NCBI GenBank assembly: GCA_041751935.1
Contig: JBGSIA010000057.1
Location: 1 to 64,000, forward strand
From: Pirellulaceae bacterium
GTDB lineage: Bacteria > Planctomycetota > Planctomycetia > Pirellulales > Pirellulaceae
Direction: 5' to 3'
DNA: 64,000 bases
Shown here: positions 1-64,000 of the stretch, piece after piece
How positions within the stretch are numbered: the stretch's first letter is position 1
How the letters are laid out: the number at the start of each line of letters is the position of its first letter
Made by a program: the position numbers and the translations under genes
Notes under the pieces: generated by a model
Seen by the model: the letters and a program-made list of their open reading frames with translations, nothing else
What the model was told of the DNA's origin: nothing
Database searches by the model: none

Positions 1-506
1 CCGCAGCATTGCGATTGGAAGAATTCATGTGCTCCGATACGAGTTGCACATAACGTTTTTGCAGTCGCCGATCCATCGGCGGAAGTTTAAGTCCATCCAG
101 AACAGCCTAAACTATTTGGCGAGTTGTGTAGATACCAATGCTCTCCCAGAGAGAGGGGGAAAGTATGGATGCGAGAGACGCGGCGGCCAAGGGCATCCCA
201 TTTGTAGGACACATCCGCCGTGCTGTCGTTGTCGACGTCGACCGGCTCGCAATTCGCCAGCCGATCTTCGTCGTCGTAGGTTCGCGATTCACTCATGAGC
301 AGTATTATAGCTGCTGCCGGTCACCCGAAGCATTGTCAGGAGACGAACGAGGATCGAGCTGGGAATACGCGAGGGGCATGAGGAGCCTTGCCGCAAAAGA
401 TTTCGTGATTTTAATAGCGGAATCGAGGACAGTAGCCTTGTTAGCGGCACTGCGTTACACTCAAAGCATCGTATCCGGAACGACTCCTCAACCTGCGGTG
501 CAACTC

Positions 507-1610
507 ATGGGACTGTTCGACAAGCTGCGCGGCGAACTCAGCGACATCATCGAATGGATCGATGATTCCAAACATACGTTGGTTTGGCGTTTTCCCCGCT
601 ACAACAACGAAATCAAGAACGGGGCGCAATTAATCGTCCGCCCTGGACAGACGGCCGTTCTGGTTCACAACGGAAAAATGGCGGACGTCTATCCGCCAGG
701 CCACTATGAGTTAACGACTGAGAACATGCCGGTCATGACGACATTGGCTGGTTGGAAATATGGTTTTGCGAGTCCGTTCAAGGCGGAAGTGTATTTTGTT
801 AGCACACGCCAAATCACGGATCTGAAATGGGGCACGCCCAATCCGATCATGTTGCGAGATCCGGAATTCGGCCCGATTCGAATTCGTGCGTTCGGTACCT
901 ACTCGCTGAAAGCGGTTGATCCGAAAGCGTTGTTAACGGAGATTGTTGGCACCGACGGTGATTTCCAAAGCGACGAAATCACGGACTTGTTGCGCAGTAT
1001 GATCACTTCTGCGTTTTCGGATGTGATTGCCAGGCTGGATATTGCCGCCCTCGATCTCGCGTCGCAGTATCAACGCATCGCAACGGAAGTTCGCAAAGCT
1101 GTTGTCGAACAAATAGACGATGAATACGGATTGGATTGTCCGCAACTGATTGTTGTTAATATTTCGCTTCCCGAAGCTGTCGAGAAGGCACTGGACACTC
1201 GCACGAGCATGGGCGTGATTGGCGACATGGATCGGTTCCAGCAGTACCAAATGGGCCAAGCGATGACGGCGGCGGCTGAGAACCCCAGCGGCGGAGGAGC
1301 TGCCGAAGGAATGGGTTTGGGGATGGGCTTCGCAATGGCCAATCGCATGATGCCTCAAGTTGGAGTGCAACCTGGCGGCATGGCTCCGCCACCTCTACCG
1401 CCGACCAGCGTCTGGCATGTCACCGTCAACGGTGAAACTCGTGGTCCGTTCTCGCTGCAGCAAATGATTGCTGGGATATCCAGTGGTGAGGTACGCAGTG
1501 ACTCGCTCGTTTGGACTGCGGGAATGTCGGGTTGGACGGTCGCCACGCAAGTTCCGCAACTTGCCGCCTACTTCACCGCCTCGCCTCCACCGCCGCCTCC
1601 CGCAGCATGA
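507..1610 (+). CDS. SPFH/Band-7 family membrane-scaffold protein (Band_7_1, B. subtilis YdjI-like) with C-terminal DUF4339 (GYF-like) domain
   Basis: ATG at 507 opens with MGLFDKLRGELSD, the characteristic N-terminus of Band_7_1/COG4260 proteins. A Gly/Met-rich low-complexity linker follows, then a C-terminal 'VWHVTVNGETRGPFSLQQM...LVWTAGMSGW' DUF4339-type repeat. The ORF track extends upstream to 138 but that extension has no family-like sequence. The stop overlaps the next gene as ATGA. Confidence 0.75.
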   Translation: MGLFDKLRGELSDIIEWIDDSKHTLVWRFPRYNNEIKNGAQLIVRPGQTAVLVHNGKMADVYPPGHYELTTENMPVMTTLAGWKYGFASPFKAEVYFVSTRQITDLKWGTPNPIMLRDPEFGPIRIRAFGTYSLKAVDPKALLTEIVGTDGDFQSDEITDLLRSMITSAFSDVIARLDIAALDLASQYQRIATEVRKAVVEQIDDEYGLDCPQLIVVNISLPEAVEKALDTRTSMGVIGDMDRFQQYQMGQAMTAAAENPSGGGAAEGMGLGMGFAMANRMMPQVGVQPGGMAPPPLPPTSVWHVTVNGETRGPFSLQQMIAGISSGEVRSDSLVWTAGMSGWTVATQVPQLAAYFTASPPPPPPAA

Positions 1611-2002
1611 CCCGATCGCTCAGTCACTTCCCACAACAGTCCAACATCGAATTGGCTCCCGCTGGCGTCGAATGGGTGGTGGATGCTTTTCGATGTGATC
1701 CGGATCGCTTGCGTGACTTGAATCTTATTGTCTGCATTTGTCGCGACGTCGTCAGCGAACTCGGTTTGCGAATCGTCGGTGAGCCGCTAAAGCACGCATT
1801 CCCTGCGCCCGGCGGAGTGACCGCATTGTTCATGCTCAGTGAGTCGCACTTGGCATGCCACACTTATCCTGAGTACGCTCTGGCAACGTTCAATTTGTAC
1901 TGTTGTCGCGAGCGTCCGGCGTGGCCGTGGCAGGGAAAACTACTCGTTGCACTGGAGTCCGACGAAGTCTGTGTGCGTTCCATTCCAAGAGGCCGGTCGT
2001 GA
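1607..2002 (+). CDS. speH: S-adenosylmethionine decarboxylase proenzyme, small class 1A (SpeH-type)
   Basis: 131 aa carrying 'FMLSESHLACHTYPE', the pyruvoyl-forming Ser self-cleavage motif of class-1A AdoMetDC. ATG at 1607 overlaps the upstream stop as ATGA. Confidence 0.8.
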   Translation: MTRSLSHFPQQSNIELAPAGVEWVVDAFRCDPDRLRDLNLIVCICRDVVSELGLRIVGEPLKHAFPAPGGVTALFMLSESHLACHTYPEYALATFNLYCCRERPAWPWQGKLLVALESDEVCVRSIPRGRS

Positions 2003-3546
2003 AGCATCGAACGGCGAATTGTCCGGCTTGCGGCGGGCCGGTGGAGTTCAAAACAGGCTCGTCGCTGGTCACTGTTTGTGAGTTTTGTGATAGCGTCATT
2101 GCACGCGGTGACAAAAAGGTCGAAGACTATGGCAAGGTTGCCGACCTGGGCGAAACCAACTCCGGAATGCGACTTGGGTTGGAAGGCAAATTCAACCACA
2201 AGTCCTTTTTTGTTTCCGGACGTGTTCGTTACCAGCATCCCGCAGGAGGTGTTTGGGATGAATGGTACCTCGCGCTGCCAGGAGAGCGTTGGGGATGGCT
2301 CGCCGAGGCACAAGGAAACTTTTATTTGTTGTTTGAACGCAACCTTACAAGCCGTACGGAGTTGCCGGAATTCAATTCGCTCACGATTTCTTCGCCTGTT
2401 ACGCTCGGAAAAACCAAATTTTCCGTTCGCGAGAAAGGGATCGCGACGGGATTGTCCGCTGAGGGCGAGATTCCCTGGGCCTTTCGTCCAGGCTGTGAGC
2501 ACAAGTTCGTAGACCTGGAGAACGAGGAAGGAGTATTCGCGACGCTGGAGTACGGGGCTTCGCCTGCCGCGTTTGTCGGCAAGCAAGTAACGCTCGAGCA
2601 ACTTGGAATTGATACCAGCGATGATCATCCCGACAATGACTCATTGCCGGTTGCGGCGCTGCATTTAAATTGCCCCAAGTGTGGTGGATCGTTGATTCTG
2701 CGAGCCCCCGATCAAACGGAGCGTGTAACCTGTCGTAACTGCGATTCGCTGTTAGACGCTGCGGGAGGCAAACTGGCGTACTTTAGTACTTTGCGGCGTC
2801 AGAAAATCACACCGTTGATTCCGATAGGACGAGCAGGAAAAATTGCTGGCGTCGAGTACACCGTGATTGGCTTCATGGAACGATTTGCCACATACGAGGG
2901 AACGAAGTATCCGTGGACTGAATACTTGCTCTATAATCACAAGATTGGTTTCCGTTGGTTGGTTTGCAATCAGAGTCATTGGTCGTTCGTGGAACCGGTG
3001 AAGATCAGCGATACGCCGGCAATGGATCGAATCAGTTACGATGGTTCGTCGTTTCGCATCTACGATCGTGGCACCGCTTACGTCCGCTATGTTCTAGGCG
3101 AGTTTTATTGGCGCGTCAGCGAAGGTGATTACGTCGGAACGGCTGACTTCATTGCACCCCCGCGAATGCTGTCGTTTGAGTGGACAAAAACGGCGAAACT
3201 TGAAGAGATCAATGTATCCTTGGGAACGTACATGCAGCACGAGGAGATCGAGGCAGCGTTTGGCGTCAAGGGCCTTCCACGTTCTTGGGGTGTGGGTCCG
3301 ATTTCGCCTGCGCCAGCAGTAGGACCAGCGATTTACGTTGCTTGGATGGCGTTTTCTTTGGTGATGTTATTGATTCACGCAATGTATTACACCGGTGCAG
3401 CAACGACCGGTTCTGATGGTTGGTTATTGTTTTATGGGCTCGCGTTCCTTGCTGTTCCTCCGGTTGGGATAATGTTTTATCGTCACGGTTTCGAGGTTCA
3501 GCGGTGGAGCAACAGTGACTACAGTCCTTATGCGTCGAGCGAGTAA
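1999..3546 (+). CDS. Tandem [zinc-ribbon + DUF4178] x2 protein with C-terminal 2-TM anchor (YdjG/YdjH-like fusion)
   Basis: GTG at 1999 overlaps the speH stop as GTGA. Two repeats of C-x2-C...C-x2-C ribbons (NCPACGG..CEFCDS and NCPKCGG..CRNCDS) are each followed by a ~200-aa DUF4178-like beta-rich region with a W/Y-rich core. Two hydrophobic helices close the C-terminus. The alternative start at 1903 would overlap speH by 100 nt. Confidence 0.65.
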   Translation: MKHRTANCPACGGPVEFKTGSSLVTVCEFCDSVIARGDKKVEDYGKVADLGETNSGMRLGLEGKFNHKSFFVSGRVRYQHPAGGVWDEWYLALPGERWGWLAEAQGNFYLLFERNLTSRTELPEFNSLTISSPVTLGKTKFSVREKGIATGLSAEGEIPWAFRPGCEHKFVDLENEEGVFATLEYGASPAAFVGKQVTLEQLGIDTSDDHPDNDSLPVAALHLNCPKCGGSLILRAPDQTERVTCRNCDSLLDAAGGKLAYFSTLRRQKITPLIPIGRAGKIAGVEYTVIGFMERFATYEGTKYPWTEYLLYNHKIGFRWLVCNQSHWSFVEPVKISDTPAMDRISYDGSSFRIYDRGTAYVRYVLGEFYWRVSEGDYVGTADFIAPPRMLSFEWTKTAKLEEINVSLGTYMQHEEIEAAFGVKGLPRSWGVGPISPAPAVGPAIYVAWMAFSLVMLLIHAMYYTGAATTGSDGWLLFYGLAFLAVPPVGIMFYRHGFEVQRWSNSDYSPYASSE

Positions 3547-3552
3547 GATCCA

Positions 3553-3726
3553 ATGAAACGAACGTTGTTGATTACGTACTTGAGTTTCGGCGTTTGCGTT
3601 TGTGTCTGGTTTACGATCGCTGCGGCAAATGCGTGGCGCGCGCCAAACTTTGGTGTTTTGGACGGCTCGTCGTCGAGCGGTTCCTATGGACGTTCTTATG
3701 GTGGCTCCTGGGGAGGTGGGAAATAG
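3553..3726 (+). CDS. Small secreted Gly/Ser/Tyr-rich peptide (57 aa, signal peptide with predicted ~27-aa mature part)
   Basis: ATG at 3553 lies 6 nt after the upstream stop. The product is MKRTLLITYLSFGVCVCVWFTIAAANA|WRAPNFGVLDGSSSSGSYGRSYGGSWGGGK, with a stop at 3724-3726. The next gene starts 8 nt later. It is missing from the ORF track because it is shorter than 60 aa. Confidence 0.35.
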   Translation: MKRTLLITYLSFGVCVCVWFTIAAANAWRAPNFGVLDGSSSSGSYGRSYGGSWGGGK

Positions 3727-3734
3727 TGGTATCA

Positions 3735-4022
3735 ATGCAAACTGGATTTGAATCGTTACGAATGCTAGGTCAAGCGGCTCAGTTGGCGCCGGTGCGGGCA
3801 GAGAGCGGCATGCACCTGCTGGGTGAACACTTGTTGGCAGCGATTGTGTTTTCGATCGTCGGCATCATCGTGTTCTTCATCTGTCTTTTGATCATGGACA
3901 AGCTGACGCCGTTCTCGATCATTAAAGAGATCTTCGAGGAACACAACGAGGCTTTGGCGATCATTGTGGGTGCGATTGTGCTGGGAATTTCGGTCATTAT
4001 TGCCGCTGCGATATTGGGATAA
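3735..4022 (+). CDS. DUF350 (YjfL-like) small integral membrane protein
   Basis: ATG at 3735 gives [16 protein letters not shown].. followed by two to three TM helices. Size and pattern match E. coli YjfL-type DUF350 proteins. The 3594 start in the track adds a Cys/Trp-rich extension that overlaps the small-peptide ORF. Confidence 0.65.
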
Positions 4023-4033
4023 CCCCGTCGTTG

Positions 4034-5566
4034 ATGAATCGAGCACCGCTGTATCTGCTGTATTTAAATGTGTTGGTCATCGCGACCTGCGGGTTGATTT
4101 ACGAATTGCTGGCCGGAACGTTGGCGAGTTATTTGCTCGGCGATTCCGTCACTCAGTTTTCGCTGGTGATCGGTGTGTATTTGTCAGCTCTGGGCGTGGG
4201 CGCTTGGCTGTCGCAATACGTGCATACGAAAATCGCCCGTACTTTCATCGAAGTCGAATTAGCGCTCGCACTGGTCGGAGGAGCGTCCGCGCCGCTTCTG
4301 TTTGTCGTCTTTGCCTGGATTCAATGGTTTCAGCTCGCCTTGTTCGGGTTGGTGTTCATCATCGGGATCCTGGTGGGACTGGAGTTGCCGTTACTGATGC
4401 GGATTCTCAAAGAGCATCTCGATTTTGAAGATCTCGTATCTCGTGTATTGACGTTCGACTACATCGGAGCGTTATTGGCTTCGCTACTGTTTCCGATTTT
4501 TCTCATTCCGTATCTTGGATTGGTTCGGACTTCGCTGCTGTTTGGAATCCTCAACGCCCTGGTCGGTTTGTGGGGGACCTATCTCCTGCGGCCAATCTTG
4601 AGTGAACGTGGTCTGGGAGGTTTGCGTGGACGGGCCGTCTTGGTCGTGGGACTGTTGGTCGTGGGGCTAATCAAGGCCGATTCGCTAACCATGATTGCTG
4701 AAGAAACGATACTTGCGAATCCGATCGTTTTTGCCGAGCAAACGCCTTTCCAGCGGATCGTGATGACGCAAAATCGACGCGGTTTTCAGTTACACCTCAA
4801 TGGGCATCTACAATTCAATTCCGCTGACGAGTATCGCTATCACGAGGCGCTCGTTCATCCGCCGATGTCAGCCGTTGCACAGCCGCGTCACGTATTGGTG
4901 CTCGGTGGCGGCGATGGACTCGCCGTACGCGAGGTATTGAAGTACCCATCGGTCGAGTCCGTGACCCTTGTCGATATCGATCCAGCCATGACCCGGATTG
5001 CGAGCGAATTTCCACTCCTTGTTGAATTGAACGAGCGTTCGTTGCTGGACCCGCGAGTCCATGTCGTCAATCGCGATGCGTTCGTATGGATCAGCGAATC
5101 GAACCAGTCAGGACATCGATACGATGTGGCGATCATCGATTTTCCTGATCCCGGTAGCTACTCAGTTGGGAAGCTGTACACAACGCGTTTTTTTGGCTTG
5201 TTGCGTTCGCTGTTAACTGAATCATCGCGTGTTTCTATACAGTGTACGTCTCCGCTGGTTGCGCCGAATTCGTATTGGTGCATTATCAACACGATGCGAC
5301 GAACCGGATTTGATGTGCGTCCCTATTGTGCTGCTGTACCATCCTTTGGTGTCTGGGGATTTGCATTTGCAACGGTGGGTCCCGGTACCGGCGAACCGAT
5401 TGAGCTCGCCGAGTCCTTGAGCACGCTCAAATTTCTGACGCCGACGGTGATGCAGTCCTTGTTTGATCTGCCATCGGATGTGTATCCCCGGGAAACGGAA
5501 TTGAATCAACTCAACAATCAAGTGCTGGTCCGGTATTACGATACAGAGTGGAACGCGGGCGAATGA
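4034..5566 (+). CDS. speE: Polyamine aminopropyltransferase (spermidine synthase-like) fused to an N-terminal ~7-TM membrane domain
   Basis: The N-terminal ~230 aa form hydrophobic helices. The C-terminal domain carries the spermidine-synthase signature '[18 protein letters not shown]...[10 protein letters not shown]...[10 protein letters not shown]'. ATG at 4034 (TTG at 4031) lies 11 nt after the DUF350 stop. Confidence 0.85.
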
Positions 5567-7206
5567 GCGAGCCGACAGCGAATCTGTCTCGACGCGAGTT
5601 GTTGGGTCTGCTGATAGGGGCTCACGCTACAGCGTACGTCGGATGTTCTACCTCTTCGTTGCCAATCGAAGGTCAACTGCTCAGCCCCGAGTTCGTTGTT
5701 GGACATCGGATACGTGACGGATTCAAACCGATGATTCCTGCGGGCAATACCAAACAGCCTGAAGTCGTGATTGTCGGTGGCGGCATTGCGGGTCTGACAG
5801 CTGCCTGGCGTTTACTTCGTGGCGGAATCAATGATTTCGTGCTGTTGGAGATCGAAGCCGTTCCCGGTGGAACCGCTCGGGGCGGCCGCTTCGAACAGTT
5901 TGCTTTTCCTTGGGGAGCGCACTATGTTCCGACTCCGCTAAAAGAAAACGCTTTACTGGTCAACCTGTTAACGGAAATGAAGGTCGTCACCGCAACGAAC
6001 GAGCACGGGGAACCGATTGTTGCGGAACAGTATCTGTGTCGTGAACCGCACGAACGTGTATTTGCCGACGGCCAGTGGTTCGAGGGATTGTATCCGTTTG
6101 CGGGAGCTTCGCATGATGACTTACAGCAACTGCACTCCTTTCGCCGTGTCATCGACGAGTGGATATCGCGGCGAGACGAGCTGGGTCGGCGAATGTTTGC
6201 AATCCCGATTTCCACGGCTTCCGATTGTGACGAGGTGACAGCACTCGACAAGATTTCCATGAGCGATTGGATGCATGAGAATGGCTGGACGTCACCGCGA
6301 TTGCGATGGTTAGTCGACTATTCATGTCGCGATGATTATGGATTGACGATTGAACAAACCAGTGCCTGGGCGGGGCTCTTTTATTTTGGGTCAAGAACAC
6401 AACACCCCAGCGATCCGTCACCAGAAATGATCACGTTTCCCGAAGGAAATGCCGCAATTGTTAAGTACCTTAGCGACTGTATCGGTGACCGAATCCGCTA
6501 CTCACATGCCGTGTATGATATTCAAGTCGGTACCGATACTCAGCGTCCGATTGTCAGCGTGTTGGATTATAACCGCGATGGACTAGTTATGTATAAGCCA
6601 AATCGCGTTATTTTTGCCGCACCACAGTTTGTCGCTCCCTATTTGATTCGTGATTTTGAGGCACACAGTCACCGCAGTACCCAGTCGTTTCGCTACGGTT
6701 CATGGTTAGTTGCCAATGTGCATCTGCGAGATCGACCGACTGAAAAAAGTATGCCGATGTGTTGGGACAATGTAATTTACGGCAGCAAATCGCTTGGGTA
6801 TGTGACGTCGACGCATCAAACGGGACTTGATCACGGCGCGACGGTGATCACTTGGTATTATCCCTTGACCGACGATGGAAAGGTATCGCGTCAACAATTG
6901 CTGTCGCTAAGCTGGAACGATTGGTCAGAAATGATCGTCGCTGATTTGCGCTACGCTCATCCGGACATCGAACCGCTCATCAGCACGATTGACATCATGA
7001 GATGGGGGCACGCGATGATCCAACCGAGACCGGGATTCGTGTGGAGCGATGCTCGGCGCGACGCGTCCAAACCGTTTGGTCGAATCCATTTTGCGAACAC
7101 CGACTTGAGTGGCATTGCGTTGTTGGAAGAAGCCTTTGCTCACGGCGTGCGAGCTGCGGACGAGATCTTGGGTGCTGGTCATCCGCCGGATAATACGGTG
7201 GCATAA
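5563..7206 (+). CDS. FAD-dependent amine oxidase-family oxidoreductase with a Tat-like signal
   Basis: ATG at 5563 overlaps the speE stop as ATGA. The N-terminus '[20 protein letters not shown]' looks like a Tat signal with a lipobox-like Cys. The dinucleotide fold is '[17 protein letters not shown]'. The C-terminal '[19 protein letters not shown]' resembles flavin amine oxidases. Confidence 0.7.
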
Positions 7207-7262
7207 TAAGAACCTATCCGAAAACCAAAGAAGCACCCGCAGCCGGCGCCGTCGGCTCACGG
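7207..7262 (+). terminator. Nested stem-loop after the amine oxidase gene (putative operon terminator or structured element)
   Basis: The outer inverted repeat CCTATCCGAAAACC...GGCTTTTGGATAGG encloses the inner AGCCGGC-gcc-GTCGGCT hairpin, which has one G-U pair. There is no clean T-tract. Confidence 0.4.
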
Positions 7263-7363
7263 CTTTTGGATAGGTACTAAGTGGTGGCGACTTTCATTCG
7301 CCAATACCTAAAATGTTGACTAAAAGTCGACGCTACATTAAGACTCCGTCACTTATTGATCCC

Positions 7364-8437
7364 ACGATGCTTTGTGCAGTGTCCAAGACGTCAGCAATGG
7401 AAACAAAACACAGCCTGCCGTGGTTGTTCTCTCCTTTTGTCGATGTGCTAACCTTTCTTGGTAGTGCATTGATAGCGTTGGGGCTGTTGGCAATCGGTGC
7501 ACCGCTTGGTTGGTTGCACAGCGAGACGCCTCGCTGGGCCTGGGTGGTCGCGATCCTGATGATCGACGTCGCTCATGTTTATGCGACAGGCTTTCGCGTT
7601 TATTTTGATCGAGAAGAGTTGAAACGGCGTCCATGGTTGTATGGTCTGACGCCAGTGTTGGCCTATCTTTTTGCCTGGGCAGTGTACTCCGAGAGCGTCG
7701 AGCTATTCTGGCGTCTGTTGGCCTATTTGGCGCTGTTTCATTTTGTTCGCCAGCAGTATGGATGGGTCTCTTTGTATCGATCACGTGGTCGCGAGACATC
7801 TAGGATTGGTTGGTGGATTGATGCCAGCGCCATCTATTTATCGATGCTTTACCCGATTGTTTATTGGCACTGCAATATGCCACGCCGTTTTTGGTGGTTT
7901 CGTCAGGGTGACTTTGCCTCGCTCTCCATTGATTTTTCGAGATACTTATTGCCAGTTTATGCGGTCGCCTTGGCCACCTATTTTGTTCGGTCGGTCTATC
8001 GAACCTTTTGGAAGCGAACGCCGAATCCTGGGAAAGACATGGTCGTATTCACCACGGCGGTTTGTTGGTATGTCGGCGTCGTTGCATTCGATTCGGATTA
8101 TGCATTCACGGTGACTAACGTTATCATCCATGGTGTCCCATACATGGTCCTCGTTTACTGGTATCGATTCGGACGCGAGCAGCGAGAGGAGCGAAGCTCC
8201 CTCCGGCACCTTGCTTCGTTCCTGGGCATTATTTGGATGCTGGCGTATGCGGAAGAACTGCTCTGGGATAGTGGCGTGTGGCGAGAGCGATCATGGTTGT
8301 TTGGCGGCTGGCAACTTGATGTGTGGGACACGATTCTCGTTTCGTTTTTGGCCGTCCCGCAAATTACGCACTATGTTCTGGACGGGTTTATCTGGCGTCG
8401 AAGAACGAGCACACGACTTTCGGAAATGATAGACTAG
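7364..8437 (+). CDS. Polytopic integral membrane protein of unknown function
   Basis: At least 8 hydrophobic helices and conserved His/Trp-rich loops (HVYATGFRVYFD, FHFVRQQYGW, IIHGVPYMVLVYWY). The start is uncertain among 7313, 7364 and 7394. Confidence 0.45.
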   Translation, partial: TMLCAVSKTSAMETKHSLPWLFSPFVDVLTFLGSALIALGLLAIGAPLGWLHSETPRWAWVVAILMIDVAHVYATGFRVYFDREELKRRPWLYGLTPVLAYLFAWAVYSESVELFWRLLAYLALFHFVRQQYGWVSLYRSRGRETSRIGWWIDASAIYLSMLYPIVYWHCNMPRRFWWFRQGDFASLSIDFSRYLLPVYAVALATYFVRSVYRTFWKRTPNPGKDMVVFTTAVCWYVGVVAFDSDYAFTVTNVIIHGVPYMVLVYWYRFGREQREERSSLRHLASFLGIIWMLAYAEELLWDSGVWRERSWLFGGWQLDVWDTILVSFLAVPQITHYVLDGFIWRRRTSTRLSEMID

Positions 8438-8478
8438 GTTTCCCACGATCAACCGTCCGTTTGTACTTCGGAGTTTTC

Positions 8479-9531
8479 ATGATGATGTTAGGTCCCTTCG
8501 CGCAGAACCGATCCATCACAAGACGCGATGCACTGCGTAGCGGTCTGGCTACCGCAGCCACCGCCGTAGCGATGTCAACGGCAGGTAAAGCGTATTCCCA
8601 GTCGCCCGCAAGTGACCCAATCGCGGATGACCGACGTGCTTCGACGAAACGCTACGGCATGAAGAAATCGATTAATCTGTGGGCGTTCCCGTATCCCGAG
8701 CGAATGACGCTCCAAGAGTGTTTAGTGCTTGCTAAACGAGCGGGTTTTGATGCCATCGAACTTAACTACGATCTAGACAATGACTTGTCGCCCAAGGCAA
8801 CTAACAAGGAGCTTTCTGCGATTCGGCAAATGGCCGATAAAATCGGAATTGAAATTAGTGGTTTATGCAGCTTTCTGTTTTGGCCCTACCCGCTATCAAG
8901 CAACGATCCCGCGAAACGCTCTCGAGGTATTGAGCTTGCCGGGATGATGGCTGATGCAGCGCACCAGATGGGTGTCAAGAACCTTCTTGTAGTTCCTGGA
9001 GCGATTCACATCCCATGGCGCGATGACCATGAACCGGTCCCGAACGATGTTTGTGAGCGGCGAGCGAAAGAGGCCGTTGGAAAGTTGGTGGGCAAGGCGG
9101 AGAAGTCGGGTGTTTCGCTAAATATGGAAAATATTTTCTTCAATGGTTTTTTGATGACGCCAATGGAGATGTGCCAATTTGTTGACAGTTTCGGTAGTGA
9201 GGCCGTGCAAGTGCATTACGACACCGGCAATATCTCGATGTTCCAATTTGCTGAGCATTGGATACCAGTGATGGACAAGCGAATCAAGAATATCCATTTC
9301 AAAGAGTTCACTAAGAAAGGTACCGATTATTCGCTGGAGACGTTTCGACCATTATTAGACGGTACAACGAATTGGCCAGCGGTAATGCAGGCATTAGAAG
9401 AAGTTGGTTACGATGGTTACGTAACGTTCGAGTATTTTCACCCGTATCTTCATTACCCGGAAGCCTTGATCTACCAAACTTCAGATTCGTTGGACCGCAT
9501 GCTCGGACGTTACACGGAACCGGTGGGTTAG
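8479..9531 (+). CDS. Sugar phosphate isomerase/epimerase (xylose-isomerase-like TIM barrel), Tat-secreted
   Basis: ATG at 8479 gives MMMLGPFAQNRSITRRDALRSGLATAATAVA, a twin-arginine signal. The AP-endonuclease-2/xylose-isomerase-like barrel shows in 'GFDAIELNYD...NLLVVPG...VHYDTGN...FEYF'. Confidence 0.7.
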   Translation: MMMLGPFAQNRSITRRDALRSGLATAATAVAMSTAGKAYSQSPASDPIADDRRASTKRYGMKKSINLWAFPYPERMTLQECLVLAKRAGFDAIELNYDLDNDLSPKATNKELSAIRQMADKIGIEISGLCSFLFWPYPLSSNDPAKRSRGIELAGMMADAAHQMGVKNLLVVPGAIHIPWRDDHEPVPNDVCERRAKEAVGKLVGKAEKSGVSLNMENIFFNGFLMTPMEMCQFVDSFGSEAVQVHYDTGNISMFQFAEHWIPVMDKRIKNIHFKEFTKKGTDYSLETFRPLLDGTTNWPAVMQALEEVGYDGYVTFEYFHPYLHYPEALIYQTSDSLDRMLGRYTEPVG

Positions 9532-9656
9532 GACCTAGCGGACAGTATGTGTTGGATTAGAAGGCGGCCGAGGCTTCTAAGAACGAGGGAGCATCATCTG
9601 ACGTAGTGGATCTTGTTGTGTGTTTTTATTGTAGGACAGCGAGGGAAGTTTGAGTG

Positions 9657-11045
9657 ATGCCTCATCAGGATGAAGTCGTGTTCGTCGACACCGGTGGTGC
9701 GATGCCTCCGATGTGGCCTCGCCGCGTGATGTTTTTTGCTAACTTGTTAGCAATCTTTTTTGGCAACGACGAGCAGACAGCAGCGCTGAGAGCAGTAGTT
9801 GGTGAGATCGACTCTTACAGCGCGAGATTGATTCCCATCTTGAATTTGCTGTTTCGGGGCGACGACAATCTTCTATTTTTGGAGCGTGAGCCAGACCCGA
9901 CGCTTTGCCGTTACTTGCATGATGATTTGGGGCTTTCGCTACCGAGGATGCATGTTTTATCCCACAATGATTATCTCGATCTCGGAAAGCAACTGATTCG
10001 TGATCATGACTTTGATCCGTCGCCGCTACTTGGCCGCGTGATCTCTCACAATCCAGGCTGGGTCGATGGCTATGTTACCGACGACTCTTTGGCACGAATT
10101 GCCACTAGATTGGGATGTCCCACGGTGACCACTACGACAGCAAGCTTCAATGGGAATAATAAGTTACGGTTGCACGAGTTTCTTGTCAGTCAAGGTTTGC
10201 CGACCTTTGATACGTGCTTGGCTGAATCAGGTTCCGATATTTTTCGCTGTGCCGACGAGTTGTCTAATTTGGGTTACCAGTCGGCTGTGATCCGAGCCCA
10301 GGTGGGTGCGTCCGGTATTGGGATGTTGCGATTGCGAGAACTTCGATCGCCTGGCGAGTTTCCCAGTGTTCCGCCATATTTTTTTCACGATGGGCCGTGT
10401 ATGGTGCAAGGTTGGTTAGCACCAAGTAACCAAGACATTTTGGAAATCTACAGTCCCAGCACACAATTGTTTCTGGACGAGAATCATGTTTATGCGTTCG
10501 ATATGACGGAACAAATCCTGAGTTCCGAGAATGTTCATCAAGGCAATGAATCGCCTCCGCCGTACATAAAACAGTTTTCTGGATTGTATGAAGAAACCAT
10601 ACGTCAAGCCGCGATCGTTACACGTTGGCTTCATGGCACCGGATATCGAGGCACGGCGAGTATCGATTGGTTGGTTGTGCGGCGCAATAATCCTGATCGC
10701 TTCGATGTTTACGTTTGTGAAATCAATGCTCGTGTAACTGGGGCAACGTACCCATCCCTGTTGGCTAAGCATTTTCACGATAAAGGAGCGTGGCTACTAA
10801 GAAATTTGAGATTGCGGGTGCCTGTCACGACGACATCGTTGTTGCAAATGTTCGAACGACCGGGACACTTATTCCATCCCGACCGGCGTGCGGGGATTCT
10901 GCCTATGAACTTGAATTTCGGAGTTGACGACTTGGTACACAAGGGCCAGTTTGTCTGTATCGGCGAGTCGACGGCGGATTGCCATCGGTTCCTGAGTCTG
11001 GCCGAACGTGATTTGCCGATTCAATGGGATAGCGACCGTGATTGA
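9657..11045 (+). CDS. ATP-grasp ligase with N-terminal pre-ATP-grasp domain (PGM1-like peptide/amino-acid ligase family)
   Basis: The ATP-grasp core motifs are '[14 protein letters not shown]...[14 protein letters not shown]...[15 protein letters not shown]'. ATG at 9657 has a GAGGGAAG SD-like sequence 9 nt upstream. Confidence 0.6.
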
Positions 11046-11046
11046 G

Positions 11047-12174
11047 ATGAAAGATATGCAAGAACTACAGTCACGACTGGTTTCGTTGACGCGTGATTTA
11101 ATTCTTATTCCCAGTACTGAAAACCGGCCGCGAGAAAGGGATCGCTGTTTCGAATTTTTACGTCATCACCTCGATACTGTCGCAGGATTGAAAGTCGAGT
11201 ATTTTACCTCGCGCGAGCACCGATCGATGGTGGTTCGGCCCGAGAACGATGACGCTCCTGCGGTGCTGCTTTGCGGGCATCTTGACGTGATCGAGCATTC
11301 CGATACCGACTGCTACCACTCGCGAATCGACGAGGGTCGGATCGTTGGTCCAGGTAGCGGCGATATGAAAGGCCAGATCTCGATCATGGTCGAGTTGCTG
11401 CGATCGCTCCACGGGTCGCACCCGGGAATCTCGCTTGGCGCCGCTTTCACAAGCGACGAAGAACGCGGCGGTGCTGACGGAGTCCGTTATTTGCTTGATG
11501 ACGCCGGGTTACGATGTGGGTTGGCAATCGTTCCCGACGGCGGTTCGTTGAATGAGGTCACAATCGAAGAGAAAGGGGTGCTTCATGTGCGTGTTAGGCA
11601 ATCGGGGCGCGAAGCTCATGGGGCGCGACCGTGGCTCGGTGAAAATGCTGTCGAGAAATTGCTGCATAGGTTAACGCGATTGCAGCAACACTTTCTTCAG
11701 TATTGGCCGACCCTTCCGATTCAAGAGCAAGTCAACCATTGGTTTCCCACTTGTTCGATTACGATCTGTGACACAGAGAACAGAACGGTCAATCGAATCC
11801 CTTGTCAAGCGATGGCGATCATGGATGTTCGCTTTCCGCCGCCGCACTCCGTGGAGAGTATGGTTGCAGAGATTTCTGATGTTTTAGGATCTGGGTGCGA
11901 TATCGACGTGTTGATGAGTGCCGAACCAACTCATTTGGATCCTGATCCATTATTCTGCCAGGCGACTGAGCAGATCACCGCGGAACCGGTGAGGATGGTA
12001 CGAGCTTCGGGAGGAAGCGACAGTCGTTTTTTTCGGACGTATGGCATCCCCGTCAATCTCTCGCGTCCATTGGTGGGTAATTTGCATGCCATCGACGAAT
12101 GGATCGACATTCAATCGATGGTGACGTATTACCGAATCTGTGAACGCTACATCATCCAGCGAAGCAGTAGGTGA
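11047..12174 (+). CDS. M20-family metallohydrolase (ArgE/DapE-like deacylase/peptidase)
   Basis: '[11 protein letters not shown]' holds the metal-binding His/Asp, and '[10 protein letters not shown]' matches the M20 catalytic region. ATG sits 1 nt after the ATP-grasp stop. Confidence 0.75.
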
Positions 12175-12180
12175 AGGTTA

Positions 12181-13287
12181 CTACTCCGAGCTGATAGGTA
12201 TCGCCTCCTGTTCGGCGATCTGCAACGACTTAGCATAATTGATTACAAGTTGTTTGATTGCCGTTCGAGCAATACCTTCGGGCATCAAACGACCAAACGC
12301 AAAGTCAACGATTTGTTTGTTATCTTTGTCACTGTACTCCTGCAAGTGTGCAGTTGCGTCGCCAGTAAATCGCTTGTCAAGGTCCAATATCATCGTGGGC
12401 GTGGTCGGCTCGAAAGACAGATCGTCCAGATCTATCCAGCGTCGCAGGGGAGTCTTGGTCGTGCTGAACCAGAGTTTTCGCTCACTTGGTTCGTAAACCA
12501 ATTGCCACTGAGTCAGGCCGGGCTGTGCAACGCGGCCAAGTGTGGAAAGAGCGAAATCGATTCGTTGATCGGGGGAAGAGTTTTTTGAAACTTCGCTGAT
12601 CGATTGGACCGCTTGTATGTATCGTTGTTCGCTTGTGTTGCCCGGTTGTTCACCGTCGAGCGCCGCAGAGGACTCCGGCCAAGTTGAATTCGACAATGCG
12701 CATTGTGCGACTTCGGTACCATGTTGGACGACCGCTCGACCGTCAAGAAACTCGATCACCGCCACACCTCCGCTAGCATCGGTGATGAAGTAGTGCACAC
12801 GCTCGATTGCTGGCAGCATCGGAACGGGTACGACGTTTTCTAAGCTTGCAATGACTTCCTTCACCGTGGTCGCGGTATCCAATTGGTACTGCACCCACTG
12901 CACCACGTTGACTGTCGACATGTCAGCAGTCGGGCTGGGGAACTTGGCGTCGATCAGCTCCAACAAATCGACGGTTAATCCGTGTTCATTCATTCCCGCA
13001 AACGGAATCTCGCGACCGAACTGGACCAAGGAAACACTGCCGTACTTGGAAACCCAAGTTGCTGGGTTGAAGGGCGATAGGGAGGTTTTCTTAATTCCGC
13101 GTTGATTGACAACCAGCGCCCCCTCGCCAAACGGCCAATCGTGATTGCGAGCAACAATCAAATGTCCATCGAACGAATATCGGACAACGGTACAAGCTGC
13201 GCAGGTGGACCTCGATCCGGTCGACGTCAGCACGACCAATGCTGCGGCGAGGATCGAACGAATCGCAAATCGACTTTGAGTTAGCAT
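12181..13287 (-). CDS. Secreted Ntn-hydrolase, choloylglycine hydrolase / linear amide C-N hydrolase family
   Basis: Signal peptide MLTQSRFAIRSILAAALVVLTSTGSRSTCAA is followed by the nucleophile Cys in 'CTVVRYSFDGHLIVARNHDW'. The ATG for MLTQ is on the minus strand at 13287; the GTG at 13482 adds 65 aa. Confidence 0.7.
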   Translation of the reverse strand: MLTQSRFAIRSILAAALVVLTSTGSRSTCAACTVVRYSFDGHLIVARNHDWPFGEGALVVNQRGIKKTSLSPFNPATWVSKYGSVSLVQFGREIPFAGMNEHGLTVDLLELIDAKFPSPTADMSTVNVVQWVQYQLDTATTVKEVIASLENVVPVPMLPAIERVHYFITDASGGVAVIEFLDGRAVVQHGTEVAQCALSNSTWPESSAALDGEQPGNTSEQRYIQAVQSISEVSKNSSPDQRIDFALSTLGRVAQPGLTQWQLVYEPSERKLWFSTTKTPLRRWIDLDDLSFEPTTPTMILDLDKRFTGDATAHLQEYSDKDNKQIVDFAFGRLMPEGIARTAIKQLVINYAKSLQIAEQEAIPISSE

Positions 13288-13474
13288 CGTGGGCGGGCTT
13301 TCGGTTTTCGTTCGTGGCGACGTTGGTAAAGGTTTCTCATCGACAGTAAGACGGACTGTAGAATATACCGCATTTTGCAGCAAAATAGCCAGCGTTTCAA
13401 ACACGGACAGGGTTTGGTTATACTCTACGATCGAGAAACGTCTGACATAGTGATAGCCGCGAGCTTGATTGCTA

Positions 13475-15760
13475 ATGAACATTTTTACGATGCCCGCCCG
13501 AATCCTTTTTGTGCTGCTGTTGGCGGCTTTTTCGCCTCAGGTTTCGTCTCTTGCGAGTGCCGTCGAGGTGTTTATCGAAGCAGAGAGCTTTGATGACCCT
13601 GGTGGCTGGCAACTTGATACACAATTCATCCAGCAGATGGGTTCGCCCTACTTGTTGGCTCATGGACTTGGCAAGCCGGTAGAAGATGCCGTCAAAAAAG
13701 TTGAGGTTCCCGTAGCAGCGGAGTACCGAGTTTGGGTTCGCACCAAGGATTGGGTCGCGCGGTGGAAAGCATCGCCAGCGCCGGGTCAATTTCAGTTAAT
13801 CCTTGGGGGCAAGAAGGTTGCCGCAACATTTGGAACCGAGGGCGAAGAGTGGTCGTGGCACAACGGTGGAACCATCACGCTTGCTGCGGGTGAAATGGAA
13901 GTGCGATTGCACGACTTAACTGGGTTTGACGGGCGTTGCGATTGTATTTATCTCACAACGGAATTGGGCAATGAACCACCACCAGCGCGGGATGTGCTGT
14001 CGCAGTGGCGGCGAGATCAGCTCGGACTCACGAACGAGGCTATCGAGAAGGGACCGTATGACTTAGTCGTCGTGGGTGGCGGTTATGCTGGGATGGGATC
14101 GGCGATTTCGGCAGCGCGTATGGGATGTCGTGTTGCTTTGATTCAAGATCGTCCGGTGCTCGGTGGAAACGGTTCAAGTGAAGTTCGCGTGTGGGCCATG
14201 GGGCTCGTTCGTCGTGGCAAGTTTCCTCGAGTTGGCGAGATCATTGAAGAGTTTGCCGATCGTGCAACGAAGTCGCCGGGCACCGAAGAAGAGTTCGGCG
14301 ATGATTTGAAAGAAAAAGTGGTTCGCGCCGAGCCAAACATTGACCTAATGCTGAACCATCATGCGTATGCCGTGGAGATGGATGGCGATCATATTTTGGC
14401 TGTCAAGGCATTCGATACTCGTAGCGGTGCCGACCTGAAAATCGTTGGAGATCGATTTGCCGATTGCACGGGTCATGCTTGGATTGGTCAGTGGGCCAAT
14501 GCTGAATACGACATGACTCCCGAGGGCCGCATGGGCATGTCGAACATGTGGCGGTGGGACGAAACCGATTCGCCGACACAGTTCCCTGAAACACCTTGGG
14601 CTCTCGACTTAACGATGGAAGATTTTCCTTACCCACGAGACAACCATGGACAGTGGTTCTGGGAGAGTGGTTTCGATATTCATGCAGTGGATGATGCCGA
14701 AGCGATACGTGATTGGAACTTGCGGGCTGTATTTGGTGCGTTCAACGCCATGAAGAATCGCGACGGTGCCAACGAACACAAGAACGCGATTTTAAGTTGG
14801 GTTGCCTTTGTTGGTGGTCCGCGCGAGAGCCGACGGTTGCTCGGTGATGTCGTCTTATCGCAAGACGATGTGGTCGATAAACGAGAATTTCCTGACGGTT
14901 GTGTGCCGAGTACTTGGTCCATTGACCTGCATTACCCTAAAGACCAGTACGCAATTAAGTTCTCGGACAATCCTTTTATTAGCATTGCAGTTCACGATCG
15001 TCGCGTCGACCGCATGTACGGATACCCGGTGCCCTACCGATGTTTTTACAGTCGCAATATCGATAACCTGTTCATGGCCGGTCGTTGTATTAGTGTTACA
15101 CACGAAGCGCTGGGCACCGTGCGCGTCATGAAGACGTGTGGCATGATGGGTGAAGTGGTTGGTAAAGCAGCGTCAATCTGTACCGCCGAGAATTGCACTC
15201 CTCGCGAAGTTTACGAGAAACACTTGAATGACTTGTTGGAGTTGTTGAAGCTTCCTGGCGTGGCTCGTCGAAGCACACCTACGGCTGATATCGTTGTTCC
15301 CGAGAATGTACAACCGGCTGCTGGACCCTATGGGCCACCTGACGGAGTTGACCCGGCATCGATAGAAGGCGTCGTTGTTGACGATCTAGACGCAAAACTG
15401 CAGGGCAAGTGGACCGAGGGTACGGGACTGAAGGGCTATGTCGGTTATGGTTATCGGTACGCATCGCCGAACTCTGACGCGTCGTGTCGCTTCACGGCAA
15501 AGGTTGATAAGCCAGGCCGATACCGCGTCGAACTGTATTGCCAGCCCCACGAGAATCGCGGCAAGAATGTTCCCGTTGTGGTTGATACCGGCGTGATGCG
15601 GACCGAGCATCGCATCAACCAACGCGATCTTGAGGAACCAACGATCGAGCTGCAAACGGTAAATTTGGTGGAGGGTCAGGAAATCAGTGTCGTGATTCGA
15701 ACCGAAGACGCTGGTGGTTTCGTCCACGCGGATGCTATGAGGCTTGTGCCCGTTAAATGA
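13475..15760 (+). CDS. Secreted FAD-dependent oxidoreductase (PF12831-like) with an N-terminal ~190-aa beta-sandwich (CBM-like) domain
   Basis: A signal peptide is followed by 'DLVVVGGGYAGMGSAISAARMGCRVALIQDRPVLGGNGSSE', a GxGxxG FAD fold. The C-terminal beta-rich region runs about 150 aa. Confidence 0.7.
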   Translation: MNIFTMPARILFVLLLAAFSPQVSSLASAVEVFIEAESFDDPGGWQLDTQFIQQMGSPYLLAHGLGKPVEDAVKKVEVPVAAEYRVWVRTKDWVARWKASPAPGQFQLILGGKKVAATFGTEGEEWSWHNGGTITLAAGEMEVRLHDLTGFDGRCDCIYLTTELGNEPPPARDVLSQWRRDQLGLTNEAIEKGPYDLVVVGGGYAGMGSAISAARMGCRVALIQDRPVLGGNGSSEVRVWAMGLVRRGKFPRVGEIIEEFADRATKSPGTEEEFGDDLKEKVVRAEPNIDLMLNHHAYAVEMDGDHILAVKAFDTRSGADLKIVGDRFADCTGHAWIGQWANAEYDMTPEGRMGMSNMWRWDETDSPTQFPETPWALDLTMEDFPYPRDNHGQWFWESGFDIHAVDDAEAIRDWNLRAVFGAFNAMKNRDGANEHKNAILSWVAFVGGPRESRRLLGDVVLSQDDVVDKREFPDGCVPSTWSIDLHYPKDQYAIKFSDNPFISIAVHDRRVDRMYGYPVPYRCFYSRNIDNLFMAGRCISVTHEALGTVRVMKTCGMMGEVVGKAASICTAENCTPREVYEKHLNDLLELLKLPGVARRSTPTADIVVPENVQPAAGPYGPPDGVDPASIEGVVVDDLDAKLQGKWTEGTGLKGYVGYGYRYASPNSDASCRFTAKVDKPGRYRVELYCQPHENRGKNVPVVVDTGVMRTEHRINQRDLEEPTIELQTVNLVEGQEISVVIRTEDAGGFVHADAMRLVPVK

Positions 15761-17400
15761 CGGACATTGCGGGAATACTCGTACATACGCTTCGAGTGGT
15801 GTTGGTCGGGTTGTTGCTCTTGCTGTTGCATCGTCCGCCAGAAGCAAACGTCACTGCCGACCAACCGCCCACAATCGACAAAATTCGTGAAGTCATCTCC
15901 GCGGCGCAGGCCCTTGTGCAACCCCCGGACTCGCTCCGCATATGGGATGTGCTTGATCACAACCAAAAAACGGTCGGTCGCGTGGCACGCACGCTTCCCC
16001 AAGCTGCTGCGGTTCGCGGTTATCGCGGTCCAACCGAAGCATTGTTGGTGCTCGATGATCTCAATCGAATCAAGCAGGTTTCGATCCTCGGCAGTCGAGA
16101 CACGATCGAGCATGTCGAAATCGTACGTCACGATGCACGCTTTCTTGCACAGTTCCAGGGTTGGCAGCTTGGTAGTACAGCGACAGCGACAAAGATCGAT
16201 GGTGTCTCCGGCGCCACGTTAACGAGTTTGGCGTTTGCGAGTGGAATCCTTCAGCGACTCGGTGTCGCTAATGGGTCACTCGTTTTTCCCGACGACATCA
16301 GCGCACAGGAAGCCAGCGAGTTGGCGGATTTTCAGCGTGAAGGTTCTACTCCGGTTGTTTATCGAACAGGGATCTACGACGACGGTACGATCGGTTATCA
16401 GGGACCGACGGAAATGCTCATTGCCGTGTCCCGCGAAGGGAACCTATTAGCCGCTAAAATCCGCAAGTCTTTCGATAACGAAGCGTATGTCGACTATGTG
16501 CGAACGGACAAATATTTTTGGAAGACGTTCATCGGAAAACCACTCAATGAGTTGGCGGAATCTGCGTCCGGTGTGGAAGGCGTCTCGGGCGCAACAATGA
16601 CGAGCCAAGCAATTGCCGAAACTCTCGCAGTGGCGGCTGGAAAAATCCAGCTAACGCGAAACGAGCAAGCTGTGCCAAAGCCATCGTTACTTGCAAGGTT
16701 CACATCAAGCGTCAATTTTTCGTGGGCAGAAATCGCCACGGTGGTGATACTGCTGTTGGCACTCGGGTACCACCGATTCGCACGGCAACACAAGCATTGG
16801 GTACGACGAATATGGTTGATATCGACGATAGTTGTGCTGGGCGTTTGGGCGGGTAATTTGCTTTCGCTTTCGCTTATTGCCGGATGGTCACAAAGTGGAG
16901 TGGGTTGGCAAATCGCACCGGGGCTGACGATTTTAGTGATCGCAAGTCTGTTGGTGCCGCCGCTAACAAAGGCAAATCCTTATTGCAGTCACATGTGTCC
17001 TCACGGAGCGATCCAGCAATTGATTCGGCCTAAGAAGAGCCAGCGTCGCCACGTGCATGTTAGCGGTATAGTCCAACGCGTTTTGAAGTTTATCCCGGCG
17101 GTGACCTTGGCGATCGCTTATGCGATGTTACTCTTCCGGCCTGACACCGAATTAGCATCGTGGGAACCATTTCACGCCTACTTGTATCCAATCGCAGGAG
17201 TTGTGACGGTTGTGATCGCTATCGCCAGCTTGATCGTTGCCTCAATGGTCCCGATGGGGTACTGCCGTTTCGGATGTCCCACGGGAAGTCTTCTCGATTA
17301 TCTCCGCCGCAGCGCAGCGAGCCGGCGCGTCGGCATGGCTGACGCGCTCGTTCTGGCATTAGCGGTGTTGGCTGCAAGCGTTCGGTTTGGATTTTCCTGA
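15757..17400 (+). CDS. NosR/NirI-like membrane electron-transfer protein: 2x FMN-bind domains plus a polyferredoxin-like TM domain
   Basis: Two 'GVSGATLTS'/'GVSGATMTS' motifs are FMN_bind covalent flavinylation sites. The C-terminal multi-TM region carries 'CSHMCPHGAIQQ' and 'CRFGCPTG', resembling NapH/NosR CxxxCP motifs. ATG overlaps the upstream stop as ATGA. Confidence 0.65.
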   Translation: MTDIAGILVHTLRVVLVGLLLLLLHRPPEANVTADQPPTIDKIREVISAAQALVQPPDSLRIWDVLDHNQKTVGRVARTLPQAAAVRGYRGPTEALLVLDDLNRIKQVSILGSRDTIEHVEIVRHDARFLAQFQGWQLGSTATATKIDGVSGATLTSLAFASGILQRLGVANGSLVFPDDISAQEASELADFQREGSTPVVYRTGIYDDGTIGYQGPTEMLIAVSREGNLLAAKIRKSFDNEAYVDYVRTDKYFWKTFIGKPLNELAESASGVEGVSGATMTSQAIAETLAVAAGKIQLTRNEQAVPKPSLLARFTSSVNFSWAEIATVVILLLALGYHRFARQHKHWVRRIWLISTIVVLGVWAGNLLSLSLIAGWSQSGVGWQIAPGLTILVIASLLVPPLTKANPYCSHMCPHGAIQQLIRPKKSQRRHVHVSGIVQRVLKFIPAVTLAIAYAMLLFRPDTELASWEPFHAYLYPIAGVVTVVIAIASLIVASMVPMGYCRFGCPTGSLLDYLRRSAASRRVGMADALVLALAVLAASVRFGFS

Positions 17401-17605
17401 GCCTGAATCTGACATTTGGTGGCGTGTGGTAAGTATTTCTGGTCGTAGTGAATGATGGGGTTGCACATGCGTGTTGGTAAGTATCGCTGACTTTGATGCT
17501 TAATCGGTTCAGTGAAAAATAGTCAACGGTCGATGACTCAAGCTAAGCAGGCATGGATCGCCGCAGAAGTTTTTTCTTCGACCTTGACCAACGGCGAGAT
17601 CCGAC

Positions 17606-19210
17606 GTGACAAAATCCATTCCTGGTTACTTGCGGCTGCACAATTCTCCAATCACCCTTGGCGCCGCGACTGCGAATTCCGACCCGCGGAGCGTCAACTT
17701 TGGCGTGTCGGATGCAAGTGCCACTACGTCGGACGCACGCAGAACGCGTGTGGGTCGCGAGCAAGAGTCAGCAGCGATCATCGGTCACTTTTGGGACGCC
17801 TACACCGCGACAACTGGTTGGCGGATCGATGCGAAAAATCTTCGATCGGGCGGCGGCGTGAAGCTCTTGCCAGTTGCTATTTCGAAAACGACAACCGATG
17901 GTGAAGTCCCTAACCAACGACCGCATACGGCCGAGAACGAAGCTCGCCGTTTGGCGGAACTTGCGCTTTCATTAACTGACGGCTTAAAGAAATCTCGTCG
18001 GGCCTTGCGACGGCAAGCCACAGAACTTGCTGCCCGAGCCGCAATTATCTCAACGTCGCCTAAACAAGACGAACTGGCTCGTTCAATCGAACGGCTACTC
18101 GCTGATGTGACGCTGGCCTGCGGTTGCAACTCAGCGGCTTTGTATCTTCTCGACGACGACACCAGCACGCTTAGCTTTCGTTTCGGCCACCAATTGCCCG
18201 TGGATCGATTGGAGTCTGGAGTCAGAGAGTTACGTGGCAGTCGCGGTGACCTGGAGGCGCTTGTTCAGGGCGTGGTCTCGATTGATGCCGTCAAGGCTGG
18301 ACCGATCGATACATGGAACTGTCCCGAGGATGCAGAGGCAGCCATTTGCGCCAGCGTTTCTGTGGACGACCTGCCAATCGGTACGATGTGGCTGTTCAGC
18401 GACGAGCCGAAAGCATTCAGTCCCAGCACTGAGGCAACCGTGCGAATTACAGCGCGAGCGGTGGCACGTGAGTTGGCCGCTCCGTCGGCAGCTCAATCGC
18501 CGCCGTCCGAGCGTCAAGCGAAATCAATGGTCCGCGACATCGCATCTTGGCAACATCGTGGTTTGCCAAGTGGCACCAGACTCGCTGAGAATTGGGCCGT
18601 CGACGGGATGATCGAGTCACCCAACGACTGGGCCGTGGGTTGGCATACCTGGGATATACTTCCCGATGGCACTGTATTCGTCGCGATGGCTGAAGCCGTC
18701 GACTCCTCAATCAGTGGTGCGATGGTCGCCGCACTCACTCGTGGTTCGTTGGCTGCACATATCGGTTATCGCCACTCGCCAAAGCAGTTGTTGCAACGAA
18801 TCAGCGACACGCTATGGCAAACGAATACCGGTGACCAACTGATTTCGCTGCTTTGCGCCCACATTGAACCCGAGACAGGCACCGGGCAAATCGCGACTGC
18901 GGGCCATTTCAATGCGCTGATCGGCAGCCGTTACGGATATCGTGCAGTGACGACTGATCATTCCGATCCGTTGGGGACAAGTATTGACGGACAATGTGTC
19001 GTCGGAAGTTTCAACTTAACTGCTGGCGAGACCCTACTTGCCTATGGCACCGGCTGGACGGCTGACGGTGCATCGCAGCGATCGCTCGGTGATGCGCTGC
19101 GGGATAGTTTCGCTGCGACTGCGTTCAATCCACTGGCCACTTTGCGTTGTAAGCATGCTCGCCGCCGACTTTGCAGCGAGCGAGGCGCCCTCGCCCTCTC
19201 GCGCGTGTAA
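17606..19210 (+). CDS. GAF-domain / PP2C (SpoIIE-type) serine phosphatase
   Basis: A central GAF-like region (LYLLDDDTSTLSFRFGHQLP) precedes a C-terminal PPM/SpoIIE domain (WDILPDGTVFVAMAEAV...GDQLISLLCAHIEPETGTGQIATAGH). The only in-frame start is GTG at 17606, so the 5' end is uncertain. Confidence 0.55.
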   Translation: MTKSIPGYLRLHNSPITLGAATANSDPRSVNFGVSDASATTSDARRTRVGREQESAAIIGHFWDAYTATTGWRIDAKNLRSGGGVKLLPVAISKTTTDGEVPNQRPHTAENEARRLAELALSLTDGLKKSRRALRRQATELAARAAIISTSPKQDELARSIERLLADVTLACGCNSAALYLLDDDTSTLSFRFGHQLPVDRLESGVRELRGSRGDLEALVQGVVSIDAVKAGPIDTWNCPEDAEAAICASVSVDDLPIGTMWLFSDEPKAFSPSTEATVRITARAVARELAAPSAAQSPPSERQAKSMVRDIASWQHRGLPSGTRLAENWAVDGMIESPNDWAVGWHTWDILPDGTVFVAMAEAVDSSISGAMVAALTRGSLAAHIGYRHSPKQLLQRISDTLWQTNTGDQLISLLCAHIEPETGTGQIATAGHFNALIGSRYGYRAVTTDHSDPLGTSIDGQCVVGSFNLTAGETLLAYGTGWTADGASQRSLGDALRDSFAATAFNPLATLRCKHARRRLCSERGALALSRV

Positions 19211-19228
19211 AAGTCAACGTTGACCGAT

Positions 19229-20323
19229 TCAACTACCCACGAAGCGATCGTAGACTGACCTTGCTGTGGACAAGTCGCTGGTACCGCTGACGAGTACGCG
19301 GCCATCGCGGAACAGCGTCAAGCTGACTGTGTCGTCGACGAACAGACGCGAAAAAAAACGTGTGGTTTGTACACGACCAAGAGCAGCCCAGCGGTCGGCA
19401 AACATTTGCAAATCAAGTTCAATACCCGTTCGACCAAGATCGATTTGCACGGTATCTCGTCCACACAGCACCACCGCATCGCTGGGGCGTCCGCGTTCGC
19501 CATCAAGGAACTCTCGCTTTTTATCGTGACAGGCGACACAGATATCGCTCAAGCTTGAATCGATGGTAATCTCACGAACTCGATTGTTCCAAAAGTCGAT
19601 GGAAAACACAGTCGGTCGGACGCAATCACGATTACCGGAAATCCATTTCATCGCCTCGATGGACTGTAGGCTTGCGATAGCGTGAGTCGCGCCGCCAATC
19701 ACACCGGCAGTGTCACATGTGGCGACAACGGACGCTGGCGGTGGTTCCGGAACAAGACAGCGAAAACACGGGTGTCCCAGACCGGTGAATAGTCGCACCT
19801 GTCCGCTGGCTCCGACACAGCCACCGTGGACCCATGCCGTTTGTGTTGCCAGTGACCAATCATTGAGCAAGAAACGCAAGTTGAAGTTGTCGGTTGCATC
19901 AATGACGAGATGCATGTCGCAGAGAACGTCGCATATATTGTCGCAGCTGACATCCACGACGACAGGGTCGATAGAGATCTTAGAATTGATTTGCGCAAGA
20001 CGCTCGGCAGCGGCTTCGGCCTTGGAGCGAGCTTCCATAGCGTCCTGCTCGTCATACAACGACTGGCGTTGCAAGTTGGTCCATTCAACGACGTCTCGGT
20101 CAATCAGTCGCAAATGACCGACGCCAGCGCGGGCAAGTATTTCTCCTGCAACACTACCCAACGCTCCACAGCCCAATACTGCGACGCGCGCAGCGGATAT
20201 TCGATGCTGGCCATCCTTGCCGATCGGCAGGAATTGTTGTTGACGGGCATAGCGGTTGGCGGAATCGTTGCTGGACGCCACAATCGGGCCTTGTTTTAAC
20301 ATGGAACATTGGATGTGAGCCAT
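19229..20323 (-). CDS. ThiF/MoeB/HesA-family E1-like adenylyltransferase with a ~110-aa C-terminal extension
   Basis: 'RYARQQQFLPIGKDGQHRISAARVAVLGCGALGS' is the E1 Rossmann motif, and the CFRC...CVAC pairs are zinc ligands. The start is ATG at 20323 (MAHIQCS) or 20302. Confidence 0.7.
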   Translation of the reverse strand: MAHIQCSMLKQGPIVASSNDSANRYARQQQFLPIGKDGQHRISAARVAVLGCGALGSVAGEILARAGVGHLRLIDRDVVEWTNLQRQSLYDEQDAMEARSKAEAAAERLAQINSKISIDPVVVDVSCDNICDVLCDMHLVIDATDNFNLRFLLNDWSLATQTAWVHGGCVGASGQVRLFTGLGHPCFRCLVPEPPPASVVATCDTAGVIGGATHAIASLQSIEAMKWISGNRDCVRPTVFSIDFWNNRVREITIDSSLSDICVACHDKKREFLDGERGRPSDAVVLCGRDTVQIDLGRTGIELDLQMFADRWAALGRVQTTRFFSRLFVDDTVSLTLFRDGRVLVSGTSDLSTARSVYDRFVGS

Positions 20324-20367
20324 CCGCGACAGCTTACACCGAAGCCGGATCACTCAGGAGCCCTTAT

Positions 20368-21330
20368 TTGAATCGACTACATGAAATGGTGATCGCTCGT
20401 GCGAAGCTACTCAAGCTCGTGCGTCAGTTTTTTGACAATCGTGAGTTTTATGAAGTTCAGCCGCCCTGTCTTTCGGCAGATTGTGTGGTGGATGCGTACA
20501 TCGATCCGATCGTGATCGAGGCCCAGCGACTACAGCTACCATCGCCTATCGGTCGAGAACGTTTCTTTTTGCAGTCCTCACCTGAATCGGCGATGAAACG
20601 AATGCTGGTCGCTGGTGCGCCGTCGATCTATAGCATCGGACCCGTCTTTCGCGCGGGCGAACATGGGCCACTGCATAATCTCGAATTCACGATGCTGGAA
20701 TGGTATCACCTGCAAGCCGACGTAGAGACAGAGATTGAACTGCTGCGAGCATTCGCGTGTGAGATGTTGGGTGCCAGCGAATGTGATTCAATTCGCTATG
20801 CCGATGCCTTTTGCCAGCACTTGGGCGTACATCCGCTGGACGCATCGCTGGACGAGTTGTTTGACTGTGCCGCTGAAATTGACGAACATCTTGCCGAGTC
20901 AATGCGTGGTGATCGAGATGCGATGTTGGATTTCCTACTGAGCGAAAAGATACAGCCAAAACTTGGGCTCGATCGCCCGCTTGTGCTGCGAGATTATCCG
21001 GCAAGCCAAGCGGCGTTGGCAAACGTAGCCTCGGATGACGCGCGATTTGCTGCTCGATTCGAGCTATACTACCAAGGCACTGAATTAGCCAATGGTTACG
21101 AGGAATTACTTGATGCCGAGGAGTTGGTGCGCCGTGCCCACGAGAACAATACTCGTCGAATCCAATCGGGGCGTGTCGCATTACCGGTGGAGACAAGCTT
21201 AGTCCGCGCAATGCGTCAGGGATTACCCGCGTGTAGCGGTGTTGCTCTGGGGTTGGACCGACTGCTTATGTTGCGAGTGGGAGCAAGTACACTCGCAGAA
21301 GTCCTACCGCTTACGATTGAAAGTGCATGA
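20368..21330 (+). CDS. epmA: Elongation factor P--(R)-beta-lysine ligase (class II LysRS paralog, GenX/PoxA)
   Basis: Aligns along its length with E. coli EpmA: FRxEx 'IGPVFRAGEHGPLHNLEFTMLEWY', 'RFELYYQGTELANGYEEL' and the C-terminal 'CSGVALGLDRLLMLRVGASTLAEV'. The start is TTG at 20368 or ATG at 20386. Confidence 0.85.
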   Translation: MNRLHEMVIARAKLLKLVRQFFDNREFYEVQPPCLSADCVVDAYIDPIVIEAQRLQLPSPIGRERFFLQSSPESAMKRMLVAGAPSIYSIGPVFRAGEHGPLHNLEFTMLEWYHLQADVETEIELLRAFACEMLGASECDSIRYADAFCQHLGVHPLDASLDELFDCAAEIDEHLAESMRGDRDAMLDFLLSEKIQPKLGLDRPLVLRDYPASQAALANVASDDARFAARFELYYQGTELANGYEELLDAEELVRRAHENNTRRIQSGRVALPVETSLVRAMRQGLPACSGVALGLDRLLMLRVGASTLAEVLPLTIESA

Positions 21331-24300
21331 GAAAACTGATGAATAGATTTAGCTTGGCGAATGCCCTCGCAGCAACTGCTCTGGCAGCGATCATTGTCAT
21401 GAATCAGCCTTTGCGGGCAGAGAGATTGCGTCAAGCGATTCCCTTAGCTGAGCAACTGCGATCAATCGATTCGAGATTCTTGGCTGCTGATATTCGCAGG
21501 CGAGGCGACGCCAGTCGCGGCGCACTGGTATTTTTTAAGTCAGCGGCAAATTGTGTCGGCTGTCACAGCAGTGGTGACGAACAGTCGCCACTGGGGCCGA
21601 ATCTGGCCTCGCTGGGTACACAGCTCACGGACGAGTATTTGCTGGATGCGTTATTGCATCCTTCGAAAAACATTCGTCAAGGCTTCGAAACGCATTCTGT
21701 CGTGCTGGATTCGGGAAGTGTGCTCGTGGGTTTGCTCGCAACCCAAGACGATGCGACGGTCACATTGCGCTTGATGAGTGATCTAGAGCAACAGGTTGTG
21801 TTGCGGCGTGACGAGATCGAGGCAATGCGAACCAATGACAAGTCCATGATGCCGGACGGCTTGATCACGTCACTAAAAACACAACGAGAGTTCTACGATT
21901 TGGCTCGCTATGTGTTCGAAGTTGCCAAGGGAGGTATGGCCAGAGCAAAGGAATTGAGACCGTCAGTGGATGCACTCGCAGTGACTGACGATTCAGCCAA
22001 TTTGGACCATGCTGGCATCATCAAGAAACTGAAGAAATCTGATTTTGAGGCTGGGCAAACGATCTTTCAAAATGATTGCTTCAATTGTCACGGTTTGGAC
22101 GGCGACACTCCTTCGCTAGTCACTGCACGTGCGTTCGGAACACAGAAACTGAAGTTTGGTTCGGACCCATATCGAATGTTCATGACGTTGACCAAGGGCA
22201 ACGGTCTGATGGCTCCGATGTCGTACCTGACGCCGCACCAGCGATATCAGGTTGTGCACTACATCCGCGAACAGTTTATGAAAAATCGCAACTCCGATTA
22301 TTTCATCATCAATGAAAAGTACTTGGAGTCGCTGCCGACCGGTACTGAGGATGGAAAGCAAATTAAGATCGTCGAGCGTGACTATGGCCCGGCGCTTGTG
22401 TCGCAGTTGCGACGTGAATTGCCCAGTGTGCTGAGCATCAAACTCGGTGAGCTGACGATTGCTTATGACTTGCACACAATGAATGTGGCCGATGTTTGGA
22501 CGGGTGGCTTTCTCGACTTGAGCGAGACACAACATCAGCGGCCACGCGGCGAAGGTACTGCGAATCCTGCGGGCGAATCGGTACCTGGGTTAGGCGTTTG
22601 GAAATGGGGACACGATGGCAGTTTGGACTATTCCCGCGACGGTCTGCTGCCGCGCGGGCCGCTGCCTGAAAAGTGGTTCGAGTACCACGGATACACATTG
22701 GATGGCACCGAATTGGAACTTGCCTACGCTATTGACGGGCGAGAGGTGCGTGAACGAGTGATTGGTCTTGGCACCGACGCTGTGATTCACCGCTTGGACA
22801 TTGGTCCCGGCGACGAGTTGTTGTTGTGTGCCGGTTTGGATGAATCCACTCCAGTGCGTTCCGTCGAGCAAAGCAAAGGTGAAAATCCTTCAATTGAAAA
22901 TACTCCCCCAGCAAATCCTCGGACATTCATTAGCGGCGACACCGAGGGGATTCAGCGAGATCGGGACGTACAGCAACGAGATACGCTTCGTATCCCAGCG
23001 GACACAATAAAACGCACGGTGGACGTCGTGTGCAGTACCGGCAAGAGATCGATCGAATCAGCCGACCTGCGGTTATCGGCTAGCGATGAGCAGTTGTCGG
23101 CTAGCGATAAGCATCTGTTGTGGCCAGAGGTTTTGGAAACGGTGGGCTATCGCGGTTTGGAGCAATCAGGATACGCCCTGGATACGTTGACGATTCCCGA
23201 ATCAACGCCAGGGAATGCTTGGCTTCGCGCATCGGCACTCGATTTCTTTCCCGATGGACGGATGGCGCTGGCAACTTACGGCGGTGACATTTGGATTGTA
23301 TCGGGTATCGACAATGACTTGCTCCGACTGCAGTGGAAACGGTTTGCTGCCGGATTGTACGAGCCATTTGGCGTGAAGGTCGTTGATGAGAAGGTCGTCG
23401 TTACTTGCAAAGATCGCTTGGTTCGGCTGCACGATCGCGATGCAAATGGTGAAGCGGATTACTACGAAAGTCTCAGTGCGGACACCGATGTTTCGACAAA
23501 TTTTCACGCCTTCAACTTTGATTTGCAAACTGACGACGAAGGCAATTTTTATTACGCCAAGAGCGGACACGGAGCGGATTATGCATTGCCGGGTGCTGTG
23601 ATCCGAGTTTCCCCAGACGGTAAGTCACGCGAAGTGGTTTGCACCGGATTTCGGTCGCCGAATGGTTTGGGAAGTATGCCCGGTGGCCGAATCACTGTCA
23701 GTGACAACCAAGGCCAGTGGATTCCCGCGTCAAAAATTTGTCTCGTCAAGCCGAATGCGTTTTACGGCTGGAGCCCCACCTATTCCCAGCCGGGCAGGTG
23801 GGCTCCCGACGGTGGCAGAATCGATCCGGATAAAGTCAAGGCACCTGATTCATTCGAGCAACCGCTGGTGTGGATGCCACAGGAGTTTGACAATTCCTCG
23901 GGCGGTCAAGTTTGGGCTGACGATCCTCGATTTGGCCCACTCTCGGGACATTTGCTGCACACCAGTTTTGGCAAAGGTTGGATGTCGTACTTGATGCTTC
24001 AAGAAGTGGGTGACACAGCACAAGCAGCGATTGTGAAGCTGCCGTTTGACTTTGCCAGTGGCATCATGCGAGCACGGGTCAATCCAGCGGACGGACAAGT
24101 TTATGCCTGCGGATTGCAAGGCTGGAACGGTGGCGGTCGCCCAGGACTCGAAGATAAGTGTGTCCAGAGGTTGCGATACACCGGTATCTCGCCACATATG
24201 CTGACCGACGCACAAGTCAAACACGATGGATTGGAATTGAAGTTCAATTTTGAATTGGAACCATCGTCCGCAAGCGATGTGGCAAGCTATGTGGGGCGTC

Positions 24301-24545
24301 AATGGAATTATCACTGGTCACGAAACTATGGATCGGACCAATATGCACCCAGTACGGACAAGCCGGGAACGGAACCGCTATCAATCGCATCGGTAAAGAT
24401 TAGTCCAGATCGACGTGGCGTGCGATTGATTGTGCCGCAGATTCAGCCCGTCAATCAACTGCAGTTGCTGCTGCGTCTTGGTGCAACCGATGGAAGCGTG
24501 TTCGAAGAAGAGATTTACTGGACAATCAACCGTGTGCCCAAGTAG
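21327..24545 (+). CDS. Large c-type cytochrome / beta-propeller protein (Planctomycete 'heme-binding domain + membrane-bound dehydrogenase-like' type)
   Basis: Two CxxCH heme sites (CVGCH, CFNCH) sit in the N-terminal third, followed by about 600 aa of propeller-like repeats. A signal peptide is present. ATG overlaps the epmA stop as ATGA. Confidence 0.7.
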   Translation: MRKLMNRFSLANALAATALAAIIVMNQPLRAERLRQAIPLAEQLRSIDSRFLAADIRRRGDASRGALVFFKSAANCVGCHSSGDEQSPLGPNLASLGTQLTDEYLLDALLHPSKNIRQGFETHSVVLDSGSVLVGLLATQDDATVTLRLMSDLEQQVVLRRDEIEAMRTNDKSMMPDGLITSLKTQREFYDLARYVFEVAKGGMARAKELRPSVDALAVTDDSANLDHAGIIKKLKKSDFEAGQTIFQNDCFNCHGLDGDTPSLVTARAFGTQKLKFGSDPYRMFMTLTKGNGLMAPMSYLTPHQRYQVVHYIREQFMKNRNSDYFIINEKYLESLPTGTEDGKQIKIVERDYGPALVSQLRRELPSVLSIKLGELTIAYDLHTMNVADVWTGGFLDLSETQHQRPRGEGTANPAGESVPGLGVWKWGHDGSLDYSRDGLLPRGPLPEKWFEYHGYTLDGTELELAYAIDGREVRERVIGLGTDAVIHRLDIGPGDELLLCAGLDESTPVRSVEQSKGENPSIENTPPANPRTFISGDTEGIQRDRDVQQRDTLRIPADTIKRTVDVVCSTGKRSIESADLRLSASDEQLSASDKHLLWPEVLETVGYRGLEQSGYALDTLTIPESTPGNAWLRASALDFFPDGRMALATYGGDIWIVSGIDNDLLRLQWKRFAAGLYEPFGVKVVDEKVVVTCKDRLVRLHDRDANGEADYYESLSADTDVSTNFHAFNFDLQTDDEGNFYYAKSGHGADYALPGAVIRVSPDGKSREVVCTGFRSPNGLGSMPGGRITVSDNQGQWIPASKICLVKPNAFYGWSPTYSQPGRWAPDGGRIDPDKVKAPDSFEQPLVWMPQEFDNSSGGQVWADDPRFGPLSGHLLHTSFGKGWMSYLMLQEVGDTAQAAIVKLPFDFASGIMRARVNPADGQVYACGLQGWNGGGRPGLEDKCVQRLRYTGISPHMLTDAQVKHDGLELKFNFELEPSSASDVASYVGRQWNYHWSRNYGSDQYAPSTDKPGTEPLSIASVKISPDRRGVRLIVPQIQPVNQLQLLLRLGATDGSVFEEEIYWTINRVPK

Positions 24546-24560
24546 CGCGTTCCAGCGGCG

Positions 24561-25871
24561 TTAAGGAATGGACAACCGCAAGTGATAGCTGCCGTTGTTG
24601 TCCCCAAGTTCACCGACGGCATCGTTGATGCGAAACACAAGCCAACTCGGTTGTTCAATATGGATCGTGGTGTTCTCGGCAATAGAAAACGTTTGTAGTG
24701 CTGGCAGCGTCTGGCCAGACGTAAAATTGGTTGGCACAAGGCAACCGATGAGTTGCCCTAGCGGTCTCGCGTTATGGTAGCGGATGGTTACCCCAGGCGG
24801 TTGGCTTGTCCAAGGCTTGAGTTCCGGCTTGGGTTCGTATGCGAGAATAACTTCGCCGTAGGCAGCAATGTTGATCGCGGTTCGTTGGGGGAAAATCATG
24901 CCCACGGACTGCCATCCCTGATTGGCGTCGATGGTCACGACGACGGGATCGCCAGCAAACATCGAGTCGCTGGTCGAGATTGCGACTCGTTCCCGCGACC
25001 ATTCGAAGCCATAATCCAGTGCCAGACTCATCAATCGAAATCTCGCGACGACGGCGGGCCATTGAGAGTTGAGGCGACTGTATAGTTGCCGCGTCAGTTC
25101 GGGCGAAGCGTTATGACCAGCTACGGTCATTATCTTAAAAGCATCGTTGTACTCTGGGTATTCAGTCAGCAGCATTGCCGCAGCCCAACTCCAACTGTAG
25201 CTCGTCACGTCGCCATCCAATCGAGCTGGTTGCCGCATGATCGCTTCCAGTGACATGATCGTGCCGGATGCGTGGGCATCGCGAATGACCTTCAGTCGTC
25301 CCCAATAAGGCGATTGCTCACGATTGTGTGGAATTCGATTAACTACGATGTCGGGGCCACTTCCCCGATGTGTTGCGAGAAGTTCAGCGGTGCCTTCCAT
25401 GAACCAAGCCGGCCCCATGCCACCAAACGCATGCAAGGCAAGCGAGTGGACCCCCTCATGCAATAACAAGTGCTGCGTGTAATACTGGCTCGGTTGGGCG
25501 ATCACGTAGAGCATGTTGCCAGCTGCGAAGCCAAATTTAAAATCAGGGATACGGTCGCCCATCAGCCCTGCGGCGGTGGCAACGTTGCGATCGCTCATGA
25601 TGACCGCGTCGACACTCCATGATTGGACGACTTTTGGTGGCAGATTCCAGAATTGTGTCCACTGGTCCGTTGCAGCATCGAACGCGGCGACGTAATCCTT
25701 AGCGTCTTGACTGGTGCCAACGTCGGTTTGCAATCGAATGTGTTTGCCGTCGTAGCGAAGGAACTTCGTCGCGTGTGCGTCTGCGCGTCCAGTGCCCAGA
25801 ATCAGTGGGATGCCCAGTACATAGAACGCCAATTTTGCGACTTGAAGGATTTTTAGCGATGCCATACTCAC
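24561..25871 (-). CDS. Secreted HExxH protein, putative metallopeptidase (possibly DUF1570-type)
   Basis: A signal peptide precedes 'LLLHEGVHSLALHAFG', a HExxH motif with a downstream His. The family assignment is tentative. Confidence 0.5.
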   Translation of the reverse strand: MSMASLKILQVAKLAFYVLGIPLILGTGRADAHATKFLRYDGKHIRLQTDVGTSQDAKDYVAAFDAATDQWTQFWNLPPKVVQSWSVDAVIMSDRNVATAAGLMGDRIPDFKFGFAAGNMLYVIAQPSQYYTQHLLLHEGVHSLALHAFGGMGPAWFMEGTAELLATHRGSGPDIVVNRIPHNREQSPYWGRLKVIRDAHASGTIMSLEAIMRQPARLDGDVTSYSWSWAAAMLLTEYPEYNDAFKIMTVAGHNASPELTRQLYSRLNSQWPAVVARFRLMSLALDYGFEWSRERVAISTSDSMFAGDPVVVTIDANQGWQSVGMIFPQRTAINIAAYGEVILAYEPKPELKPWTSQPPGVTIRYHNARPLGQLIGCLVPTNFTSGQTLPALQTFSIAENTTIHIEQPSWLVFRINDAVGELGDNNGSYHLRLSIP

Positions 25872-26914
25872 AGTTTAGCACGGCGAAGGTGTTTCGTCGC
25901 CAGAACGCGATCGTAATCGTTTGTCTGTTTTTCCTTCACGCGTTGGGTTGTGCAAAGGTTCCCGAGTCGGACGTGGAGCTGTTCGCGACAGTTGAGGAAG
26001 AATTGGCGTTGCCGATTTTGGGAGCATTCGAACGTTCAACGGATGACCGAGTCGGCGTTATCTCGCGTTTTGCGTCCGACGCCGATGGACTCACGAAGAT
26101 GTTGCAGCCGACCACGACTGGCGAGCCAGCTTGTGATTTGGTGTGGAACTCGGGCGTGATCGAAACCGTACGCCTGCAACAGCTCGGTTTGTTGCGTCCT
26201 CGGTCCTGGGCAACGCACGCCATGCGACCTGTTGGCATGGTTGCTACCGACGGTTCATGGTGCGGTTTCGCCGCCACGGCCCGTGTGTTGATCATCAATA
26301 CACAAATCCTTGATAACCCAGAGGACTACCCGCGAAGCGTGCTCGCACTGGCCGATCCAAAATGGCACCAACGGTGCGCCGTGGCAACACCCACGGACGG
26401 TTCCGCAGCGACTCACTTTGCGGTACTCAGGCAGCAGCTTGGTCGAGACAAGACGCTTGAGCTGCTGCGTTTTATCCACGAATCTGCCATCGTCCTTCCC
26501 AGCAGCAAACATGTCGCGATCGCAGTGTCCGCAGGTCGAACCGCATGGGGAGTTACTGACACCGATGCCGCAATCGCCGAGGTGGACTTGGGGCATGATG
26601 TCGCGATCGTGTTTCCCGATCAGGCGCCCAGTGAGTTGGGTACGTTGTTGATTCCCAACACGGTTGCGGTGTTAAACAACGCCAAGCATCCAATCTCGGC
26701 AGAGTTGCTTGCGGATTATTTGGTCTTGCCACAGACTGAAGACCGATTGGCAATGGGCAATACGAGTCAGTTGCCACTTAGTCGTGGTTCCAAGTATCCA
26801 CCTCGAGTTCTAGGTAAAGATGCAGTGCGGTGGATGCGAGTGAACTTCGAGTCGGTCACGACCGGATACGACGAGTGGATTGCCGAGCTGCAAAAAATCT
26901 TTGTCGAGGAATAG
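25859..26914 (+). CDS. ABC transporter periplasmic substrate-binding lipoprotein (FbpA/AfuA iron-type family 1 SBP)
   Basis: MPYSQ...FFLHALGC carries a lipobox. The fold is SBP_bac_1-like with 'PTDGSAATHFAVLRQQLG'. The start is uncertain because 25859 would overlap the divergent gene by 13 nt. Confidence 0.6.
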   Translation: MPYSQFSTAKVFRRQNAIVIVCLFFLHALGCAKVPESDVELFATVEEELALPILGAFERSTDDRVGVISRFASDADGLTKMLQPTTTGEPACDLVWNSGVIETVRLQQLGLLRPRSWATHAMRPVGMVATDGSWCGFAATARVLIINTQILDNPEDYPRSVLALADPKWHQRCAVATPTDGSAATHFAVLRQQLGRDKTLELLRFIHESAIVLPSSKHVAIAVSAGRTAWGVTDTDAAIAEVDLGHDVAIVFPDQAPSELGTLLIPNTVAVLNNAKHPISAELLADYLVLPQTEDRLAMGNTSQLPLSRGSKYPPRVLGKDAVRWMRVNFESVTTGYDEWIAELQKIFVEE

Positions 26915-26937
26915 AGGTGACCGTTCGGTGAGAGGAC

Positions 26938-28686
26938 CTACGCCACCTTCTTACCACAGGGAGCCCTTAGGTCAAACAAGCCAAAGATCTCATCCCGAGT
27001 CAATCCGCCACCTTGAGCTGGCGTTGGAATGGAATTCGGATCGTGATTGAACAGTGTGTCAAACATTTGGCGTTTTTGATCCAGGATGTATGCGATTCGT
27101 TGTTCGATCGTGTTCATCGCCATCAGCCGAGTGACTGTAACTGGGCCAGCGACTCCGATGCGGTGGGCACGGTTGATAGCTTGGTCCTCGATCGCCGGGT
27201 TCCACCAACGATCAAACAAAAACACGTACTGACAAAACTGTAAGTTCAAACCAACGCTTCCCGCGCCATAGCTCATCAAGATAACGCTGCTCTGGGAATC
27301 GTTCTTGAACTGATCGATGACGCCTTCGCGTTTCTTGTGTGGAACACGACCGTGGTATTCCAGCGGACCAAATCGTTCCAGTGCTGGTCGCATCTTGTCG
27401 ATACTGTTGACCCATTGGCTAAACACGATCGCCTTGTAGCCGCTAGCAACGACCTCTTCCATGTCCGCCACAAGTCGTTCGAGCTTGGCACTACAGCCGG
27501 TGACGGGATCAAAGTTGCAGATCTGTTTCAGCCGCAGCACGAGTTCGAAGACGTGCTGGATGGTTAGCTCTTGATTCAGCTCTTCCAGGTTAACGATGCC
27601 TTCCTTTTCAGCTGTTTCATACGTAGCCCACTGTTCAGGCGTGAGCTCCAAGTCGGCATCACGAAACATCTTGGGCGGCATGTCGTCGAGAACCATGTCT
27701 TTGGTACGTCGGAGGATAAAATCTCGCGACGCTTGGGCCATTTGAGCCATAGGCATCTCGCTCTTGAGGTGACCAGGCGATAGGTACTCAAAGATGCCCA
27801 CCAAATCTTCCGGCGAATTCTCGACCGGCGTGCCGGTAAGCGCCCACGAGCGAGTACGAGGGATTGCGCGAACGATTTCGCTGGTGGTACTGTTCTTATT
27901 CTTGATGCGTTGTGCTTCATCAAGCACCACCAAATCAAAATGCAAACCGCTATCCAATACAGTTTCGCGATCGCGCATCAGCAACTCATAGTTGGCGATG
28001 CGAACGGGAACCTCGGGTGATCGCCATTGAAAATCACGTCGACCAGAGTTGCCTTCAATCGCGGTCACAGGAATCTCTGGAGCCCAAACGCGAAATTCTC
28101 GCTGCCAATTACTCACTAGAGGTTTGGGACAGACCAGTAACACACTTCGCACTTCACCGCTGCACAACAAGAGCCGAATCGTGCTGATGGCTTGCATCGT
28201 CTTTCCCAGACCCATTTCATCCGCAAGCACGCAAGCATAGCGAGGAAATAGGAACGCGATTCCATCGAGTTGGTAGGGAAACGGCTCAAAGGGAAAACTC
28301 AACTGTCCGCTGCCGACGAGCAAGTCCAAGGGCGGTTGTAACAGGTAGTAAAGACGATCTTGAAGTTTAACGATTTCCCGCGGTGGGCTGATGCGAGAAC
28401 GACGCAATACATCAGAATTGCTGGTGCGATTCTTTGATTTTGCATCGCGTACACGAGAGGACGCCGATGAGGTGCTGTCGCCAGCGGTTTTGGGCAATAC
28501 CCATTGGCTGGATTCGGGAAACAGAAATCCGGTCGCTCGCGCCGTTATCGGCGAAATTCGAATAGGAAGTGAACGAGGCTCGATCGATTCAATTACCAGT
28601 TCGTGCACCCGAGGTACAAGCGAGTCGCTTGTAAAACTGTGCATGAGATCGATTTCGGCGACGAGGCTACGTGAGTTGCCGATCAT
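26938..28686 (-). CDS. SNF2-family DEAD/DEAH helicase (RapA/HepA-like), compact 582-aa form
   Basis: Motif I 'LADEMGLGKTMQ', motif II 'VVLDEAQRIKN', and the C-terminal HELICc motif 'FLFDRWWNPAIEDQAINRAHRIG'. Confidence 0.8.
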   Translation of the reverse strand: MIGNSRSLVAEIDLMHSFTSDSLVPRVHELVIESIEPRSLPIRISPITARATGFLFPESSQWVLPKTAGDSTSSASSRVRDAKSKNRTSNSDVLRRSRISPPREIVKLQDRLYYLLQPPLDLLVGSGQLSFPFEPFPYQLDGIAFLFPRYACVLADEMGLGKTMQAISTIRLLLCSGEVRSVLLVCPKPLVSNWQREFRVWAPEIPVTAIEGNSGRRDFQWRSPEVPVRIANYELLMRDRETVLDSGLHFDLVVLDEAQRIKNKNSTTSEIVRAIPRTRSWALTGTPVENSPEDLVGIFEYLSPGHLKSEMPMAQMAQASRDFILRRTKDMVLDDMPPKMFRDADLELTPEQWATYETAEKEGIVNLEELNQELTIQHVFELVLRLKQICNFDPVTGCSAKLERLVADMEEVVASGYKAIVFSQWVNSIDKMRPALERFGPLEYHGRVPHKKREGVIDQFKNDSQSSVILMSYGAGSVGLNLQFCQYVFLFDRWWNPAIEDQAINRAHRIGVAGPVTVTRLMAMNTIEQRIAYILDQKRQMFDTLFNHDPNSIPTPAQGGGLTRDEIFGLFDLRAPCGKKVA

Positions 28687-29264
28687 GCTGCGGCGGCTCG
28701 CGAGATTTGCGATTGCGCTTCACGAATCGCTTCTCGAATTCGTTCAAACGGCTCGACGACATCGGGCAGTTCGTTGAACTTTTGGCTCAGTGTCGCGACC
28801 TTGTCCACTTGTTCGATAGCGACACGCAATGTTCCGCCGCAAAACGCAATCGCCGAGTAATTGGCCAACATGTCGTCGGTAATCGGGCCTTCGTCGTTCT
28901 CGGCCGCTTCTGTGACCAGCACTACCGGAGCATCGCAGAACAAATCCAGACGCAACGCTTCGGGTTGGTCGCAGCAGAGCAGCGAGATGGGCGTCCGAGC
29001 TTTCTCCAGCAGGAGTTTTCCGATGGTCTCGTTAATCAGATGACTGCGCAGGGTCGCGCCAAATAAAATTTCGTGGGTCTTGGTCGGTCGAACGGGCAGC
29101 GTGCACTGGAATTCCAATGGCCGACCGCTGCCGCCGAGTACCAATAGTCCACCGGTCCAGCCGGTACGTTCATTTTCGATGACCGTAAAATAAGCGATTG
29201 TTGCGGCATCGGATGTGGAGGCCATGCGTGTCCAAAAAGGAAAGGGATCGATCGCGACGTTCAT
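28683..29264 (-). CDS. Hypothetical protein translationally coupled to the SNF2 helicase
   Basis: 193 aa from the ATG at 29264 (MNVAIDPFPFW...). Its stop overlaps the helicase ATG as ATGA. I recognise no motif. Confidence 0.45.
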   Translation of the reverse strand: MNVAIDPFPFWTRMASTSDAATIAYFTVIENERTGWTGGLLVLGGSGRPLEFQCTLPVRPTKTHEILFGATLRSHLINETIGKLLLEKARTPISLLCCDQPEALRLDLFCDAPVVLVTEAAENDEGPITDDMLANYSAIAFCGGTLRVAIEQVDKVATLSQKFNELPDVVEPFERIREAIREAQSQISRAAAA

Positions 29265-29483
29265 TTGCCTTGCGGTCAATTCGCAGTCGCTGCATTTCTC
29301 CTTTTCGGCGCCTGCGTCGTGCCGACTTTAACGGCAATATCGATTGCGCGTTTCACGAATTGAAAAAGAAAAATGGGCCAACCGGCTCGTTTGCTCGACA
29401 AGCCAATTTTGTGGTGGTTATACTCGAAGCCTAGAGTTACAAAAAAGCTAAGCTCGCCAGCCGAAGCAGGAAGTTATCAAGAT

Positions 29484-29936
29484 ATGTCATCCTACGAACA
29501 GGAACCGATGTCACCGATGTTCCGAATCGACGTTTCGGCAGAGACCGGGACAGAAACGCCGCTGCCGAGTGACCGCGTGATGATCGAATTGCTCCGGCAG
29601 TTAGTCGTCGGCCAGCAGCAGCAAAGTAAGTTGATCGAGGATTTAACCGCCGCAACCGTGGCCCTGCAAAAACAGCGTGTCAGCGAACTGCAGCAGTGGA
29701 AAAACGCTAATCCCGATTTGGCTCGCGCGTGCCGTAAGGCTGCCGAGACCCTCAGTCGGGTACAGACCCAGTTTTTAGAAAATCTCACCGAGGAAATCGT
29801 GGAAAACGAAGAGAACCTCGTTGAAGGCGAATTCATGCTCAATGAGTTCGTTGACCGCTTTGGCCCCCGATTGGCTCATCTGAACGGCGTTCTGCAGGTT
29901 TTAGCCCAGCTGGGTACCGGCGAACCGGTAAGCTAA
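29484..29936 (+). CDS. Hypothetical acidic coiled-coil protein
   Basis: ATG at 29484 has an AGGAAG sequence 11 nt upstream. Predicted helical and Gln/Glu-rich. A GTCGGC-ttcta-GCCGAC hairpin follows the stop. Confidence 0.4.
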   Translation: MSSYEQEPMSPMFRIDVSAETGTETPLPSDRVMIELLRQLVVGQQQQSKLIEDLTAATVALQKQRVSELQQWKNANPDLARACRKAAETLSRVQTQFLENLTEEIVENEENLVEGEFMLNEFVDRFGPRLAHLNGVLQVLAQLGTGEPVS

Positions 29937-30419
29937 CGGTGGTCGGTTTGCATAAAAGTGGTGTCGGCTTCTAGCCGACGATGCAGGCAACGGTGCTAAC
30001 AACCAACCCCCATACTTCGAGCTCGACACTCTGTCATTCAATCGAAGTCCGACCTACGGGTTTCCCCACATTCTCGTCGCAACGCAGGGGGGTGCGTGTC
30101 CGCAATGTCCGGTTGTACGGTCAAATTTACGGAGAGCCATCTTTACAAACGATTCGACCGTTATTTTAGGCGATTCAGGTAGTTGTTTTCAGCAACTTGC
30201 GCGACAGTTGCGGCGACTTTTGGGGCCTGGTCCGTATGATAGGGGCGAAGTATCCGACTGAAGAGGAAACTAATTCAACAGAGCATGCGTAGGTAGCATG
30301 CCGAGTGCAAGTCGGCAGACACTTCCCCAATGGAAACAATTCGAGTGTCAAATTCCTAATGTCTGGCATTTTGATCAGCGTTTGGATCTGACAGTCGTTC
30401 AATTTAGCGAGGTACGCCC

Positions 30420-30833
30420 ATGACCCGAAAAGCCGCGATATTAAAACTCCGAGAGACGCTGGTTCGTCGTCGAGACGCATTGCGTCGGGCGTTGCAAGGG
30501 GATCTGAGCTTGTTGCAGGAACTGCATCAACAGAAAACCGGAGATGTGCTTGATGCTGCTGCAGATACTGTGCAAGACGAATTGAACAGCCAACTCGTCG
30601 AAGTCGAAAGCCGCGAGCTTCATGCAATCGACGACGCGATCGCCCGCATCGAGGCAGGTGAGTTTGGCGTTTGTGAGGGCTGTGATAAACCGATTCCGAT
30701 TACGCGGTTACGCGCGGTTCCTTACGCCACCGATTGCATCGATTGTCGACGCAAAGCCGAATCCAAAAGCGGTGGCGGGACGGGCATTAGCTGGAACCGT
30801 GTATTCGACAATGTCGAGTTCGATTCAGTTTAA
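30420..30833 (+). CDS. DksA/TraR-family C4 zinc-finger transcription factor
   Basis: A coiled-coil N-terminus precedes 'CEGCDKPIP...CIDC', the C4 zinc finger of DksA/TraR. Confidence 0.75.
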   Translation: MTRKAAILKLRETLVRRRDALRRALQGDLSLLQELHQQKTGDVLDAAADTVQDELNSQLVEVESRELHAIDDAIARIEAGEFGVCEGCDKPIPITRLRAVPYATDCIDCRRKAESKSGGGTGISWNRVFDNVEFDSV

Positions 30834-30898
30834 TCTTGATTTGGGCTCAGCGCCATCTGGAATGCGGTGGCGCCAGCTACAACGATTGATTCAATCAC

Positions 30899-30931
30899 GA
30901 CGGTCGGCTAATTGTCCGACCGTTTTTTATT
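30899..30931 (+). terminator. Rho-independent terminator downstream of the dksA-like gene
   Basis: ACGGTCGG-ctaattgt-CCGACCGT, an 8-bp perfect stem, is followed by TTTTTTATT. Confidence 0.7.
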
Positions 30932-31076
30932 GCGCCGTTAACAACGGTTCTGAGTGTTGATTCGGTCACGATCAGCTCAACAAGTGTCGGGAAAGCTAGC
31001 CGGGTTCAATGGTCGATGCCTAGAATCGAACCACAGTCGTTGCAACCTTCCTCCCTGCATACGTCCGCGACCTTAA

Positions 31077-32384
31077 ATGATTACACGTCGAATCCAACGC
31101 CTTGTGCTGGCATCCTCTGTCGCGTTAACCGCATCCTGCACACTGGACGCATCGAGGCTATTGGCACAGGAAACCATTGGTGCTGATCTCCGTAGCAACT
31201 ATGGAGGCGTACCCTCGAATTCGGATACTTTCCGTGCGCGCCGACCGACGATGCCGTCATCGATTGCACCCTCTTCAATCGACCCACAACCCATCACGCC
31301 GTTTGCTCCGCAAAACCAAAGTTCGGTGGCGCGGATTGCTCCGACCAGCAATTCAGCCGGCAATCAGGCGGCATTGGACAGCAATCGCGAACGATTGTTT
31401 AACGAGCTGGCAGAAGAATTCGAAGCCTTCGATCGTCTGGGAAATCTTGTTAAGCGTGTGGCGCAACTGGTCCAGCCCAGCGTAATGCATATCGAAGCGC
31501 ACAAGACCGAGAATAATGCTGGAAAACGCGAGTCGTATGATGAGGCAGGTTCAGGAGTGATCCTCGATTTCGGTGGCGAGCGTTGGGTGTTAACCAATCG
31601 TCACGTGATCGCCGGTTCTAAGCCAAGTGAAATATTGTTGCGAACCAGTGACGGTCGTGAACTATCCCCTTCACGTGTCCTGTCCGATGCCAGCACCGAT
31701 GTTGCGGTTTTGAAAATCGAAGCCATGGATTTACCACCGGCGCGGATGGGCGATAGTGGTCAGGTTGAAATTGGCGATTTCGTTATTGCCATTGGCAGTC
31801 CATTCGGTCTGAGTCATAGCGTGACATTTGGTATCGTTAGCGCCAAAGGACGACGTGACCTCTCATTGGGCGAACAGAAAATCGATCTGCAAGATTTTTT
31901 TCAGACCGATGCGGCGATCAATCCCGGTAACAGCGGTGGGCCGCTGTTGAATTTGCGTGGCGAGGTGGTCGCCCTCAATACGGCGATCGCCAGCAGCAGT
32001 GGTGGCAGCGAAGGAATCGGTTTTGCAATTCCCATCAACATGGGTGTGCAAGTGGCTGATCAGTTGATTCGGTTCGGCAAACTTCGTCGCGGATATCTGG
32101 GCGTTACACTGGAGCCCGAGTTCACTCGCGCCGACATGGTTGCAGCGGGCTATCAAGCGTCCGGAGGAGCACTCGTAAAAAACGTTCGGCCTGGATCGCC
32201 AGCGGCGCTCGCGCGGCTACAACGTGGCGACATCATCGTCGAGTTCGACGGCCGACTCGTCGATGATGATGATCATCTTGTCGCGCAAGTCGGATTAACC
32301 CCTCTTGGCAGTTCCGTTCCGATGATTATTTATCGCGACGGTAATCGATACCGCACCGATGTTGTCTTGGTGGATTTGGAGTGA
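31077..32384 (+). CDS. HtrA/DegP-family periplasmic serine endopeptidase with PDZ domain
   Basis: 'VLTNRHVIAG' (His), 'DVAVLKIE' (Asp) and 'GNSGGPLLN' (Ser) form the catalytic triad. The C-terminal PDZ domain shows in 'RGYLGVTLEP'. Confidence 0.85.
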   Translation: MITRRIQRLVLASSVALTASCTLDASRLLAQETIGADLRSNYGGVPSNSDTFRARRPTMPSSIAPSSIDPQPITPFAPQNQSSVARIAPTSNSAGNQAALDSNRERLFNELAEEFEAFDRLGNLVKRVAQLVQPSVMHIEAHKTENNAGKRESYDEAGSGVILDFGGERWVLTNRHVIAGSKPSEILLRTSDGRELSPSRVLSDASTDVAVLKIEAMDLPPARMGDSGQVEIGDFVIAIGSPFGLSHSVTFGIVSAKGRRDLSLGEQKIDLQDFFQTDAAINPGNSGGPLLNLRGEVVALNTAIASSSGGSEGIGFAIPINMGVQVADQLIRFGKLRRGYLGVTLEPEFTRADMVAAGYQASGGALVKNVRPGSPAALARLQRGDIIVEFDGRLVDDDDHLVAQVGLTPLGSSVPMIIYRDGNRYRTDVVLVDLE

Positions 32385-32406
32385 TTTGTCGTTGTTGAGG
32401 ATGGGG

Positions 32407-33825
32407 TCAAACCATTCGCATTTGTTTCCAGCGTCCTTGCAGGAATCGAGCGGTCATGCTGACGGCTAACAGCCACACCCACAATGTCACCATCCACCAC
32501 CACCACATCAAACCATCCGTCGTGGGCTCGCCGAAGATTCCAATCGATAGCGTGATGACGGACACGCTGAAACCGGCGGCCAGCACAAACCATGTATCAC
32601 CGGCGCCACGAAGTGCACCAGAGAGAATCAGTTGAGTTGCGTCGACAAGGACATACAGGGCAACGAACCACAACAATCCGCTAGCCATTTCAATTGCGGC
32701 CAGCGACTCCGGCGTTGAAGTTCGCACCTTGTACAGCGACAGCATCCAGTCCGGTAAGAGAATGTAGCCGATTCCCCAAATCAGCGAATAGATCCAGCCG
32801 ATCATGAGTGCGGCGACGACGGATTGAATGGCGCGTCTAGGGCCACTTTGAATCAAGTGCCGACCCACAAGGACTGATGCCGCGATCGAAACTCCGACCA
32901 GCGGAATGAAGGCGACCATGTTGAAGTTGATTGCCATGGTTGTCGCTCGGAGTGGTACATCACCAAGTCGACCGATCCGCAGCACGATCATCGAGAAGCC
33001 ACCGGCCTCGTTTAAGTACATCAACCCAGTCGGAAAGCCGAAATAAATCAGTTTTCGGAACATCGCCAAATCCAGACTCATTCCGCGAATGATTCCGTAG
33101 CGTTGCTGCAGGCTGGGGGCTATCAACATCCCGGCGAAGCATGCCGCTTTGAACCAGAAAGCGATGCTGCTGGCCAGTCCTGCACCGGCGATTCCCATTT
33201 CCGGAATCGGTCCGAAGCCAAAGATCATTAGCAGATCAAGAACGACATTCAGAAAGCCAGCGGCGAGGCTGACCCACATAATCGCTGCGGCGCGTTCGGT
33301 ACCACTAAAAAATCCGCTCAAAGCTGTTTCCAGCACACTGGCTACGCTACCGATCATCAACGTTCGCAAGTAAATCGATTCGAGCGGTACCAGCGATTCC
33401 GGTTGGTCAGCTAATCGAAACAGTTCCGGCGCGTAGTATGCCATTGCGGCAAAGAACGGCAGCGTTCCCAGCGACAACCAAACGGATTGCCAAAGAAAGC
33501 GACCAACGCACTCCTGTTGCTTGGCACCAACCAATTGGCTGATGATCGCGCCCGTCATCGAGGCAATTCCCATCGGGAAACAGACCGCAGTCCAATAGAG
33601 ATTGCCGCCAGCCATCGAGGCGCTCATGGCTGTGCCATCGTACCACAGCAACAACGTTCGATCCGCGAACAGGACTAACGAAAACGTTGCCGTACTGACC
33701 ATCAGCGGCAGCGAGATCCGCAGGACTTCGAGGATCGCGTGACCCCACGTCGATTCCGGGTCCGGCTGTAATCGATCTTCCGGAGTTTCGATCGATGCGG
33801 GAGTTTCAGTGAAAGGTGCGTTCAC
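32407..33825 (-). CDS. MATE-family multidrug/oligosaccharidyl-lipid efflux transporter
   Basis: A 12-TM profile with two MatE repeats (IISQLVGAKQ..., GFFSGTERAA...). Confidence 0.8.
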   Translation of the reverse strand: MNAPFTETPASIETPEDRLQPDPESTWGHAILEVLRISLPLMVSTATFSLVLFADRTLLLWYDGTAMSASMAGGNLYWTAVCFPMGIASMTGAIISQLVGAKQQECVGRFLWQSVWLSLGTLPFFAAMAYYAPELFRLADQPESLVPLESIYLRTLMIGSVASVLETALSGFFSGTERAAAIMWVSLAAGFLNVVLDLLMIFGFGPIPEMGIAGAGLASSIAFWFKAACFAGMLIAPSLQQRYGIIRGMSLDLAMFRKLIYFGFPTGLMYLNEAGGFSMIVLRIGRLGDVPLRATTMAINFNMVAFIPLVGVSIAASVLVGRHLIQSGPRRAIQSVVAALMIGWIYSLIWGIGYILLPDWMLSLYKVRTSTPESLAAIEMASGLLWFVALYVLVDATQLILSGALRGAGDTWFVLAAGFSVSVITLSIGIFGEPTTDGLMWWWWMVTLWVWLLAVSMTARFLQGRWKQMRMV

Positions 33826-33832
33826 AGGCCAT

Positions 33833-34828
33833 TCACGATCGAAGCTGGCACACCAGCGGCGCCGCAGCCATCCCGGCGATCAAACCGCCCAAGTGACCGC
33901 CATTGGCTACATTGGGAATCATCGGAGTGAAACAAAGCACCAACCAACCGAGCATCAGCGCTACATTCGTTGGTGCCAATCGAATTGGGAACGACGCATC
34001 GATTAGTGGTCGAATCCATAAATAACCAAACAAACCGTAAACGGCTCCCGACGCTCCGATTGCAAACGGCGAACCGCCAAGCGTTTCGGGAAACATTACC
34101 TGCACCAGCATCCCAACGATTTGTGTAACCACAGTCAAGACGAGAAAGAACACGCTGCCGTGCAACCGCTCGATCATGGAACCAAGCGAATAGATCCACA
34201 GCATATTGAACAGCAAATGAAACGTGCTGCCGTGCAAAAACAGTGGCGTTACAAGTCGCCAAAGTTCGCCGTTTTTTATGGACTTGAATGGGTCATCGAT
34301 GACATACTCCGGGGCCTCCACTTCGCGTGGGTCGAGGAAACACATCGTTGCGAAAATCTTCTCCTCCGCTGAATATTCCCCCGGCTCTGCAGCGCGTCGA
34401 GGATTACCAAAACTTGTTGCGAAACTGCTGATCACCGAGATCACCAGAATCGCGACCGTGATGGGAATCGATTGCTGGCGAACCGAAACTCCACCGGGCA
34501 ACCCGCCGGTGGCTGAAGCACGACGCATCGGTGCAGCGCGAGTAAAACTCTTTCGTTTGATGTTCTCCGCGATGCGCTGGTCACGAATCTGACCGGCTTG
34601 CTGGGAACGATTAAACCGCGAGTCGTCTGGCGCCCGGCGATAATCCTCCAAGAGTGCTCGCGCCCGGTCGACCGCGGATTCGTCGCGAATCCAGATTTCG
34701 TAAACTAAATCGTGGCTTCCGCTCGCACCTTCGGCGACGTCAACGAAAGCGTCGATGGACTCGGTTGTGAGGAAATCGCGAAATCGCTCCGCCTGTGTTT
34801 CATCGCTGAGGGAACCAATTCGACGCAT
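33833..34828 (-). CDS. Rhomboid-family intramembrane serine protease with N-terminal cytoplasmic domain
   Basis: The 'GASGAVYGLFGY' GxSG motif and the TM6 His in 'NGGHLGGLIAG' are present. 'ELWRLVTPLFLHG' is a typical rhomboid loop. Confidence 0.8.
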   Translation of the reverse strand: MRRIGSLSDETQAERFRDFLTTESIDAFVDVAEGASGSHDLVYEIWIRDESAVDRARALLEDYRRAPDDSRFNRSQQAGQIRDQRIAENIKRKSFTRAAPMRRASATGGLPGGVSVRQQSIPITVAILVISVISSFATSFGNPRRAAEPGEYSAEEKIFATMCFLDPREVEAPEYVIDDPFKSIKNGELWRLVTPLFLHGSTFHLLFNMLWIYSLGSMIERLHGSVFFLVLTVVTQIVGMLVQVMFPETLGGSPFAIGASGAVYGLFGYLWIRPLIDASFPIRLAPTNVALMLGWLVLCFTPMIPNVANGGHLGGLIAGMAAAPLVCQLRS

Positions 34829-35084
34829 GGATACGAACTACCGAAAAGCGAAAGCTCACACGTGCACAGCGAATGGGCACTGAAAGCAGAATCTGGATGG
34901 CCAGCGACTGTTGTACGCCGTGGACCCCGAATGTGCCCACCCCCTTTGAGTTCGCATTGTGGCTGGGCGTGCGTTTTCGCACCAATTCACGTTGATTGCG
35001 ACTTGCCAGCACCTCCCCTGCATGAATATGATGTAGCTGATATTTGTCCAATTCAATTCGCCTATTGAAGGGGTTGATCCCACG

Positions 35085-35417
35085 ATGGCAGTTAAGCTGA
35101 CTGAACGTGCCGCTGAGGAAGTCAAGCGGTTTCGCACTGAACATAATTTTGACGAGACGATGGTGCTTCGAATCGGAGTCGCCGGTGGTGGCTGCAGCGG
35201 GTTCAATTACACGCTGAATTTCGATGACAACTTTGACGAAAAGGCTGACAGCAAGTTTGACTGCCACGGTGTTCCCGTGGTTGTCGACAAGAAAAGTGCC
35301 TTGTATCTCGACGGAACCACCGTGGATTGGTTCGATAGCTTGGAAAAACAGGGGTTCACGTTTGAGAATCCCAACGCCGTGAAAACCTGTGGTTGCGGCA
35401 GTTCCTTTCAAGCGTAA
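35085..35417 (+). CDS. HesB/IscA/ErpA-family iron-sulfur cluster insertion protein
   Basis: 110 aa with 'GGGCSGFNY' and the C-terminal 'CGCGSSF' A-type carrier signature. Confidence 0.85.
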
Positions 35418-35666
35418 GACCGGTGTTCCCTCTCGTTAGGGATCTGGACCCAGAATAAGCCTAATAAACCCGATGGCTTGCACCGCGAAGGTGTGGTCAA
35501 TCGGGTTTTTTTCGTTCGCTTTGCTTGGGGAAAAACACGAAAATTTAATTTCTAGGGATCTTCGTAACTTCTTTTAGCTAGCAAGTGCCAGCCAGGGTGG
35601 CTAAAAACTTGCATGCGTTCGAGGAGCGCTGACATATCCATTCAACGCGTGAAGGGTCGATTATCA

Positions 35667-37586
35667 ATGAGTGTTGCGGAGTCAGATGTTTGGACCGGAG
35701 CAGATTCTGCAGCACTGTATGACGTCGACCGTTGGGGAGACGGGTACTTTCACGTCTCTGCCGAAGGCCGGTTGCTGGTTTCCCCAGATCGTGATCCCTC
35801 GCACTCGCTCGACCTAAAGGATCTTGTCGATCGACTGATTCAGCGAGGTCTCGATCTGCCAATCTTGGTTCGCTTCAACGGAATCTTGCAAGATCGACTG
35901 CGTCAGCTACATGATTGCTTTAGCATCGCAATCGCTGATCATGAGTACCAGAACCGCTATCGCTGTGTCTTTCCGATCAAGGTCAACCAGCAGCGTGAAG
36001 TTGTCCAGAAAGTGATCCAGTACGGGCGCGAATTCGGCTTCGGTGTCGAGGCCGGCAGTAAGCCAGAGCTGCTAGCCGTCGTAGCGATGACGGACCCTCA
36101 GATGCCGATCATTTGCAATGGGTTCAAAGATGACGACTTCATTCGTATGGCTTTGCTCGCTCAACAGATCGGCCGCACGGTAATCCCTGTCGTGGAAAAA
36201 GTTAGCGAACTGAGCCTTATCCTGCGTCACAGCAAAGAAATTGGCGTCCGCCCAACGATTGGAATGCGAGTCAAACTTGCGACACGTGGATCGGGACGTT
36301 GGCAAGCCAGTGGTGGATATCGTTCGAAATTTGGGCTGACGGTTGGCGAGATGCTCCAGCAGCTGGATCGTCTCGAAGCCTGTGGAATGGCTGATTGCTT
36401 TAAGCTGCTCCATTTTCACGTCGGCAGCCAAATTACTCATATTCGTCAGCTCAAGAGCGCCATTCTCGAGGCGGCGAGGATCTACGTTGATCTGCATCGG
36501 CGCGGAGCAGGGCTGGAATACTTGGACGTTGGCGGTGGACTCGGTGTTGACTATGACGGGTCACGCACTGACACGGAATCCAGCATGAATTACACCATGC
36601 AAGAATACGCTAACGACGTTGTTTACCATGTCCAGACAGTGTGCGATGAAGCCGGGGTGCCCCATCCTCAGTTGGTTTCTGAGAGTGGTCGCGCCGTTGC
36701 TGCGCATCACAGCGTTTTGATCATGGATACGTTGGGAGTGACCGCCCAGGGGAATTTTCATGAACTGCCTGCAGAAATTCCCGAAGAGTTCGAGCAACCG
36801 GTGCATGACCTGTGGTCGACCTACCAGGACCTCACTTCGGAGAATTTTCTCGAATCGTTCCACGATGCACAGGCTTCGTTGGATCTGTCAATGAATTTAT
36901 TCAGTGGCGGTTACCTGCCACTTGAACAGCGAGTCACAGCAGAGAACTTGTACTTTGCAATATGCAATCGGATTCAGGAGATCACGGCCGAAATGGTTGA
37001 GGCTCCTGAAGAGGTGAAAGACCTCGATCGGATGCTGTCAGACATCTACTTCGCCAATTTTTCATTGTTTCAATCGATGCCCGACTCGTGGGCAATCGAT
37101 CAGCTCTTTCCGGTGATGCCGATCCACCGCCTGGATGAGCGGCCAACACGGCATGCGGTTCTCGGTGATATCACCTGCGACAGCGACGGAAAAATCGATG
37201 GTTTTGTTTGTGGCGGACGGCGACAACGGACATTGATGTTGCACGAATTTCGACCCGATGAGCCATACCAAATCGCGGTTTTTATGGTCGGAGCCTATCA
37301 AGAAATTCTTGGCGATCTGCACAATCTGTTCGGTGATACGCATGCCGTGCATGTAGACCTGCAGGGTGACTCAGCAACGATCCAGTCGATCGTTAAGGGC
37401 GATACCGTGAGCGAAGTGCTGCGATATGTCCAGTTCGATGACCGGGAACTCATCGAGAAGCTGCAGGATGCCGTCGAGGAAGCCGTGCAAGCCGGGCGGA
37501 TCGATAATGAGCAAGCTGGAAAAACAATTCGCTTCTACGAAAAGGCTTTGGGCAGCTACACCTATTTACTTGGTGAAACTGAATGA
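35667..37586 (+). CDS. speA: Biosynthetic arginine decarboxylase
   Basis: Collinear with E. coli SpeA: 'YDVDRWGDGYFHVSAEGRLLVSPD' matches the N-terminus. The fold-III PLP region is 'FPIKVNQQREVV' and the C-terminal region is 'DITCDSDGKI'. The start is ATG at 35667 or 35613. Confidence 0.85.
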   Translation: MSVAESDVWTGADSAALYDVDRWGDGYFHVSAEGRLLVSPDRDPSHSLDLKDLVDRLIQRGLDLPILVRFNGILQDRLRQLHDCFSIAIADHEYQNRYRCVFPIKVNQQREVVQKVIQYGREFGFGVEAGSKPELLAVVAMTDPQMPIICNGFKDDDFIRMALLAQQIGRTVIPVVEKVSELSLILRHSKEIGVRPTIGMRVKLATRGSGRWQASGGYRSKFGLTVGEMLQQLDRLEACGMADCFKLLHFHVGSQITHIRQLKSAILEAARIYVDLHRRGAGLEYLDVGGGLGVDYDGSRTDTESSMNYTMQEYANDVVYHVQTVCDEAGVPHPQLVSESGRAVAAHHSVLIMDTLGVTAQGNFHELPAEIPEEFEQPVHDLWSTYQDLTSENFLESFHDAQASLDLSMNLFSGGYLPLEQRVTAENLYFAICNRIQEITAEMVEAPEEVKDLDRMLSDIYFANFSLFQSMPDSWAIDQLFPVMPIHRLDERPTRHAVLGDITCDSDGKIDGFVCGGRRQRTLMLHEFRPDEPYQIAVFMVGAYQEILGDLHNLFGDTHAVHVDLQGDSATIQSIVKGDTVSEVLRYVQFDDRELIEKLQDAVEEAVQAGRIDNEQAGKTIRFYEKALGSYTYLLGETE

Positions 37587-37692
37587 AATTTCGCATTTTT
37601 CTTTGAGTTGGCGAAACAATTCACGTTTGTTCGGGTTTAGCTGTTCGGCGAGGGGCGTTCCGCAGGGAGGGAGTCAATTGATCGGACACCGT

Positions 37693-37755
37693 GGACAGAA
37701 AAGACAGCGGTCCTTTCTGTCCGAAGGTTTATCATAGCCGACTGCCCCTGCGGGG
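37693..37755. terminator. Convergent stem-loops between speA and xylA
   Basis: GGACAGAAA-(12 nt)-TTTCTGTCC is a 9-bp stem at 37693-37722. GCCCC-tgc-GGGGC sits at 37743-37755, just 3' of the xylA stop. Neither is followed by a clean T-tract. Confidence 0.4.
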
Positions 37756-37762
37756 CTTGCCG

Positions 37763-39079
37763 TTACACGCCATCGATGTAGCGATTGACGATGTTTTCGA
37801 GCAGTTCCTGGCGACCGCTTTGATTGGCCGACGCATCGCCCTTTTCAATCATCAATGACTCCAGTTCCTTCAGCCCTATCGTTCCGGCTTCAATTTTCTT
37901 TCCGAGTTCCGAATGCCAACTGCTGTATCGCTCGTCGACAATCTTGTCGATTGCCCGGTCCGCTCGGATCGCAGCAGCAATTTTGAGTCCTCTCGCGAAC
38001 GCATCCATGCCTCCGATGTGCGCGTAGAACAAATCAATCGGCTCGAAACTTTCTCGCCGAACCTTAGCGTCAAAATTAACGCCGCCCGGCGCCAGTCCGT
38101 ACTTCAGAAGCACCAGCATTGTCTGAGTCGTCAAGTAATAGTCGGTGGGAAATTGATCGGTGTCCCAACCCAACAAAAGGTCACCGGTGTTGGCATCGAT
38201 ACTGCCCAGTGCCCCTTGCATACCGGCGTACTCAAGTTCGTGCATCATCGTATGCCCAGCAAGCGTTGCGTGGTTGGTCTCGATGTTCAACTTAAAGTGG
38301 TCCATCAAGTCATAGGCCCGCAAGAAATTGATGCACGCTGCAGCGTCCGAATCGTATTGATGCTTGGTCGGCTCCTTGGGTTTCGGCTCAATCAAGAACT
38401 GACCTTTGAATCCGATTTCCTTGGCGTAATCAACGGCCATGTGGAAGAAGCGGGCCAAGTGATCCAGTTCCCGCTTCATGTCGGTGTTGTACAAGTTTTG
38501 ATAGCCCTCACGCCCACCCCAAAAAACATAGTTCTCGCCGCCAAGAGCATGCGTGACTTCCAGTGCTTTTTTAACTTGAGCCGCCGCGTAGGCATAAACT
38601 TCGACGTTGCACGTTGTCGCCGCGCCGTGCATAAACCGCGGATTGCTAAACATGTTTGCGGTGCCCCACAGCAGCTTGACGCCGCTACGCTTTTGCTCCT
38701 CGCCAAGCACCTTGGCCACGGCATCAAAATTGGCATTGGTATCTCTCAGCGATCCACCTTCGGGAGCGACGTCACGGTCGTGGAACGCATAGAAGGGAAC
38801 GCCAAGCTTTTCGAAGAACTCGAATGCGACTCGCGCACGATTGCACGCGTTCTCTACCGACTCGCTGCCATCGTCCCAGGGGCGATGCATCGTTCCACCG
38901 CCAAACGGATCGCTGCCGGTACCTCGAAACGTGTGCCAATAACAAACCGTGAATCTCAAGTGGTCTCGCATCGACTTGCCCTCGACGATTTCATCGGGGT
39001 TGTACCAGCGAAATGCCAACGGGTTGCTGCTTTGAGGGCCCTCGTACTGAATCTTGGCGATGTTAGAAAATGCGGACAC
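37763..39079 (-). CDS. xylA: Xylose isomerase
   Basis: '[21 protein letters not shown]' and 'FHDRD' match the XylA N-terminus, and 'WGGREGY' is the metal site. The GTG at 39079 gives a 438-aa product, matching E. coli XylA (440 aa). The longer 39163 start adds 28 aa. Confidence 0.85.
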
Positions 39080-39317
39080 CGTGGATACTCTTGTGGGTGA
39101 AAAGGAAGGAAATTTCGTGAAGGCTATTGTGCAAAGTCTGAGGAAAGTTGCTAGTGCTTTCACTCAGCTTAAATTTATTTCCGGCTCTGTTAAGTTCATC
39201 GCATTCCTATTGAACTCCTTTCGTTGCGTGCCCGTGCAGTCAACGTGATACAACGAAAAAAAACAAAATTACACATTCGCACGAATTCATTTCTTCTAAT
39301 CAACGCCTGAGATCAAA

Positions 39318-40487
39318 ATGCCAAAACGTCGGTCAGTCGCTCTGTTAGTCGAGACCTCCAACGAGTACGGCCGTGGCTTGCTTGAAGGAGTCTTGGCATA
39401 CAACAAAGAGCACACGAACTGGTCGGTATTTCTTACCGAACAAGGACGTGGTGCGCCGCCGCCCAAGTGGCTTGAAAACTGGAGCGGTGATGGGTTGATC
39501 GCGCGAGTTGAAACGGAGGCGATCGCGAACGCGGTGCAAGCCTTGAATTTGCCCGTTGTGGACCTGAGTGCAGCGCGACAACTGCCGGGCATTCCTTGGG
39601 TCGAAACCGATGACGAAGCGATCGCCAGGCTGGCGCTGGAGCACTTTTCCGAACGAGGATTCAAGCACCTCGCCTACGCTGGCGACCCCAGCTTTGAGTG
39701 GTCCAACTTTCGCTGTGAACACTTTGTTCGTTTGGCCGAGCAGAAGCGTCGCTCAGTCCATATCTACCAAGCAATTCCGCGATACGACTCAGCGTTTACG
39801 CTCAATAAGGAACGCCAGCAACTCTCGAAGTGGCTAAAACAGTTGCCACGGCCGATCGCAATTTTCGCTTGTTATGATCACAAAGGGCAACATGTGCTTG
39901 ACGTCTGTCGGTCACTGGATATTGCCGTGCCCGAAGAGGTCGCCGTCCTTGGAGTCGACAATGATCGGCTGCTTTGCGAGTTCGCCAGTACTCCGCTTTC
40001 GAGCATCATTCCCGATACACAAAAAACAGGTTACGAAGCTGCGGAACTACTCGAGCAAATGATGTCTGGACACGCTCCCACCCGGCGTCGGTTGGTAACT
40101 TCACCGCTGGGCGTAAAGATGCGTGAGTCGACTGATACGTTGGCTATCGATGACCACGATGTCGCTGTCGCGCTTCGTTATATTCGCGATCATGCACACG
40201 AGAATATTCGTATCGCCGACGTGTTAAAGCAAATCCCGCTTTCGCGCCGAGTGTTTGAGAATCGATTCATCCAAACGATTGGGCGAACCCCGCACGACGA
40301 GATCTTGCGACTGCGCATCAATCGCTTGAAGGAATTGCTCACCGACACACACCTGGGAATAGGTGAAATGGCAAAGTTGGCTGGCTATGAACATCCCGAA
40401 TACATGGCCGCCGCCTTCAAACGAGAGACCGGACTGAGCCCTAGTGAATATCGCAGCAAATTCGGTAGCGGCACTCAAGCGGTGTGA
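39318..40487 (+). CDS. xylR: XylR-type regulator (periplasmic-binding-like sensor + AraC-family HTH)
   Basis: The N-terminal sugar-binding-like domain is followed by the C-terminal 'IRIADVLKQIPLSRRVFENRFIQTIGRTPHDEI...YRSKF' AraC HTH pair. The gene is divergent from xylA. Confidence 0.75.
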   Translation: MPKRRSVALLVETSNEYGRGLLEGVLAYNKEHTNWSVFLTEQGRGAPPPKWLENWSGDGLIARVETEAIANAVQALNLPVVDLSAARQLPGIPWVETDDEAIARLALEHFSERGFKHLAYAGDPSFEWSNFRCEHFVRLAEQKRRSVHIYQAIPRYDSAFTLNKERQQLSKWLKQLPRPIAIFACYDHKGQHVLDVCRSLDIAVPEEVAVLGVDNDRLLCEFASTPLSSIIPDTQKTGYEAAELLEQMMSGHAPTRRRLVTSPLGVKMRESTDTLAIDDHDVAVALRYIRDHAHENIRIADVLKQIPLSRRVFENRFIQTIGRTPHDEILRLRINRLKELLTDTHLGIGEMAKLAGYEHPEYMAAAFKRETGLSPSEYRSKFGSGTQAV

Positions 40488-40544
40488 TGAGAGAAGTCGT
40501 CACCAGCCGATTGCCGCTTTCAGCCTGGCTTGATGCACTTGCAC

Positions 40545-40883
40545 CTATCGCAGCTTCTCGTTTCCGCGATGTCGCTCAGCATCGCGGCGAGTCTTCTTTT
40601 CCAGATTCCGACGCAATGCTTCGCCCAAGTCGATCTTGGATTGGTTGGCCAAGCAAATCGTAACAAACAGGACATCAGCGAGTTCGTCAGCCAAATCGCC
40701 AGGCACTTCTCCTGGCTTGTTCGACTGTTCGCCGTGAGATCGCGAGAGGATTCTCGCCACTTCGCCAACCTCCTCAACGAGTTGAGCCAGATTCGTCAAC
40801 TCATGAAAATACCGAACTCCGATGGTGCGAATCCAATCGTCGACCGCGTCCTGTGCCGCGCGAATCGTTAGCGGTTGATCCAT
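40545..40883 (-). CDS. MazG-like nucleotide pyrophosphohydrolase (all-alpha NTP-PPase)
   Basis: 'ELTNLAQLVEEVGEV...ELADVLFVTICLAN' carries the EExxE and D/E metal motifs. Confidence 0.7.
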   Translation of the reverse strand: MDQPLTIRAAQDAVDDWIRTIGVRYFHELTNLAQLVEEVGEVARILSRSHGEQSNKPGEVPGDLADELADVLFVTICLANQSKIDLGEALRRNLEKKTRRDAERHRGNEKLR

Positions 40884-40897
40884 GACGATGGTTTTGG

Positions 40898-42127
40898 TTA
40901 TTGGGCGATCAGCACGTACGTTCCGCTCTTTCCCGCCACGGCAACGTCCCGCTTTCCATCACCATTCAGGTCTTCTGCGACGATTTGCAATCCACAGCCC
41001 ACGTGTCCTTCCTCAATCGTATGTCGCTTGAATTTCAGCTCCTGACGATCCCATGAGTAGTAATACAAACACGGCATTTCCTGGCCGCCAGGATCTTTGC
41101 CGTTGTGAGCGTAATACCGTTTCCCGGTAATTAATTCTTCGGTACCGTCACCGTTGAGGTCTGCCCAGTGCAGTACGTGGGGCTGGCTGTACGTGTTGTC
41201 AATCTCGTGCTTAGTCCACTTCAGCTTTCCAGTTTCGTCTGGACCCTGGTTTTGCCACCAAAATAGTCCGTAGTCGTGACCGTTGCCGAACACGAGATCG
41301 TTCCTGCCGTCACCGTTCAAGTCGCGAACCGTCATCGGCAAGCTGGAATGCAAGTCCCAATCGGCATGAAATGTCCACGGTGTTCCCCAAGCTCCATCCT
41401 TCGGTTGCTCGTACCAGCCCTGGCCGACAAGGACGTCAGCGCGACCATCGCCGCTGAGATCGCCAACTGCGACTCCGTGACCATTTCCGCGAGGTCCAAG
41501 CTCGTGAGACTGCATCTCGTAAATCGCGCCTCCGTCTTTCGGTGAAGCATCGTTTGCTTTGACGGCTTTGGGTACTAACCGCCACACCACCATGGGGACA
41601 TCTTTTTTCCAACTATTGACGATCCATTCGGGAGTGCCATCACCATCGATATCCTGCATCAACTGACCCTCGTTGCAGGTGTTACCGGTGTCAACGAGCA
41701 AGTGCTTGGCAAATGACTTTCCCAGTCGCAAGCCTTCGTCACCAGGGTTTTCGTACCAATAAACCTCGGTTGGAAGAAACGACCCAGCGATTACATCGAG
41801 TCGGCCATCCCCGTTGACGTCCAGCAAAAAGTCGCCGTTGCTCTCCACGTAACCATTCCAGTCATCAATGCTTCGCAGCGGACGTGGCGCCCAGTCGTTG
41901 CCGGAAAACCAATTTCGGCCTGCGACCAAGTCCATCACACCATCGCCATTGATATCTCCTGCGGCGATCCCTTCATTCGCGTCCACGGTCAACAACTTCA
42001 CCTGGAAGCTGGGGTCGTTTGCAAAAGCACTGCGGCAAGTACACACGGTGGCAACCATTATGATAGCTAGTGCCAACGGGTGGTTCACGGCGTGACAACG
42101 ACGGGACGAAACAAAAAGACAACTCAT
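40898..42127 (-). CDS. FG-GAP/VCBS repeat beta-propeller protein (ASPIC/UnbV-like), secreted
   Basis: Repeated 'DxNGDGxxD' calcium-binding FG-GAP motifs (DINGDGVMDL, DVNGDGRLDV, DLSGDGRADV, DLNGDGRNDL, DLNGDGTEEL, DLNGDGKRDV) and a signal peptide. Confidence 0.75.
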   Translation of the reverse strand: MSCLFVSSRRCHAVNHPLALAIIMVATVCTCRSAFANDPSFQVKLLTVDANEGIAAGDINGDGVMDLVAGRNWFSGNDWAPRPLRSIDDWNGYVESNGDFLLDVNGDGRLDVIAGSFLPTEVYWYENPGDEGLRLGKSFAKHLLVDTGNTCNEGQLMQDIDGDGTPEWIVNSWKKDVPMVVWRLVPKAVKANDASPKDGGAIYEMQSHELGPRGNGHGVAVGDLSGDGRADVLVGQGWYEQPKDGAWGTPWTFHADWDLHSSLPMTVRDLNGDGRNDLVFGNGHDYGLFWWQNQGPDETGKLKWTKHEIDNTYSQPHVLHWADLNGDGTEELITGKRYYAHNGKDPGGQEMPCLYYYSWDRQELKFKRHTIEEGHVGCGLQIVAEDLNGDGKRDVAVAGKSGTYVLIAQ

Positions 42128-42404
42128 AATCGATCTCCTCGGGGAACGGGCACTGTGGCTATATTATTCATTGTTGGAGGGATCGTGGTGTTCATTCACA
42201 TAAATTCCTTGGACCGCGAGCGTGGCTGATTCGTTTATCTAATCGTTGCAACCGCCGGGGCGAACCGAATATTTATCCCTAAAGTCACCCCTTGCGATTG
42301 CCGGCTCAGGGTGCATGCCGCCAGGATGATGCGAAGTTTCACGCAGCTAGCTTTGAACTAGCCATAATGTCAACAGAAACACCCTTAAGCTTATCGAGTG
42401 ATCC

Positions 42405-42899
42405 TTGGACTCCCTTTCTGCTACCAACGTGCTGCATTTTGAGGATTTGAAACTCGGCGATAGTTGGCTCAGCGAGTGGCGGGAGGTTACTGCGGATGAC
42501 GTCTCGGACTTCGCCAATCTGACTGGCGATAATGATCCGCTGCATCGAATCGGTGCCGCAAGTTCTCCATTTGGTGAGCCCGTCGCACACGGGCTGCTCG
42601 GACTAAGTTTGCTGGCAGGTTTGAGCAGCCATTACCCGCGAGCGGCAACCTTGGCATTGGTGGGTATCACCGATTGGCAGTTCGAAGCCCCGATCTTTTT
42701 CGGCGACACGGTTCAGGTGCTAACACGGATCGACAGTCTGCAGCATCACGGGCGCCGGGCTGGTCGCGTCGTTTGGCAACGCCAATTGCGTAACCAGCAT
42801 GGGCGAATAGTCCAACAGGGACATTTCGTAACGCTCGTTGCTACGCGAGCCCGTGCCCGTCGGTTGGCATCCTCGCAGGAAACGCGTCCCGAACGATAA
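42405..42899 (+). CDS. MaoC-like (R)-specific enoyl-CoA hydratase / hotdog-fold dehydratase
   Basis: 'FANLTGDNDPLHRIGAASSPFGEPVAHGLL' is the hotdog hydratase motif. The start is TTG at 42405 or GTG at 42429. Confidence 0.65.
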   Translation: MDSLSATNVLHFEDLKLGDSWLSEWREVTADDVSDFANLTGDNDPLHRIGAASSPFGEPVAHGLLGLSLLAGLSSHYPRAATLALVGITDWQFEAPIFFGDTVQVLTRIDSLQHHGRRAGRVVWQRQLRNQHGRIVQQGHFVTLVATRARARRLASSQETRPER

Positions 42900-43085
42900 A
42901 ATCTGCTTGACACGCCGCAGCAAGTCCATGATGTTATAGGAGTTACGGCTCTTAGTCAGGCGAATTTCGCTGGGCTAGTTGTTCGCCGAACGAACTGAAC
43001 GTCGCCTATCCGAGTAACCACACTGGTGCGCACGTTGCACTGTTTTCTTGTCCTAGTTTCCTCGTCTCAACCAAACAGACCCATT

Positions 43086-44783
43086 ATGCGGCGACTTAGC
43101 GGTCAACATCGGCACCGAGTTACGATCATCGCTACCGCGATTTTGTCGCTGGCCACGCTCTGCATCGCCGCCCCGGCCCACGCCTACAAACCCGAAGATC
43201 CCGAGGTTGTCGCAATCGTTGACAAGGCGATCGGTTACTTGGAGCGGCTGACCGAAGAACAAATTCGGGCAACACCTTATGGTGGAGGCGACGGACAGAT
43301 TTTTTTGGTGGCGTATACCCATTTCAAATACGTTCACGACGAGAATTCGAAAGTCGTCAAATTAGGGCTTGATAACGCGACCACGTTTATTGCCAATATT
43401 AAGAAAGATGGAGGTAAATTCCAGCCGACAGCGAAAACGATTTATGAACTATCGATGGCACTGTTGCTGCTGGCGGAAGTCAAGCCGATAGAACGCGCGG
43501 CAGATCTACAGTTCCTCGCAGATACGCTGTATAACCTCCAGAAACCGCACGCTGGGTTTGGATATCCAACGCTGCCCACAGGTGATATTTCGATGGTCCA
43601 GTACGTGGCTTTGGCTTCCTGGACGCTGGATCATGCCGGGGTAAAGCTGTCGTTGGATCGCGTCAATCGGTTGCTAGGCTGGACGATGCGCGTGCAGGAT
43701 GTCAGTGGCGTCTGGCCTTACCAAGGCGAAGATCCAGGGCCTGGACGTGGTCTCATTGCCCAGCCACGCGAAGAGATGTCTGTCCAAATGGGGCTCGCGG
43801 GCGGTAGTGCTGTGCTGATCCTTTCAGACGTATTTCGGATTTGGGACAACGCTGTCGGTGGTTCTCGCTTGGAGGGACTGCCCAAGGCACTCAAGCAAGT
43901 TGATAAGTCGGAGGTGGTTGCGGAGCGTCGAAAAAAATCGCCAGTTAAACAAGAAGAAGTAATCGCTGCCCTGCGACGTATGGATAGTTTTCGAGATCGC
44001 AATCCGTTCAAGCGTGATTCAAAACACGACTGGTACTACTATTATCTTTATACCCTCGAGCGATACGAAAGCTTCAACGAATTGGCAACCGGCCGAGCCA
44101 CTTCCAATGCTTGGTATGACCAGAATGTAGATGAACTCCGACGTGTGCAGGATGGCTCCGGTGGCTGGGCAATCAAAGATTCATCCGTGGTCGGAGCACC
44201 GGTTAGTACTTGTCTAGCGATTTTGTTTTTGATTCGTAGCACGCAGAAAGCAATTGCTAGCATCAGCAAAGGAACGATGGCTGGCGGTTACTCGCTTCCA
44301 TCAAACACAGCAGAAGTGCAAATCAAGGGCACTCAAGTTGTCAAACAACCAGTAGCGACCGCGGTTACCGATCTACTGGATTTGCTCGAGGGCGATGGTG
44401 CCGACAAGATCGAAGACAAATCGATTCCTGAAGATCTTAAGTTGGAAACGGAGCCCGCGGCGCGGGCAGCACAACTGGATCGCCTAATGAGGCTTGTTCG
44501 CGGTAGTCAATCGTGGCAAGCAAGACGGGTTGCCGCTCGTTTGCTTGGCTCCAGTGATGAGCTTAAGGTTGTTCCGGCACTGATCTTTGCGCTCAGCGAT
44601 GGCGACAAACTCGTCCGGGCATATGCTCAAGATGGATTGACTTTCATAGGGCGAAAGTTCACTTCGGAAGTGGACCTCTCCGAAGTAGATCCCAAATCCG
44701 CTGCTGTTTCCCAGGCCCAGAAGCAATGGACCCAGTGGTATCGAACCATTGTTCCTGATTATGTCAGCCAAGACGAGTTCTAG
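43086..44783 (+). CDS. Secreted prenyltransferase/squalene-oxidase-repeat protein with C-terminal HEAT repeats
   Basis: A signal peptide, QxxDGSGxW-type repeats (VQDVSGVWPYQ, VQDGSGGWAIK), and the C-terminal HEAT-like 'VVPALIFALSDGDKLVRAYA'. Confidence 0.5.
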   Translation: MRRLSGQHRHRVTIIATAILSLATLCIAAPAHAYKPEDPEVVAIVDKAIGYLERLTEEQIRATPYGGGDGQIFLVAYTHFKYVHDENSKVVKLGLDNATTFIANIKKDGGKFQPTAKTIYELSMALLLLAEVKPIERAADLQFLADTLYNLQKPHAGFGYPTLPTGDISMVQYVALASWTLDHAGVKLSLDRVNRLLGWTMRVQDVSGVWPYQGEDPGPGRGLIAQPREEMSVQMGLAGGSAVLILSDVFRIWDNAVGGSRLEGLPKALKQVDKSEVVAERRKKSPVKQEEVIAALRRMDSFRDRNPFKRDSKHDWYYYYLYTLERYESFNELATGRATSNAWYDQNVDELRRVQDGSGGWAIKDSSVVGAPVSTCLAILFLIRSTQKAIASISKGTMAGGYSLPSNTAEVQIKGTQVVKQPVATAVTDLLDLLEGDGADKIEDKSIPEDLKLETEPAARAAQLDRLMRLVRGSQSWQARRVAARLLGSSDELKVVPALIFALSDGDKLVRAYAQDGLTFIGRKFTSEVDLSEVDPKSAAVSQAQKQWTQWYRTIVPDYVSQDEF

Positions 44784-44804
44784 TTTGGCAAAGCATCGAT
44801 AGCC

Positions 44805-45650
44805 TTGAGCTCACTTCACACAAATACGCCCTACGAGCTGACGCTAGCTGCCGGCCGCGTGGAAAAGAACTACTGGCGTGACCTGTGGCGATACCGTGAA
44901 CTTTTTCAGGTACTTGCATGGCGCGACATCTCGGTGCGATACAAGCAAACGGTCGCTGGTGTTGCCTGGGCTCTTATTCGCCCGTTTGTAACGATCGCCG
45001 TGCTTACTGTAGTTTTCGGAAAACTTGCTCAATTACCCAGCGATGGTAACACCCCGTACCCGCTCATGGTTTTCGCTGGCATGCTTCCGTGGATGTTTTT
45101 ATCATCAACGTTATCAGACGCTTCTAATAGCCTCATCAATAGCGCAAATCTGATCAGCAAAGTCTATTTTCCTCGACTGATTGTCCCTGCCGCAACGATC
45201 TGTGCCGGGCTGATTGATTTAGCGATAAGCTTTGTCGCATTATTGATACTGATGGCGTGGTATCTCTATCTTCCTGGACCTCAAATACTATTGTTTCCGT
45301 TATTCGTGCTGCTTGCAATCGTTTCGACCTTGGGCCCCAGTCTGTGGATTTCTGCAGTCAACGTTCGCTATCGAGATTTTCGGCACCTCGTACCGTTCGC
45401 TATTCAAATTGGCTTTTATGCATCACCAGTTGGATTCAGTAGTAATGTCATTCCCGAACAATACCGATTATGGTATTCCCTGAACCCCATCGTCGGTATA
45501 ATTGACGGGTTTCGCTGGTGCATTCTCGGTAATCAATCGCCACTGTATTTTCCTGGCCTTCTGGTGAGCATCACGTTTAGTATCCTGTTTCTTGCGTTGG
45601 GTATACGAAGGTTTCGCAAAGTCGAGCGCCAATTTGCCGACTTAATTTAG
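44805..45650 (+). CDS. wzm: ABC-2 type polysaccharide export permease (Wzm/KpsM/TagG family)
   Basis: 'WRYRELFQVLAWRDISVRYKQT' is the Wzm N-terminal signature, followed by 6 TM helices. The start is a non-ATG TTG at 44805. Confidence 0.75.
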   Translation: MSSLHTNTPYELTLAAGRVEKNYWRDLWRYRELFQVLAWRDISVRYKQTVAGVAWALIRPFVTIAVLTVVFGKLAQLPSDGNTPYPLMVFAGMLPWMFLSSTLSDASNSLINSANLISKVYFPRLIVPAATICAGLIDLAISFVALLILMAWYLYLPGPQILLFPLFVLLAIVSTLGPSLWISAVNVRYRDFRHLVPFAIQIGFYASPVGFSSNVIPEQYRLWYSLNPIVGIIDGFRWCILGNQSPLYFPGLLVSITFSILFLALGIRRFRKVERQFADLI

Positions 45651-45700
45651 CCTGCTGGTTAGAGACCCAGCGGATAGTTGCCAGTCCATCACTTATCAAC

Positions 45701-47008
45701 ATGATCACCATTAGAGAGCTTGGTAAGTCGTATCTCCTGGGTCACCAGGAGAGCAGTTCGTCCTTATCGATGGATTTACGAGAATCATTCACCGCCGGAA
45801 TTCGGCGAACTGCGAGAAATGCGTGGCATGCGATCTCCGGACGGCAGCTCATTCAGGGCGACACGATTGAAGAGTTTTGGGCGATTAAGGATATCAACCT
45901 CGACGTGAACCAAGGAGAAGTCATTGGTATCATTGGTCGCAATGGAGCGGGAAAAAGTACACTTTTAAAGATACTCAGCCGGATCACTGAGCCAACACTT
46001 GGCTACGTTACTTTGAGGGGCCGCGTTGCGAGTTTGTTGGAAGTTGGGACTGGCTTCCATTCAGAGTTGACCGGGCGTGAAAATGTTTTTCTCAATGGCG
46101 CAATTCTAGGGATGAATCGTGCCGAAATACGCTCCAAATTCGACGAAATTGTTGAGTTCGCCGGCGTTCAACGATTTCTGGACACACCGGTCAAGCGATA
46201 CTCTTCCGGAATGTATGTTCGCCTCGCGTTTGCTGTTGCAGCGCATCTTGAGCCAGAAATACTCGTGGTCGACGAGGTGCTCGCCGTAGGTGATGCTGAT
46301 TTCCAAAAAAAGTGTCTTGGAAAAATGCAAGATGTGGCTGCGGGGGGGCGGACCGTGCTATTTGTCAGCCACAACATGACCACCGTTCGTGCTTTGACTC
46401 AAAAATGCGTTTGGCTAAAATCCGGACGTTTGATGGCTTTTGAACCAACGGCCCAGGCGATTGATCGATACCTTTCCGACGGTCTAGCGGAAGCTACTCG
46501 TGGTGTTTCGTTAGATTACTTCCGGCGAGACCTTCGGCCGGACTCGCCTGTTAGAATTGTAGAAATCGCCGTATCCGGACATGACAAACAAGGCGACAAG
46601 ATTCCGACAATCGAGGACGGAGAGTTTCGCCAGGTCGCGATTTCGATACAGTCGGACATTCCAGTTGAGTCGGCGAAAATATCACTCTTACTTAAACGCG
46701 ACGGGGAAGATACCGTATGCTGCCTTTACTCCAGCGATGGAGGTGATGTGATTCGTTTGTCGCCGGGAATGAATTTAGTGAAATGCACCCTGCCTAGGCT
46801 GCACCTACCCTCGGGGCGTTTTACCATTGGAATGGGCGTTAGCCCTCGCACGGATTCACCCATCATTGATGTAATCCAAGACTACCCACTTTTCGAAAGC
46901 CGTCTCCGCGGAGCAGAAAACGGCACACTCGAGTATGCCACTCGGCCTTGGGGTGCTGTTTTTCTTCCCGATGCGCGATGGGAGGTTGTCGCCCATGACT
47001 CGCGTTAA
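45701..47008 (+). CDS. wzt: Polysaccharide ABC transporter ATP-binding protein with C-terminal glycan-binding domain (Wzt/TagH family)
   Basis: Walker A 'GRNGAGKST', the ABC signature 'YSSGMYVRLAFAVA', Walker B 'ILVVDE', and a ~180-aa C-terminal beta domain as in Wzt. Confidence 0.8.
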   Translation: MITIRELGKSYLLGHQESSSSLSMDLRESFTAGIRRTARNAWHAISGRQLIQGDTIEEFWAIKDINLDVNQGEVIGIIGRNGAGKSTLLKILSRITEPTLGYVTLRGRVASLLEVGTGFHSELTGRENVFLNGAILGMNRAEIRSKFDEIVEFAGVQRFLDTPVKRYSSGMYVRLAFAVAAHLEPEILVVDEVLAVGDADFQKKCLGKMQDVAAGGRTVLFVSHNMTTVRALTQKCVWLKSGRLMAFEPTAQAIDRYLSDGLAEATRGVSLDYFRRDLRPDSPVRIVEIAVSGHDKQGDKIPTIEDGEFRQVAISIQSDIPVESAKISLLLKRDGEDTVCCLYSSDGGDVIRLSPGMNLVKCTLPRLHLPSGRFTIGMGVSPRTDSPIIDVIQDYPLFESRLRGAENGTLEYATRPWGAVFLPDARWEVVAHDSR

Positions 47009-48140
47009 CTCATCTTATCCCATACCTTTCAACAAACCTTTTGTCGCTGGCAAAGAGCTGTATTACATTGCTCAAGCGGTCACCATGGGGAATCTTGGTG
47101 GTGATGCTCATTTTACTCAAATGTGCTGCCGGACTTTACAAAACCGGTTTGGGATCTCCAAGGTACTCCTTACGCCTTCCTGTACCGCGGCTTTGGAGTT
47201 GGCGTCGATGTTGTGTCAGTTCGATCAAGGCGATGAAGTGATCATGCCATCGTACACATTTGTGTCGACGGCCTCGGCATTCGTCCGTGAGGGAGCTAAA
47301 CCTGTATTCGTCGATATATGCCCGGACACGCTCAATATCGACCCCAAGCAAATCGAGCAAGCCATTACACCGCGAACGAAAGCTGTTTGCGTCGTTCACT
47401 ATGCCGGCGTTGCGTGTGAAATGGATGTCATCTGCGATATAACGCGGCGACATAAGCTGATTCTCATTGAAGATGCCGCTCAAGCTGTCAATTCCTTCTA
47501 CAAAGACAAAGCGTTGGGATCAATCGGCGATCTGGGGTGCTACAGCTTTCACGAAACAAAAAATTACATATGTGGTGAAGGGGGCGCTCTTTGCATCAAT
47601 AATGAAAAGTTCGTCGAGCGAGCCGAGATACTTCGCGACAAAGGCACGAATCGACAGAAGTTTATGCGTGGGCTCGTGGATAAATACACTTGGGTTGATG
47701 TCGGGTCCTCGTATGTCCCCAGCGAACTCTGTGCTGCGTTTCTTTTTGGCCAACTTGAAGAAATGGATCGAATCTCCTCGCGGCGCCATGAAATTTATGA
47801 TCGTTACTTTAGCACACTGCAGCCGCTCCTCAACCATGGGATTCAGCTTCCAGTAATTCCGCCGTCCTGCCGCAGTAATTTTCATCTTTACTTTTTGATT
47901 CTCCGCTCCGCGTTGCAACGCGACGAAGTTCTAGCGAAATTGAGAGAGCAAGGTATTGGCGCCGTATTTCATTATGTACCATTGCATACCTCTCCTCAAG
48001 GGAAGCAGTATTCTGTAAATGTCAGACTTCCCATTACGGAGGATCTCAGTGCTCGACTGATTCGCTTGCCCTTCTACTATGACCTCACCGAAAACGAGCA
48101 ACAACGTGTGATATCCTTGTTAATTGAACTTCTTTCCTAA
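46995..48140 (+). CDS. wecE: dTDP-4-amino-4,6-dideoxy-D-galactose (Fuc4N) transaminase, DegT/DnrJ/EryC1 family
   Basis: Near-collinear with E. coli WecE: 'PFNKPFVAGKELYYIAQAV', 'LLTPSCTAALELA', 'MPSYTFVSTA', 'HYAGVACEMD', 'FHETKNY', 'REKGTNR', 'DKYTWVD', 'FHYVPLH' and 'LIRLPFYYDL'. A GGAGG sequence lies 10 nt upstream. Confidence 0.85.
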   Translation: MTRVNSSYPIPFNKPFVAGKELYYIAQAVTMGNLGGDAHFTQMCCRTLQNRFGISKVLLTPSCTAALELASMLCQFDQGDEVIMPSYTFVSTASAFVREGAKPVFVDICPDTLNIDPKQIEQAITPRTKAVCVVHYAGVACEMDVICDITRRHKLILIEDAAQAVNSFYKDKALGSIGDLGCYSFHETKNYICGEGGALCINNEKFVERAEILRDKGTNRQKFMRGLVDKYTWVDVGSSYVPSELCAAFLFGQLEEMDRISSRRHEIYDRYFSTLQPLLNHGIQLPVIPPSCRSNFHLYFLILRSALQRDEVLAKLREQGIGAVFHYVPLHTSPQGKQYSVNVRLPITEDLSARLIRLPFYYDLTENEQQRVISLLIELLS

Positions 48141-48147
48141 TAAATAA

Positions 48148-48912
48148 ATGAATCTTGGCAGCAATCTTCCGAAGGTTAAAGAACTACAATGGGACAGTGA
48201 GTTTTTCGGCTTTCGTGTCGCCTGTCTTAGGAATTGCAACGATACGCGTTCGGCAAGGTCGCTTATTTACCAGGCTTTACAATCCGGCATAAAGCTAGTT
48301 TACCTATCCGTTGATATTGACAATGCAAAAAATCTCGCGTCGTTCAAAACGGCATTCGCGTCAAGGCATGTTGTTGACCATCTGAAATATCGCTACCGGA
48401 TCCCTTCGGCAGCTCAGTCGCCCATAGGCGACTTGCCCAGCCGCTGGGCTGTCCACCGCTATGCTCAGGGAAATGCCGACGAATCGCTTGTAAAATTGGC
48501 ATTGCAAGCTGGATCACGCTCGCGATTTAACGTAGACGCCAAATTTGGGAAAGTAGTTTTCGAAAAACTTTACGAAACCTGGATTCATCGCAGTTGTCGT
48601 CGTGAGATTGCTGACACCGTCGAAGTAATCGAAGATGAAAGCGGCGAAGCTGTTGGCCTGGTCACTCTGCGTGTAGCAGGGAATTGTTGTAGTATTGGAT
48701 TAATCGCAGTATCGCCAGAATACCATGGTCGCGGTCTTGGAAAACTCCTGATTGACCGAGTGATCTGCTATGCGACTCAGCACGGGTGTAAAGAAGTATC
48801 CGTCGTGACGCAAGCGGAAAATAGTCCGGCAATTCACCTGTACGAGTCATGCGGGTTTGTATGCTGCGAGAAGAACGCCTGGTTTCATTTTTGGAATGAA
48901 GTGGAACGATGA
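48148..48912 (+). CDS. wecD: GNAT acetyltransferase, WecD/RffC-like dTDP-fucosamine N-acetyltransferase
   Basis: The C-terminal GNAT core is 'GLIAVSPEYHGRGLGKLLID...VTQAENSPAIHLYESCGF'. Its position between wecE and wecF homologs mirrors the ECA operon. Confidence 0.6.
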   Translation: MNLGSNLPKVKELQWDSEFFGFRVACLRNCNDTRSARSLIYQALQSGIKLVYLSVDIDNAKNLASFKTAFASRHVVDHLKYRYRIPSAAQSPIGDLPSRWAVHRYAQGNADESLVKLALQAGSRSRFNVDAKFGKVVFEKLYETWIHRSCRREIADTVEVIEDESGEAVGLVTLRVAGNCCSIGLIAVSPEYHGRGLGKLLIDRVICYATQHGCKEVSVVTQAENSPAIHLYESCGFVCCEKNAWFHFWNEVER

Positions 48913-50087
48913 ACTCATTCATTCATTTAATACCCGATGACCCCAAGTTTGTAGCATACATAGTCGAATACTTTAGTGCAGTAGTTCCGCATCGCCATCG
49001 GTACGTGTTAATGGGCAGTCGCAGTGACCACTATCACGCTTATCCTCATTTGCTTTACCATAACGAGGAAGTAAACAAAGTTTTCGAATTGACAAAGGAC
49101 GCTAGGGGTGTAATAACGCATGGAATGTACGGGAATCAGGTCAGCGTTATCAACCAATTGTCAGCGACCGTACCTGTTGCCTGGATCCCATTTGGAGCCG
49201 AGTACCACGACAATTTACCCGAGTTCAAATGTCGCTTGCTGTTCAAAAAAACAGAAAGTCTTAAGTACGCCGAAGTTGAACTGCGATCCAGTAACAGATT
49301 GCGAAGATTGTTGAGGTCCTGCAGAGGCTGTCTCCAGCGTATGCAGTCGAGTCGAGTAAGGAATCGTCAATACTCGGCAATTCGTCAAGCGATGCAGCGA
49401 GCCAATGTGATCGGATTGTTTCTTGAAGAAGAATTCGAGCTACTTCGTGCAAAACTCAACGTCAGCGCGAAGTGGAGCTGGTTTACTTATTACAACATTT
49501 TGGATACTGTCGGTTCCGAGCTGATTGACCAGAACGCATCTGGCAATGATGTTCTAGTCGGAAACTCAAGCGACCCATCAAACAACCACGTCGAGGCAAT
49601 AGATTTACTGGTACAGCATCGTAATCATTTTGATCGTGCGATTGTTCCCCTAAGCTATGGTGACCCAAACTACCGAGAAAGGATACTTGACTATGGATTG
49701 AAACAATTGAACGATCAATTCGCTCCACTTACTCAGTTTGTCGAGCGGACGGAATACAACCGTTTGCTTTTGTCATGCAAGGTAGCAATCATGAATCATC
49801 GACGGCAACAAGCGGTCGGCAATGTGATTACTCTGCTTTGGCTAGGGGCGAAGGTCTATATGACTAACGAGAGCACTGTGTTTCAGTATTTCAAGCGTCA
49901 AGGCCTGTGCGTGTTTTCAATTGAAGACGATCTCCTTGGTTCGACGGATCCAGCTTCTGCTTTTGCAGGACTCAGTATCCAGCAAGTAGGATCAAACCGT
50001 TCGCGTCTGGAACAACTGTTTTCGCGATCAGCCGTCATTTCTGGAGCAGTCAATCTTATCGACGATCTGGAACGAGTGAATTCTTGA
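48909..50087 (+). CDS. wecF: WecF/RffT-like 4-alpha-L-fucosyl(Fuc4NAc) transferase (GT56)
   Basis: 'IHLIPDDPKF' compares with E. coli 'IHVLGSDIPHHN', and 'VLVGNSSDPSNNHVEAIDLL' with '[20 protein letters not shown]'. ATG overlaps the wecD stop as ATGA. Confidence 0.65.
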   Translation: MNSFIHLIPDDPKFVAYIVEYFSAVVPHRHRYVLMGSRSDHYHAYPHLLYHNEEVNKVFELTKDARGVITHGMYGNQVSVINQLSATVPVAWIPFGAEYHDNLPEFKCRLLFKKTESLKYAEVELRSSNRLRRLLRSCRGCLQRMQSSRVRNRQYSAIRQAMQRANVIGLFLEEEFELLRAKLNVSAKWSWFTYYNILDTVGSELIDQNASGNDVLVGNSSDPSNNHVEAIDLLVQHRNHFDRAIVPLSYGDPNYRERILDYGLKQLNDQFAPLTQFVERTEYNRLLLSCKVAIMNHRRQQAVGNVITLLWLGAKVYMTNESTVFQYFKRQGLCVFSIEDDLLGSTDPASAFAGLSIQQVGSNRSRLEQLFSRSAVISGAVNLIDDLERVNS

Positions 50088-50122
50088 ATGGATTGTATTG
50101 AGAAACGAATTACCGGGTTTGT

Positions 50123-51145
50123 TTATGCAGCGGTCCGGGTAAATTTTGGTCGAAAATACCTAGAGAGCAATCGTAGCACTGCACCAAACGTTCTCGTTGA
50201 CAAACGTGCTCCAGGGTCCTCAAGCATCTTGCGAAAAATTTTTGTCGATGAGCGAAAAGGGGACTGATCGAAATCGTCAAGTAATTCAACTAAGTATTGG
50301 TGCCACGGTTGTCGACGGCGGCCCAAGCGAGAAGCGTAAGCGAGGTGTGGAGGGAGCATTTTCTCCAGCTTCGTTCGAATTAGATCGCTCTCAAGCTTGA
50401 ATCGATTGTCAGTATTTGAGTCTTTGGCCGATTCAACGACTGTTTTAGATTGGTCATGAATCCGAAAAATCGCCCCCACGGTATCCGAGTAAAAGACGCA
50501 GGGACTCGCTGCGAGATAGCGGATCAGGAGGTCCCAGTCGAATCCGTAATTTAAGTTTCTGTCGATTCCGCCACAGGCCAGCAATAGATTGGTGCGATAC
50601 CATATGCCCGGCTGGCTGAAAGAGTAGCGGTCGTCCCGCAATATGCTTTCGGCGTTGAGATTGTAGTTTTTCATCAAGTATGGCCGATGTGAGTTGCCTT
50701 CGACGGATACGGGAAAAGTGTAAAGGTCGACGTCCTGCTTCATGTTCTGGCCCAATTCGCGAAGCACACCGGGCCGTAAATAATCGTCCGAGTTGATCCA
50801 GTTAAATACATCACCATTTGCCAATTTGATTCCTTTGCAGATCGCATCGGACTGGCCCTCATCGCTTTCGCGAATTACGCAAGAAATATACTCGGAATAC
50901 CTGTCGAGAATCTCATGACTGTTATCAGTGCTACCTCCATCGACGACTATGTATTGAAGATTGGGGTAGTCTTGTAACAAGATCGAACGAATCGTCGCTT
51001 CGAGGTAGTTACCTTGATTGAAGCTTGGGGTAACGATGGTCACTGACGGGAGGTTTGCCTCTCGCAATTCATGGACGTTTCGTTGCTCGGATTCCCAGGG
51101 CCAACCGCAAAGTTTCTTGGGGGGGGCGGGGAGTGGTAGTTGCAT
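50123..51145 (-). CDS. Glycosyltransferase family 2
   Basis: 'VTIVTPSFNQGNYLEATIRSILLQDYPNLQYIVVDGGSTD' is the GT2 DxD region. The start is the internal ATG at 51145 (MQLPLP); the longer 51304 start would overlap the divergent gene. Confidence 0.7.
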   Translation of the reverse strand: MQLPLPAPPKKLCGWPWESEQRNVHELREANLPSVTIVTPSFNQGNYLEATIRSILLQDYPNLQYIVVDGGSTDNSHEILDRYSEYISCVIRESDEGQSDAICKGIKLANGDVFNWINSDDYLRPGVLRELGQNMKQDVDLYTFPVSVEGNSHRPYLMKNYNLNAESILRDDRYSFSQPGIWYRTNLLLACGGIDRNLNYGFDWDLLIRYLAASPCVFYSDTVGAIFRIHDQSKTVVESAKDSNTDNRFKLESDLIRTKLEKMLPPHLAYASRLGRRRQPWHQYLVELLDDFDQSPFRSSTKIFRKMLEDPGARLSTRTFGAVLRLLSRYFRPKFTRTAA

Positions 51146-51258
51146 CACTGTTTCCTCTTCAGCAAAGTATCGACGAGATCTAAGTGTACTGATATTCTTT
51201 GCTAGTGTGGCTAGATTTCGAGAGTCATTTATCTTTCCCGTTCTGCTGAGAAATATTG

Positions 51259-51969
51259 ATGAAATCCATCGCCCATTCGGATGTGGAAGAGTTGAAGGCC
51301 GCAAAAAAGCGACTTTATCCTTCGCTGCTTAACGACCGTTACTATCTGTTGACACAATACCGAAAGTGTTTGCAAGTGCTAATCGACAGTCAGTCGTTAG
51401 TCGAGTCGGCGACCATTGTCGACTTCGGGTGCGGCGAGATGCCCTATCGCAGCCTTTTTCCGGATTCCTGTCATTATATTGGTGCCGATATTGCAAGTAA
51501 CTCCAATGCCAATACTCTGGTGAGCGAAAAAGGCACCGTTGAATTGCCTGATGCGTCGGCGGATCTAGTGCTTTCACTTCAAGTGTTGGAGCATGTAGCC
51601 GACACGAAAAGCTATCTCGCAGAGTGCCACCGATTGCTAAAGCCTCAGGGGGCTCTAATTCTTACGACTCATGGCCATTGGATGTATCATCCGCACCCTA
51701 CGGATTTCTGGCGTTGGACTGCGGATGGATTGGATTTAACACTTTCTAATAGCGGATTTGACGTCGTTCACATTTCTGGGGTGCTTAGCCTCGCCGCGAC
51801 AGGTGCTAATTTATTCCAGGATGGCTGGATGCCGCGGCTGCCTCGAGTAATGAAGATGCCGTTTGGGCTTTTCATGCAATCGGTGATCGCATTGAGCGAC
51901 TGGCTTGCACCAAGCGCTGCAGGGCCAACTGACTGCGCGACACTACTGACACTATCCAAGCGCGTTTGA
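51259..51969 (+). CDS. Class I SAM-dependent methyltransferase
   Basis: 'VDFGCGEMPY' is motif I, with 'LVLSLQVLEHV' and 'LLKPQGALIL' downstream. Confidence 0.65.
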   Translation: MKSIAHSDVEELKAAKKRLYPSLLNDRYYLLTQYRKCLQVLIDSQSLVESATIVDFGCGEMPYRSLFPDSCHYIGADIASNSNANTLVSEKGTVELPDASADLVLSLQVLEHVADTKSYLAECHRLLKPQGALILTTHGHWMYHPHPTDFWRWTADGLDLTLSNSGFDVVHISGVLSLAATGANLFQDGWMPRLPRVMKMPFGLFMQSVIALSDWLAPSAAGPTDCATLLTLSKRV

Positions 51970-52024
51970 GAGGAGTGATTCCCAGCATCAGCCGTCGCAT
52001 AGTGCTTCGGTAAATTAATTCCGC

Positions 52025-53191
52025 TCAGGCATCAAGGCCACTGGGCCAGCAACGACGAAAGCTGGCTATCTGGTCAAATACCTTCAAGAGTGATTCCACG
52101 TATTGATTCATGTTGAGATTTTCGACTCGGGCCACTCCTCGATCGATATATTTTTGACGTTCTGTCGGACTGCTGAGTAGTCGCTGAATCGCTATCGCCA
52201 TCTCTTGTTCGTTTGTCGGAGCGACAAGGATAGCGGCCTCACCCAGTTGTTCGCTCGCGCCTGGGACTGCCGAAGCAATAACTGGGCAAGCCAGACGCAT
52301 CGCTTCGATGGGAGGCAGATTGTCGGGGCCGAATAAACTTGCAAAAACTAGAGAGACTGCATTGCTGTATAGCCAGCGCATCTCAGCATCTGTAACGAAC
52401 CCTGGATACAATACATCCACATCCAATGCTTCAGCGGTAGAGCGAATGTAATTTAGGGTGCAGTATCGATCGAGGCTTGATGAGCCAGGAAAGACAGCTT
52501 GGATATAAGTTCCAAAGTCGTCCTTCAGCCGACGCATTGCTCGCAGAATCGTAATGTGATTCTTGTGCGGCCAGAACTGTGCCGGGTAGATAACGAAAGG
52601 TTGGCCAGGCGCCCATGAAGGACGCACGGCTTCGGTCGTTATGAGGGCCTCTGGAACCGCGAATGGAATAACAGCTATACGTTCGTTTGCCACTCCGTAG
52701 AATCGCTCGACTTCCGCTTTTCCCTGTTCGGTCCCCGTGATCACTGCAGCGGCCCTGCGTAACGTGTTGCAGTAATGGTTTTCACGATTCTGCCACGTCC
52801 ATCCAGTTGTTGAGACTTCTGGAAAAAAGGGTTGCATGCGATGCTGAAGATCCCAGCATGTAACGACGAACGGGAGCTCATCACAGATCGTGCTTGGATG
52901 CGGCGAAAAGAGTAAGTCGATTTCATGTTGTCCAAGAGAATCCTTGAACACCTTTGACTGCGAAGTCGTCAAGTTTAGCCGTTCAAGGAGTAAACGTGAT
53001 CGAGTTACGGGGGCAAGGGGAGGGAGCTGTATGTGTTTTAAGTCAACCGTCTTGTCAGCCGAGTGATTGACTAGGAAAAAATCATGGCTCGACCCCGAAT
53101 TGGCAGCTAATGCGGTGGTGACTTCCGACTCAAACCGAGCGCTACCGCCAAGTTTTGACGAATAGCCAGCAAGGTACACTCCGATTTTCAT
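52025..53191 (-). CDS. Glycosyltransferase family 4 (GT-B, retaining)
   Basis: The C-terminal 'FASLFGPDNLPPIEAMRLACPVIAS' is the GT4 EX7E region. ATG overlaps the upstream stop as ATGA. Confidence 0.75.
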   Translation of the reverse strand: MKIGVYLAGYSSKLGGSARFESEVTTALAANSGSSHDFFLVNHSADKTVDLKHIQLPPLAPVTRSRLLLERLNLTTSQSKVFKDSLGQHEIDLLFSPHPSTICDELPFVVTCWDLQHRMQPFFPEVSTTGWTWQNRENHYCNTLRRAAAVITGTEQGKAEVERFYGVANERIAVIPFAVPEALITTEAVRPSWAPGQPFVIYPAQFWPHKNHITILRAMRRLKDDFGTYIQAVFPGSSSLDRYCTLNYIRSTAEALDVDVLYPGFVTDAEMRWLYSNAVSLVFASLFGPDNLPPIEAMRLACPVIASAVPGASEQLGEAAILVAPTNEQEMAIAIQRLLSSPTERQKYIDRGVARVENLNMNQYVESLLKVFDQIASFRRCWPSGLDA

Positions 53192-54306
53192 GCCGAGTCC
53201 TCTAACGCCGCGATAAGCACTCTGCAAACTTGGCGCACGTCATCATCCTTTAAGCCCAAGCCACTTGGCACGTATAATCCCCTTCGCGCGAGTCGTTCAG
53301 CAACCGGATAGTGTTCGCCATCAAATAGCTTCATGGATTTGAAGATAGGTTGTTCGTGCATCGGCCAAAAGAATGGTCGTGTTCCAATTTGTGCTTCGCC
53401 AAGACGTGCTGCGAGTTCTTTAGCCGAAAGAGTTACTGTTTCATCAAGAACAAGTCCAAATACCCAATAGATGTTTTCTGCATAGCGAGAAGATGCTTGG
53501 GGCAAGGTAATACCCGGCGCCTCGGAGAGCAGATTGTGATACAAGCGACCTATTTCTCGCTTTCGCTGGACATGCGGTTCCAGACGCTCCAATTGCGCCA
53601 ATCCAAGTGCGGCTTGCATATTGGTCATGCGATAGTTCCATCCTAGTTCGTCATGGATAAAACGCTGTTTGGGTTGGAAGCAGAGGTTGCGTAGTCGGCG
53701 GCAGTGTTCAGCAATTTCGTCGTCGTCTGTAACAACCATACCACCTTCACCACAGGTGATGTGTTTGTTCGGGTAAAAGCTAAACGTGCTAATAAGTCCA
53801 AAATTTCCGCAGGGCCGATCTCGATAAGTTTGACCATGCATTTCCGCAGCATCTTCAATTACTTTCAGTCCATAACGTGCCGCAATATCAAGTATTCGGT
53901 CCATATCTGCGGGCAGGCCATAGATATGCACAACTAAAATAGCTTTAGTCTTGCTGGAAATTTTTGCTTCGATTTGATCTACATCCATGTTCCATGTCAG
54001 CGGATCGCTATCGACGAGCTTTGGGACACCGCCTGCGCGAACGACGGATGCGGCTGGCGAGATGATCGTAAACGTAGGCATGATTACTTCGTCGCCGGGG
54101 CCAATTCCAGCCGCTGCGACTGCAATGTCGAGTGCTCCCGAGCCATTTGCACATGATATGCCATGGCGTCGACCGACATGGCCTGCGAAGGCCTCTTCGA
54201 ATTTACTGACGAATGGCCCCTCGCTACTAATCCAGCCGGAATCGATACATTCGATGAGATACTTTTTCTCGTTGCCGTCCAATAGAGGTGTGTTGACCGG
54301 AATCAT
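53188..54306 (-). CDS. DegT/DnrJ/EryC1/StrS-family PLP sugar aminotransferase (nucleotide-sugar 3- or 4-aminotransferase)
   Basis: 'GDEVIMPTFTIISPA', 'HIYGLPADMD' and 'FSFYPNKHITCGEGG' hold the PLP-Lys region. Confidence 0.8.
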   Translation of the reverse strand: MIPVNTPLLDGNEKKYLIECIDSGWISSEGPFVSKFEEAFAGHVGRRHGISCANGSGALDIAVAAAGIGPGDEVIMPTFTIISPAASVVRAGGVPKLVDSDPLTWNMDVDQIEAKISSKTKAILVVHIYGLPADMDRILDIAARYGLKVIEDAAEMHGQTYRDRPCGNFGLISTFSFYPNKHITCGEGGMVVTDDDEIAEHCRRLRNLCFQPKQRFIHDELGWNYRMTNMQAALGLAQLERLEPHVQRKREIGRLYHNLLSEAPGITLPQASSRYAENIYWVFGLVLDETVTLSAKELAARLGEAQIGTRPFFWPMHEQPIFKSMKLFDGEHYPVAERLARRGLYVPSGLGLKDDDVRQVCRVLIAALEDSA

Positions 54307-54316
54307 GGAAAAACTG

Positions 54317-55105
54317 TTAGTTGATTTTTTTCGCTACGAAAGTAATTCCCCAGGTATTGCAACTGGGCGCGGCGCCGCTAAGCCACTCTTCCTGGTGGAC
54401 GATTTTAAGTCCGTTCCGCTCAGCGATCCATTCCAACTCGGGTGTGAAATAGTATCGCATGAGGTGATGTTCAGAAAAACGAGAGACACGTCCAGTTTCG
54501 CGATCGGTGACAATAATCTCATAGTGCACATCAACACAATTGCGGTTAACGTTCTGCACAGGTTCCGCAATTCGCAGAACGTCAATTGCGTCAGACGACA
54601 TTCGCTTCACCCGAACGGCTGGTCTTTCGCTGAGTACCGCTGGCCCATACCAAACATCAAACAAAAATATGCCTGATGGTTTCAGGTGCAACGCGGCTGT
54701 CTCAAACATCGCCGCAACATCTTCATTTGTTGTTTGATAGCTGACGACGTGAAACAGAGCGAGCACAGCGTCATAGCGTGTCTCGCTGCGAAATGCTTTT
54801 GCGTCGCCGAGAAGTACATGCAAAGATCCGGTGGCATTTGCTTGTGAGGCGGGTTCGACACTCAACGATCGTATGATGGCTCGATCATACATCTCTGGAC
54901 TTCGTTCCACGCCGGTGACACGCATGCCCGAGCGAGCTAGCAATTCACCGTGCTTTCCCGTACCACAGCCCAATTCAAGGAGTTCAATGGGGTGATCACC
55001 GAATGAATTCAGCAGCGATAGAATATAAGCGGATTCCGCTTCATAGTTCTTGTCTTGGTAAAGTACGTCGTAGTAGCTGCTGTACAGTCCGAATGGATCA
55101 CTCAC
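54317..55105 (-). CDS. Sugar N,N-dimethyltransferase-like SAM methyltransferase (TylM1/DesVI family)
   Basis: 'YYDVLYQDKNYEAESAYILSLL...LLELGCGTGKHGELLA' matches the TylM1 N-terminus and motif I. The C-terminal region through 'MRYYFTPELEWIAERNGL' keeps the family architecture. The start is GTG at 55105 or TTG at 55138. Confidence 0.6.
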   Translation of the reverse strand: MSDPFGLYSSYYDVLYQDKNYEAESAYILSLLNSFGDHPIELLELGCGTGKHGELLARSGMRVTGVERSPEMYDRAIIRSLSVEPASQANATGSLHVLLGDAKAFRSETRYDAVLALFHVVSYQTTNEDVAAMFETAALHLKPSGIFLFDVWYGPAVLSERPAVRVKRMSSDAIDVLRIAEPVQNVNRNCVDVHYEIIVTDRETGRVSRFSEHHLMRYYFTPELEWIAERNGLKIVHQEEWLSGAAPSCNTWGITFVAKKIN

Positions 55106-55532
55106 GAATGCGAATCCTTTCTGTGGACACTGGTTCAAAGCGTGTCTTGTCTTGGTCGCCGAAGTAGGGACCTTGCTTGACCTCGATAATGACGGACGGT
55201 TCCAGCATTTCTAAGCCGTGGCCTCCAGCGGCGAGCAAGATTACGTCACCGGATGTGAGGATGCTGCTTTCGAGATAATGTTTCCCGTCGGTATAAAAGT
55301 CGACTCGCACTTTGCCTGACTTGATGAGCAGTACTTCTTGCGTCCAGACGACAGCACGTTCTACAGGATTGTGGACATGCGGTTCGATCACATATCCCGT
55401 AGGACGGTTCATGTAGCCAAGTTGTTGAGAAAAAACACTTGGCGTAAAGAATTCAATGCCATCAGAGTGGAAACTTGAGCGAATGATGATTGCTATTGTT
55501 TGGTCGATGTGCTTAATGTGTTCAACGCTCAT
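55098..55532 (-). CDS. Cupin-fold dTDP-4-keto-6-deoxyhexose 3,4-ketoisomerase (FdtA/QdtA/WxcM-like)
   Basis: 144 aa with a HxH metal/catalytic pair in 'EPHVHNPVE' and a cupin beta-core. Its place beside the aminotransferase and methyltransferase supports the call. Confidence 0.5.
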   Translation of the reverse strand: MSVEHIKHIDQTIAIIIRSSFHSDGIEFFTPSVFSQQLGYMNRPTGYVIEPHVHNPVERAVVWTQEVLLIKSGKVRVDFYTDGKHYLESSILTSGDVILLAAGGHGLEMLEPSVIIEVKQGPYFGDQDKTRFEPVSTERIRIRE

Positions 55533-55552
55533 GCCGCAGCCGAATTGTGTTG

Positions 55553-56473
55553 CTAGGTGAATGATGTGGGATTACGTCGCCGCAAGACTGGCCCGGCGAT
55601 TGCCTTGACGCTTTCCGTTAGCCACCAAACGAGCATTTTCGGTTCTATAGTGACGAGCTGCATCAAAAACGCGAATCGATCTTTTTTGAAGGACTGGATT
55701 TGGCTAAGCAATTCCATCACACGATGTTTCCAGTTTACCTTTTGATGGTGTTGTCGCCAGAGTGCCCGATGCTTGCGATAGATGTAGAGACGGCCTTGGA
55801 CATTGCGACGATCGCTTTTGGACATCTGTTCGGCGTGCTGATAATACCGAACTAGCAGTTCGGGCACACTCGAATAGTGGCATTTTTCTGCTAGCCGGAG
55901 ATGCAAATCCCATTCTTGAAAGCTGGGGCAACTTTCGTCCAGGCCACCTACTTCCCGCAAAATTTGCGTGGCAATTAGGGCGGCGTTCATGTCGACGTAG
56001 GTCTGTCCATTGAGGAGCTGTGGGACGATCATCCCCACCGGTGTCCAGGTGAAAGATCCCACGGTAGTTTCTTTGCCCTCCGATTCTTCGACAAGTCGTG
56101 AATGGCAGGTGATGATTGTTGCTGGAGGTTTGTTTATCGCCTGAGAGATCAGTGTTTCGATCATTCGTGGCTCAAGGCAATCGTCTGAATCGAGGAAAAC
56201 AACGTACGTTCCAGTGGCGTGATCAAGCCCAGTGTTGCGGGCTCCGGGCGCCCCTTTGGTGCGCGCATTTACCAACACAATCATCCTCGCATCGGATCGC
56301 ATCAATGCCGTGGCAATCTCGAGTGTTGAGTCTGCGGAGCCATCATCGACAATTAGGAGTTCTAGCTTCGTATGAGTCTGGGCGAGAACGCTATTTATGG
56401 AACGTGCAATTGTCGCTTCCCGATTAAAAGCTGGGACAATGACGGAAACGAGAATGTCCTTAGCGGCGATCAC
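55553..56473 (-). CDS. Glycosyltransferase family 2
   Basis: 'VSVIVPAFNREATIARSINSVLAQTHTKLELLIVDDGSADST...FLDSDD'. GTG start. Confidence 0.75.
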   Translation of the reverse strand: MIAAKDILVSVIVPAFNREATIARSINSVLAQTHTKLELLIVDDGSADSTLEIATALMRSDARMIVLVNARTKGAPGARNTGLDHATGTYVVFLDSDDCLEPRMIETLISQAINKPPATIITCHSRLVEESEGKETTVGSFTWTPVGMIVPQLLNGQTYVDMNAALIATQILREVGGLDESCPSFQEWDLHLRLAEKCHYSSVPELLVRYYQHAEQMSKSDRRNVQGRLYIYRKHRALWRQHHQKVNWKHRVMELLSQIQSFKKDRFAFLMQLVTIEPKMLVWWLTESVKAIAGPVLRRRNPTSFT

Positions 56474-56516
56474 TTGCGCTCCGATACCTTGGCACGTGCC
56501 TGTAGCTCATTCAATT

Positions 56517-56549
56517 AAAAAACCCGGCCTTCTATTGGCCGGGTTTCAG
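56517..56549 (-). terminator. Bidirectional rho-independent terminator (glnII on minus strand)
   Basis: AACCCGGCC-ttctatt-GGCCGGGTT, a 9-bp GC-rich stem, is flanked by an A-tract 5' and T-rich sequence 3' on the plus strand. On the minus strand the T-tract follows the stem. Confidence 0.65.
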
Positions 56550-56588
56550 ATTATCTCATGCTCAAATGTCAAAGATGCCGGTCGGCAC

Positions 56589-57614
56589 CTAGGCCAGGGC
56601 TGGGATCTTGGCGTTTTTGACTGTCGTGACAATTGCGCTGGCTACCATGTAGGGGTCAGCGTTACTTGCCGGACGGCGATCTTCAAGCCAACCTTTCCAG
56701 CCTCTCTGGACCGTGGCGATGGGAATACGGATCGATGCACCTCGATCGGAAACACCGTAGCTGAACTTGTCGATCGACTGCGTTTCGTGCAGGCCAGTCA
56801 AACGCTGGTTGTTGTCCGCACCGTAGACGTCGATGTGTTCCTTGATCCGCGGCTGGAAAGCATTGCAAACAGCATCGTAAACTTCTTTGCTGCCGCAAGT
56901 TCGCAACAGCGTGTTACTGAAGTTCGCATGCATGCCGCTGCCGTTCCAGTCGCCTTTGACCGGTTTGCAGTGCCAATTGATCGACAGACCGTGCTCTTCG
57001 GCGATTCGCTCGAGCAAGTAGCGAGCAACCCAAACTTCATCGCCAGCACGGGCAGCACCCTTAGCGAAAATCTGGAATTCCCACTGGCCGATTAACACTT
57101 CAGCGTTGATGCCTTCGACATTCAAGCCAGCTTCGAGGCACATTTCCAAGTGCTGTTCGACGATCTCTCGGCCGACTGCCTTGCCAGCTCCAACGCTGCA
57201 GTAATACGGTCCCTGGGGCCCAGGTTCACCGTCAGCAGGAAATCCGATTGGCTTTTGCGTTTCAGGATTCCAGATCGTGTATTCCTGCTCAAAGCCAAAC
57301 CAAAAATCGTCATCCGAATCATGGATGGTGGCGCGACCATTGGTCCGGTGTGGTGAGCCGTCCGGATTCATGACTTCGCACATCACCAGAAATCCCGTGC
57401 CACTGCGGCCGGGATCAGGACAGCAAAAAACGGGCTTGAGCAAACAGTCGCTCGAACCACCGGGAGCCTGCTGAGTCGACGATCCATCAAAACACCATTC
57501 TGGGGCGTCTTCAACGTTGCCGCTGAAATCCTCGATGATCTTGGTCTTGCTACGCAGGCTCTGGGTGGGCTGGTAGCCATCGAGCCAAATATATTCCAAC
57601 TTGCATTTGGTCAT
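56589..57614 (-). CDS. glnII: Glutamine synthetase type II (eukaryote-like GSII)
   Basis: 341 aa from the MTKCKLEYIWLDG start. 'GPYYCSVGAG', 'WVARYLLERIAEEHG' and 'DRGASIRIP' are GSII hallmarks. Confidence 0.85.
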   Translation of the reverse strand: MTKCKLEYIWLDGYQPTQSLRSKTKIIEDFSGNVEDAPEWCFDGSSTQQAPGGSSDCLLKPVFCCPDPGRSGTGFLVMCEVMNPDGSPHRTNGRATIHDSDDDFWFGFEQEYTIWNPETQKPIGFPADGEPGPQGPYYCSVGAGKAVGREIVEQHLEMCLEAGLNVEGINAEVLIGQWEFQIFAKGAARAGDEVWVARYLLERIAEEHGLSINWHCKPVKGDWNGSGMHANFSNTLLRTCGSKEVYDAVCNAFQPRIKEHIDVYGADNNQRLTGLHETQSIDKFSYGVSDRGASIRIPIATVQRGWKGWLEDRRPASNADPYMVASAIVTTVKNAKIPALA

Positions 57615-58090
57615 GAAATCGATTCCCCCTAGTGAATCATCAATGGAGTTGACCGTCGGGCGGTGCGGACAGCCGTTTGTACACACAAACACCCTGTACC
57701 CGCCTTGTTAAATAACACTACCTACCTACCACCACCGAAATCGCACGCTGCCGCCCATGTTTTTAGCTTGTCGCTAGACACGTGCGAGTTTGAGCAATTC
57801 TTGAACCAGCCCTAGGATAACCGATTTTCACGTTTGTGGAAGTGTGAATTCAACCTTACGTTTCCTCAGGAAGTATCGCGTTGCACAGCCGATATTGGCT
57901 CGGGTGCAAATCGCGACGAATCAAAATCGGCAATGGTTCCCATCTGGTTTTTAACGCTGAATAGTGGGCGAACCCCACTCGTTATGGAACAACCTGAAAG
58001 TCATCGACCATCCTGCTCCACGAGCCCGACCCTTTGCTTTGAATAAGGACGCGGACAAATTCGGAGAAATTATTGTAGAGCAACCAAACG

Positions 58091-59716
58091 CTACTCCCCT
58101 CCGTTCCAGCGAACTACCGGGCTGTTCTGGTATCCCAAGCGACAAGCGAGTGCTTCTACCGGACCATCGGGGGATGCAAAGGACTTAACATACAAACTCC
58201 AGTTGTCATCGCCGCTGGCTGCCAACCGGTAGACAATCGAGGCGCCTGGTGTCTCGCAGCGGAGGGTGATTCGGTCGCCATCGACATCAAAGTGCGGCGG
58301 CTGAGCTTGTGGGGTTTGCCCGTCAGGCTGCATTTCTTCCATCAATATCGGTTCCGGAATCAACCCCGTGTCGCCGATTGACTCTTGCCACGATTGTGTC
58401 GCCTCGCGCATCCGCGCCAGCCGCTCTTGGTATTGCGGTAGATCCGCCAAGTTGACGAGTTCCCAGGGGTCTTTTTCGATGTCATACAATTCTTCAACCG
58501 GTTTCGTTTTTGCAAACCAATTTTTCTGTCCGCCGACAAGTCGATCCACGGCGGCCAGTCGCCGCCAATCTTTCATCGCAGGCATCTCGTCCATGTAATC
58601 AAGACGCTGGGCGTAAGGTTTCTCCGGCTCGTGGTTGCGAATGTACTTCCACCGCCTGTCGCGACAGGCTCGCTGTAAGTCGTAGACTTCGTCCATTCGA
58701 TCACGGTGAAAGAACAGATACGGCGGTTCGACGCTGGCATTTTTTCCAGGTCTATCGGCCGTGAACAATACGCGGCCGTGCATGTAGCTGGGCACCTCAA
58801 CGCCTGCGACCGCAAGGGTCGTTGCCGTTAGATCCAGGACACTGGTCAAGTCCGTTCGTTCCGTATCGCTTTCTAGTTTACTTGGCCAGCGGGCGATCAC
58901 TGGCACGCGTGTTCCGCTGTCGTACAGCCAGCGTTTGCCTCTTGGAAGTCCCATGCCGTGATCGCTCCAAAACACTACGAGAGTCGAATCGGTTAGTCCG
59001 TCTTCGTCGAGTTTCGCCATTATCTCGCCAGCGGTTTTGTCCATCAGAGTGATGTTGTCTTGGTACCAAGCCCAATTGGTTCTTGTCGCATCGGTGTTGG
59101 GTAGGTAATCGGGCAATGTGTCACTGACTTGATTTGGGTCGTGGGCGTTCGCTGCGCCGATTTGCTCTATCACACTATCGTGTTGTTTTCCGCTGTGCCG
59201 AACTTGGCTCTCGTGTGTCATCGTGAGATTGATCACGCTAAAGAACGGCTGCTGGGGATTGGTGCGCTCACGCCAATCCGAATGGTTCGCTCCTTGGCGA
59301 TCCCAAATGCTTGGCGTCGAATCAAACTGGTAGTCCGTTTTGACGCGATTGGTGCAAAAGTAACCCGCGGCGCGAAGGAGTTCCGGGAAGGCTTTTACCT
59401 CTGGCGGCGGAACGATCCTACTGCGCATGTGTTGCGACCCGATCGACGGCGGATACATTCCAGTGATCACGCCGCTTCGCACGACTGCGCACACACCAGC
59501 GGGCGTAAACGCGCGACTGAATCGAACTCCCTGTCGCGCGAGCTTATCCAAGTGCGGCGTGATCGCGTGCGGGTCACCATAACAGCCGAGGTTCGGAGAT
59601 ATGTCCTCGCAGCTAATCCACAAGATATTTGGCCGTTCGTCGGCGCTCAATTGAATGACGCTGGCGAGCGTAACGAGCAACAATAGCAATTGGCGAAAAA
59701 GCATGTTCAATTTCAT
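58091..59716 (-). CDS. Secreted sulfatase-fold protein with non-canonical C-A-V-V-R active-site motif
   Basis: A signal peptide, the 'ISPNLGCYGD' metal site and 'GVCAVVRSGVITGMYPP' where the CxPxR-xxxxTG FGly motif normally sits (codons tgc gca gtc gtg cga, checked on the minus strand). A sulfatase C-terminal domain follows. Confidence 0.75.
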   Translation of the reverse strand: MKLNMLFRQLLLLLVTLASVIQLSADERPNILWISCEDISPNLGCYGDPHAITPHLDKLARQGVRFSRAFTPAGVCAVVRSGVITGMYPPSIGSQHMRSRIVPPPEVKAFPELLRAAGYFCTNRVKTDYQFDSTPSIWDRQGANHSDWRERTNPQQPFFSVINLTMTHESQVRHSGKQHDSVIEQIGAANAHDPNQVSDTLPDYLPNTDATRTNWAWYQDNITLMDKTAGEIMAKLDEDGLTDSTLVVFWSDHGMGLPRGKRWLYDSGTRVPVIARWPSKLESDTERTDLTSVLDLTATTLAVAGVEVPSYMHGRVLFTADRPGKNASVEPPYLFFHRDRMDEVYDLQRACRDRRWKYIRNHEPEKPYAQRLDYMDEMPAMKDWRRLAAVDRLVGGQKNWFAKTKPVEELYDIEKDPWELVNLADLPQYQERLARMREATQSWQESIGDTGLIPEPILMEEMQPDGQTPQAQPPHFDVDGDRITLRCETPGASIVYRLAASGDDNWSLYVKSFASPDGPVEALACRLGYQNSPVVRWNGGE

Positions 59717-59755
59717 GTAAAATTCTGAGGGCAAACGAACTGCAAACGCGTCGTC

Positions 59756-60406
59756 TCACTCTGGGAGCAATTCTCGCAGCGCCTTGCGAGCGGCGCCACC
59801 TATGTGGTAATCGCCATTGCCTGAGGGTGGGTTCGCCGCAGCGATCCTCTGCAAGACCGGGATTGCCGACTTGGCATCCGATCCGAGCATTCCGATCAGC
59901 TCCGCGGCGCTTGTGGCCATTGCTCGCTGGTGCGTTTGGACTCGATCCAAGAGCAGCGGCAAACCAGACTCGACGTCACCGGCTCGGCAGGTAGCGAACG
60001 CGGCAGCCATTTGCACAGCCTCCGAAGAATCTGCCTTCATCAATCCCAACAAACGAGGCTTCGCCAGGGTAAGTGGCTCACCGCCAATTCGTCCCAAGTG
60101 CACCGCCGCTGTATATCGAACGGCTTTGTCCTCGTGATCCAGTGCCTGTGTCAATGATTCACCTGCCAGCTCGCCGAAAATGCCCAGCGTCATCACGCCC
60201 AGCAACCGTTCGGTGCGATTGTCGCTGGAAAGCAACTCTGCAGTCTCCTGCAGCGACATCCCGGCAACCGTCGTCATCGGATCATTGCCAATCGCCTGGC
60301 AAATTGAAATTTCAAGCACCAGGGCCGCGAAAAAAAGTTGAGAAAGCTTGATCATCGGGGTCGTCGGGACTTTGAGGAACATTTTGATTTGTCGACTACA
60401 CGTCAC
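59756..60406 (-). CDS. Secreted HEAT-repeat protein
   Basis: Repeated 'xxVRxxAAxxLGxIG' HEAT units and an N-terminal hydrophobic segment. Confidence 0.5.
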   Translation of the reverse strand: MTCSRQIKMFLKVPTTPMIKLSQLFFAALVLEISICQAIGNDPMTTVAGMSLQETAELLSSDNRTERLLGVMTLGIFGELAGESLTQALDHEDKAVRYTAAVHLGRIGGEPLTLAKPRLLGLMKADSSEAVQMAAAFATCRAGDVESGLPLLLDRVQTHQRAMATSAAELIGMLGSDAKSAIPVLQRIAAANPPSGNGDYHIGGAARKALRELLPE

Positions 60407-60517
60407 CGCCGACTGTACGCAATCGCCGACTATGCCCAGTCGCCGACTATCGCTCTAATGTAATCGATTCTCAATCGTTTCACCGCCACTGGCCGCCATA
60501 TTTCCGAGGATGGAAAG

Positions 60518-61069
60518 ATGTCCAATCGACCCGATAACCCGTTCCAACAAGCAGGTCCCGGTACGATGTACGGCGACCAAGCACCTAAACCTCGTGGTTC
60601 AAACACTTGGCTGTGGGTGCTGGGGATTATCGGAGGCATCATGGCGCTTGGGGGCCTAGTCTGTTGTGGTGGAGCTTTCTTTGCCTACAGGGCTGGGACT
60701 GGCGCGATCGCTGAAGTTTACAAATCACAACTCAATGGTAACCCCGTGATCGTTGAACATGTGGGGACGATCGAGGCGATGAGCTTGAGCCTAACGGAAA
60801 CTTCCAAGCAGGCAGAGACTTCTGGTGGCGCGATGGCATTCAATGTTACCGGTTCAAAGTCTTCGGCGGTGCTGTTGGTCAAACAAGCCCCCGGAGGTGA
60901 CGGTACCGGAATTCAAAGTGCGGAATTGCTGATGCCTGATGGCTCACGGCATCCTATACCGCTGGATCAAGCAGCGGAGTTCAACATCGACGATATCGAT
61001 GCCGGAACAAGTCAAGATATTGAGATTCAGCTCAATGAGTTCGCTAACGAACAACCAGCCGCAGAATGA
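60518..61069 (+). CDS. Hypothetical membrane-anchored protein (single N-terminal TM)
   Basis: 'WLWVLGIIGGIMALGGLVCCGGAFFAY' is a TM helix, followed by a ~120-aa extracytoplasmic domain. Confidence 0.4.
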   Translation: MSNRPDNPFQQAGPGTMYGDQAPKPRGSNTWLWVLGIIGGIMALGGLVCCGGAFFAYRAGTGAIAEVYKSQLNGNPVIVEHVGTIEAMSLSLTETSKQAETSGGAMAFNVTGSKSSAVLLVKQAPGGDGTGIQSAELLMPDGSRHPIPLDQAAEFNIDDIDAGTSQDIEIQLNEFANEQPAAE

Positions 61070-61272
61070 ACTTACAGCACTGTAGACCTTTCGAGAAAGA
61101 GTCAGCCCCTAAAAGCTCGAGTACACGCCGTTGGTGTTGAGGCTTTAGCCGATTTGTTCCCAGGCAAGACCGCCTAAAGGCTGGACACCAACGATTCGTT
61201 AAGGCAGTTTCGTATCCGACCAATTAGTACTTTTTTTCTAGAACCTTCTGAGAACCCAGCAACGACAGACGC

Positions 61273-61704
61273 ATGAAAGTAGCAACCTTCGAGACCAACC
61301 GTGGCACCATCCGAGTCGAACTTTTCGCCGACAAGACGCCCAAAACCGTCGCCAATTTTGAAAAGCTTTGTGAACAGAATTTTTATGATGGGTTACAGTT
61401 CCATCGCGTGATCGCAGACTTCATGATCCAAGGTGGTTGCCCGCAAGGTACCGGCACCGGCGGACCGGGTTACAAGTTCGAAGACGAATTCGATCCCGAC
61501 CTCACCCACGATGGTCCCGGCGTGTTGTCGATGGCGAACGCCGGCCCCAACACCAACGGCTCGCAATTCTTTATCACACACGTTGCTACGCCATGGTTGG
61601 ACGGCAAGCACACGGTGTTCGGTAAAGTGATCGAGGGGCAAGATATCGTCGATCAAATCGAAAAAGGCGACAAGATGACCACGGTTACTGTTACCGAAGA
61701 GTAA
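61273..61704 (+). CDS. ppiB: Cyclophilin-type peptidyl-prolyl cis-trans isomerase
   Basis: '[25 protein letters not shown]' and '[17 protein letters not shown]' are cyclophilin signatures. Confidence 0.9.
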
Positions 61705-61746
61705 CACTTACCGATCGCTGTTTGGTTTCCGCTACCCGAGAGGCAT

Positions 61747-62871
61747 ATGATGCGAACGACGGTTTTGATTCTTGCTTTGATCATGACTGCTACAACCGCT
61801 TCCGCTGCTGAATCGATCCGAGTTTACATTGGTACTGGAGGTGAAGCGATTTACGCGTCGATGTTCGACACGACGACTGGTAAGCTTTCGCCGCCTCAAA
61901 GCGTTGCTGAAACGCGACGACCGTCATTCATTTGGGCGGTGCCAGCAACAAAATCGCTCTACAGCGTCTCGGAATTGCGACGAGACAAGAGCACCAAAGA
62001 TGCGTCCATTGTTGCTTGGAGCGTCGACGAAGCTACTGGCAAACTAAAATCGACAAGTCAGCAGGATGCGAAAGGTGATGGGCCATGTTTCGTCACTGTC
62101 AATGACGCTCATACCTACGCCGCAATCGCCAACTATGGAAGCGGCAGTGTCGCCGTTTATCCGGTCAATCAAGACGGAAGCGTCGCACCGGCATCGGGTC
62201 ATGTCCAGCACGTTGGATCGAGTACTGTTGCCAATCGGCAAAGCGAACCGCACGCTCACAGTATCTTGTTCGATCCCAGTGGCAAACGACTCGCCGCCGC
62301 TGACTTAGGTACTGACAAAATCTACCTGTACGATCTTGCCAGCGACGGTGCCCTGACTCCGTCCAATCCGCCAGCGATCGACCTCGATCCCGGCGCCGGT
62401 CCCCGCCATTTTGTGTTCTCGCCGGACAATCAGTTCCTGCTAGCCCTCGGTGAAATTTCTGGCACGATCACCACCTATCGTTACGCATCGCCAACTATCG
62501 AGAAGATCGCGGTGGTCAGTACGATGTCCGATGATGCGACTGCGGATACAGTGCGAGCCTCAGCGGAAATTTTGTTTCACCCCAACGGTAAGTTTGTTTA
62601 TTGCAGTAACCGTGGTCCCAATGAGATCGCCGCGTTTGCCTACGATACAAAACAAGGGACTCTCAAACGATTGTTCGCTGTATCCAGCGGTGGCGAACAT
62701 CCACGCAACTTTCGCTTCTCGCCAGATGGTCGGTTCCTGTTGGTCGCGAATCAAAACAGTAACAATATCGTTGTTTTTGCAGTTGATGAAACAAATGGTA
62801 AGCTCACGCCGACCGGCGAAGAATTGGAAGTCGACAAGCCGATGTGTTTAAAGTTTTGGACAACCGATTAG
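61747..62871 (+). CDS. Lactonase-family 7-bladed beta-propeller protein (6-phosphogluconolactonase/YkgB-like), secreted
   Basis: A signal peptide and repeated 'GxxPRxFxFSPDG' blades (PRHFVFSPDN, PRNFRFSPDG). Confidence 0.7.
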   Translation: MMRTTVLILALIMTATTASAAESIRVYIGTGGEAIYASMFDTTTGKLSPPQSVAETRRPSFIWAVPATKSLYSVSELRRDKSTKDASIVAWSVDEATGKLKSTSQQDAKGDGPCFVTVNDAHTYAAIANYGSGSVAVYPVNQDGSVAPASGHVQHVGSSTVANRQSEPHAHSILFDPSGKRLAAADLGTDKIYLYDLASDGALTPSNPPAIDLDPGAGPRHFVFSPDNQFLLALGEISGTITTYRYASPTIEKIAVVSTMSDDATADTVRASAEILFHPNGKFVYCSNRGPNEIAAFAYDTKQGTLKRLFAVSSGGEHPRNFRFSPDGRFLLVANQNSNNIVVFAVDETNGKLTPTGEELEVDKPMCLKFWTTD

Positions 62872-62922
62872 TGCCCGTGAGAACGGCCATCATTAAATCG
62901 GCAAGCCGTAAAGGGTCTTAGT

Positions 62923-64000
62923 GTGACGAATCCTGTTTGGTGGGTGATCAATAACGCTGATGAAATTGCTTCACCAACGCTTTTGGTTTACCCCGACCGG
63001 ATTGTCGAGAACTTGCGACGAATGATTGCCTTGGCTGGAGACGCAGGTCGATTGCGACCCCACGTCAAGACGCACAAGACACCTCAAATCATCGCGATAA
63101 AGCTTGCCGCCGGGATCAACAAGTTCAAAGCGTCAACGATTGCCGAAGCGGAGATGACTGCCGCCGCAGGCGGTAAAGACATTTTAATCGCTTACCAGCC
63201 GGTGGGACCCAACGTCGGCCGCACGTTCGCTTTGATTGAAAAGTTTCCTGACGTTCGATTCTCGACTTTGGTGGATAATCTTGCTTCACTCCAAGCCGTT
63301 TCCGCAGCCGCCGTTGCGCACAACTTGGTGGTCGAGTTGTTGGTTGATTTGAATGTGGGAATGAATCGGACCGGGATCCAAGTCGATGAAACGGCCGCCC
63401 AGCTTTACCGGAAACTGTGTGGCTCTCCGGGGATCGTTCCAGGCGGTCTACATGCATACGATGGCCATCTGCACGAGCCCGATCTAAATGTACTGAGTGA
63501 ACAAGCCCACGATACGTTCGAGCCTGTATGGAGGCTGCGGGAACAGCTTCAACGTCTAGGTTGCGCGGTTCCTAAAGTTGTCGCCGCTGGAACACCGACA
63601 ACGCGTTTCCTTGCTCAGCACGAAGGCGTGGAAGTCGGGGCGGGAACGCCTGTCTTGTGGGACTTTGGTCAGACCGAAATTTCGCCCGACTTGGAGTTTC
63701 AAAACGCTGCCGTGTTGCTGACGCGGGTCGTCAGCCACCCGGCGAAACATCGAATCTGTATCGATCTGGGTTACAAGGCTGTTGCCAGCGAGATGCCGCA
63801 ACCTCGCGTACGTTTTTTCGGGCTAGAGGATGCCGCAGTTGTCACTCACAGCGAAGAACATTTGGTGCTGGAGACGCAGCGCTCGGCGAGTTTTCCCGTT
63901 GGCACCGTGCTGTATGGAATTCCGCGCCATATTTGTCCCACGGTAGCTCTGCACAGCGACCTGTGGTGTGTTAGCAACGGACGAGCCGTTGAAAAATGGC
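62923..64000 (+). CDS. D-TA/DSD1-family PLP enzyme (D-threonine aldolase / D-serine dehydratase-like, alanine-racemase-like N-domain); 3' end off-window
   Basis: GTG at 62923. 'RLRPHVKTHKTPQI' holds the PLP-binding Lys motif of the family. The ORF runs open to the window end. Confidence 0.65.
   Translation, partial: MTNPVWWVINNADEIASPTLLVYPDRIVENLRRMIALAGDAGRLRPHVKTHKTPQIIAIKLAAGINKFKASTIAEAEMTAAAGGKDILIAYQPVGPNVGRTFALIEKFPDVRFSTLVDNLASLQAVSAAAVAHNLVVELLVDLNVGMNRTGIQVDETAAQLYRKLCGSPGIVPGGLHAYDGHLHEPDLNVLSEQAHDTFEPVWRLREQLQRLGCAVPKVVAAGTPTTRFLAQHEGVEVGAGTPVLWDFGQTEISPDLEFQNAAVLLTRVVSHPAKHRICIDLGYKAVASEMPQPRVRFFGLEDAAVVTHSEEHLVLETQRSASFPVGTVLYGIPRHICPTVALHSDLWCVSNGRAVEKW

Follow-up and report, generated by a model that had tools for sequence, protein, structure and literature searches.

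Does the set of seven genes at positions 507 to 7,206 of a Pirellulaceae contig (JBGSIA010000057.1; the window is the whole stretch of 64,000 nucleotides analysed) form one system, and what does the membrane-anchored aminopropyltransferase that it encodes modify? An earlier note on this DNA had read the region as an envelope-stress scaffold joined to a complete aminopropyl-donor pathway.

The Gene Cluster and Its Conservation

The features that bear on these questions are the following.

507 to 1610, + strand: g1, an SPFH scaffold (Band_7_1) with a C-terminal GYF_2 domain between proline-rich stretches; predicted cytoplasmic
1607 to 2002, + strand: g2, a class 1b (SpeH-type) pyruvoyl S-adenosylmethionine decarboxylase (AdoMetDC) homologue (Pfam AdoMet_dc, 3e-22); cytoplasmic
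1999 to 3546, + strand: g3, zinc ribbon plus DUF4178 twice in tandem, then two C-terminal TM helices (Pfam and TM prediction)
3553 to 3726, + strand: g4, a 57-aa tail protein, with an N-terminal TM or signal-anchor helix and a Gly/Ser/Tyr/Arg-rich tail ending in SYGGSWGGGK-COOH
3735 to 4022, + strand: g5, a DUF350 (YjfL-family) membrane protein with two TM segments (Pfam DUF350, 1.2e-11, one repeat of the profile)
4034 to 5566, + strand: g6, a half-MFS domain of six helices, then one more hydrophobic helix (helix 7) and a catalytic domain of the spermidine-synthase fold (TM-SpeE; Pfam Spermine_synth, 2e-33)
5563 to 7206, + strand: g7, a flavin amine oxidoreductase bearing both a twin-arginine signal and a lipobox-like Cys (match to the full Pfam Amino_oxidase profile, 6e-13, and to NAD_binding_8)
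7248 to 7263, + strand: a terminator-like hairpin followed by TTTTGG, between g7 and g8 (consensus scan and direct reading; a pattern match only)
7397 to 8437, + strand: g8, a polytopic all-helical membrane protein (ORF open from 7313), outside the coordinates of the earlier note and a frequent eighth member

The ORF listing and direct reading confirmed seven genes on one strand in a single tight unit, with 4-nt start/stop overlaps between g1 and g2 (ATGA), g2 and g3 (GTGA) and g6 and g7 (ATGA) and with all other gaps at 11 nt or less. The gap from g3 to g4 is 6 nt; g5 has an alternative GTG start at 3726, which gives a 1-nt overlap with the g4 stop; and the 11-nt gap before g6 shrinks to 8 nt if the TTG at 4031 is the start. 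The domains named in the earlier note were each recovered by Pfam search of the products. Its count of seven genes was correct, but the 57-aa g4 had been left undescribed, and its inventory missed two co-varying components, the Lys-terminated g4 and the downstream g8. Both the scaffold and the polyamine parts that it saw wired together are present, but they are interleaved, with the AdoMetDC gene lying between those for SPFH and DUF4178.

The order [Band_7_1]-[AdoMetDC]-DUF4178-small protein-DUF350-TM-SpeE-amine oxidase-[g8] was seen in Acidobacteriota, Myxococcota, Bacteroidota, Planctomycetota and Proteobacteria, and Roseimaritima ulvae has a gene order identical to that at 507-7206. Of 160 loci, drawn from five or more phyla, most keep the arrangement. 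Components were counted over 81 genome loci, restricted to those with enough flanking sequence (58 upstream, 57 downstream): DUF350 lies directly upstream of TM-SpeE in 47/58, DUF4178 is present in 45/58 and AdoMetDC in 34/58, the oxidase follows TM-SpeE in 45/57, and g8 is found in 21/57. An independent JGI contig and 80 metagenome loci match this pattern.

The linkage is thus conserved across phyla. That the genes are independent transcription units brought together by chance, with no common function, is hardly credible. It is true that a consensus scan of the window gave no convincing promoter, that the hairpin after g7 may end the seven-gene transcript in this genome, so that g8 is perhaps transcribed separately here, and that AdoMetDC, SPFH and g8 are each absent from many homologous loci. 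Against this stand the three overlaps and short gaps, the fusion of DUF4178 to tails, the two DUF4178 units that form one gene at some loci and two at others and, above all, the gene order common to at least five phyla, which effectively refutes it. In this region a Pirellulaceae genome carries its version of an envelope system that is conserved and widespread; the core comprises DUF4178, DUF350, a tail protein ending in Lys and an aminopropyltransferase (PRK03612 family) anchored by a half-MFS domain. Usual or occasional additions are a Tat-exported flavin amine oxidase, AdoMetDC, g8 and a scaffold of SPFH or PspA type.

The region very probably belongs to a cluster type already known, that of AdoMetDC, an MFS-SpdSyn-like fusion and DUF350, a linkage attributed to Li et al. 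2019 as cited in Ravi et al. 2024. Ravi et al. 2024 also describe a 7TM-spermine synthase with DUF350, a lipoprotein and DUF4178, and variants with Band-7, AdoMetDC and polyamine oxidase. The earlier view of the combination as uncharacterised holds for its biochemical function but not for the gene linkages, which these two papers had published: the cluster had been noted and never explained. What appears to be new is the g4 family, the occurrence of its tail with TM-SpeE in three architectures, the likeness to the GG tails of DUF1190, the Tat-lipoprotein oxidase and the half-MFS domain with its seventh helix.

The Membrane-Anchored Aminopropyltransferase and Its Partner Enzymes

TM prediction confirmed a SpeE-like protein anchored by seven TM segments. 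g6 passes the cut-off of NF002956, and the aminopropyltransferase motifs are invariant among its homologues, including the second Asp of DxPDP, which in canonical enzymes holds the distal amine of diamine substrates. The closest solved relatives are polyamine aminopropyltransferases of broad specificity. The polyamine synthesis and turnover machine of the earlier note is nevertheless overstated: the catalytic motifs are intact, but a free polyamine acceptor had been assumed, and g6 and g2 score under the speE and speH equivalog cut-offs.

The anchor consists of the six-helix MFS domain, which has conserved acidic and polar intramembrane residues, and a helix 7 of 20 residues followed by an acidic linker. 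Per-loop K+R counts from 81 homologues (1.1, 0.0, 2.9, 0.05 and 3.7) fit an N-in topology. Since both ends of the six-helix domain would be cytoplasmic and helix 7 adds one more crossing, the catalytic domain is predicted to lie in the periplasm. The sequence of helix 7 is not conserved, yet all homologues keep it hydrophobic; in many of them it has only 13-17 uncharged residues, and the catalytic domain could therefore stay cytoplasmic, unable to reach a periplasmic tail.

The g2 product would be the source of decarboxylated AdoMet. It scores 63.4 bits against TIGR03330 (cut-off 75.65) and aligns with the T. maritima AdoMetDC (1tlu/1vr7, 4e-11), keeping the E-S processing site, the His and the Cys (LSESHLACHTYPE...LYCC), residues assigned their roles from the T. 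maritima structure. As had been proposed, g7 carries a Tat signal, and RRx-hydrophobic motifs occur in 49/56 of its homologues; as read from the N-termini, a lipobox-like Cys follows the motif in most of them, and g7 is predicted to be a periplasmic Tat lipoprotein. Its match to solved amine oxidases is confined to the FAD-binding N-terminus.

A Family of Lysine-Terminated Tail Proteins

No Pfam or NCBIfam match was obtained for g4. Homologous small ORFs were recovered at its position in 50 cases, of which 42 end in Lys, 37 of these in GGK. A profile search gave 3297 clusters, all labelled "hypothetical", and among the best 120 of the 3297 all end in GGK. g4 thus belongs to a family that has no annotation and exceeds 3000 clusters; its members have a TM or lipoprotein anchor and a periplasmic tail ending in an invariant Lys. 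A low-complexity ORF ending in [GH]K lies within 1.6 kb upstream of TM-SpeE at 97/134 loci, against 0.14% of background ORFs, and a relaxed search of both strands added 14 loci. The roughly 17% of TM-SpeE loci without a nearby tail gene are mostly "orphans" lacking DUF350 or DUF4178.

The terminal Lys is found in three architectures: the small TM protein, a DUF4178 fusion (in Comamonadaceae, a DUF4178 protein joined through one TM helix to the tail) and proteins of 226-255 aa in Shewanella-like operons. The last have a lipobox in three of four inspected, and their operons contain PspA and lack the oxidase; the Lys thus goes with TM-SpeE and DUF350 rather than with the oxidase. In both the lipoprotein and the DUF4178-TM fusion versions the tail is extracytoplasmic. 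From these sequence patterns, g4 may be the aminopropyl acceptor of the membrane-bound "spermidine synthase".

A comparison with E. coli is relevant here. DUF350 is indeed the domain of YjfL, and yjfL lies two genes upstream of yjfC, with yjfM between them. The DUF1190 proteins YjfM and YgiB adjoin YjfC and YgiC, for which peptide-spermidine ligase activity is attributed to Pederick 2023 in citing work. YjfM and YgiB have G/S/R/Y-rich tails like that of g4, a likeness of composition rather than demonstrated homology, but end in GG-COOH where the g4 family ends in Lys, a contrast based on only these two E. coli paralogues. By analogy, a ligase that activates a carboxylate would pair with a terminal Gly, and a transferase that alkylates an amine with a terminal Lys. 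The analogy has a topology problem of its own, as the E. coli ligase is cytoplasmic, whereas prediction puts the DUF1190 tail in the periplasm.

Possible Acceptors of the Aminopropyl Group

Our preferred reading, which we hold tentatively and at somewhat less than an even chance, is periplasmic aminopropylation of the tail lysine. g2 would produce decarboxylated AdoMet in the cytoplasm, and the acid-lined, strongly conserved half-MFS domain of g6, probably as a dimer, would carry this donor through the inner membrane and hand it to the catalytic domain of the same protein, placed in the periplasm by helix 7. There at least one aminopropyl group would be transferred to the epsilon-amine of the invariant C-terminal lysine of g4, giving a tethered, spermidine-like cationic tag that g7 could strip or remodel. 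DUF4178 (cytoplasmic, TM-anchored and tail-fused in some lineages), DUF350 and the SPFH-GYF protein might organise the complex or sense its state. What we infer here is where the catalytic domain sits, that the donor is exported, which group accepts the aminopropyl and what the oxidase does. Several points count against this reading: the short helix 7 of many homologues, the TM-SpeE loci without a tail gene and the invariant second Asp of DxPDP, which suits a polyamine-like acceptor no less than a peptidyl lysine. We also know of no MFS transporter for decarboxylated AdoMet.

The model of the earlier note, in which a cytoplasmic SpdSyn domain aminopropylates a soluble di- or polyamine, the half-MFS domain exports the product, the periplasmic oxidase degrades or converts it, and g4, DUF350, DUF4178 and SPFH serve as scaffolds or sensors, is less likely. 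The intact motifs with both Asp of DxPDP, the nearest solved relatives and the short helix 7 all agree with it, an MFS fold with buried acidic residues would suit export of a cationic amine, and the oxidase falls within the flavin amine oxidase superfamily; P. aeruginosa PA4773-4775 has been cited as a precedent for surface polyamines. It leaves unexplained, however, the near-universal Lys-terminated tail gene beside TM-SpeE and the hydrophobicity of helix 7 in every homologue, and g6 and g2 miss the equivalog cut-offs. Moreover, Li et al. 2019 reportedly saw that the fusion enzyme makes no spermidine and fails to complement an E. coli speE mutant, and that organisms carrying it contain no spermidine; they are said to have concluded that it aminopropylates something other than putrescine. 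Less probable still is a non-protein acceptor in the envelope, either the head-group of phosphatidylethanolamine or another aminolipid or a stem-peptide amine of peptidoglycan, with the tail Lys tethering the inner membrane to peptidoglycan covalently or ionically, as does the C-terminal Lys of Braun's lipoprotein (Lpp). Lpp ends in KYRK, and among the tails several have YHK or YGGK as their last residues. The terminal Lys of Lpp is attached to peptidoglycan (PMC12681736). The fusion of the catalytic domain to a membrane domain whose conserved polar residues could bind a lipid head-group, the predicted membrane-bound or periplasmic location of all products but AdoMetDC, DUF4178 and SPFH, and the association with SPFH or PspA, which points to membrane homeostasis, speak for such an acceptor. 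Nevertheless, neither an L,D-transpeptidase nor a lipid-modifying gene recurs in the neighbourhood of the loci surveyed, and it is specifically the aminopropyltransferase with which the tail Lys co-varies, while the analogous DUF1190 tails, encoded next to ATP-grasp ligases, do not have it. To our knowledge, no aminopropylated lipid or peptidoglycan has been described.

Accessory Members

g1 matches Band_7_1 (1.8e-100) and GYF_2 (formerly DUF4339; 1.1e-18), its GYF part matches the GltJ/AglX GYF domain (PDB 7z3c) at 1e-5, and no TM segment was predicted in it. A Band_7_1 gene lies directly upstream of the cluster in 15/58 loci with enough upstream sequence, and GYF occurs in only 4 of these 15 (three Planctomycetota and one acidobacterial ORF on the opposite strand, which may be spurious); g1 counts as an accessory component that varies between loci. 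The likeness to B. subtilis ydjGHI proposed earlier extends to the Band_7_1 protein only. DUF4178 is not a separate gene of ydjGHI, because YdjG has two zinc ribbons and an NTF2-like domain and YdjH a TPM domain (Ravi et al. 2024).

In g3, DUF4178 matches over two stretches (2e-35), zinc ribbons at residues 7-22 and 223-253 and TM segments at 441-459 and 475-493, and its soluble part is predicted to be cytoplasmic; other loci encode the two DUF4178 units in two neighbouring genes. The DUF350 protein of the Shewanella-like variants reaches about 290 aa, and g8 has invariant His, Asp, Glu and Arg residues.

Organization of the operon

Seven tightly packed genes on the + strand occupy positions 507-7206, as the earlier note had proposed, and both the ORF listing and direct reading of the sequence bear this out. 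They are named g1 to g7 here.

Genes of the operon (window positions)
507-1610, +: g1, SPFH/GYF_2 protein; from the ORF listing and direct reading
1607-2002, +: g2, AdoMetDC; ATGA overlap with g1
1999-3546, +: g3, zinc ribbon and DUF4178 protein; GTGA overlap with g2
3553-3726, +: g4, 57-aa tail protein; 6-nt gap after g3
3735-4022, +: g5, DUF350 protein; alternative GTG start at 3726 overlapping the g4 stop
4034-5566, +: g6, membrane-anchored aminopropyltransferase (TM-SpeE); 8-11-nt gap after g5
5563-7206, +: g7, amine oxidase; ATGA overlap with g6

Pfam searches of the seven products recovered all the domains that had been predicted: Band_7_1 (1.8e-100) and GYF_2 (1e-18) in g1, AdoMet_dc (3e-22) in g2, DUF4178 in two stretches together with zinc ribbons (2e-35) in g3, DUF350 (1e-11) in g5, Spermine_synth (2e-33) in g6 and Amino_oxidase (6e-13) in g7. 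The g4 product had no match in Pfam or NCBIfam. The observation itself is therefore confirmed; the interpretation placed on it, a YdjGHI-like SPFH/DUF4178 and DUF350 module fused with a polyamine module, holds in part.

In a consensus scan for promoters and terminators, promoter-like sites were fewer than in shuffled sequences, and the one useful item was a terminator-like hairpin 3' of g7 (7248-7263). An Rfam scan of positions 1-9000 with E values up to 0.1 matched no family. At the window edge, a short - strand ORF (87-296) runs divergently from the operon; its YKWDALGRRVS stretch recalls YD/RHS repeats and it may be a fragment.

Conservation of the gene order

The closest relatives of g6 (65-81% identity) are Pirellulaceae proteins, those of Roseimaritima, Novipirellula, Rubripirellula and Stieleria among them, which places the source of the window in a Planctomycete of this family. 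Roseimaritima ulvae (CP042914.1) has all seven genes in identical order, followed directly by the gene of a 357-aa membrane protein, which is 71% identical to the product of the window ORF at 7397-8437 (+), named g8. The g6 family as a whole comprises 1178 representatives of 50%-identity clusters at E <= 1e-30. A scan of one genome per species using a diverse alignment gave 80 genome loci, which span Acidobacteriota, Myxococcota, Bacteroidota, Planctomycetota, Beta- and Gammaproteobacteria and Oligoflexia. Iterated profiles built from the window proteins were run on the six-frame ORFs of the loci, and the recurring order was [Band_7_1]-[AdoMetDC]-DUF4178-small ORF-DUF350-TM-SpeE-oxidase-[g8], with two DUF4178 units per locus, either fused or as two genes.

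Components found in the loci with enough flanking sequence (57 or 58)
DUF350: 47/58
DUF4178: 45/58
AdoMetDC: 34/58
Band_7_1: 15/58
GYF: 4/58
Oxidase: 45/57
g8: 21/57

The same pattern was repeated in a second set of 80 metagenome loci, and an independent JGI contig, reached via the small tail protein, had the same context. All-against-all clustering of the flanking ORFs in the 80 genome loci yielded no recurrent family beyond the eight; besides these it gave only kinases and sensor proteins, each in at most 12 loci, and neither PspA nor CesT was found as a recurrent neighbor. By the earlier note, an adjacency unique to this genome would have spoken against its proposal; the order recurs across phyla, and chance adjacency of the operon genes is excluded.

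The g8 product is a polytopic membrane protein, encoded in an ORF that is open from 7313 to 8437 (+), and it gave no Pfam or NCBIfam family and no PDB structural match. As g8 comes after the amine oxidase gene in about 37% of the homologous loci, and does so across phyla, it probably belongs to the system as an eighth component, and its invariant His, Asp, Glu and Arg residues suggest an enzyme or a transporter. The accessible portion of Ravi et al. 2024 holds no mention of this gene that we could find. The DUF350 genes of the window (3735-4022), of the compared loci L036, L044, L051 and L077 and of others encode short proteins whose chain stops right behind TM helix 2; their C-terminus (...AAAI(H/L)G) and a motif in the loop (DKLTP...EI.E..N) are both conserved.

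A small tail protein ending in lysine

A small ORF lies between DUF4178 and DUF350 in almost every locus. In its product a positively charged N-terminus precedes one TM helix and a GW motif, and the tail that comes next is rich in Arg, Gly, Tyr, His and Ser. Fifty of these ORFs were recovered; 42 end in Lys, 37 of them in GGK. When a profile of the tail protein was searched against a collection of 5.8 billion proteins, 3297 clusters were returned, all of them annotated as hypothetical and without a Pfam domain, and the C-terminal GGK was present in 120/120 of the best matches. Versions in Bacteroidota end in ...RFYHK and some in Proteobacteria in ...YHK. The tails read ...SSGGSHK or ...SSGGGHK in Comamonadaceae and in proteobacterial clusters of divergent arrangement, where they are either encoded by a separate small ORF after DUF4178 or fused to the DUF4178 C-terminus after a single TM helix.

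DUF4178-tail fusions (Comamonadaceae and a Moraxellaceae MAG; locus and position)
L044, 9095-9499
L055, 9053-9469
L077, 1355-1765
L062, 7499-9190

Shewanella-like operons, which belong to a distant TM-SpeE clade, encode a 226-255-aa protein upstream of a DUF350 protein of about 290 aa. A lipobox was seen in three of the four larger proteins inspected. The C-termini of the larger proteins read ...GGFGK, ...GRGFGK, ...SRGFGK or ...YSRGK; TM-SpeE in related loci is abutted by a 77-aa protein whose last residues are ...GGGPGSGK. The oxidase is mostly absent from these operons, and, by position and the look of the sequence only, some of their genes are candidates for PspA- and CesT-like ones.

To put a number on the association, 134 loci with enough upstream sequence were counted. 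A + strand ORF with a low-complexity tail and a terminal [GH]K was present within 1.6 kb of TM-SpeE in 97 of them, and the same criterion was satisfied by 24 of 17,055 other ORFs (0.14%). Relaxed or both-strand criteria added 14 loci, and those still without a tail ORF are mostly orphan TM-SpeE genes that lack DUF350 or DUF4178. On the strength of these end-residue counts and of the co-occurrence across architectures, the C-terminal Lys is a hallmark that tracks TM-SpeE and DUF350 in three architectures. We found no mention of this invariant residue in published accounts, Ravi et al. 2024 included, as far as their accessible portions go.

The enzymes and their predicted topology

Aligned with the T. 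maritima AdoMetDC, g2 conserves the Glu-Ser processing site, the His and the Cys, and its score against the SpeH equivalog TIGR03330 is 63.4 bits, below the cut-off of 75.65. Two other roles were set aside as leading ideas for g2, that of a neofunctionalised Arg/Orn decarboxylase (Li et al. 2023) and that of a decarboxylase of the terminal Lys. Both were rejected because g2 is cytoplasmic, keeps the AdoMetDC-type residues and is paired with an enzyme using decarboxylated AdoMet (dcAdoMet).

The g6 product scores 632.5 bits against NF002956/PRK03612 (cut-off 472), with residues 7-508 aligned to model positions 20-520 of 522, and falls below the cut-off of both the SpeE equivalog TIGR00417 (128.7 versus 249.55) and the NCBIfam MFS_SpdSyn model NF037959 (35 bits versus 40). 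It has the YQ, DE..YHE, GGGDG, D.D, DA and DxxDP motifs for dcAdoMet binding and catalysis in the spermidine-synthase fold, the donor-binding and catalytic motifs are 91-100% conserved among 81 homologues, and the structures nearest to its catalytic domain, 7xif and 1uir/3anx, are broad-specificity polyamine aminopropyltransferases. By sequence, g6 is thus classed as a full-length member of the NF002956/PRK03612 family of membrane polyamine aminopropyltransferases. The pair does not correspond to the canonical speH/speE pathway: both equivalog scores are sub-threshold and g6 has seven TM helices.

The g7 product falls in the flavin amine oxidase superfamily, with 49.3 bits against PF01593 (gathering score 19.8), residues 75-536 on profile positions 1-443 and a GxGxxG FAD-binding N-terminus. 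Its best NCBIfam match is a partial one, to PigB. In comparison with solved PAO, MAO and LAAO structures only about 60 N-terminal FAD-binding residues match, with E 1e-3 or weaker, and since only this end resembles solved amine oxidases the substrate of g7 is not readable from the sequence. A twin-arginine motif is present in 49/56 oxidase homologues, and visual reading of the N-termini places a lipobox-like Cys after it in most of them. When g3 was searched against the PDB, its second zinc ribbon (residues 223-256) weakly matched that of the amino-group carrier protein LysW (3wwl, E 0.044), and nothing else matched; a g3 homologue (L085, 6897-8918) has a faint precomputed Pfam match to Zn_ribbon_LysW. 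The resemblance to LysW is too weak to interpret.

The N-terminal membrane domain of g6 has an MFS fold and is fused to the spermidine-synthase-like domain. The distribution of positive charge over its loops was averaged over 81 sequences.

Mean K+R count per g6 segment (81 sequences)
N-terminus: 1.1
Loop 1-2: 0.0
Loop 2-3: 2.9
Loop 3-4: 0.05
Loop 4-5: 3.7
Loop 6-7: 1.3

MFS half-domains begin and end in the cytoplasm, and the linker after helix 7 is acidic in these sequences. Helix 7 is 20 residues long in the model; should it span the membrane, the loop charges, the acidic linker and the fold would together put the catalytic domain on the periplasmic side. Because this helix has only 13-17 uncharged residues in many homologues, we regard the periplasmic placement as probable, not certain. 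Fusions of the synthase domain with the Tat oxidase, sought among the longest family representatives to fix the topology, were absent there. The tail itself is predicted to be extracytoplasmic where it is carried by a lipoprotein, and in the DUF4178 fusions it should lie on the side opposite the zinc-ribbon/DUF4178 domain. The fusion ties DUF4178 physically to the tail and puts the membrane between them.

Comparison with described gene clusters

Clusters of AdoMetDC, an MFS-SpdSyn-like fusion and DUF350 were reported by Li, Kurihara, Kim, Liang and Michael 2019 (Biochem J 476:2579), and Ravi et al. 2024 (mSystems 9:e00847-23) credits that work with both the AdoMetDC linkage and 'aminopropylation of other substrates'. 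The window has in common with these clusters a class 1b AdoMetDC homologue with the self-processing serine (g2), an N-terminal MFS-fold domain fused to a SpdSyn-like domain (g6) and an adjacent DUF350 gene in the same operon (g5), and differs in that g6 matches NF002956 and not NF037959. Thousands of class 1b AdoMetDC genes are said to co-occur with the fusion and DUF350; the decarboxylases are reportedly active, spermidine is reportedly absent, and the fusion is said to fail to complement an E. coli speE mutant, so that the acceptor was reportedly concluded to be other than putrescine. The sub-threshold speE score of g6 agrees with such an acceptor, as an indirect hint only.

Group 2 of Ravi et al. 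2024 combines a CesT/Tir-PspA dyad with a 7TM-spermine synthase, DUF350, DUF4178 and the Ctha_1186 lipoprotein, which has a low-complexity tail, and their Band-7 variants add AdoMetDC and a polyamine oxidase. The window has the 7TM-spermine synthase, DUF350 and DUF4178 of group 2 in conserved order, an anchored or secreted low-complexity protein just upstream of DUF350 and, like the Band-7 variants, a Band-7-superfamily scaffold, AdoMetDC and an amine oxidase. The Shewanella-like metagenome loci that we recovered are of the type in that study, and the lipoproteins there also end in GK. The place of the Ctha_1186 lipoprotein is taken in the window by g4, whose low-complexity tail is comparable and ends in GK; g4 has only 57 aa, and it is anchored by a TM helix where the other has a lipoprotein domain. 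The CesT/Tir-PspA dyad is absent from the window cluster and from the 80 genome loci, and Pfam found no PspA or CesT domain in the seven products, g8 or the two ORFs downstream of g8. The scaffold also differs (Band_7_1 and GYF_2, versus Band-7, 2TM and SHOCT), and the window operon is without an ATP-grasp ligase. The operon is a Band_7_1-GYF_2 variant of a described cluster type of unsolved function. The combination was called functionally uncharacterised in the earlier note; its gene linkages were already in Li et al. 2019 and Ravi et al. 2024.

The likeness to B. subtilis ydjGHI that the earlier note had seen is limited to a Band_7_1 SPFH protein of the YdjI type beside genes of zinc-ribbon membrane-associated proteins. 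YdjG has two zinc ribbons, an NTF2-like domain and a TM segment, and YdjH has a TPM domain (Ravi et al. 2024); the pspA-ydjGHI operon includes PspA (Scholz et al. 2021, PMC8581546; Ravi et al. 2024). Pfam matched no TPM, NTF2-like or PspA domain in the window cluster, and DUF4178 is not part of ydjGHI.

In E. coli the order is DUF350 (YjfL), then the DUF1190 protein YjfM, then YjfC, and the paralogous pair YgiB-YgiC follows tolC.

DUF1190 genes of E. coli (locus and position)
L083, 7388-8026: yjfM, immediately upstream of the YjfC gene
L084, 2245-2916: ygiB, immediately upstream of the YgiC gene

YjfC and YgiC bear the RefSeq name 'peptide--spermidine ligase', after Pederick et al. 2023, and their physiological substrate is unidentified. 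The window shares with these systems a DUF350 membrane protein, the one component in common with the yjf cluster, and, if our proposal is right, an enzyme joining a polyamine-type group to a peptide-like substrate; PspA (YjfJ), DUF2170 and DUF2491 of the yjf cluster are absent from the window. YjfM ends in ...SRGGYGRSSSARGHWGG and YgiB in ...GTSSRSMGG. The YjfM tail (...RGGYGRSSSARGHWGG) and the g4 tail (...SGSYGRSYGGSWGGGK) are both on anchored periplasmic proteins and rich in G, S, R and Y, but the YjfM and YgiB tails stop at GG and the g4 tail at GGK, a contrast that concerns two E. coli paralogues and a likeness that is compositional. YjfC and YgiC are cytoplasmic ATP-grasp ligases acting on a carboxylate, whereas the window enzyme is an aminopropyltransferase. 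By analogy, a carboxylate-activating enzyme might pair with a Gly terminus and an amine-alkylating enzyme with an amine-offering terminus, which we note as a lead, and the C-termini of YjfM and YgiB may be the physiological substrates of YjfC and YgiC. The DUF1190 profile did not match g4, and a plasmid collection searched for DUF1190 C-termini beyond E. coli returned only Escherichia and Salmonella.

An ATP-grasp gene of the window (9654-11045) was rejected as a member of the system, since it is absent beside the R. ulvae cluster. It has a pre-ATP-grasp domain (weak match), and an M20-family peptidase gene begins before it ends (the two at 9654-12174, +); this pair, not kept beside the R. ulvae cluster, is probably unrelated to the system.

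A candidate acceptor and its alternatives

Hypusine, the product of deoxyhypusine synthase on eIF5A, is a polyamine-derived alkylation of a lysine epsilon-amine, and the lysines of diatom silaffins, peptides rich in Ser, Gly, Tyr and Lys, bear long-chain polyamines. These systems are precedents for an aminoalkyl group on a protein lysine, and the silaffin composition resembles that of the tails; they have no sequence relationship to the window, occur in eukaryotes or archaea and lack a coupling to the membrane. That the tail Lys is modified is a hypothesis that we set beside this chemistry. As judged from the sequence motifs, the cytoplasmic AdoMetDC would make the donor dcAdoMet, which the half-MFS domain, probably as a dimer, would pass to a periplasmic catalytic domain. 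The acceptor there would be the terminal lysine of the tail protein, aminopropylated possibly more than once, and the Tat lipoprotein oxidase would remove or convert the product. DUF4178, DUF350 and the SPFH-GYF protein might assemble the complex or read it out.

The most valuable result of this re-examination is that the g4-tail Lys is a concrete candidate for the unknown acceptor. We propose only tentatively, as a reading with perhaps one chance in a few, that the g4 family is the substrate of the MFS-SpdSyn-like enzyme, its tail Lys being aminopropylated outside the cytoplasm with donor supplied via the half-MFS domain and the oxidase acting as eraser. A main rival is the model of the earlier note, in which a free polyamine is made in the cytoplasm and then exported. 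It is favored by the invariant second Asp of DxPDP and by the shortness of helix 7, and it does not account for the universal Lys tail; spermidine, moreover, is said to be absent. The other main rival takes a lipid or peptidoglycan as the acceptor and leaves the tail lysine for an Lpp-like tethering.

The MFS-SpdSyn-like/AdoMetDC/DUF350 cluster occurs in thousands of bacterial genomes, including those of pathogens such as mycobacteria, and its gene context ties it to the membrane-stress systems of PspA and SPFH. In the specialist literature its acceptor substrate is given as unknown, and a specific candidate, an invariant C-terminal Lys on a tiny, unannotated, co-encoded protein, would make this open question directly testable. 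If the proposal is true, the protein modification would be new and decarboxylated AdoMet would, for the first time, be known to act outside the cytoplasm; the proposal would also hint at what E. coli YjfC and YgiC act on. Together with the DUF1190 GG tails it would point to a general bacterial strategy in which envelope proteins receive polyamine-like tags at their C-termini, with DUF350 as organiser and DUF4178, PspA or SPFH modules as readers. If it is false, the operon is a well-conserved member of an already described cluster without known function.

Other features of the window

Further genes noted in the window
13469-15760, +: large FAD_oxidored protein with a C-terminal Golvesin_C domain
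15757-17400: FMN_bind/4Fe-4S protein gene, overlapping the end of the FAD_oxidored gene
19229-21330: ThiF-family gene (-) beside a 320-aa truncated class II (Asp/Lys/Asn-type) tRNA-synthetase paralogue (+)

In size and family, the 320-aa synthetase paralogue is reminiscent of EpmA/GenX, the EF-P lysine modifier.

Follow-up and report, generated by a model that had tools for sequence, protein, structure and literature searches.

In E. coli K-12, the wec/rff genes for enterobacterial common antigen (ECA) are arranged in the order rffG-rffH-rffC(wecD)-wecE-wzxE-wecF-wzyE-rffM. Fuc4NAc (4-acetamido-4,6-dideoxy-D-galactose), which WecE, WecD and WecF make and transfer for this glycan, is also found in ordinary O-antigens, including some beyond Enterobacterales: it occurs in the O-polysaccharide of Cellulophaga pacifica (Perepelov et al. 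2013, as cited in PMC11271524) and in a side branch of E. coli O10 (PMC7685785). A 2020 genome survey reported its pathway in Gammaproteobacteria only (PMC7725333), and genomic evidence for other phyla is thus sparse in the literature. Among ABC transporter-dependent O-polysaccharide systems, those compared here are E. coli O9a (2R5O), Raoultella terrigena/Klebsiella O12 (5HNO) and Aquifex aeolicus WzmWzt (7K2T, 8DKU and 8DKY).

The window analysed here is a stretch of 64,000 nucleotides from a Pirellulaceae bacterium, in which the original prediction had attached a Fuc4NAc-type trio of genes to a Wzm/Wzt exporter. Family assignments and operon overlaps support this association. The explanation that we favor, and hold to be probable, is that positions 44805-56473 form a mosaic low-GC island for an ABC transporter-dependent surface glycan containing Fuc4NAc, made via the pathway proposed below.

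Organisation and family assignments of the operon

The ORF listing gives five genes on the same strand between 44805 and 50087, all present where they had been predicted: Wzm, Wzt, a WecE homolog, a WecD-type acetyltransferase and a GT56 glycosyltransferase. Wzm (44805..45650, +) is the ABC-2 type permease of the polysaccharide exporter, with a predicted TTG start as listed. Wzt (45701..47008, +) combines a nucleotide-binding domain (about residues 56-257) with a C-terminal carbohydrate-binding domain (CBD, about residues 258-435). The WecE homolog (46995..48140, +), whose ORF opens at 46935, is a predicted PLP-dependent dTDP-4-keto-6-deoxy-D-glucose 4-aminotransferase. The WecD-family two-domain GNAT, a predicted dTDP-4-amino-4,6-dideoxyhexose N-acetyltransferase, occupies 48148..48912 (+) and the GT56-family enzyme, with a WecF-like donor domain and a divergent N-terminal half, 48909..50087 (+). 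NCBI gene calls have identical boundaries (435 aa for Wzt, 381 for WecE, 254 for the WecD-like protein and 392 for GT56).

Reading frames overlap at two junctions of this operon, as had been foreseen. With the WecE ATG at 46995 and the Wzt stop ending at 47008, the two genes share 14 nt, and a Shine-Dalgarno sequence, GGAGG, is located 9 nt upstream of this ATG, inside wzt. The WecD-like and GT56 genes meet in an ATGA overlap, read as gaacgATGAactc at 48909-48912.

The WecE homolog is collinear with E. coli WecE, as originally described: it shares 53% identity with the K-12 enzyme over 375 aa with 3 gaps (3e-142), the SFHETK lysine being in register. It passes both the WecE equivalog of NCBIfam, NF008687 (563.6 bits, cut-off 375), and TIGR02379 (523.4 bits, cut-off 434.85). 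A closer relationship to 3-aminotransferases, which would contradict this assignment, is not observed, since the PDB match to E. coli WecE (4PIW) reaches 1e-124, against 3e-44 for the 3-aminotransferase QdtB.

The GNAT in the WecD position is only distantly related to E. coli WecD, which is still its best solved match. It matches Pfam Acetyltransf_1 (4e-20) and, over its full length, the WecD model NF008212 with 84.6 bits, under the equivalog cut-off of 219; identity to E. coli RffC is 27% over 143 aa. Its family profile A3 finds WecD 2FS5 over the full length at 1.2e-22 (next match 1.4e-14), and 2FS5 is also the top Foldseek match of its AF2 model (pLDDT 92.6; 1.8e-15, TM 0.78). Profile and fold search both place the protein in the two-domain WecD family, in agreement with the prediction. 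The order WecE then WecD is the inverse of that in E. coli.

The third enzyme had been proposed to be a GT56-like WecF homolog. The GT56 assignment holds, PF07429 being matched with 50.4 bits (cut-off 25) over residues 210-342 only; the protein has 506 homologs, and among the matches listed nearly all carry a precomputed PF07429 assignment. The relationship to WecF, however, is partial. Scores stay below the cut-offs of NF002756 (157 bits, cut-off 457) and of the WecF equivalog NF052570 (53 bits, cut-off 525), and identity to E. coli WecF is 30% over 131 aa. In hhalign, columns 216-350 align with WecF 183-320 and nothing more, no similarity to WecF being detectable by this method in the N-terminal half. 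As the likeness is confined to the C-terminal half, the enzyme is probably not a lipid II(ECA) transferase and would act on a different acceptor.

Judged by sequence comparison, the family assignments for the operon are far beyond chance, and each of the three E. coli enzymes for the synthesis and transfer of dTDP-Fuc4NAc has a relative in the operon.

The exporter and the remainder of the island

Wzm matches Pfam ABC2_membrane (5.8e-21). Of the NCBIfam models, that of the Wzm/RfbD galactan permease scores highest, below its cut-off, and the protein shares 44% and 38% identity with the Wzm proteins of two other loci, L024 and L027. The nucleotide-binding domain of Wzt matches A. aeolicus Wzt (6AMX/8DKU) at 7e-62, with readable Walker A (GRNGAGKST), signature (YSSGM), Walker B (ILVVDE) and H-loop (FVSHN) motifs. 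Its C-terminal domain scores 18 bits with Pfam Wzt_C, under the cut-off of 30.4, and shares 12-19% identity with solved binding domains. The family profile A4 of this tail matches Wzt CBDs only (8DKY/6O14 4e-8, 5HNO 1.8e-7), and the best 17 Foldseek PDB matches of its AF2 model (pLDDT 90.4) are all Wzt CBDs. Among 1.84 billion representatives, 59 relatives were found, none exceeding 35% identity. Profile and model point to a genuine but divergent Wzt carbohydrate-binding domain, as had been predicted. Likewise, the claim of an ABC export route instead of Wzx/Wzy agrees with the confirmed Wzm/Wzt pair and with the scan of ORFs in the 64-kb window, which contained no Wzx/Wzy-type protein. In 8DKY, the A. 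aeolicus domain has 3-O-methyl-mannose bound, i.e. a methylated-cap ligand for this domain type. A capped glycan is a reasonable inference here; the ligand of the domain and the capping enzyme are guesses.

The operon forms the left part of a glycan island of 11.7 kb with low GC content (44805-56473; GC 0.492, versus 0.533 in the remainder of the window). Beyond the operon, the island extends to about 56473 with a second amino-sugar module, and this part encodes three glycosyltransferases, two methyltransferases, a perosamine-synthase-like aminotransferase and a WbuC-like cupin. GT2a (50123..51304, -; Pfam Glycos_transf_2 3e-24) has homologs in the Wzt-CBD clusters L026 and L027 (32% identity, 1e-37 to 1e-42); these alignments start at query residue 58, and the true start is likely an ATG near 51145. 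MT237 (51256..51969, +), a class I SAM methyltransferase (Methyltransf_11 3.4e-14) for which a PDB search gave no informative match, is a candidate glycan or cap methyltransferase. A homolog with 41% identity lies immediately downstream of Wzt in L024, in the order Wzm-Wzt-methyltransferase, and weaker ones adjoin GT56 genes in L021, L002 and L019.

The GT4 glycosyltransferase (52025..53227, -; Glycos_transf_1 1.7e-17 and Glyco_transf_4) has an internal ATG at 53191, which would share 4 nt with the stop of the upstream aminotransferase. The latter (53188..54306, -; Pfam DegT 9e-117) is a second DegT-family member, nearest to GDP-perosamine synthase: in the PDB it matches perosamine synthetase (3BN1/3DR4) at 6e-93, versus 8e-41 for the WecE-type 6BLG. 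MT273 (54317..55138, -) resembles nucleotide-aminosugar N-methyltransferases, with DesVI (3BXO, 1.4e-18) as best PDB match, then TylM1 (3PFG, 2e-12) and CalS10 (6UK5, 4e-10). The cupin (55098..55532, -) is matched by TIGR04366 (cupin_WbuC, 7.7e-7) with 29 bits, under the cut-off of 42, and by neither Pfam nor PDB entries. GT2b (55553..56473, -; Glycos_transf_2 6.8e-36), homologs of which come after GT56 in L001 and L023, forms the right edge of the island. Among the ORFs scanned in the 64-kb window, neither rmlA/rmlB nor genes for an initiating phosphoglycosyl transferase, an O-antigen ligase or outer-membrane export were found, so that the pathway is incomplete as seen.

Recurrence of the module, proposed pathway and alternatives

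The WecE-WecD-GT56 trio recurs in L001, a Pirellulaceae MAG locus (CAXBGS010000001.1), and in the metagenomic L021, and hence represents a conserved module. These nearest relatives share 70-71% (WecE), 38-43% (WecD) and 39-46% (GT56) identity with the proteins described here. The module is followed by a GT2 in L001 and by an MT237-like methyltransferase in L021. Unlike our locus, both have a Wzx flippase and lack Wzm/Wzt in the sequence available; in addition, an EpsG-family polymerase is encoded in L021 and a Wzy_C protein in L001. More broadly, none of 23 other GT56 loci contains Wzm/Wzt, while a Wzx flippase adjoins the GT56 gene in eight. These eight are all the loci among the 23 in which an export gene was recognised, and E. 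coli ECA has a Wzx flippase as well. The ABC route is thus unusual for the Fuc4NAc module, and the link between module and transporter is not conserved, resting on the operon structure of one genome.

In the pathway that we propose, RmlA/RmlB encoded elsewhere would supply dTDP-4-keto-6-deoxyglucose, which the WecE homolog would aminate at C4 and the WecD-type GNAT would then N-acetylate. GT56 would put Fuc4NAc on a lipid-linked acceptor unlike ECA lipid II, at the cytoplasmic face, with GT2a, GT4 and GT2b adding the remaining residues. Among these residues there may be an N-methylated amino sugar resembling perosamine, made by the second aminotransferase together with the DesVI-like enzyme MT273. 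The non-reducing end of the finished chain would be modified, possibly by MT237, and read by the Wzt carbohydrate-binding domain for export through Wzm/Wzt; enzymes encoded outside the window would join the chain to lipid A-core or another acceptor.

Instead of Fuc4NAc, the module could make the C4-epimeric dTDP-Qui4NAc (N-acetylviosamine) or a different 4-acylamido-4,6-dideoxyhexose, in which case GT56 relatives would transfer a wider range of 4-N-acyl sugars. The C4 configuration of the amino sugar is not readable from a sequence alignment, TIGR02379 is a subfamily model named after the gluco product, and in L022 a WecE relative (63.5% identity) has a formyltransferase gene and a GT56 gene as neighbours, indicating that the acyl group varies within the module. 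We nevertheless consider this rather unlikely, given the pass of the WecE equivalog, the identity to E. coli WecE and the ECA-type partner genes, a two-domain GNAT and GT56; the Qui4NAc pathway uses instead VioB, a left-handed beta-helix acetyltransferase.

Another possibility concerns the position of the sugar. Rather than being a repeat-unit transferase, GT56 could cap the non-reducing end with one Fuc4NAc, which MT237 might methylate and which the Wzt domain would read as the export signal. Overlapping reading frames couple the Fuc4NAc genes to wzt, MT237 homologs adjoin both Wzt and GT56 genes elsewhere, the binding domain is a divergent branch, and the backbone could come from the three other glycosyltransferases. 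Yet the same module is present in the Wzx-type clusters L001, L021 and L022, where a cap is needless, and L024, where the Wzt and MT237 homologs are closest, contains no Fuc4NAc genes within 10 kb, favoring a methyl-type cap independent of Fuc4NAc; we regard a Fuc4NAc export signal as improbable. The prevalence of Wzx beside GT56 could also mean that the adjacency is incidental, Wzm/Wzt exporting another polymer and the trio serving a Wzx/Wzy pathway from another part of the genome. This seems very doubtful to us, as the 14-nt overlap is accompanied by a Shine-Dalgarno sequence inside wzt, trio and transporter share orientation and the low GC of the island, and Wzx/Wzy were not found in the 64 kb.

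Comparison with ECA and ABC-dependent systems

The locus on which our preferred reading of an ABC-exported, Fuc4NAc-containing glycan is based shares with ECA the three enzyme families that make and transfer dTDP-Fuc4NAc, namely WecE, the two-domain WecD-type GNAT and the GT56 donor domain. However, wecA, wecB, wecC, wecG, wzxE, wzyE, wzzE and rmlA/B are all missing from the window, and export proceeds via Wzx/Wzy in ECA, versus Wzm/Wzt here. Considering also the swapped gene order, the divergent GT56 N-terminus and the sub-cut-off scores of the WecD-like and GT56 proteins, the cluster is not ECA. Similarly, it resembles the ABC-dependent O-polysaccharide systems of E. coli O9a, R. terrigena/Klebsiella O12 and A. 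aeolicus in that a Wzm permease is paired with a Wzt whose C-terminal binding domain is a beta-sandwich. It differs from them by the absence of a WbdD-like kinase/methyltransferase and a WbbB-like Kdo transferase, the small methyltransferase MT237 being the sole candidate for a cap enzyme. Module swapping is normal among surface glycans, and the cluster represents an ordinary mix-and-match of known parts, not a new kind of system.

Gene boundaries and identities in the operon

The left arm of the island is a plus-strand run of five genes (44805-50087) encoding Wzm (44805-45650), Wzt (45701-47008), a WecE homolog (likely ATG start at 46995, end at 48140), a WecD-like GNAT protein (48148-48912) and a GT56 protein (48909-50087). 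All five open reading frames are present where the original prediction had placed them, and both overlaps that it described are real: the Wzt gene, whose stop ends at 47008, runs 14 nt into the WecE gene, and the GNAT and GT56 genes share the ATGA at 48909-48912. A GGAGG lies 9 nt 5′ of the WecE ATG, within wzt. NCBI gene calls on the 77-kb contig carry identical Wzt, WecE, GNAT and GT56 protein sequences. The genes form an operon with the identities given here, and its Wzt carries a binding domain. A HEAT-repeat gene (43026-44783) was considered as a further member because the gap to Wzm is only 21 nt. It was rejected because its GC content (0.523) is that of the flank and because it has no counterpart beside Wzm in L024 or L027, two loci with related transporters.

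The WecE homolog passes the cut-offs of NF008687 (dTDP-4-amino-4,6-dideoxygalactose transaminase; 563.6 bits, equivalog cut-off 375) and of TIGR02379 (523.4 bits, cut-off 434.85). As had been proposed, it is collinear with E. coli K-12 WecE (53% identity, 375 aa, three single-residue gaps), and K189, the lysine of its SFHETK motif, aligns with K181 of the E. coli enzyme, which we take to be the PLP lysine. In a PDB search E. coli WecE scored 1e-124, followed by ArnB as the next family (6e-54) and by the 3-aminotransferase QdtB (3e-44). The protein thus does not cluster with the 3-aminotransferases, an outcome that would have counted against the original prediction, and the similarity ranking argues for a 4-aminotransferase.

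For the GNAT protein, the best NCBIfam match is the WecD model NF008212. It is full length (residues 10-246 against model positions 7-229 of 232) and scores 84.6 bits, below the cut-off of 219; TIGR02382 gives 45 bits, below its cut-off of 195.1. The two-domain architecture of WecD, a WecD-specific N-terminal domain and a GNAT core, is present. A single-sequence PDB search ranked WecD low (3.8e-4). With a family profile aligned from 20 full-length homologs, the top match was E. coli WecD (2FS5; 1.2e-22, positions 4-239, both domains) and the second (1.4e-14) covered the GNAT core only. Foldseek likewise ranked 2FS5 first for the AlphaFold (AF2) model (pLDDT 92.6; 1.8e-15, TM 0.78). In the sequence alignment, the acetyl-CoA loop of the protein (RGLGK) lies opposite GRGAG of E. 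coli WecD/RffC. By these similarities it is a WecD-family enzyme, not an equivalog by the NCBI threshold, and a predicted dTDP-Fuc4N N-acetyltransferase.

The third gene had been proposed to be WecF-like. Its membership of GT56 stands (Pfam PF07429, 50.4 bits, cut-off 25), whereas the WecF equivalog assignment fails: NF052570 scores 53.2 bits against a cut-off of 525, and the best NCBIfam model, NF002756, 157.2 bits against 457. Of the 358 positions in the Pfam profile, the match is limited to 183-318. With E. coli WecF, BLASTP gives an alignment of 131 aa at 30% identity, and hhalign with a 22-sequence GT56 profile aligns columns 216-350 only, with WecF residues 183-320; neither method found similarity to WecF over the whole protein, including its N-terminal half. 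GT56 enzymes presumably have a two-domain GT-B layout, as in the CAZy prediction. If so, the nucleotide sugar would belong to the conserved half and the acceptor to the divergent one. From this assumed layout and the position of the divergent half, we infer that the donor would be the same as or similar to that of WecF and the acceptor different.

Fuc4NAc as the product is favoured by three points, namely the equivalog-level score of the WecE homolog, the WecD-type GNAT and the GT56 partner. The main uncertainty in this chemistry is the configuration at C4. It is there that Qui4NAc could take the place of Fuc4NAc, an outcome that we consider unlikely.

The Wzt binding domain and the rest of the island

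The exporter is a Wzm/Wzt transporter: Wzm is an ABC-2 permease, and the nucleotide-binding domain of Wzt matches Aquifex aeolicus Wzt (7e-62) with its ATPase motifs intact. With Pfam Wzt_C, the 178-residue Wzt tail reaches just 18 bits where the cut-off is 30.4, and a word-index search with this domain alone returned no homologs. Exhaustive HMMER against 1.84 billion representatives gave 59 relatives, none above 35% identity, mostly C-terminal in proteins of Wzt length. A profile built from 23 of the 59 matched in the PDB only carbohydrate-binding domains (CBDs) of Wzt, at 4e-8 to 3e-7 (8DKY/6O14 at 4e-8, 5HNO at 1.8e-7); it also matched residues 257-372 of the full-length 7K2T/8DKU, and the next matches were noise (E ~0.7). 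In Foldseek, ranks 1-17 for the AlphaFold (AF2) model of the tail (pLDDT 90.4) were all Wzt binding domains. Because profile matches and structural ranks both lead to Wzt CBDs, the C-terminal binding domain that had been proposed for this Wzt holds.

The whole island (44805-56473) has a GC content of 0.492, against 0.533 in the remaining window. Beyond the operon it comprises a GT2 glycosyltransferase, GT2a (50123-51304, minus strand), a small class I SAM methyltransferase, MT237 (51256-51969, plus strand), and then a minus-strand unit of a second GT2 enzyme, GT2b (55553-56473), a WbuC-like cupin, a methyltransferase, a second DegT aminotransferase and a GT4 enzyme. PDB sequence searches with MT237 and the cupin gave no informative match. 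The aminotransferase, methyltransferase and cupin make up a second amino-sugar module (53188-55532, minus strand). GDP-perosamine synthase is the nearest match to its aminotransferase (3BN1, 6e-93), and the best solved relatives of its methyltransferase are the nucleotide-aminosugar N,N-dimethyltransferases DesVI (1.4e-18), TylM1 (2e-12) and CalS10. This combination suggests an N-methylated 4-amino-6-deoxyhexose, which would be unusual for a surface glycan. A search for tRNAs, Rfam families and convincing flanking repeats that would mark the island found none, and promoter and terminator scans of it performed no better than on shuffled sequence.

The gene content of the window includes a sulfatase and FG-GAP and HEAT-repeat proteins, as is typical of Planctomycetes. 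Taken with the Pirellulaceae source of the nearest WecE and GT56 proteins, this makes a Planctomycete origin plausible. Outside the island, two open reading frames of 466 and 395 aa overlap almost fully on opposite strands (37763-39163, minus; 37913-39100, plus), and of the two, just the one on the minus strand matches a Pfam family (AP_endonuc_2, 3.4e-9). Polyamine-related genes occur at 4031-7206 and 35613-37586: a 511-aa protein with a spermidine-synthase domain adjoins a flavin amine oxidase, and a biosynthetic arginine decarboxylase lies about 30 kb away. Each of the 11 window proteins found by exact look-up was a singleton when about 15 billion proteins were grouped at 90% identity, which suggests that a single assembly represents the lineage.

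Relatives of the GT56 and Wzt genes in other loci

A total of 506 GT56 homologs were found at E ≤ 1e-3. Named ones, in Flagellimonas, Lentisalinibacter, Accumulibacter and Serratia, are already annotated as WecF-type transferases, and the genomes concerned include Pirellulaceae, Burkholderiales, Flavobacteriaceae, Bacteroidales, Bacillota, Leifsonia and others. A genome scan with an 8-sequence alignment as query provided GT56 loci for comparison, and neighbours were scored in 23 of them, other than the present one, by tblastn and HMMs. Most have a WecE-type gene (49-71% identical) near GT56, and in 8 of the 23 a Wzx flippase adjoins GT56, as in the enterobacterial common antigen (ECA) cluster of E. 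coli. Wzm/Wzt was detected beside GT56 in none of them.

Among the sampled loci, only three have the full WecE-WecD-GT56 trio: the window itself and the two loci closest to it. One of the latter, a Pirellulaceae MAG (L001, CAXBGS010000001.1), holds the nearest WecE and GT56 proteins; a flippase stands between WecD and GT56, and two dehydratases and a Wzy_C protein lie upstream. The other, metagenomic locus L021, has the order EpsG-Wzx-WecE-WecD-GT56-methyltransferase. Nine loci from Burkholderiales and related MAGs (L004, L006, L008-L012, L014, L020) have a WecE-type gene (52-60% identical) directly 5′ of GT56; at the thresholds used, a search within 10 kb yielded neither a WecD-type GNAT nor Wzx or Wzm/Wzt. 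In a further locus, L022, a formyltransferase takes the place of the GNAT: the order there is WecE relative (63.5% identical), formyltransferase, GT56 and Wzx flippase (4450-9228). This arrangement implies that GT56 enzymes may also handle 4-formamido-4,6-dideoxyhexose.

The closest Wzt relatives belong to clusters without any Fuc4NAc genes. L024 encodes Wzm (44%) and the closest Wzt (50%), directly downstream of which lies a 41%-identical MT237 homolog (11362-12021); upstream are an APH-type kinase and two further methyltransferases. In L027 and L028 a methyltransferase and then a methyltransferase-GT4 fusion come after Wzt; L027 has in addition an upstream Wzm and a GT2a homolog. L026 has a GT2a homolog and two Wzt paralogs (8001-14571), both with Wzt_C domains, and a sulfotransferase-GT4 fusion, directly after the first of them, that could be a sulfate-type chain terminator. 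Weaker MT237 homologs (about 30% identical) adjoin GT56 in three unrelated loci (L021 6491-7207, L002 11148-11828, L019 9014-9781).

Seen against the gene content of these GT56 and Wzt loci, the island appears to be a mosaic in which a transporter unit (Wzm, Wzt, MT237, GT2a) is joined to a Fuc4NAc unit (WecE, WecD, GT56) and to a second amino-sugar unit.

Predicted pathway and comparison with known systems

In the pathway that we propose, dTDP-4-keto-6-deoxyglucose, supplied by RmlA and RmlB encoded elsewhere, would be aminated and acetylated to dTDP-Fuc4NAc. On the cytoplasmic side, GT56 and the three other glycosyltransferases would assemble a chain carried by a lipid; the chain end would then be modified, recognised by the Wzt binding domain and exported by Wzm/Wzt to a final acceptor that could be lipid A-core, protein or another molecule. 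RmlA, RmlB, Gmd, a WecA-type or other initiating transferase, a Wzx flippase, a Wzy polymerase and a ligase were not found in the 64-kb window.

The cluster has no WbdD- or WbbB-like capping protein, and MT237 is the best candidate for modifying the chain end. Its candidacy comes solely from the homolog that follows Wzt in L024; it may be a capping enzyme or a Fuc4NAc-modifying enzyme. A bolder reading, unlikely in our estimation, makes Fuc4NAc itself the cap at the non-reducing end, perhaps after O-methylation by MT237; the divergent Wzt CBD would read this cap, and GT56 would be a chain terminator and not a repeat-unit transferase. If true, an acetamido-dideoxyhexose would join the few known export signals of O-polysaccharide ABC transporters (methyl, phosphomethyl, beta-Kdo).

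Outside ECA, Fuc4NAc occurs in E. coli O10 (PMC7685785) and, according to a report cited in PMC11271524, in the flavobacterium Cellulophaga pacifica. A 2020 genome survey found the Fuc4NAc pathway only in Gammaproteobacteria (PMC7725333). The loci described here add to the genomic evidence for the dTDP-Fuc4NAc pathway and GT56 transferases beyond Enterobacterales and Gammaproteobacteria. Our literature search returned no relevant paper on GT56 and none describing a Fuc4NAc module together with an ABC exporter, a combination seen in no other sampled locus. The predicted Fuc4NAc module can thus be plugged into an ABC-transporter route, as opposed to Wzx/Wzy in ECA and the other relatives sampled. 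This reveals no new mechanism: surface-glycan loci normally evolve by exchanging modules for sugar synthesis and export, and such exchange is to be expected. For Planctomycete-like organisms, it provides a concrete, testable prediction on surface-glycan composition.

Judged by its genes, the system is not ECA. None of wecA, wecB/wecC (ManNAcA supply), wecG and wzxE/wzyE/wzzE was found among the scanned window ORFs of at least 144 aa. Compared with ECA, the window thus lacks ManNAcA supply, WecA, WecG and Wzx/Wzy/Wzz, and the N-terminal half of its GT56 protein is unrelated to WecF. It would instead work in the manner of the CBD-dependent Wzm/Wzt export of O-polysaccharide that E. coli O9a, Klebsiella O12 and Aquifex exemplify.

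Follow-up and report, generated by a model that had tools for sequence, protein, structure and literature searches.

A cupin-methyltransferase-aminotransferase cassette of bacterial surface-glycan loci that may convert a GDP-linked precursor into an N-methylated amino-6-deoxyhexose

Operon and surrounding glycan locus

We analyzed a 64,000-nucleotide stretch of a Pirellulaceae contig, referred to here as the 64-kb window. Its Planctomycete origin agrees with the best matches of the window cupin, which come from Novipirellula species at 81-85% identity. Five genes for a GT2 glycosyltransferase, a small cupin, a SAM-dependent methyltransferase, a PLP-dependent aminotransferase and a GT4 glycosyltransferase form a minus-strand operon at 56473..52025 (Table 1). 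The cupin, methyltransferase and aminotransferase open reading frames are intact and lie side by side, as originally predicted, and the 10-nt gap reported between the latter two is correct (54317 end, 54306 start). The 2-nt gap reported between the cupin and the methyltransferase has to be revised. The only in-frame methyltransferase starts are GTG 55105 and TTG 55138, which overlap the cupin by 8 nt (GTGAGTGA) and 41 nt, respectively; the 8-nt overlap agrees with the overlapping arrangement in the related loci L004 and L001. We consider the five genes a single operon because the aminotransferase stop codon and the GT4 start codon overlap (ATGA at 53191-53188) and 20 nt separate the end of the GT2 gene from the cupin. 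From this ATGA overlap, GT4 is predicted to be translationally coupled to the aminotransferase, and it is a candidate transferase of the modified sugar. The cupin is immediately preceded by a GT2 gene in other loci as well (L001, L002, L012, L031 and others).

Table 1. Features of the operon and of its surroundings in the 64-kb window
Feature	Position	Strand	Evidence or remark
Wzm, ABC exporter	44805-45650	+	PF01061; context
Wzt, ABC exporter	45701-47008	+	PF00005, Wzt-like NCBIfam matches; context
dTDP-Fuc4NAc-type module: WecE, WecD-like GNAT, WecF-like GT56	46935..50087	+	separate from the cassette
Second GT2 gene	51304..50123	-	context
Additional class I SAM methyltransferase	51256..51969	+	context
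GT4 glycosyltransferase	52025..53191	-	PF00534, PF13692
PLP-dependent sugar aminotransferase, GDP-perosamine-synthase-like, 372 aa	53188..54306	-	PF01041, 391 bits
DesVI/TylM1-like SAM-dependent N-methyltransferase, 262 aa from GTG 55105	54317..55105	-	PDB and Pfam matches
Cupin, 144 aa, uncharacterized WbuC-related family	55098..55532	-	conserved H52, H54, E66, H105
GT2 glycosyltransferase, first operon gene	55553..56473	-	PF00535, 124 bits

The two GT2 genes, the GT4 gene and the further SAM methyltransferase described earlier for this locus are all present. The Wzm/Wzt exporter and the WecE/WecD/WecF-like module had gone unmentioned. WecE scored 564 bits against the 375-bit cutoff of NF008687, and its true start is probably near 47020; the WecD and WecF models were matched with scores under their cutoffs. 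Of 80 related genome loci, 35 encode a Wzt homologue no farther than 10 kb from the cupin.

Conservation and spread of the cassette

The cupin, the methyltransferase and the aminotransferase are the core of a cassette present in hundreds of bacterial species. In 63 of the 69 genome loci that could be judged, a single strand carries all three genes in no more than 4.5 kb, with the aminotransferase downstream of the cupin; one gene order was seen in 35 of these loci and a second in 28. These loci belong to the Planctomycetota, Bacteroidota, Proteobacteria, Cyanobacteria, Campylobacterota and Verrucomicrobiota, and the cassette is spread by horizontal transfer, conjugative plasmids included. A metagenome scan seeded with the methyltransferase detected the cupin and the aminotransferase in 40 of 44 judgeable loci, and an aminotransferase accompanies the methyltransferase in approximately 91% of loci. 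In one apparent exception (L114), a divergent cupin (99.7% probability by hhalign) overlaps a divergent aminotransferase, indicating that the cupin/aminotransferase pair co-diverges. A GT4 homologue directly follows the trio in about 40 of the 80 genome loci; plasmid loci show this arrangement too. The cupin, a very highly conserved small protein whose function has not been described previously, is the most conserved member of the trio (62-81% identity, versus 38-55% for the methyltransferase) and is translationally coupled to the aminotransferase or the methyltransferase. Our literature search returned no paper describing such a pathway.

Methyltransferase, aminotransferase and nucleotide carrier

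The methyltransferase was predicted to be TylM1/DesVI-like, and its best solved relatives are indeed DesVI (3bxo, E=1.4e-18), TylM1 (3pfg, 2e-12) and CalS10 (4e-10). It is a true homologue of the macrolide-pathway enzymes over nearly the full length: residues 21-255 of 273 align with residues 10-230 of 239 in DesVI. The TylM1-family signature residues are in place. The SAM motif GCGTGKH is conserved, F129 corresponds to TylM1 F118, Y134 to DesVI Y113 and TylM1 H123, and F16 to TylM1 Y14; Tyr14, Phe118 and His123 are active-site residues of TylM1. The three proteins also have in common K30, Y32, E35, D112, H151, W163, R189 and H225. By alignment, then, the methyltransferase resembles sugar N,N-dimethyltransferases. 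An acceptor other than the sugar amine would imply O- or C-methylation, or methylation of another molecule, with the amino sugar left unmethylated or acylated by an enzyme encoded elsewhere. Identity to DesVI and TylM1 is only 29% and 25%, and the Pfam matches are to generic class I methyltransferase domains, both of which would fit such an acceptor. We nevertheless regard it as very improbable, given that the best NCBIfam match (a daptide methyltransferase) and the best named solved relatives are amine N-methyltransferases, that the enzyme so regularly accompanies an aminotransferase and that the trio lacks an N-acyltransferase. Judging from these relatives, N-methylation is quite likely; whether one methyl group or two would be added is a guess.

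The assignment of the aminotransferase to the DegT family was borne out (PF01041). Its best solved match is Caulobacter Per (3bn1, E=6e-93), and it is 44% identical to this GDP-perosamine synthase over 364 aa. Lys181 aligned with the Per lysine of the FSFxxNK motif. The bit scores were 315 to GDP-perosamine synthase and 195 to QdtB. The closest characterized relatives and the best NCBIfam matches are all C4 enzymes (Per, LegC, PseC, WecE and DesI). Perosamine (C4) and mycosamine (C3) synthases cannot be separated by sequence, and no GDP-4-keto-6-deoxymannose 3,4-ketoisomerase is known (PMC8944477). The cassette resembles the Per/RfbE and AmphDII/NysDII systems in the identity of its aminotransferase to Caulobacter Per and, in some related loci, in a nearby Gmd gene. 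In contrast to Per, the cassette aminotransferases form a group of their own (57-74% mutual identity), invariably accompanied by the cupin. A canonical Per pathway works without a cupin and ends in N-acylation of the amine, not in its N-methylation.

Genome context points to the same carrier. Among the 80 related genome loci, Gmd is encoded no farther than 10 kb from the cassette in 15, and RmlB in 2. In L004 and L014 Gmd immediately precedes the cupin; the Gmd of Allorhodopirellula, located 48 nt upstream of the cupin, is bona fide (TIGR01472, 537 bits, cutoff 415). Fusion proteins of the cupin with an Fcl-like SDR also fit a GDP-linked substrate. Since the aminotransferase is Per-like and Gmd is commoner near the cassette than the dTDP-glucose dehydratase, we infer that the sugar is likely GDP-linked and that the dTDP carrier originally proposed is probably wrong. 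Neither Gmd nor RmlB was found in the 64-kb window, and the WecE module needs dTDP-4-keto-6-deoxyglucose; a dTDP substrate is thus possible at this locus.

In the original prediction, the product was a mycaminose- or ravidosamine-type dTDP-3-(dimethylamino)-3,6-dideoxyhexose, made from dTDP-4-keto-6-deoxyglucose with the help of an FdtA/QdtA-type isomerase. Gene order and sizes do mimic tyl1a-tylB-tylM1, the closest solved methyltransferase relatives use dTDP-3-amino sugars, and the requirement of the WecE module suggests that the organism produces this precursor. This pathway is unlikely all the same, as the aminotransferase scores favor GDP-perosamine synthase over QdtB, the enriched neighbor is Gmd and not RmlA/RmlB, and profile and hhalign comparisons set the cupin apart from FdtA, as detailed below. 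What does stand is the broader prediction that an envelope glycan carries an N-methylated amino sugar.

The cupin and the predicted sugar

The cupin had been described as FdtA/QdtA-like, which was not upheld by Pfam, PDB-profile or hhalign comparisons; it groups with neither FdtA nor RmlC. The window protein did not match PF05523 (FdtA/QdtA) at E<=0.01, nor did it match PF00908, the profile of RmlC-type 3,5-epimerases. Among 65 members of the cupin family, neither profile was matched even at E<=1. Searching the PDB with the cupin-family profile retrieved no FdtA, QdtA or RmlC chain, and direct hhalign comparisons gave probabilities of 1.3% for FdtA (2PA7) and 2.3% for RmlC. The only named family matched was WbuC (TIGR04366), detected in 63 of the 65 members at E<=0.01 (best E=1.2e-10). 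The window cupin scored 29 bits, below the curated cutoff of 42, and on these profile matches we describe it as WbuC-related. WbuC relatives also occur in 6-deoxy-amino-sugar O-antigen clusters, in pathways that involve epimerizations and are not known to include a 3,4-isomerization. A literature search on WbuC returned no functional study, only mentions as an annotated neighbor of resistance genes. Some family members had weak matches to Cupin_2, Cupin_1 and MannoseP_isomer.

H52, H54 and E66 are invariant in the family, while conservation of H105 reaches at least 90%. This His-x-His...Glu...His pattern is typical of metal-binding cupins and marks a putative metal site, with non-canonical spacing (HxH-x11-E). 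The four residues aligned, non-significantly, with the metal ligands H69, H71, E76 and H115 of the Ni-quercetinase QueD. All likenesses to metal-dependent ketol isomerases and dioxygenases (archaeal phosphoglucose isomerase, type II phosphomannose isomerase, QueD) fall below significance, and the cupin differs from these enzymes in its nucleotide-sugar context. Its predicted barrel was modeled at moderate confidence (pLDDT 74). QueD was the top Foldseek match, P. furiosus PGI was also listed, and the epimerases RmlC, WbcA and MlghB were among the best fold matches; these searches did not tell RmlC, FdtA-type and metal cupins apart.

Compared to FdtA/Tyl1a, the cupin is similar in size (144 versus 139 aa) and in gene position, directly before the aminotransferase or the methyltransferase, while it has no significant sequence or profile similarity to the PF05523 proteins FdtA, QdtA, FdtD and WlaRA-RB. 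In a non-significant alignment, hhalign placed H52-x-H54 on H49/H51 of FdtA, the residues studied in PDB mutant entries. The cupin has a 7-residue insertion after HxH, and FdtA is not known to have the metal-type site that Glu66 and His105 complete in the cupin.

Taken together with the carrier, these features led us to a tentative model, to which we assign a probability of about 40%. According to this model, the trio and GT4 would turn a GDP-linked precursor into an N-methylated amino-6-deoxyhexose by a ketoisomerase route and install this sugar. Gmd, encoded outside the 64-kb window, would convert GDP-mannose to GDP-4-keto-6-deoxy-D-mannose. The cupin, which we infer to act before the aminotransferase, would rearrange this intermediate; our likeliest guess is a 3,4-ketol isomerization, an FdtA/Tyl1a-like action by a protein of a non-FdtA family. 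The Per-like enzyme would then aminate the keto carbon, and the DesVI/TylM1-like enzyme would use SAM to methylate the amine once or twice. Finally, GT4 may move the sugar onto a lipid-linked glycan, to be exported by Wzm/Wzt. If the cupin is a ketoisomerase, the amine would be expected on C3 and not C4, which is also a guess. Metal cupins do catalyze ketol isomerizations, as in phosphomannose isomerase, archaeal phosphoglucose isomerase and KduI. It is conceivable, if doubtful, that the family is the missing GDP-4-keto-6-deoxy-D-mannose 3,4-ketoisomerase, metal dependent and outside the FdtA family.

Several observations weigh against a ketoisomerase and speak for an epimerase. The aminotransferase relatives are of the C4 type. 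Fusions with an Fcl-like SDR, which is of the 4-reductase type, occur in some relatives of the cupin. In L070 a true FdtA/RmlC-like cupin directly adjoins the family cupin; two ketoisomerases side by side would be redundant. Together with the WbuC relationship and the epimerases among the fold matches, these observations would fit a cupin acting as a C3, C5 or C3,5 epimerase of GDP-4-keto-6-deoxymannose, with the amine on C4 and an N-methylated or N,N-dimethylated perosamine epimer as the product. We guess this to be possible, though less probable than the ketoisomerase route. The cupin matches RmlC neither by Pfam nor by hhalign, and the Tyr of the catalytic RmlC His/Tyr pair is absent from the invariant residues of the family. 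Moreover, the cupin carries the four-residue metal-type signature, whereas the nucleotide-sugar epimerase cupins known to us have no metal site.

The cupin might also not act on a nucleotide sugar at all. It could instead be a regulator, a WbuC-like accessory protein or a small supply enzyme resembling phosphomannose isomerase. The Per-like aminotransferase and the methyltransferase, which would be chemically sufficient, would then make GDP-N,N-dimethylperosamine alone. Several members are named 'mannose-6-phosphate isomerase-like protein' by JGI, three have weak matches to PF01050, and the literature search yielded no WbuC function. This role seems rather unlikely for the most conserved protein of the trio, which is coupled to its partners, co-diverges with the aminotransferase, and tracks the aminotransferase and methyltransferase rather than ManB/ManC or Gmd.

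The cassette follows the same logic as Tyl1a-TylB-TylM1 (dTDP-mycaminose) and DesV-DesVI (dTDP-desosamine): a small cupin, a DegT aminotransferase and a SAM-dependent N,N-dimethyltransferase. It differs in its probable GDP carrier, in a cupin of another family with a metal-type signature, in an aminotransferase that is Per-like instead of TylB/DesV-like, and in its setting: it occurs not in an antibiotic gene cluster but in loci for surface glycans with ABC export, across many phyla of Gram-negative bacteria. To our knowledge, N,N-dimethylamino sugars come almost exclusively from antibiotic pathways that use dTDP sugars; the locus suggests a GDP-based counterpart within surface glycans. Its product would add a positively charged secondary or tertiary amine to the cell surface, with bearing on charge, on interactions with phages and antimicrobial peptides, and on antigenicity. 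Were the ketoisomerase route correct, the product would be a GDP-3-(methyl- or dimethyl-amino)-3,6-dideoxyhexose, an N-methylated sugar of the mycosamine type, and hundreds of species in many phyla would carry this cationic residue on their surface glycans. The cupin would represent either the GDP-sugar 3,4-ketoisomerase missing from mycosamine biosynthesis or a new nucleotide-sugar activity, and its characterization would probably be informative about the WbuC proteins of O-antigen clusters. In the two annotated plasmid loci, RefSeq labels the cupin 'hypothetical protein'.

Layout of the operon and its glycan locus

The three neighbouring minus-strand genes from which a dimethylated amino sugar had been predicted are all intact open reading frames at their expected positions. 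The methyltransferase and aminotransferase genes are separated by the predicted 10 nt. The junction between cupin and methyltransferase, described as a 2-nt gap, is instead an overlap, which spans 8 nt if translation starts at GTG; this arrangement is the same as that called in two related loci (L004 and L001). The stop codon of the aminotransferase gene shares the tetranucleotide ATGA (position 53191) with the start codon of a GT4 gene, and 20 nt lie between the end of a GT2 gene and the downstream cupin gene. The genes therefore make up a five-gene operon, GT2-cupin-methyltransferase-aminotransferase-GT4. Against the PDB, the GT4 product returned generic GT4 matches only. The rest of the expected setting, a second GT2 gene and a second methyltransferase gene beside the operon GT2 and one GT4, was also present.

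Positions of the genes and loci discussed
Feature	Location	Positions	Strand	Remark
Cupin	window	55532..55098	-	144 aa
Class I SAM methyltransferase	window	start GTG 55105 or TTG 55138, end 54317	-	
DegT aminotransferase	window	54306..53188	-	372 aa
Wzm, Wzt, WecE, WecD-like GNAT, WecF-like GT56 operon	window	44805-50087	+	
Wzt	window	45701-47008	+	
Type II glutamine synthetase	window	56589-57692	-	
Stretch with FdtA-matching cupin	L070, Paludibacter jiangxiensis MAG	2751-3590		cupin of 135 aa
Cupin + methyltransferase	L007, Rhodopirellula sallentina; L008, Aporhodopirellula rubra	10001-12240		
Cupin-aminotransferase-methyltransferase	L166, Bradyrhizobium, NZ_CP094524.1			
Cupin-aminotransferase-methyltransferase	L167, Azospirillum, NZ_CP039644.1			
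Cupin-aminotransferase-methyltransferase	L168, Neorhizobium, NZ_HG938356.1			

The wider glycan locus (about 44.8 to 56.5 kb of the window) has a G+C content of 0.47 to 0.50 compared to 0.53 to 0.56 in its flanks, a difference that fits horizontal acquisition. Its plus-strand operon encodes an ABC exporter, Wzm and Wzt, together with a WecE that scored 564 bits, above the 375-bit NCBIfam cutoff. Judged by homology, WecE and the WecD-like and WecF-like proteins are a separate, putative ECA-type module for a dTDP-4-acetamido-4,6-dideoxyhexose, predicted to be dTDP-Fuc4NAc (or viosamine), in a Planctomycete. Because this module is present too, one glycan locus probably uses two different amino-6-deoxyhexoses.

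At its C-terminus the Wzt is extended by about 170 aa (residues 266 to 435) without a Pfam match. Of 40 other cassette loci having a Wzt, 39 lacked a counterpart of this extension, which looks specific to the window locus; we therefore dropped the idea of a conserved carbohydrate-binding domain in Wzt that would recognise the sugar as a chain-terminating cap. Directly adjoining the glycan operon is a gene for a type II (GlnII, eukaryote-like) glutamine synthetase, which scored 421 bits with NF041605, under the 500-bit cutoff.

Aminotransferase, methyltransferase and nucleotide carrier

The assignment of the aminotransferase to the DegT family was confirmed with a score of 391 bits. Its nearest solved relative is the Caulobacter GDP-perosamine synthase, Per (E=6e-93, 315 bits, 44% identity, with the PLP lysine aligned), whereas QdtB, a dTDP-sugar C3 enzyme, scored just 195 bits.

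The closest solved relatives of the methyltransferase are the sugar N,N-dimethyltransferases DesVI (E=1.4e-18, over almost the whole length) and TylM1 (2e-12) and the amino-sugar N-methyltransferase CalS10. The top NCBIfam match, a daptide amine dimethyltransferase, was far under its model cutoff. When 69 cassette methyltransferases were aligned with DesVI and TylM1, the window enzyme was 29% identical to DesVI and 25% to TylM1, and the SAM motif was kept in the cassette enzymes. F129 aligned with TylM1 F118, Y134 with DesVI Y113 and TylM1 H123, and F16 with TylM1 Y14; several more residues are shared. The enzyme is thus TylM1/DesVI-like, as proposed, in the sense of a distant subfamily.

The original prediction placed the pathway on a dTDP carrier. 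A GDP-mannose 4,6-dehydratase (Gmd) gene lies within 10 kb of the cassette in 15 of the 80 best loci, and in Allorhodopirellula a Gmd above the NCBIfam cutoff is encoded 48 nt upstream of the cupin. A true dTDP-glucose dehydratase (RmlB) was found within 10 kb in only 2 of these 80 loci, each also with Gmd. Moreover, in some relatives the cupin appears fused to an Fcl-like SDR. Together, the Gmd neighbours, the SDR fusions and the Per-like aminotransferase point to GDP-4-keto-6-deoxy-D-mannose as the likely entry compound, and the carrier is probably GDP rather than dTDP. Neither Gmd nor RmlB is encoded within the 64-kb window, so for this genome the carrier is assigned by homology.

Family and chemistry of the cupin

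The cupin had been described as an FdtA/QdtA-like isomerase. It matched no Pfam family, and none of 65 cupin relatives, down to 37% identity, matched PF05523 (FdtA) or PF00908 (RmlC) at E≤1; their weak Pfam matches were to Cupin_2, Cupin_1 and the phosphomannose-isomerase cupin. Neither phmmer with the cupin nor the 65-sequence profile gave anything significant against all PDB chains, and the profile retrieved no FdtA, QdtA or RmlC chain. Likewise, hhalign gave insignificant probabilities of 1.3% against FdtA and 2.3% against RmlC. These results argue against an FdtA/QdtA-like cupin and equally against its grouping with RmlC. The only named family approached was "WbuC cupin fold metalloprotein", whose model was matched by 63 of the 65 relatives, the window cupin scoring 29 bits against a 42-bit cutoff; the literature searched gave no function for WbuC.

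In the family alignment, H52, H54, E66, G73 and P122 are invariant, and R59, H105, K119, Q120 and K129 are at least 90% conserved. H52, H54, E66 and H105 aligned, in a non-significant profile match to the PDB, with the four metal ligands of Ni-quercetinase, also the top Foldseek match of the predicted cupin structure.

In L070, a cupin gene whose product matches Pfam FdtA at 33.5 bits (cutoff 23), and RmlC weakly, stands directly 5' of a family cupin-methyltransferase-aminotransferase set and follows an SDR gene; this one locus therefore has cupins of both kinds. In P0125, P0127, P0135, P0171 and P0137, from the representative library, the cupin is joined to an Fcl-like SDR, class I methyltransferase or GT2 domain; these joined proteins may be genuine or may stem from errors in gene calling.

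Within the trio, the cupin gene shows the strongest conservation. It invariably heads the cassette, coupled to the aminotransferase or the methyltransferase gene, which suggests that the cupin would prepare the keto sugar ahead of transamination. We slightly favour, with a probability of about 0.4, a 3,4-ketol isomerase that would lead to a C3 amine, since the protein resembles FdtA in size and gene position, its HxH aligned at the FdtA position (insignificantly, by hhalign) and its putative site of metal type is similar to the sites found in cupin ketol isomerases. Epimerisation at C3 and/or C5, leading to a C4 amine, also fits and is only slightly less probable. The C4-type relatives of the aminotransferase, the fusions with an Fcl-like SDR and, in L070, the true FdtA/RmlC-like cupin adjoining the family one speak against an isomerase. 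No GDP-4-keto-6-deoxymannose 3,4-ketoisomerase has been found so far, and C3 and C4 GDP-sugar aminotransferases are inseparable by sequence (PMC8944477), so that computation cannot decide between C3 and C4. Reading the position from the N-acyltransferase class in variants lacking the methyltransferase (L044 and L067) was abandoned, as no acyltransferase was among the neighbours scanned, which encode glycosyltransferases, an SDR or products that match no Pfam family.

The cassette would work like the Tyl1a/TylB/TylM1 module. Unlike that module, it probably uses a GDP carrier, its cupin comes from another family, and it is set in surface-glycan loci instead of antibiotic clusters. The literature searched gave no N-methyl- or dimethyl-perosamine or -mycosamine, and no cupin acting on GDP-4-keto-6-deoxymannose. 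Rhizobium LPS reportedly contains 3,6-dideoxy-3-(methylamino)hexoses, in 1980s work attributed to Hollingsworth, Hrabak and Dazzo (1986); should the cassette be present in those strains, only its genes would be new and the chemistry already known.

Conservation and spread of the cassette

Relatives of the cupin number in the thousands; identity is 68 to 85% for the 120 among the matches listed. In a set of one genome per species, a relative is encoded at 374 loci. Among the best 80 of these, 69 extended far enough downstream to be judged, of which 63 encode cupin, aminotransferase and methyltransferase within 4.5 kb on one strand, in the order cupin-methyltransferase-aminotransferase (n=35) or cupin-aminotransferase-methyltransferase (n=28). 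The hosts include Planctomycetota, Bacteroidota, Gamma- and Betaproteobacteria, Cyanobacteria, Campylobacterota and Verrucomicrobiota, with Pedobacter, Ectopseudomonas toyotomiensis and Rhodopirellula among the carriers. A homologue of the window GT4 follows the trio in about 40 of the best 80 loci.

An independent scan seeded with the methyltransferase recovered cupin and aminotransferase in 40 of 44 judgeable metagenome loci. Methyltransferase loci seemingly without a cupin were considered as a natural control and rejected, as L114 proved to carry a divergent cupin (36% identical) overlapping an aminotransferase 44% identical to ours; the two genes therefore co-diverge.

Conjugative or mobilizable plasmids carry the trio as well, in Bradyrhizobium and Azospirillum, and in Neorhizobium galegae HAMBI 1141 it lies on the 1.64-Mb replicon pHAMBI1141a. 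The GT4 homologue follows the trio in Bradyrhizobium and Neorhizobium and lies upstream of the cupin in Azospirillum. RefSeq names the cupin "hypothetical protein" in the two annotated records among these replicons.

R. sallentina (L007) and A. rubra (L008) have cupin and methyltransferase genes with no Per-like aminotransferase gene within 10 kb. Its place is taken in L007 by a sulfotransferase-like NKWYS-domain gene. Genes of sulfotransferase type likewise lie beside the cassette in L035 and on the plasmids of Bradyrhizobium and Azospirillum.
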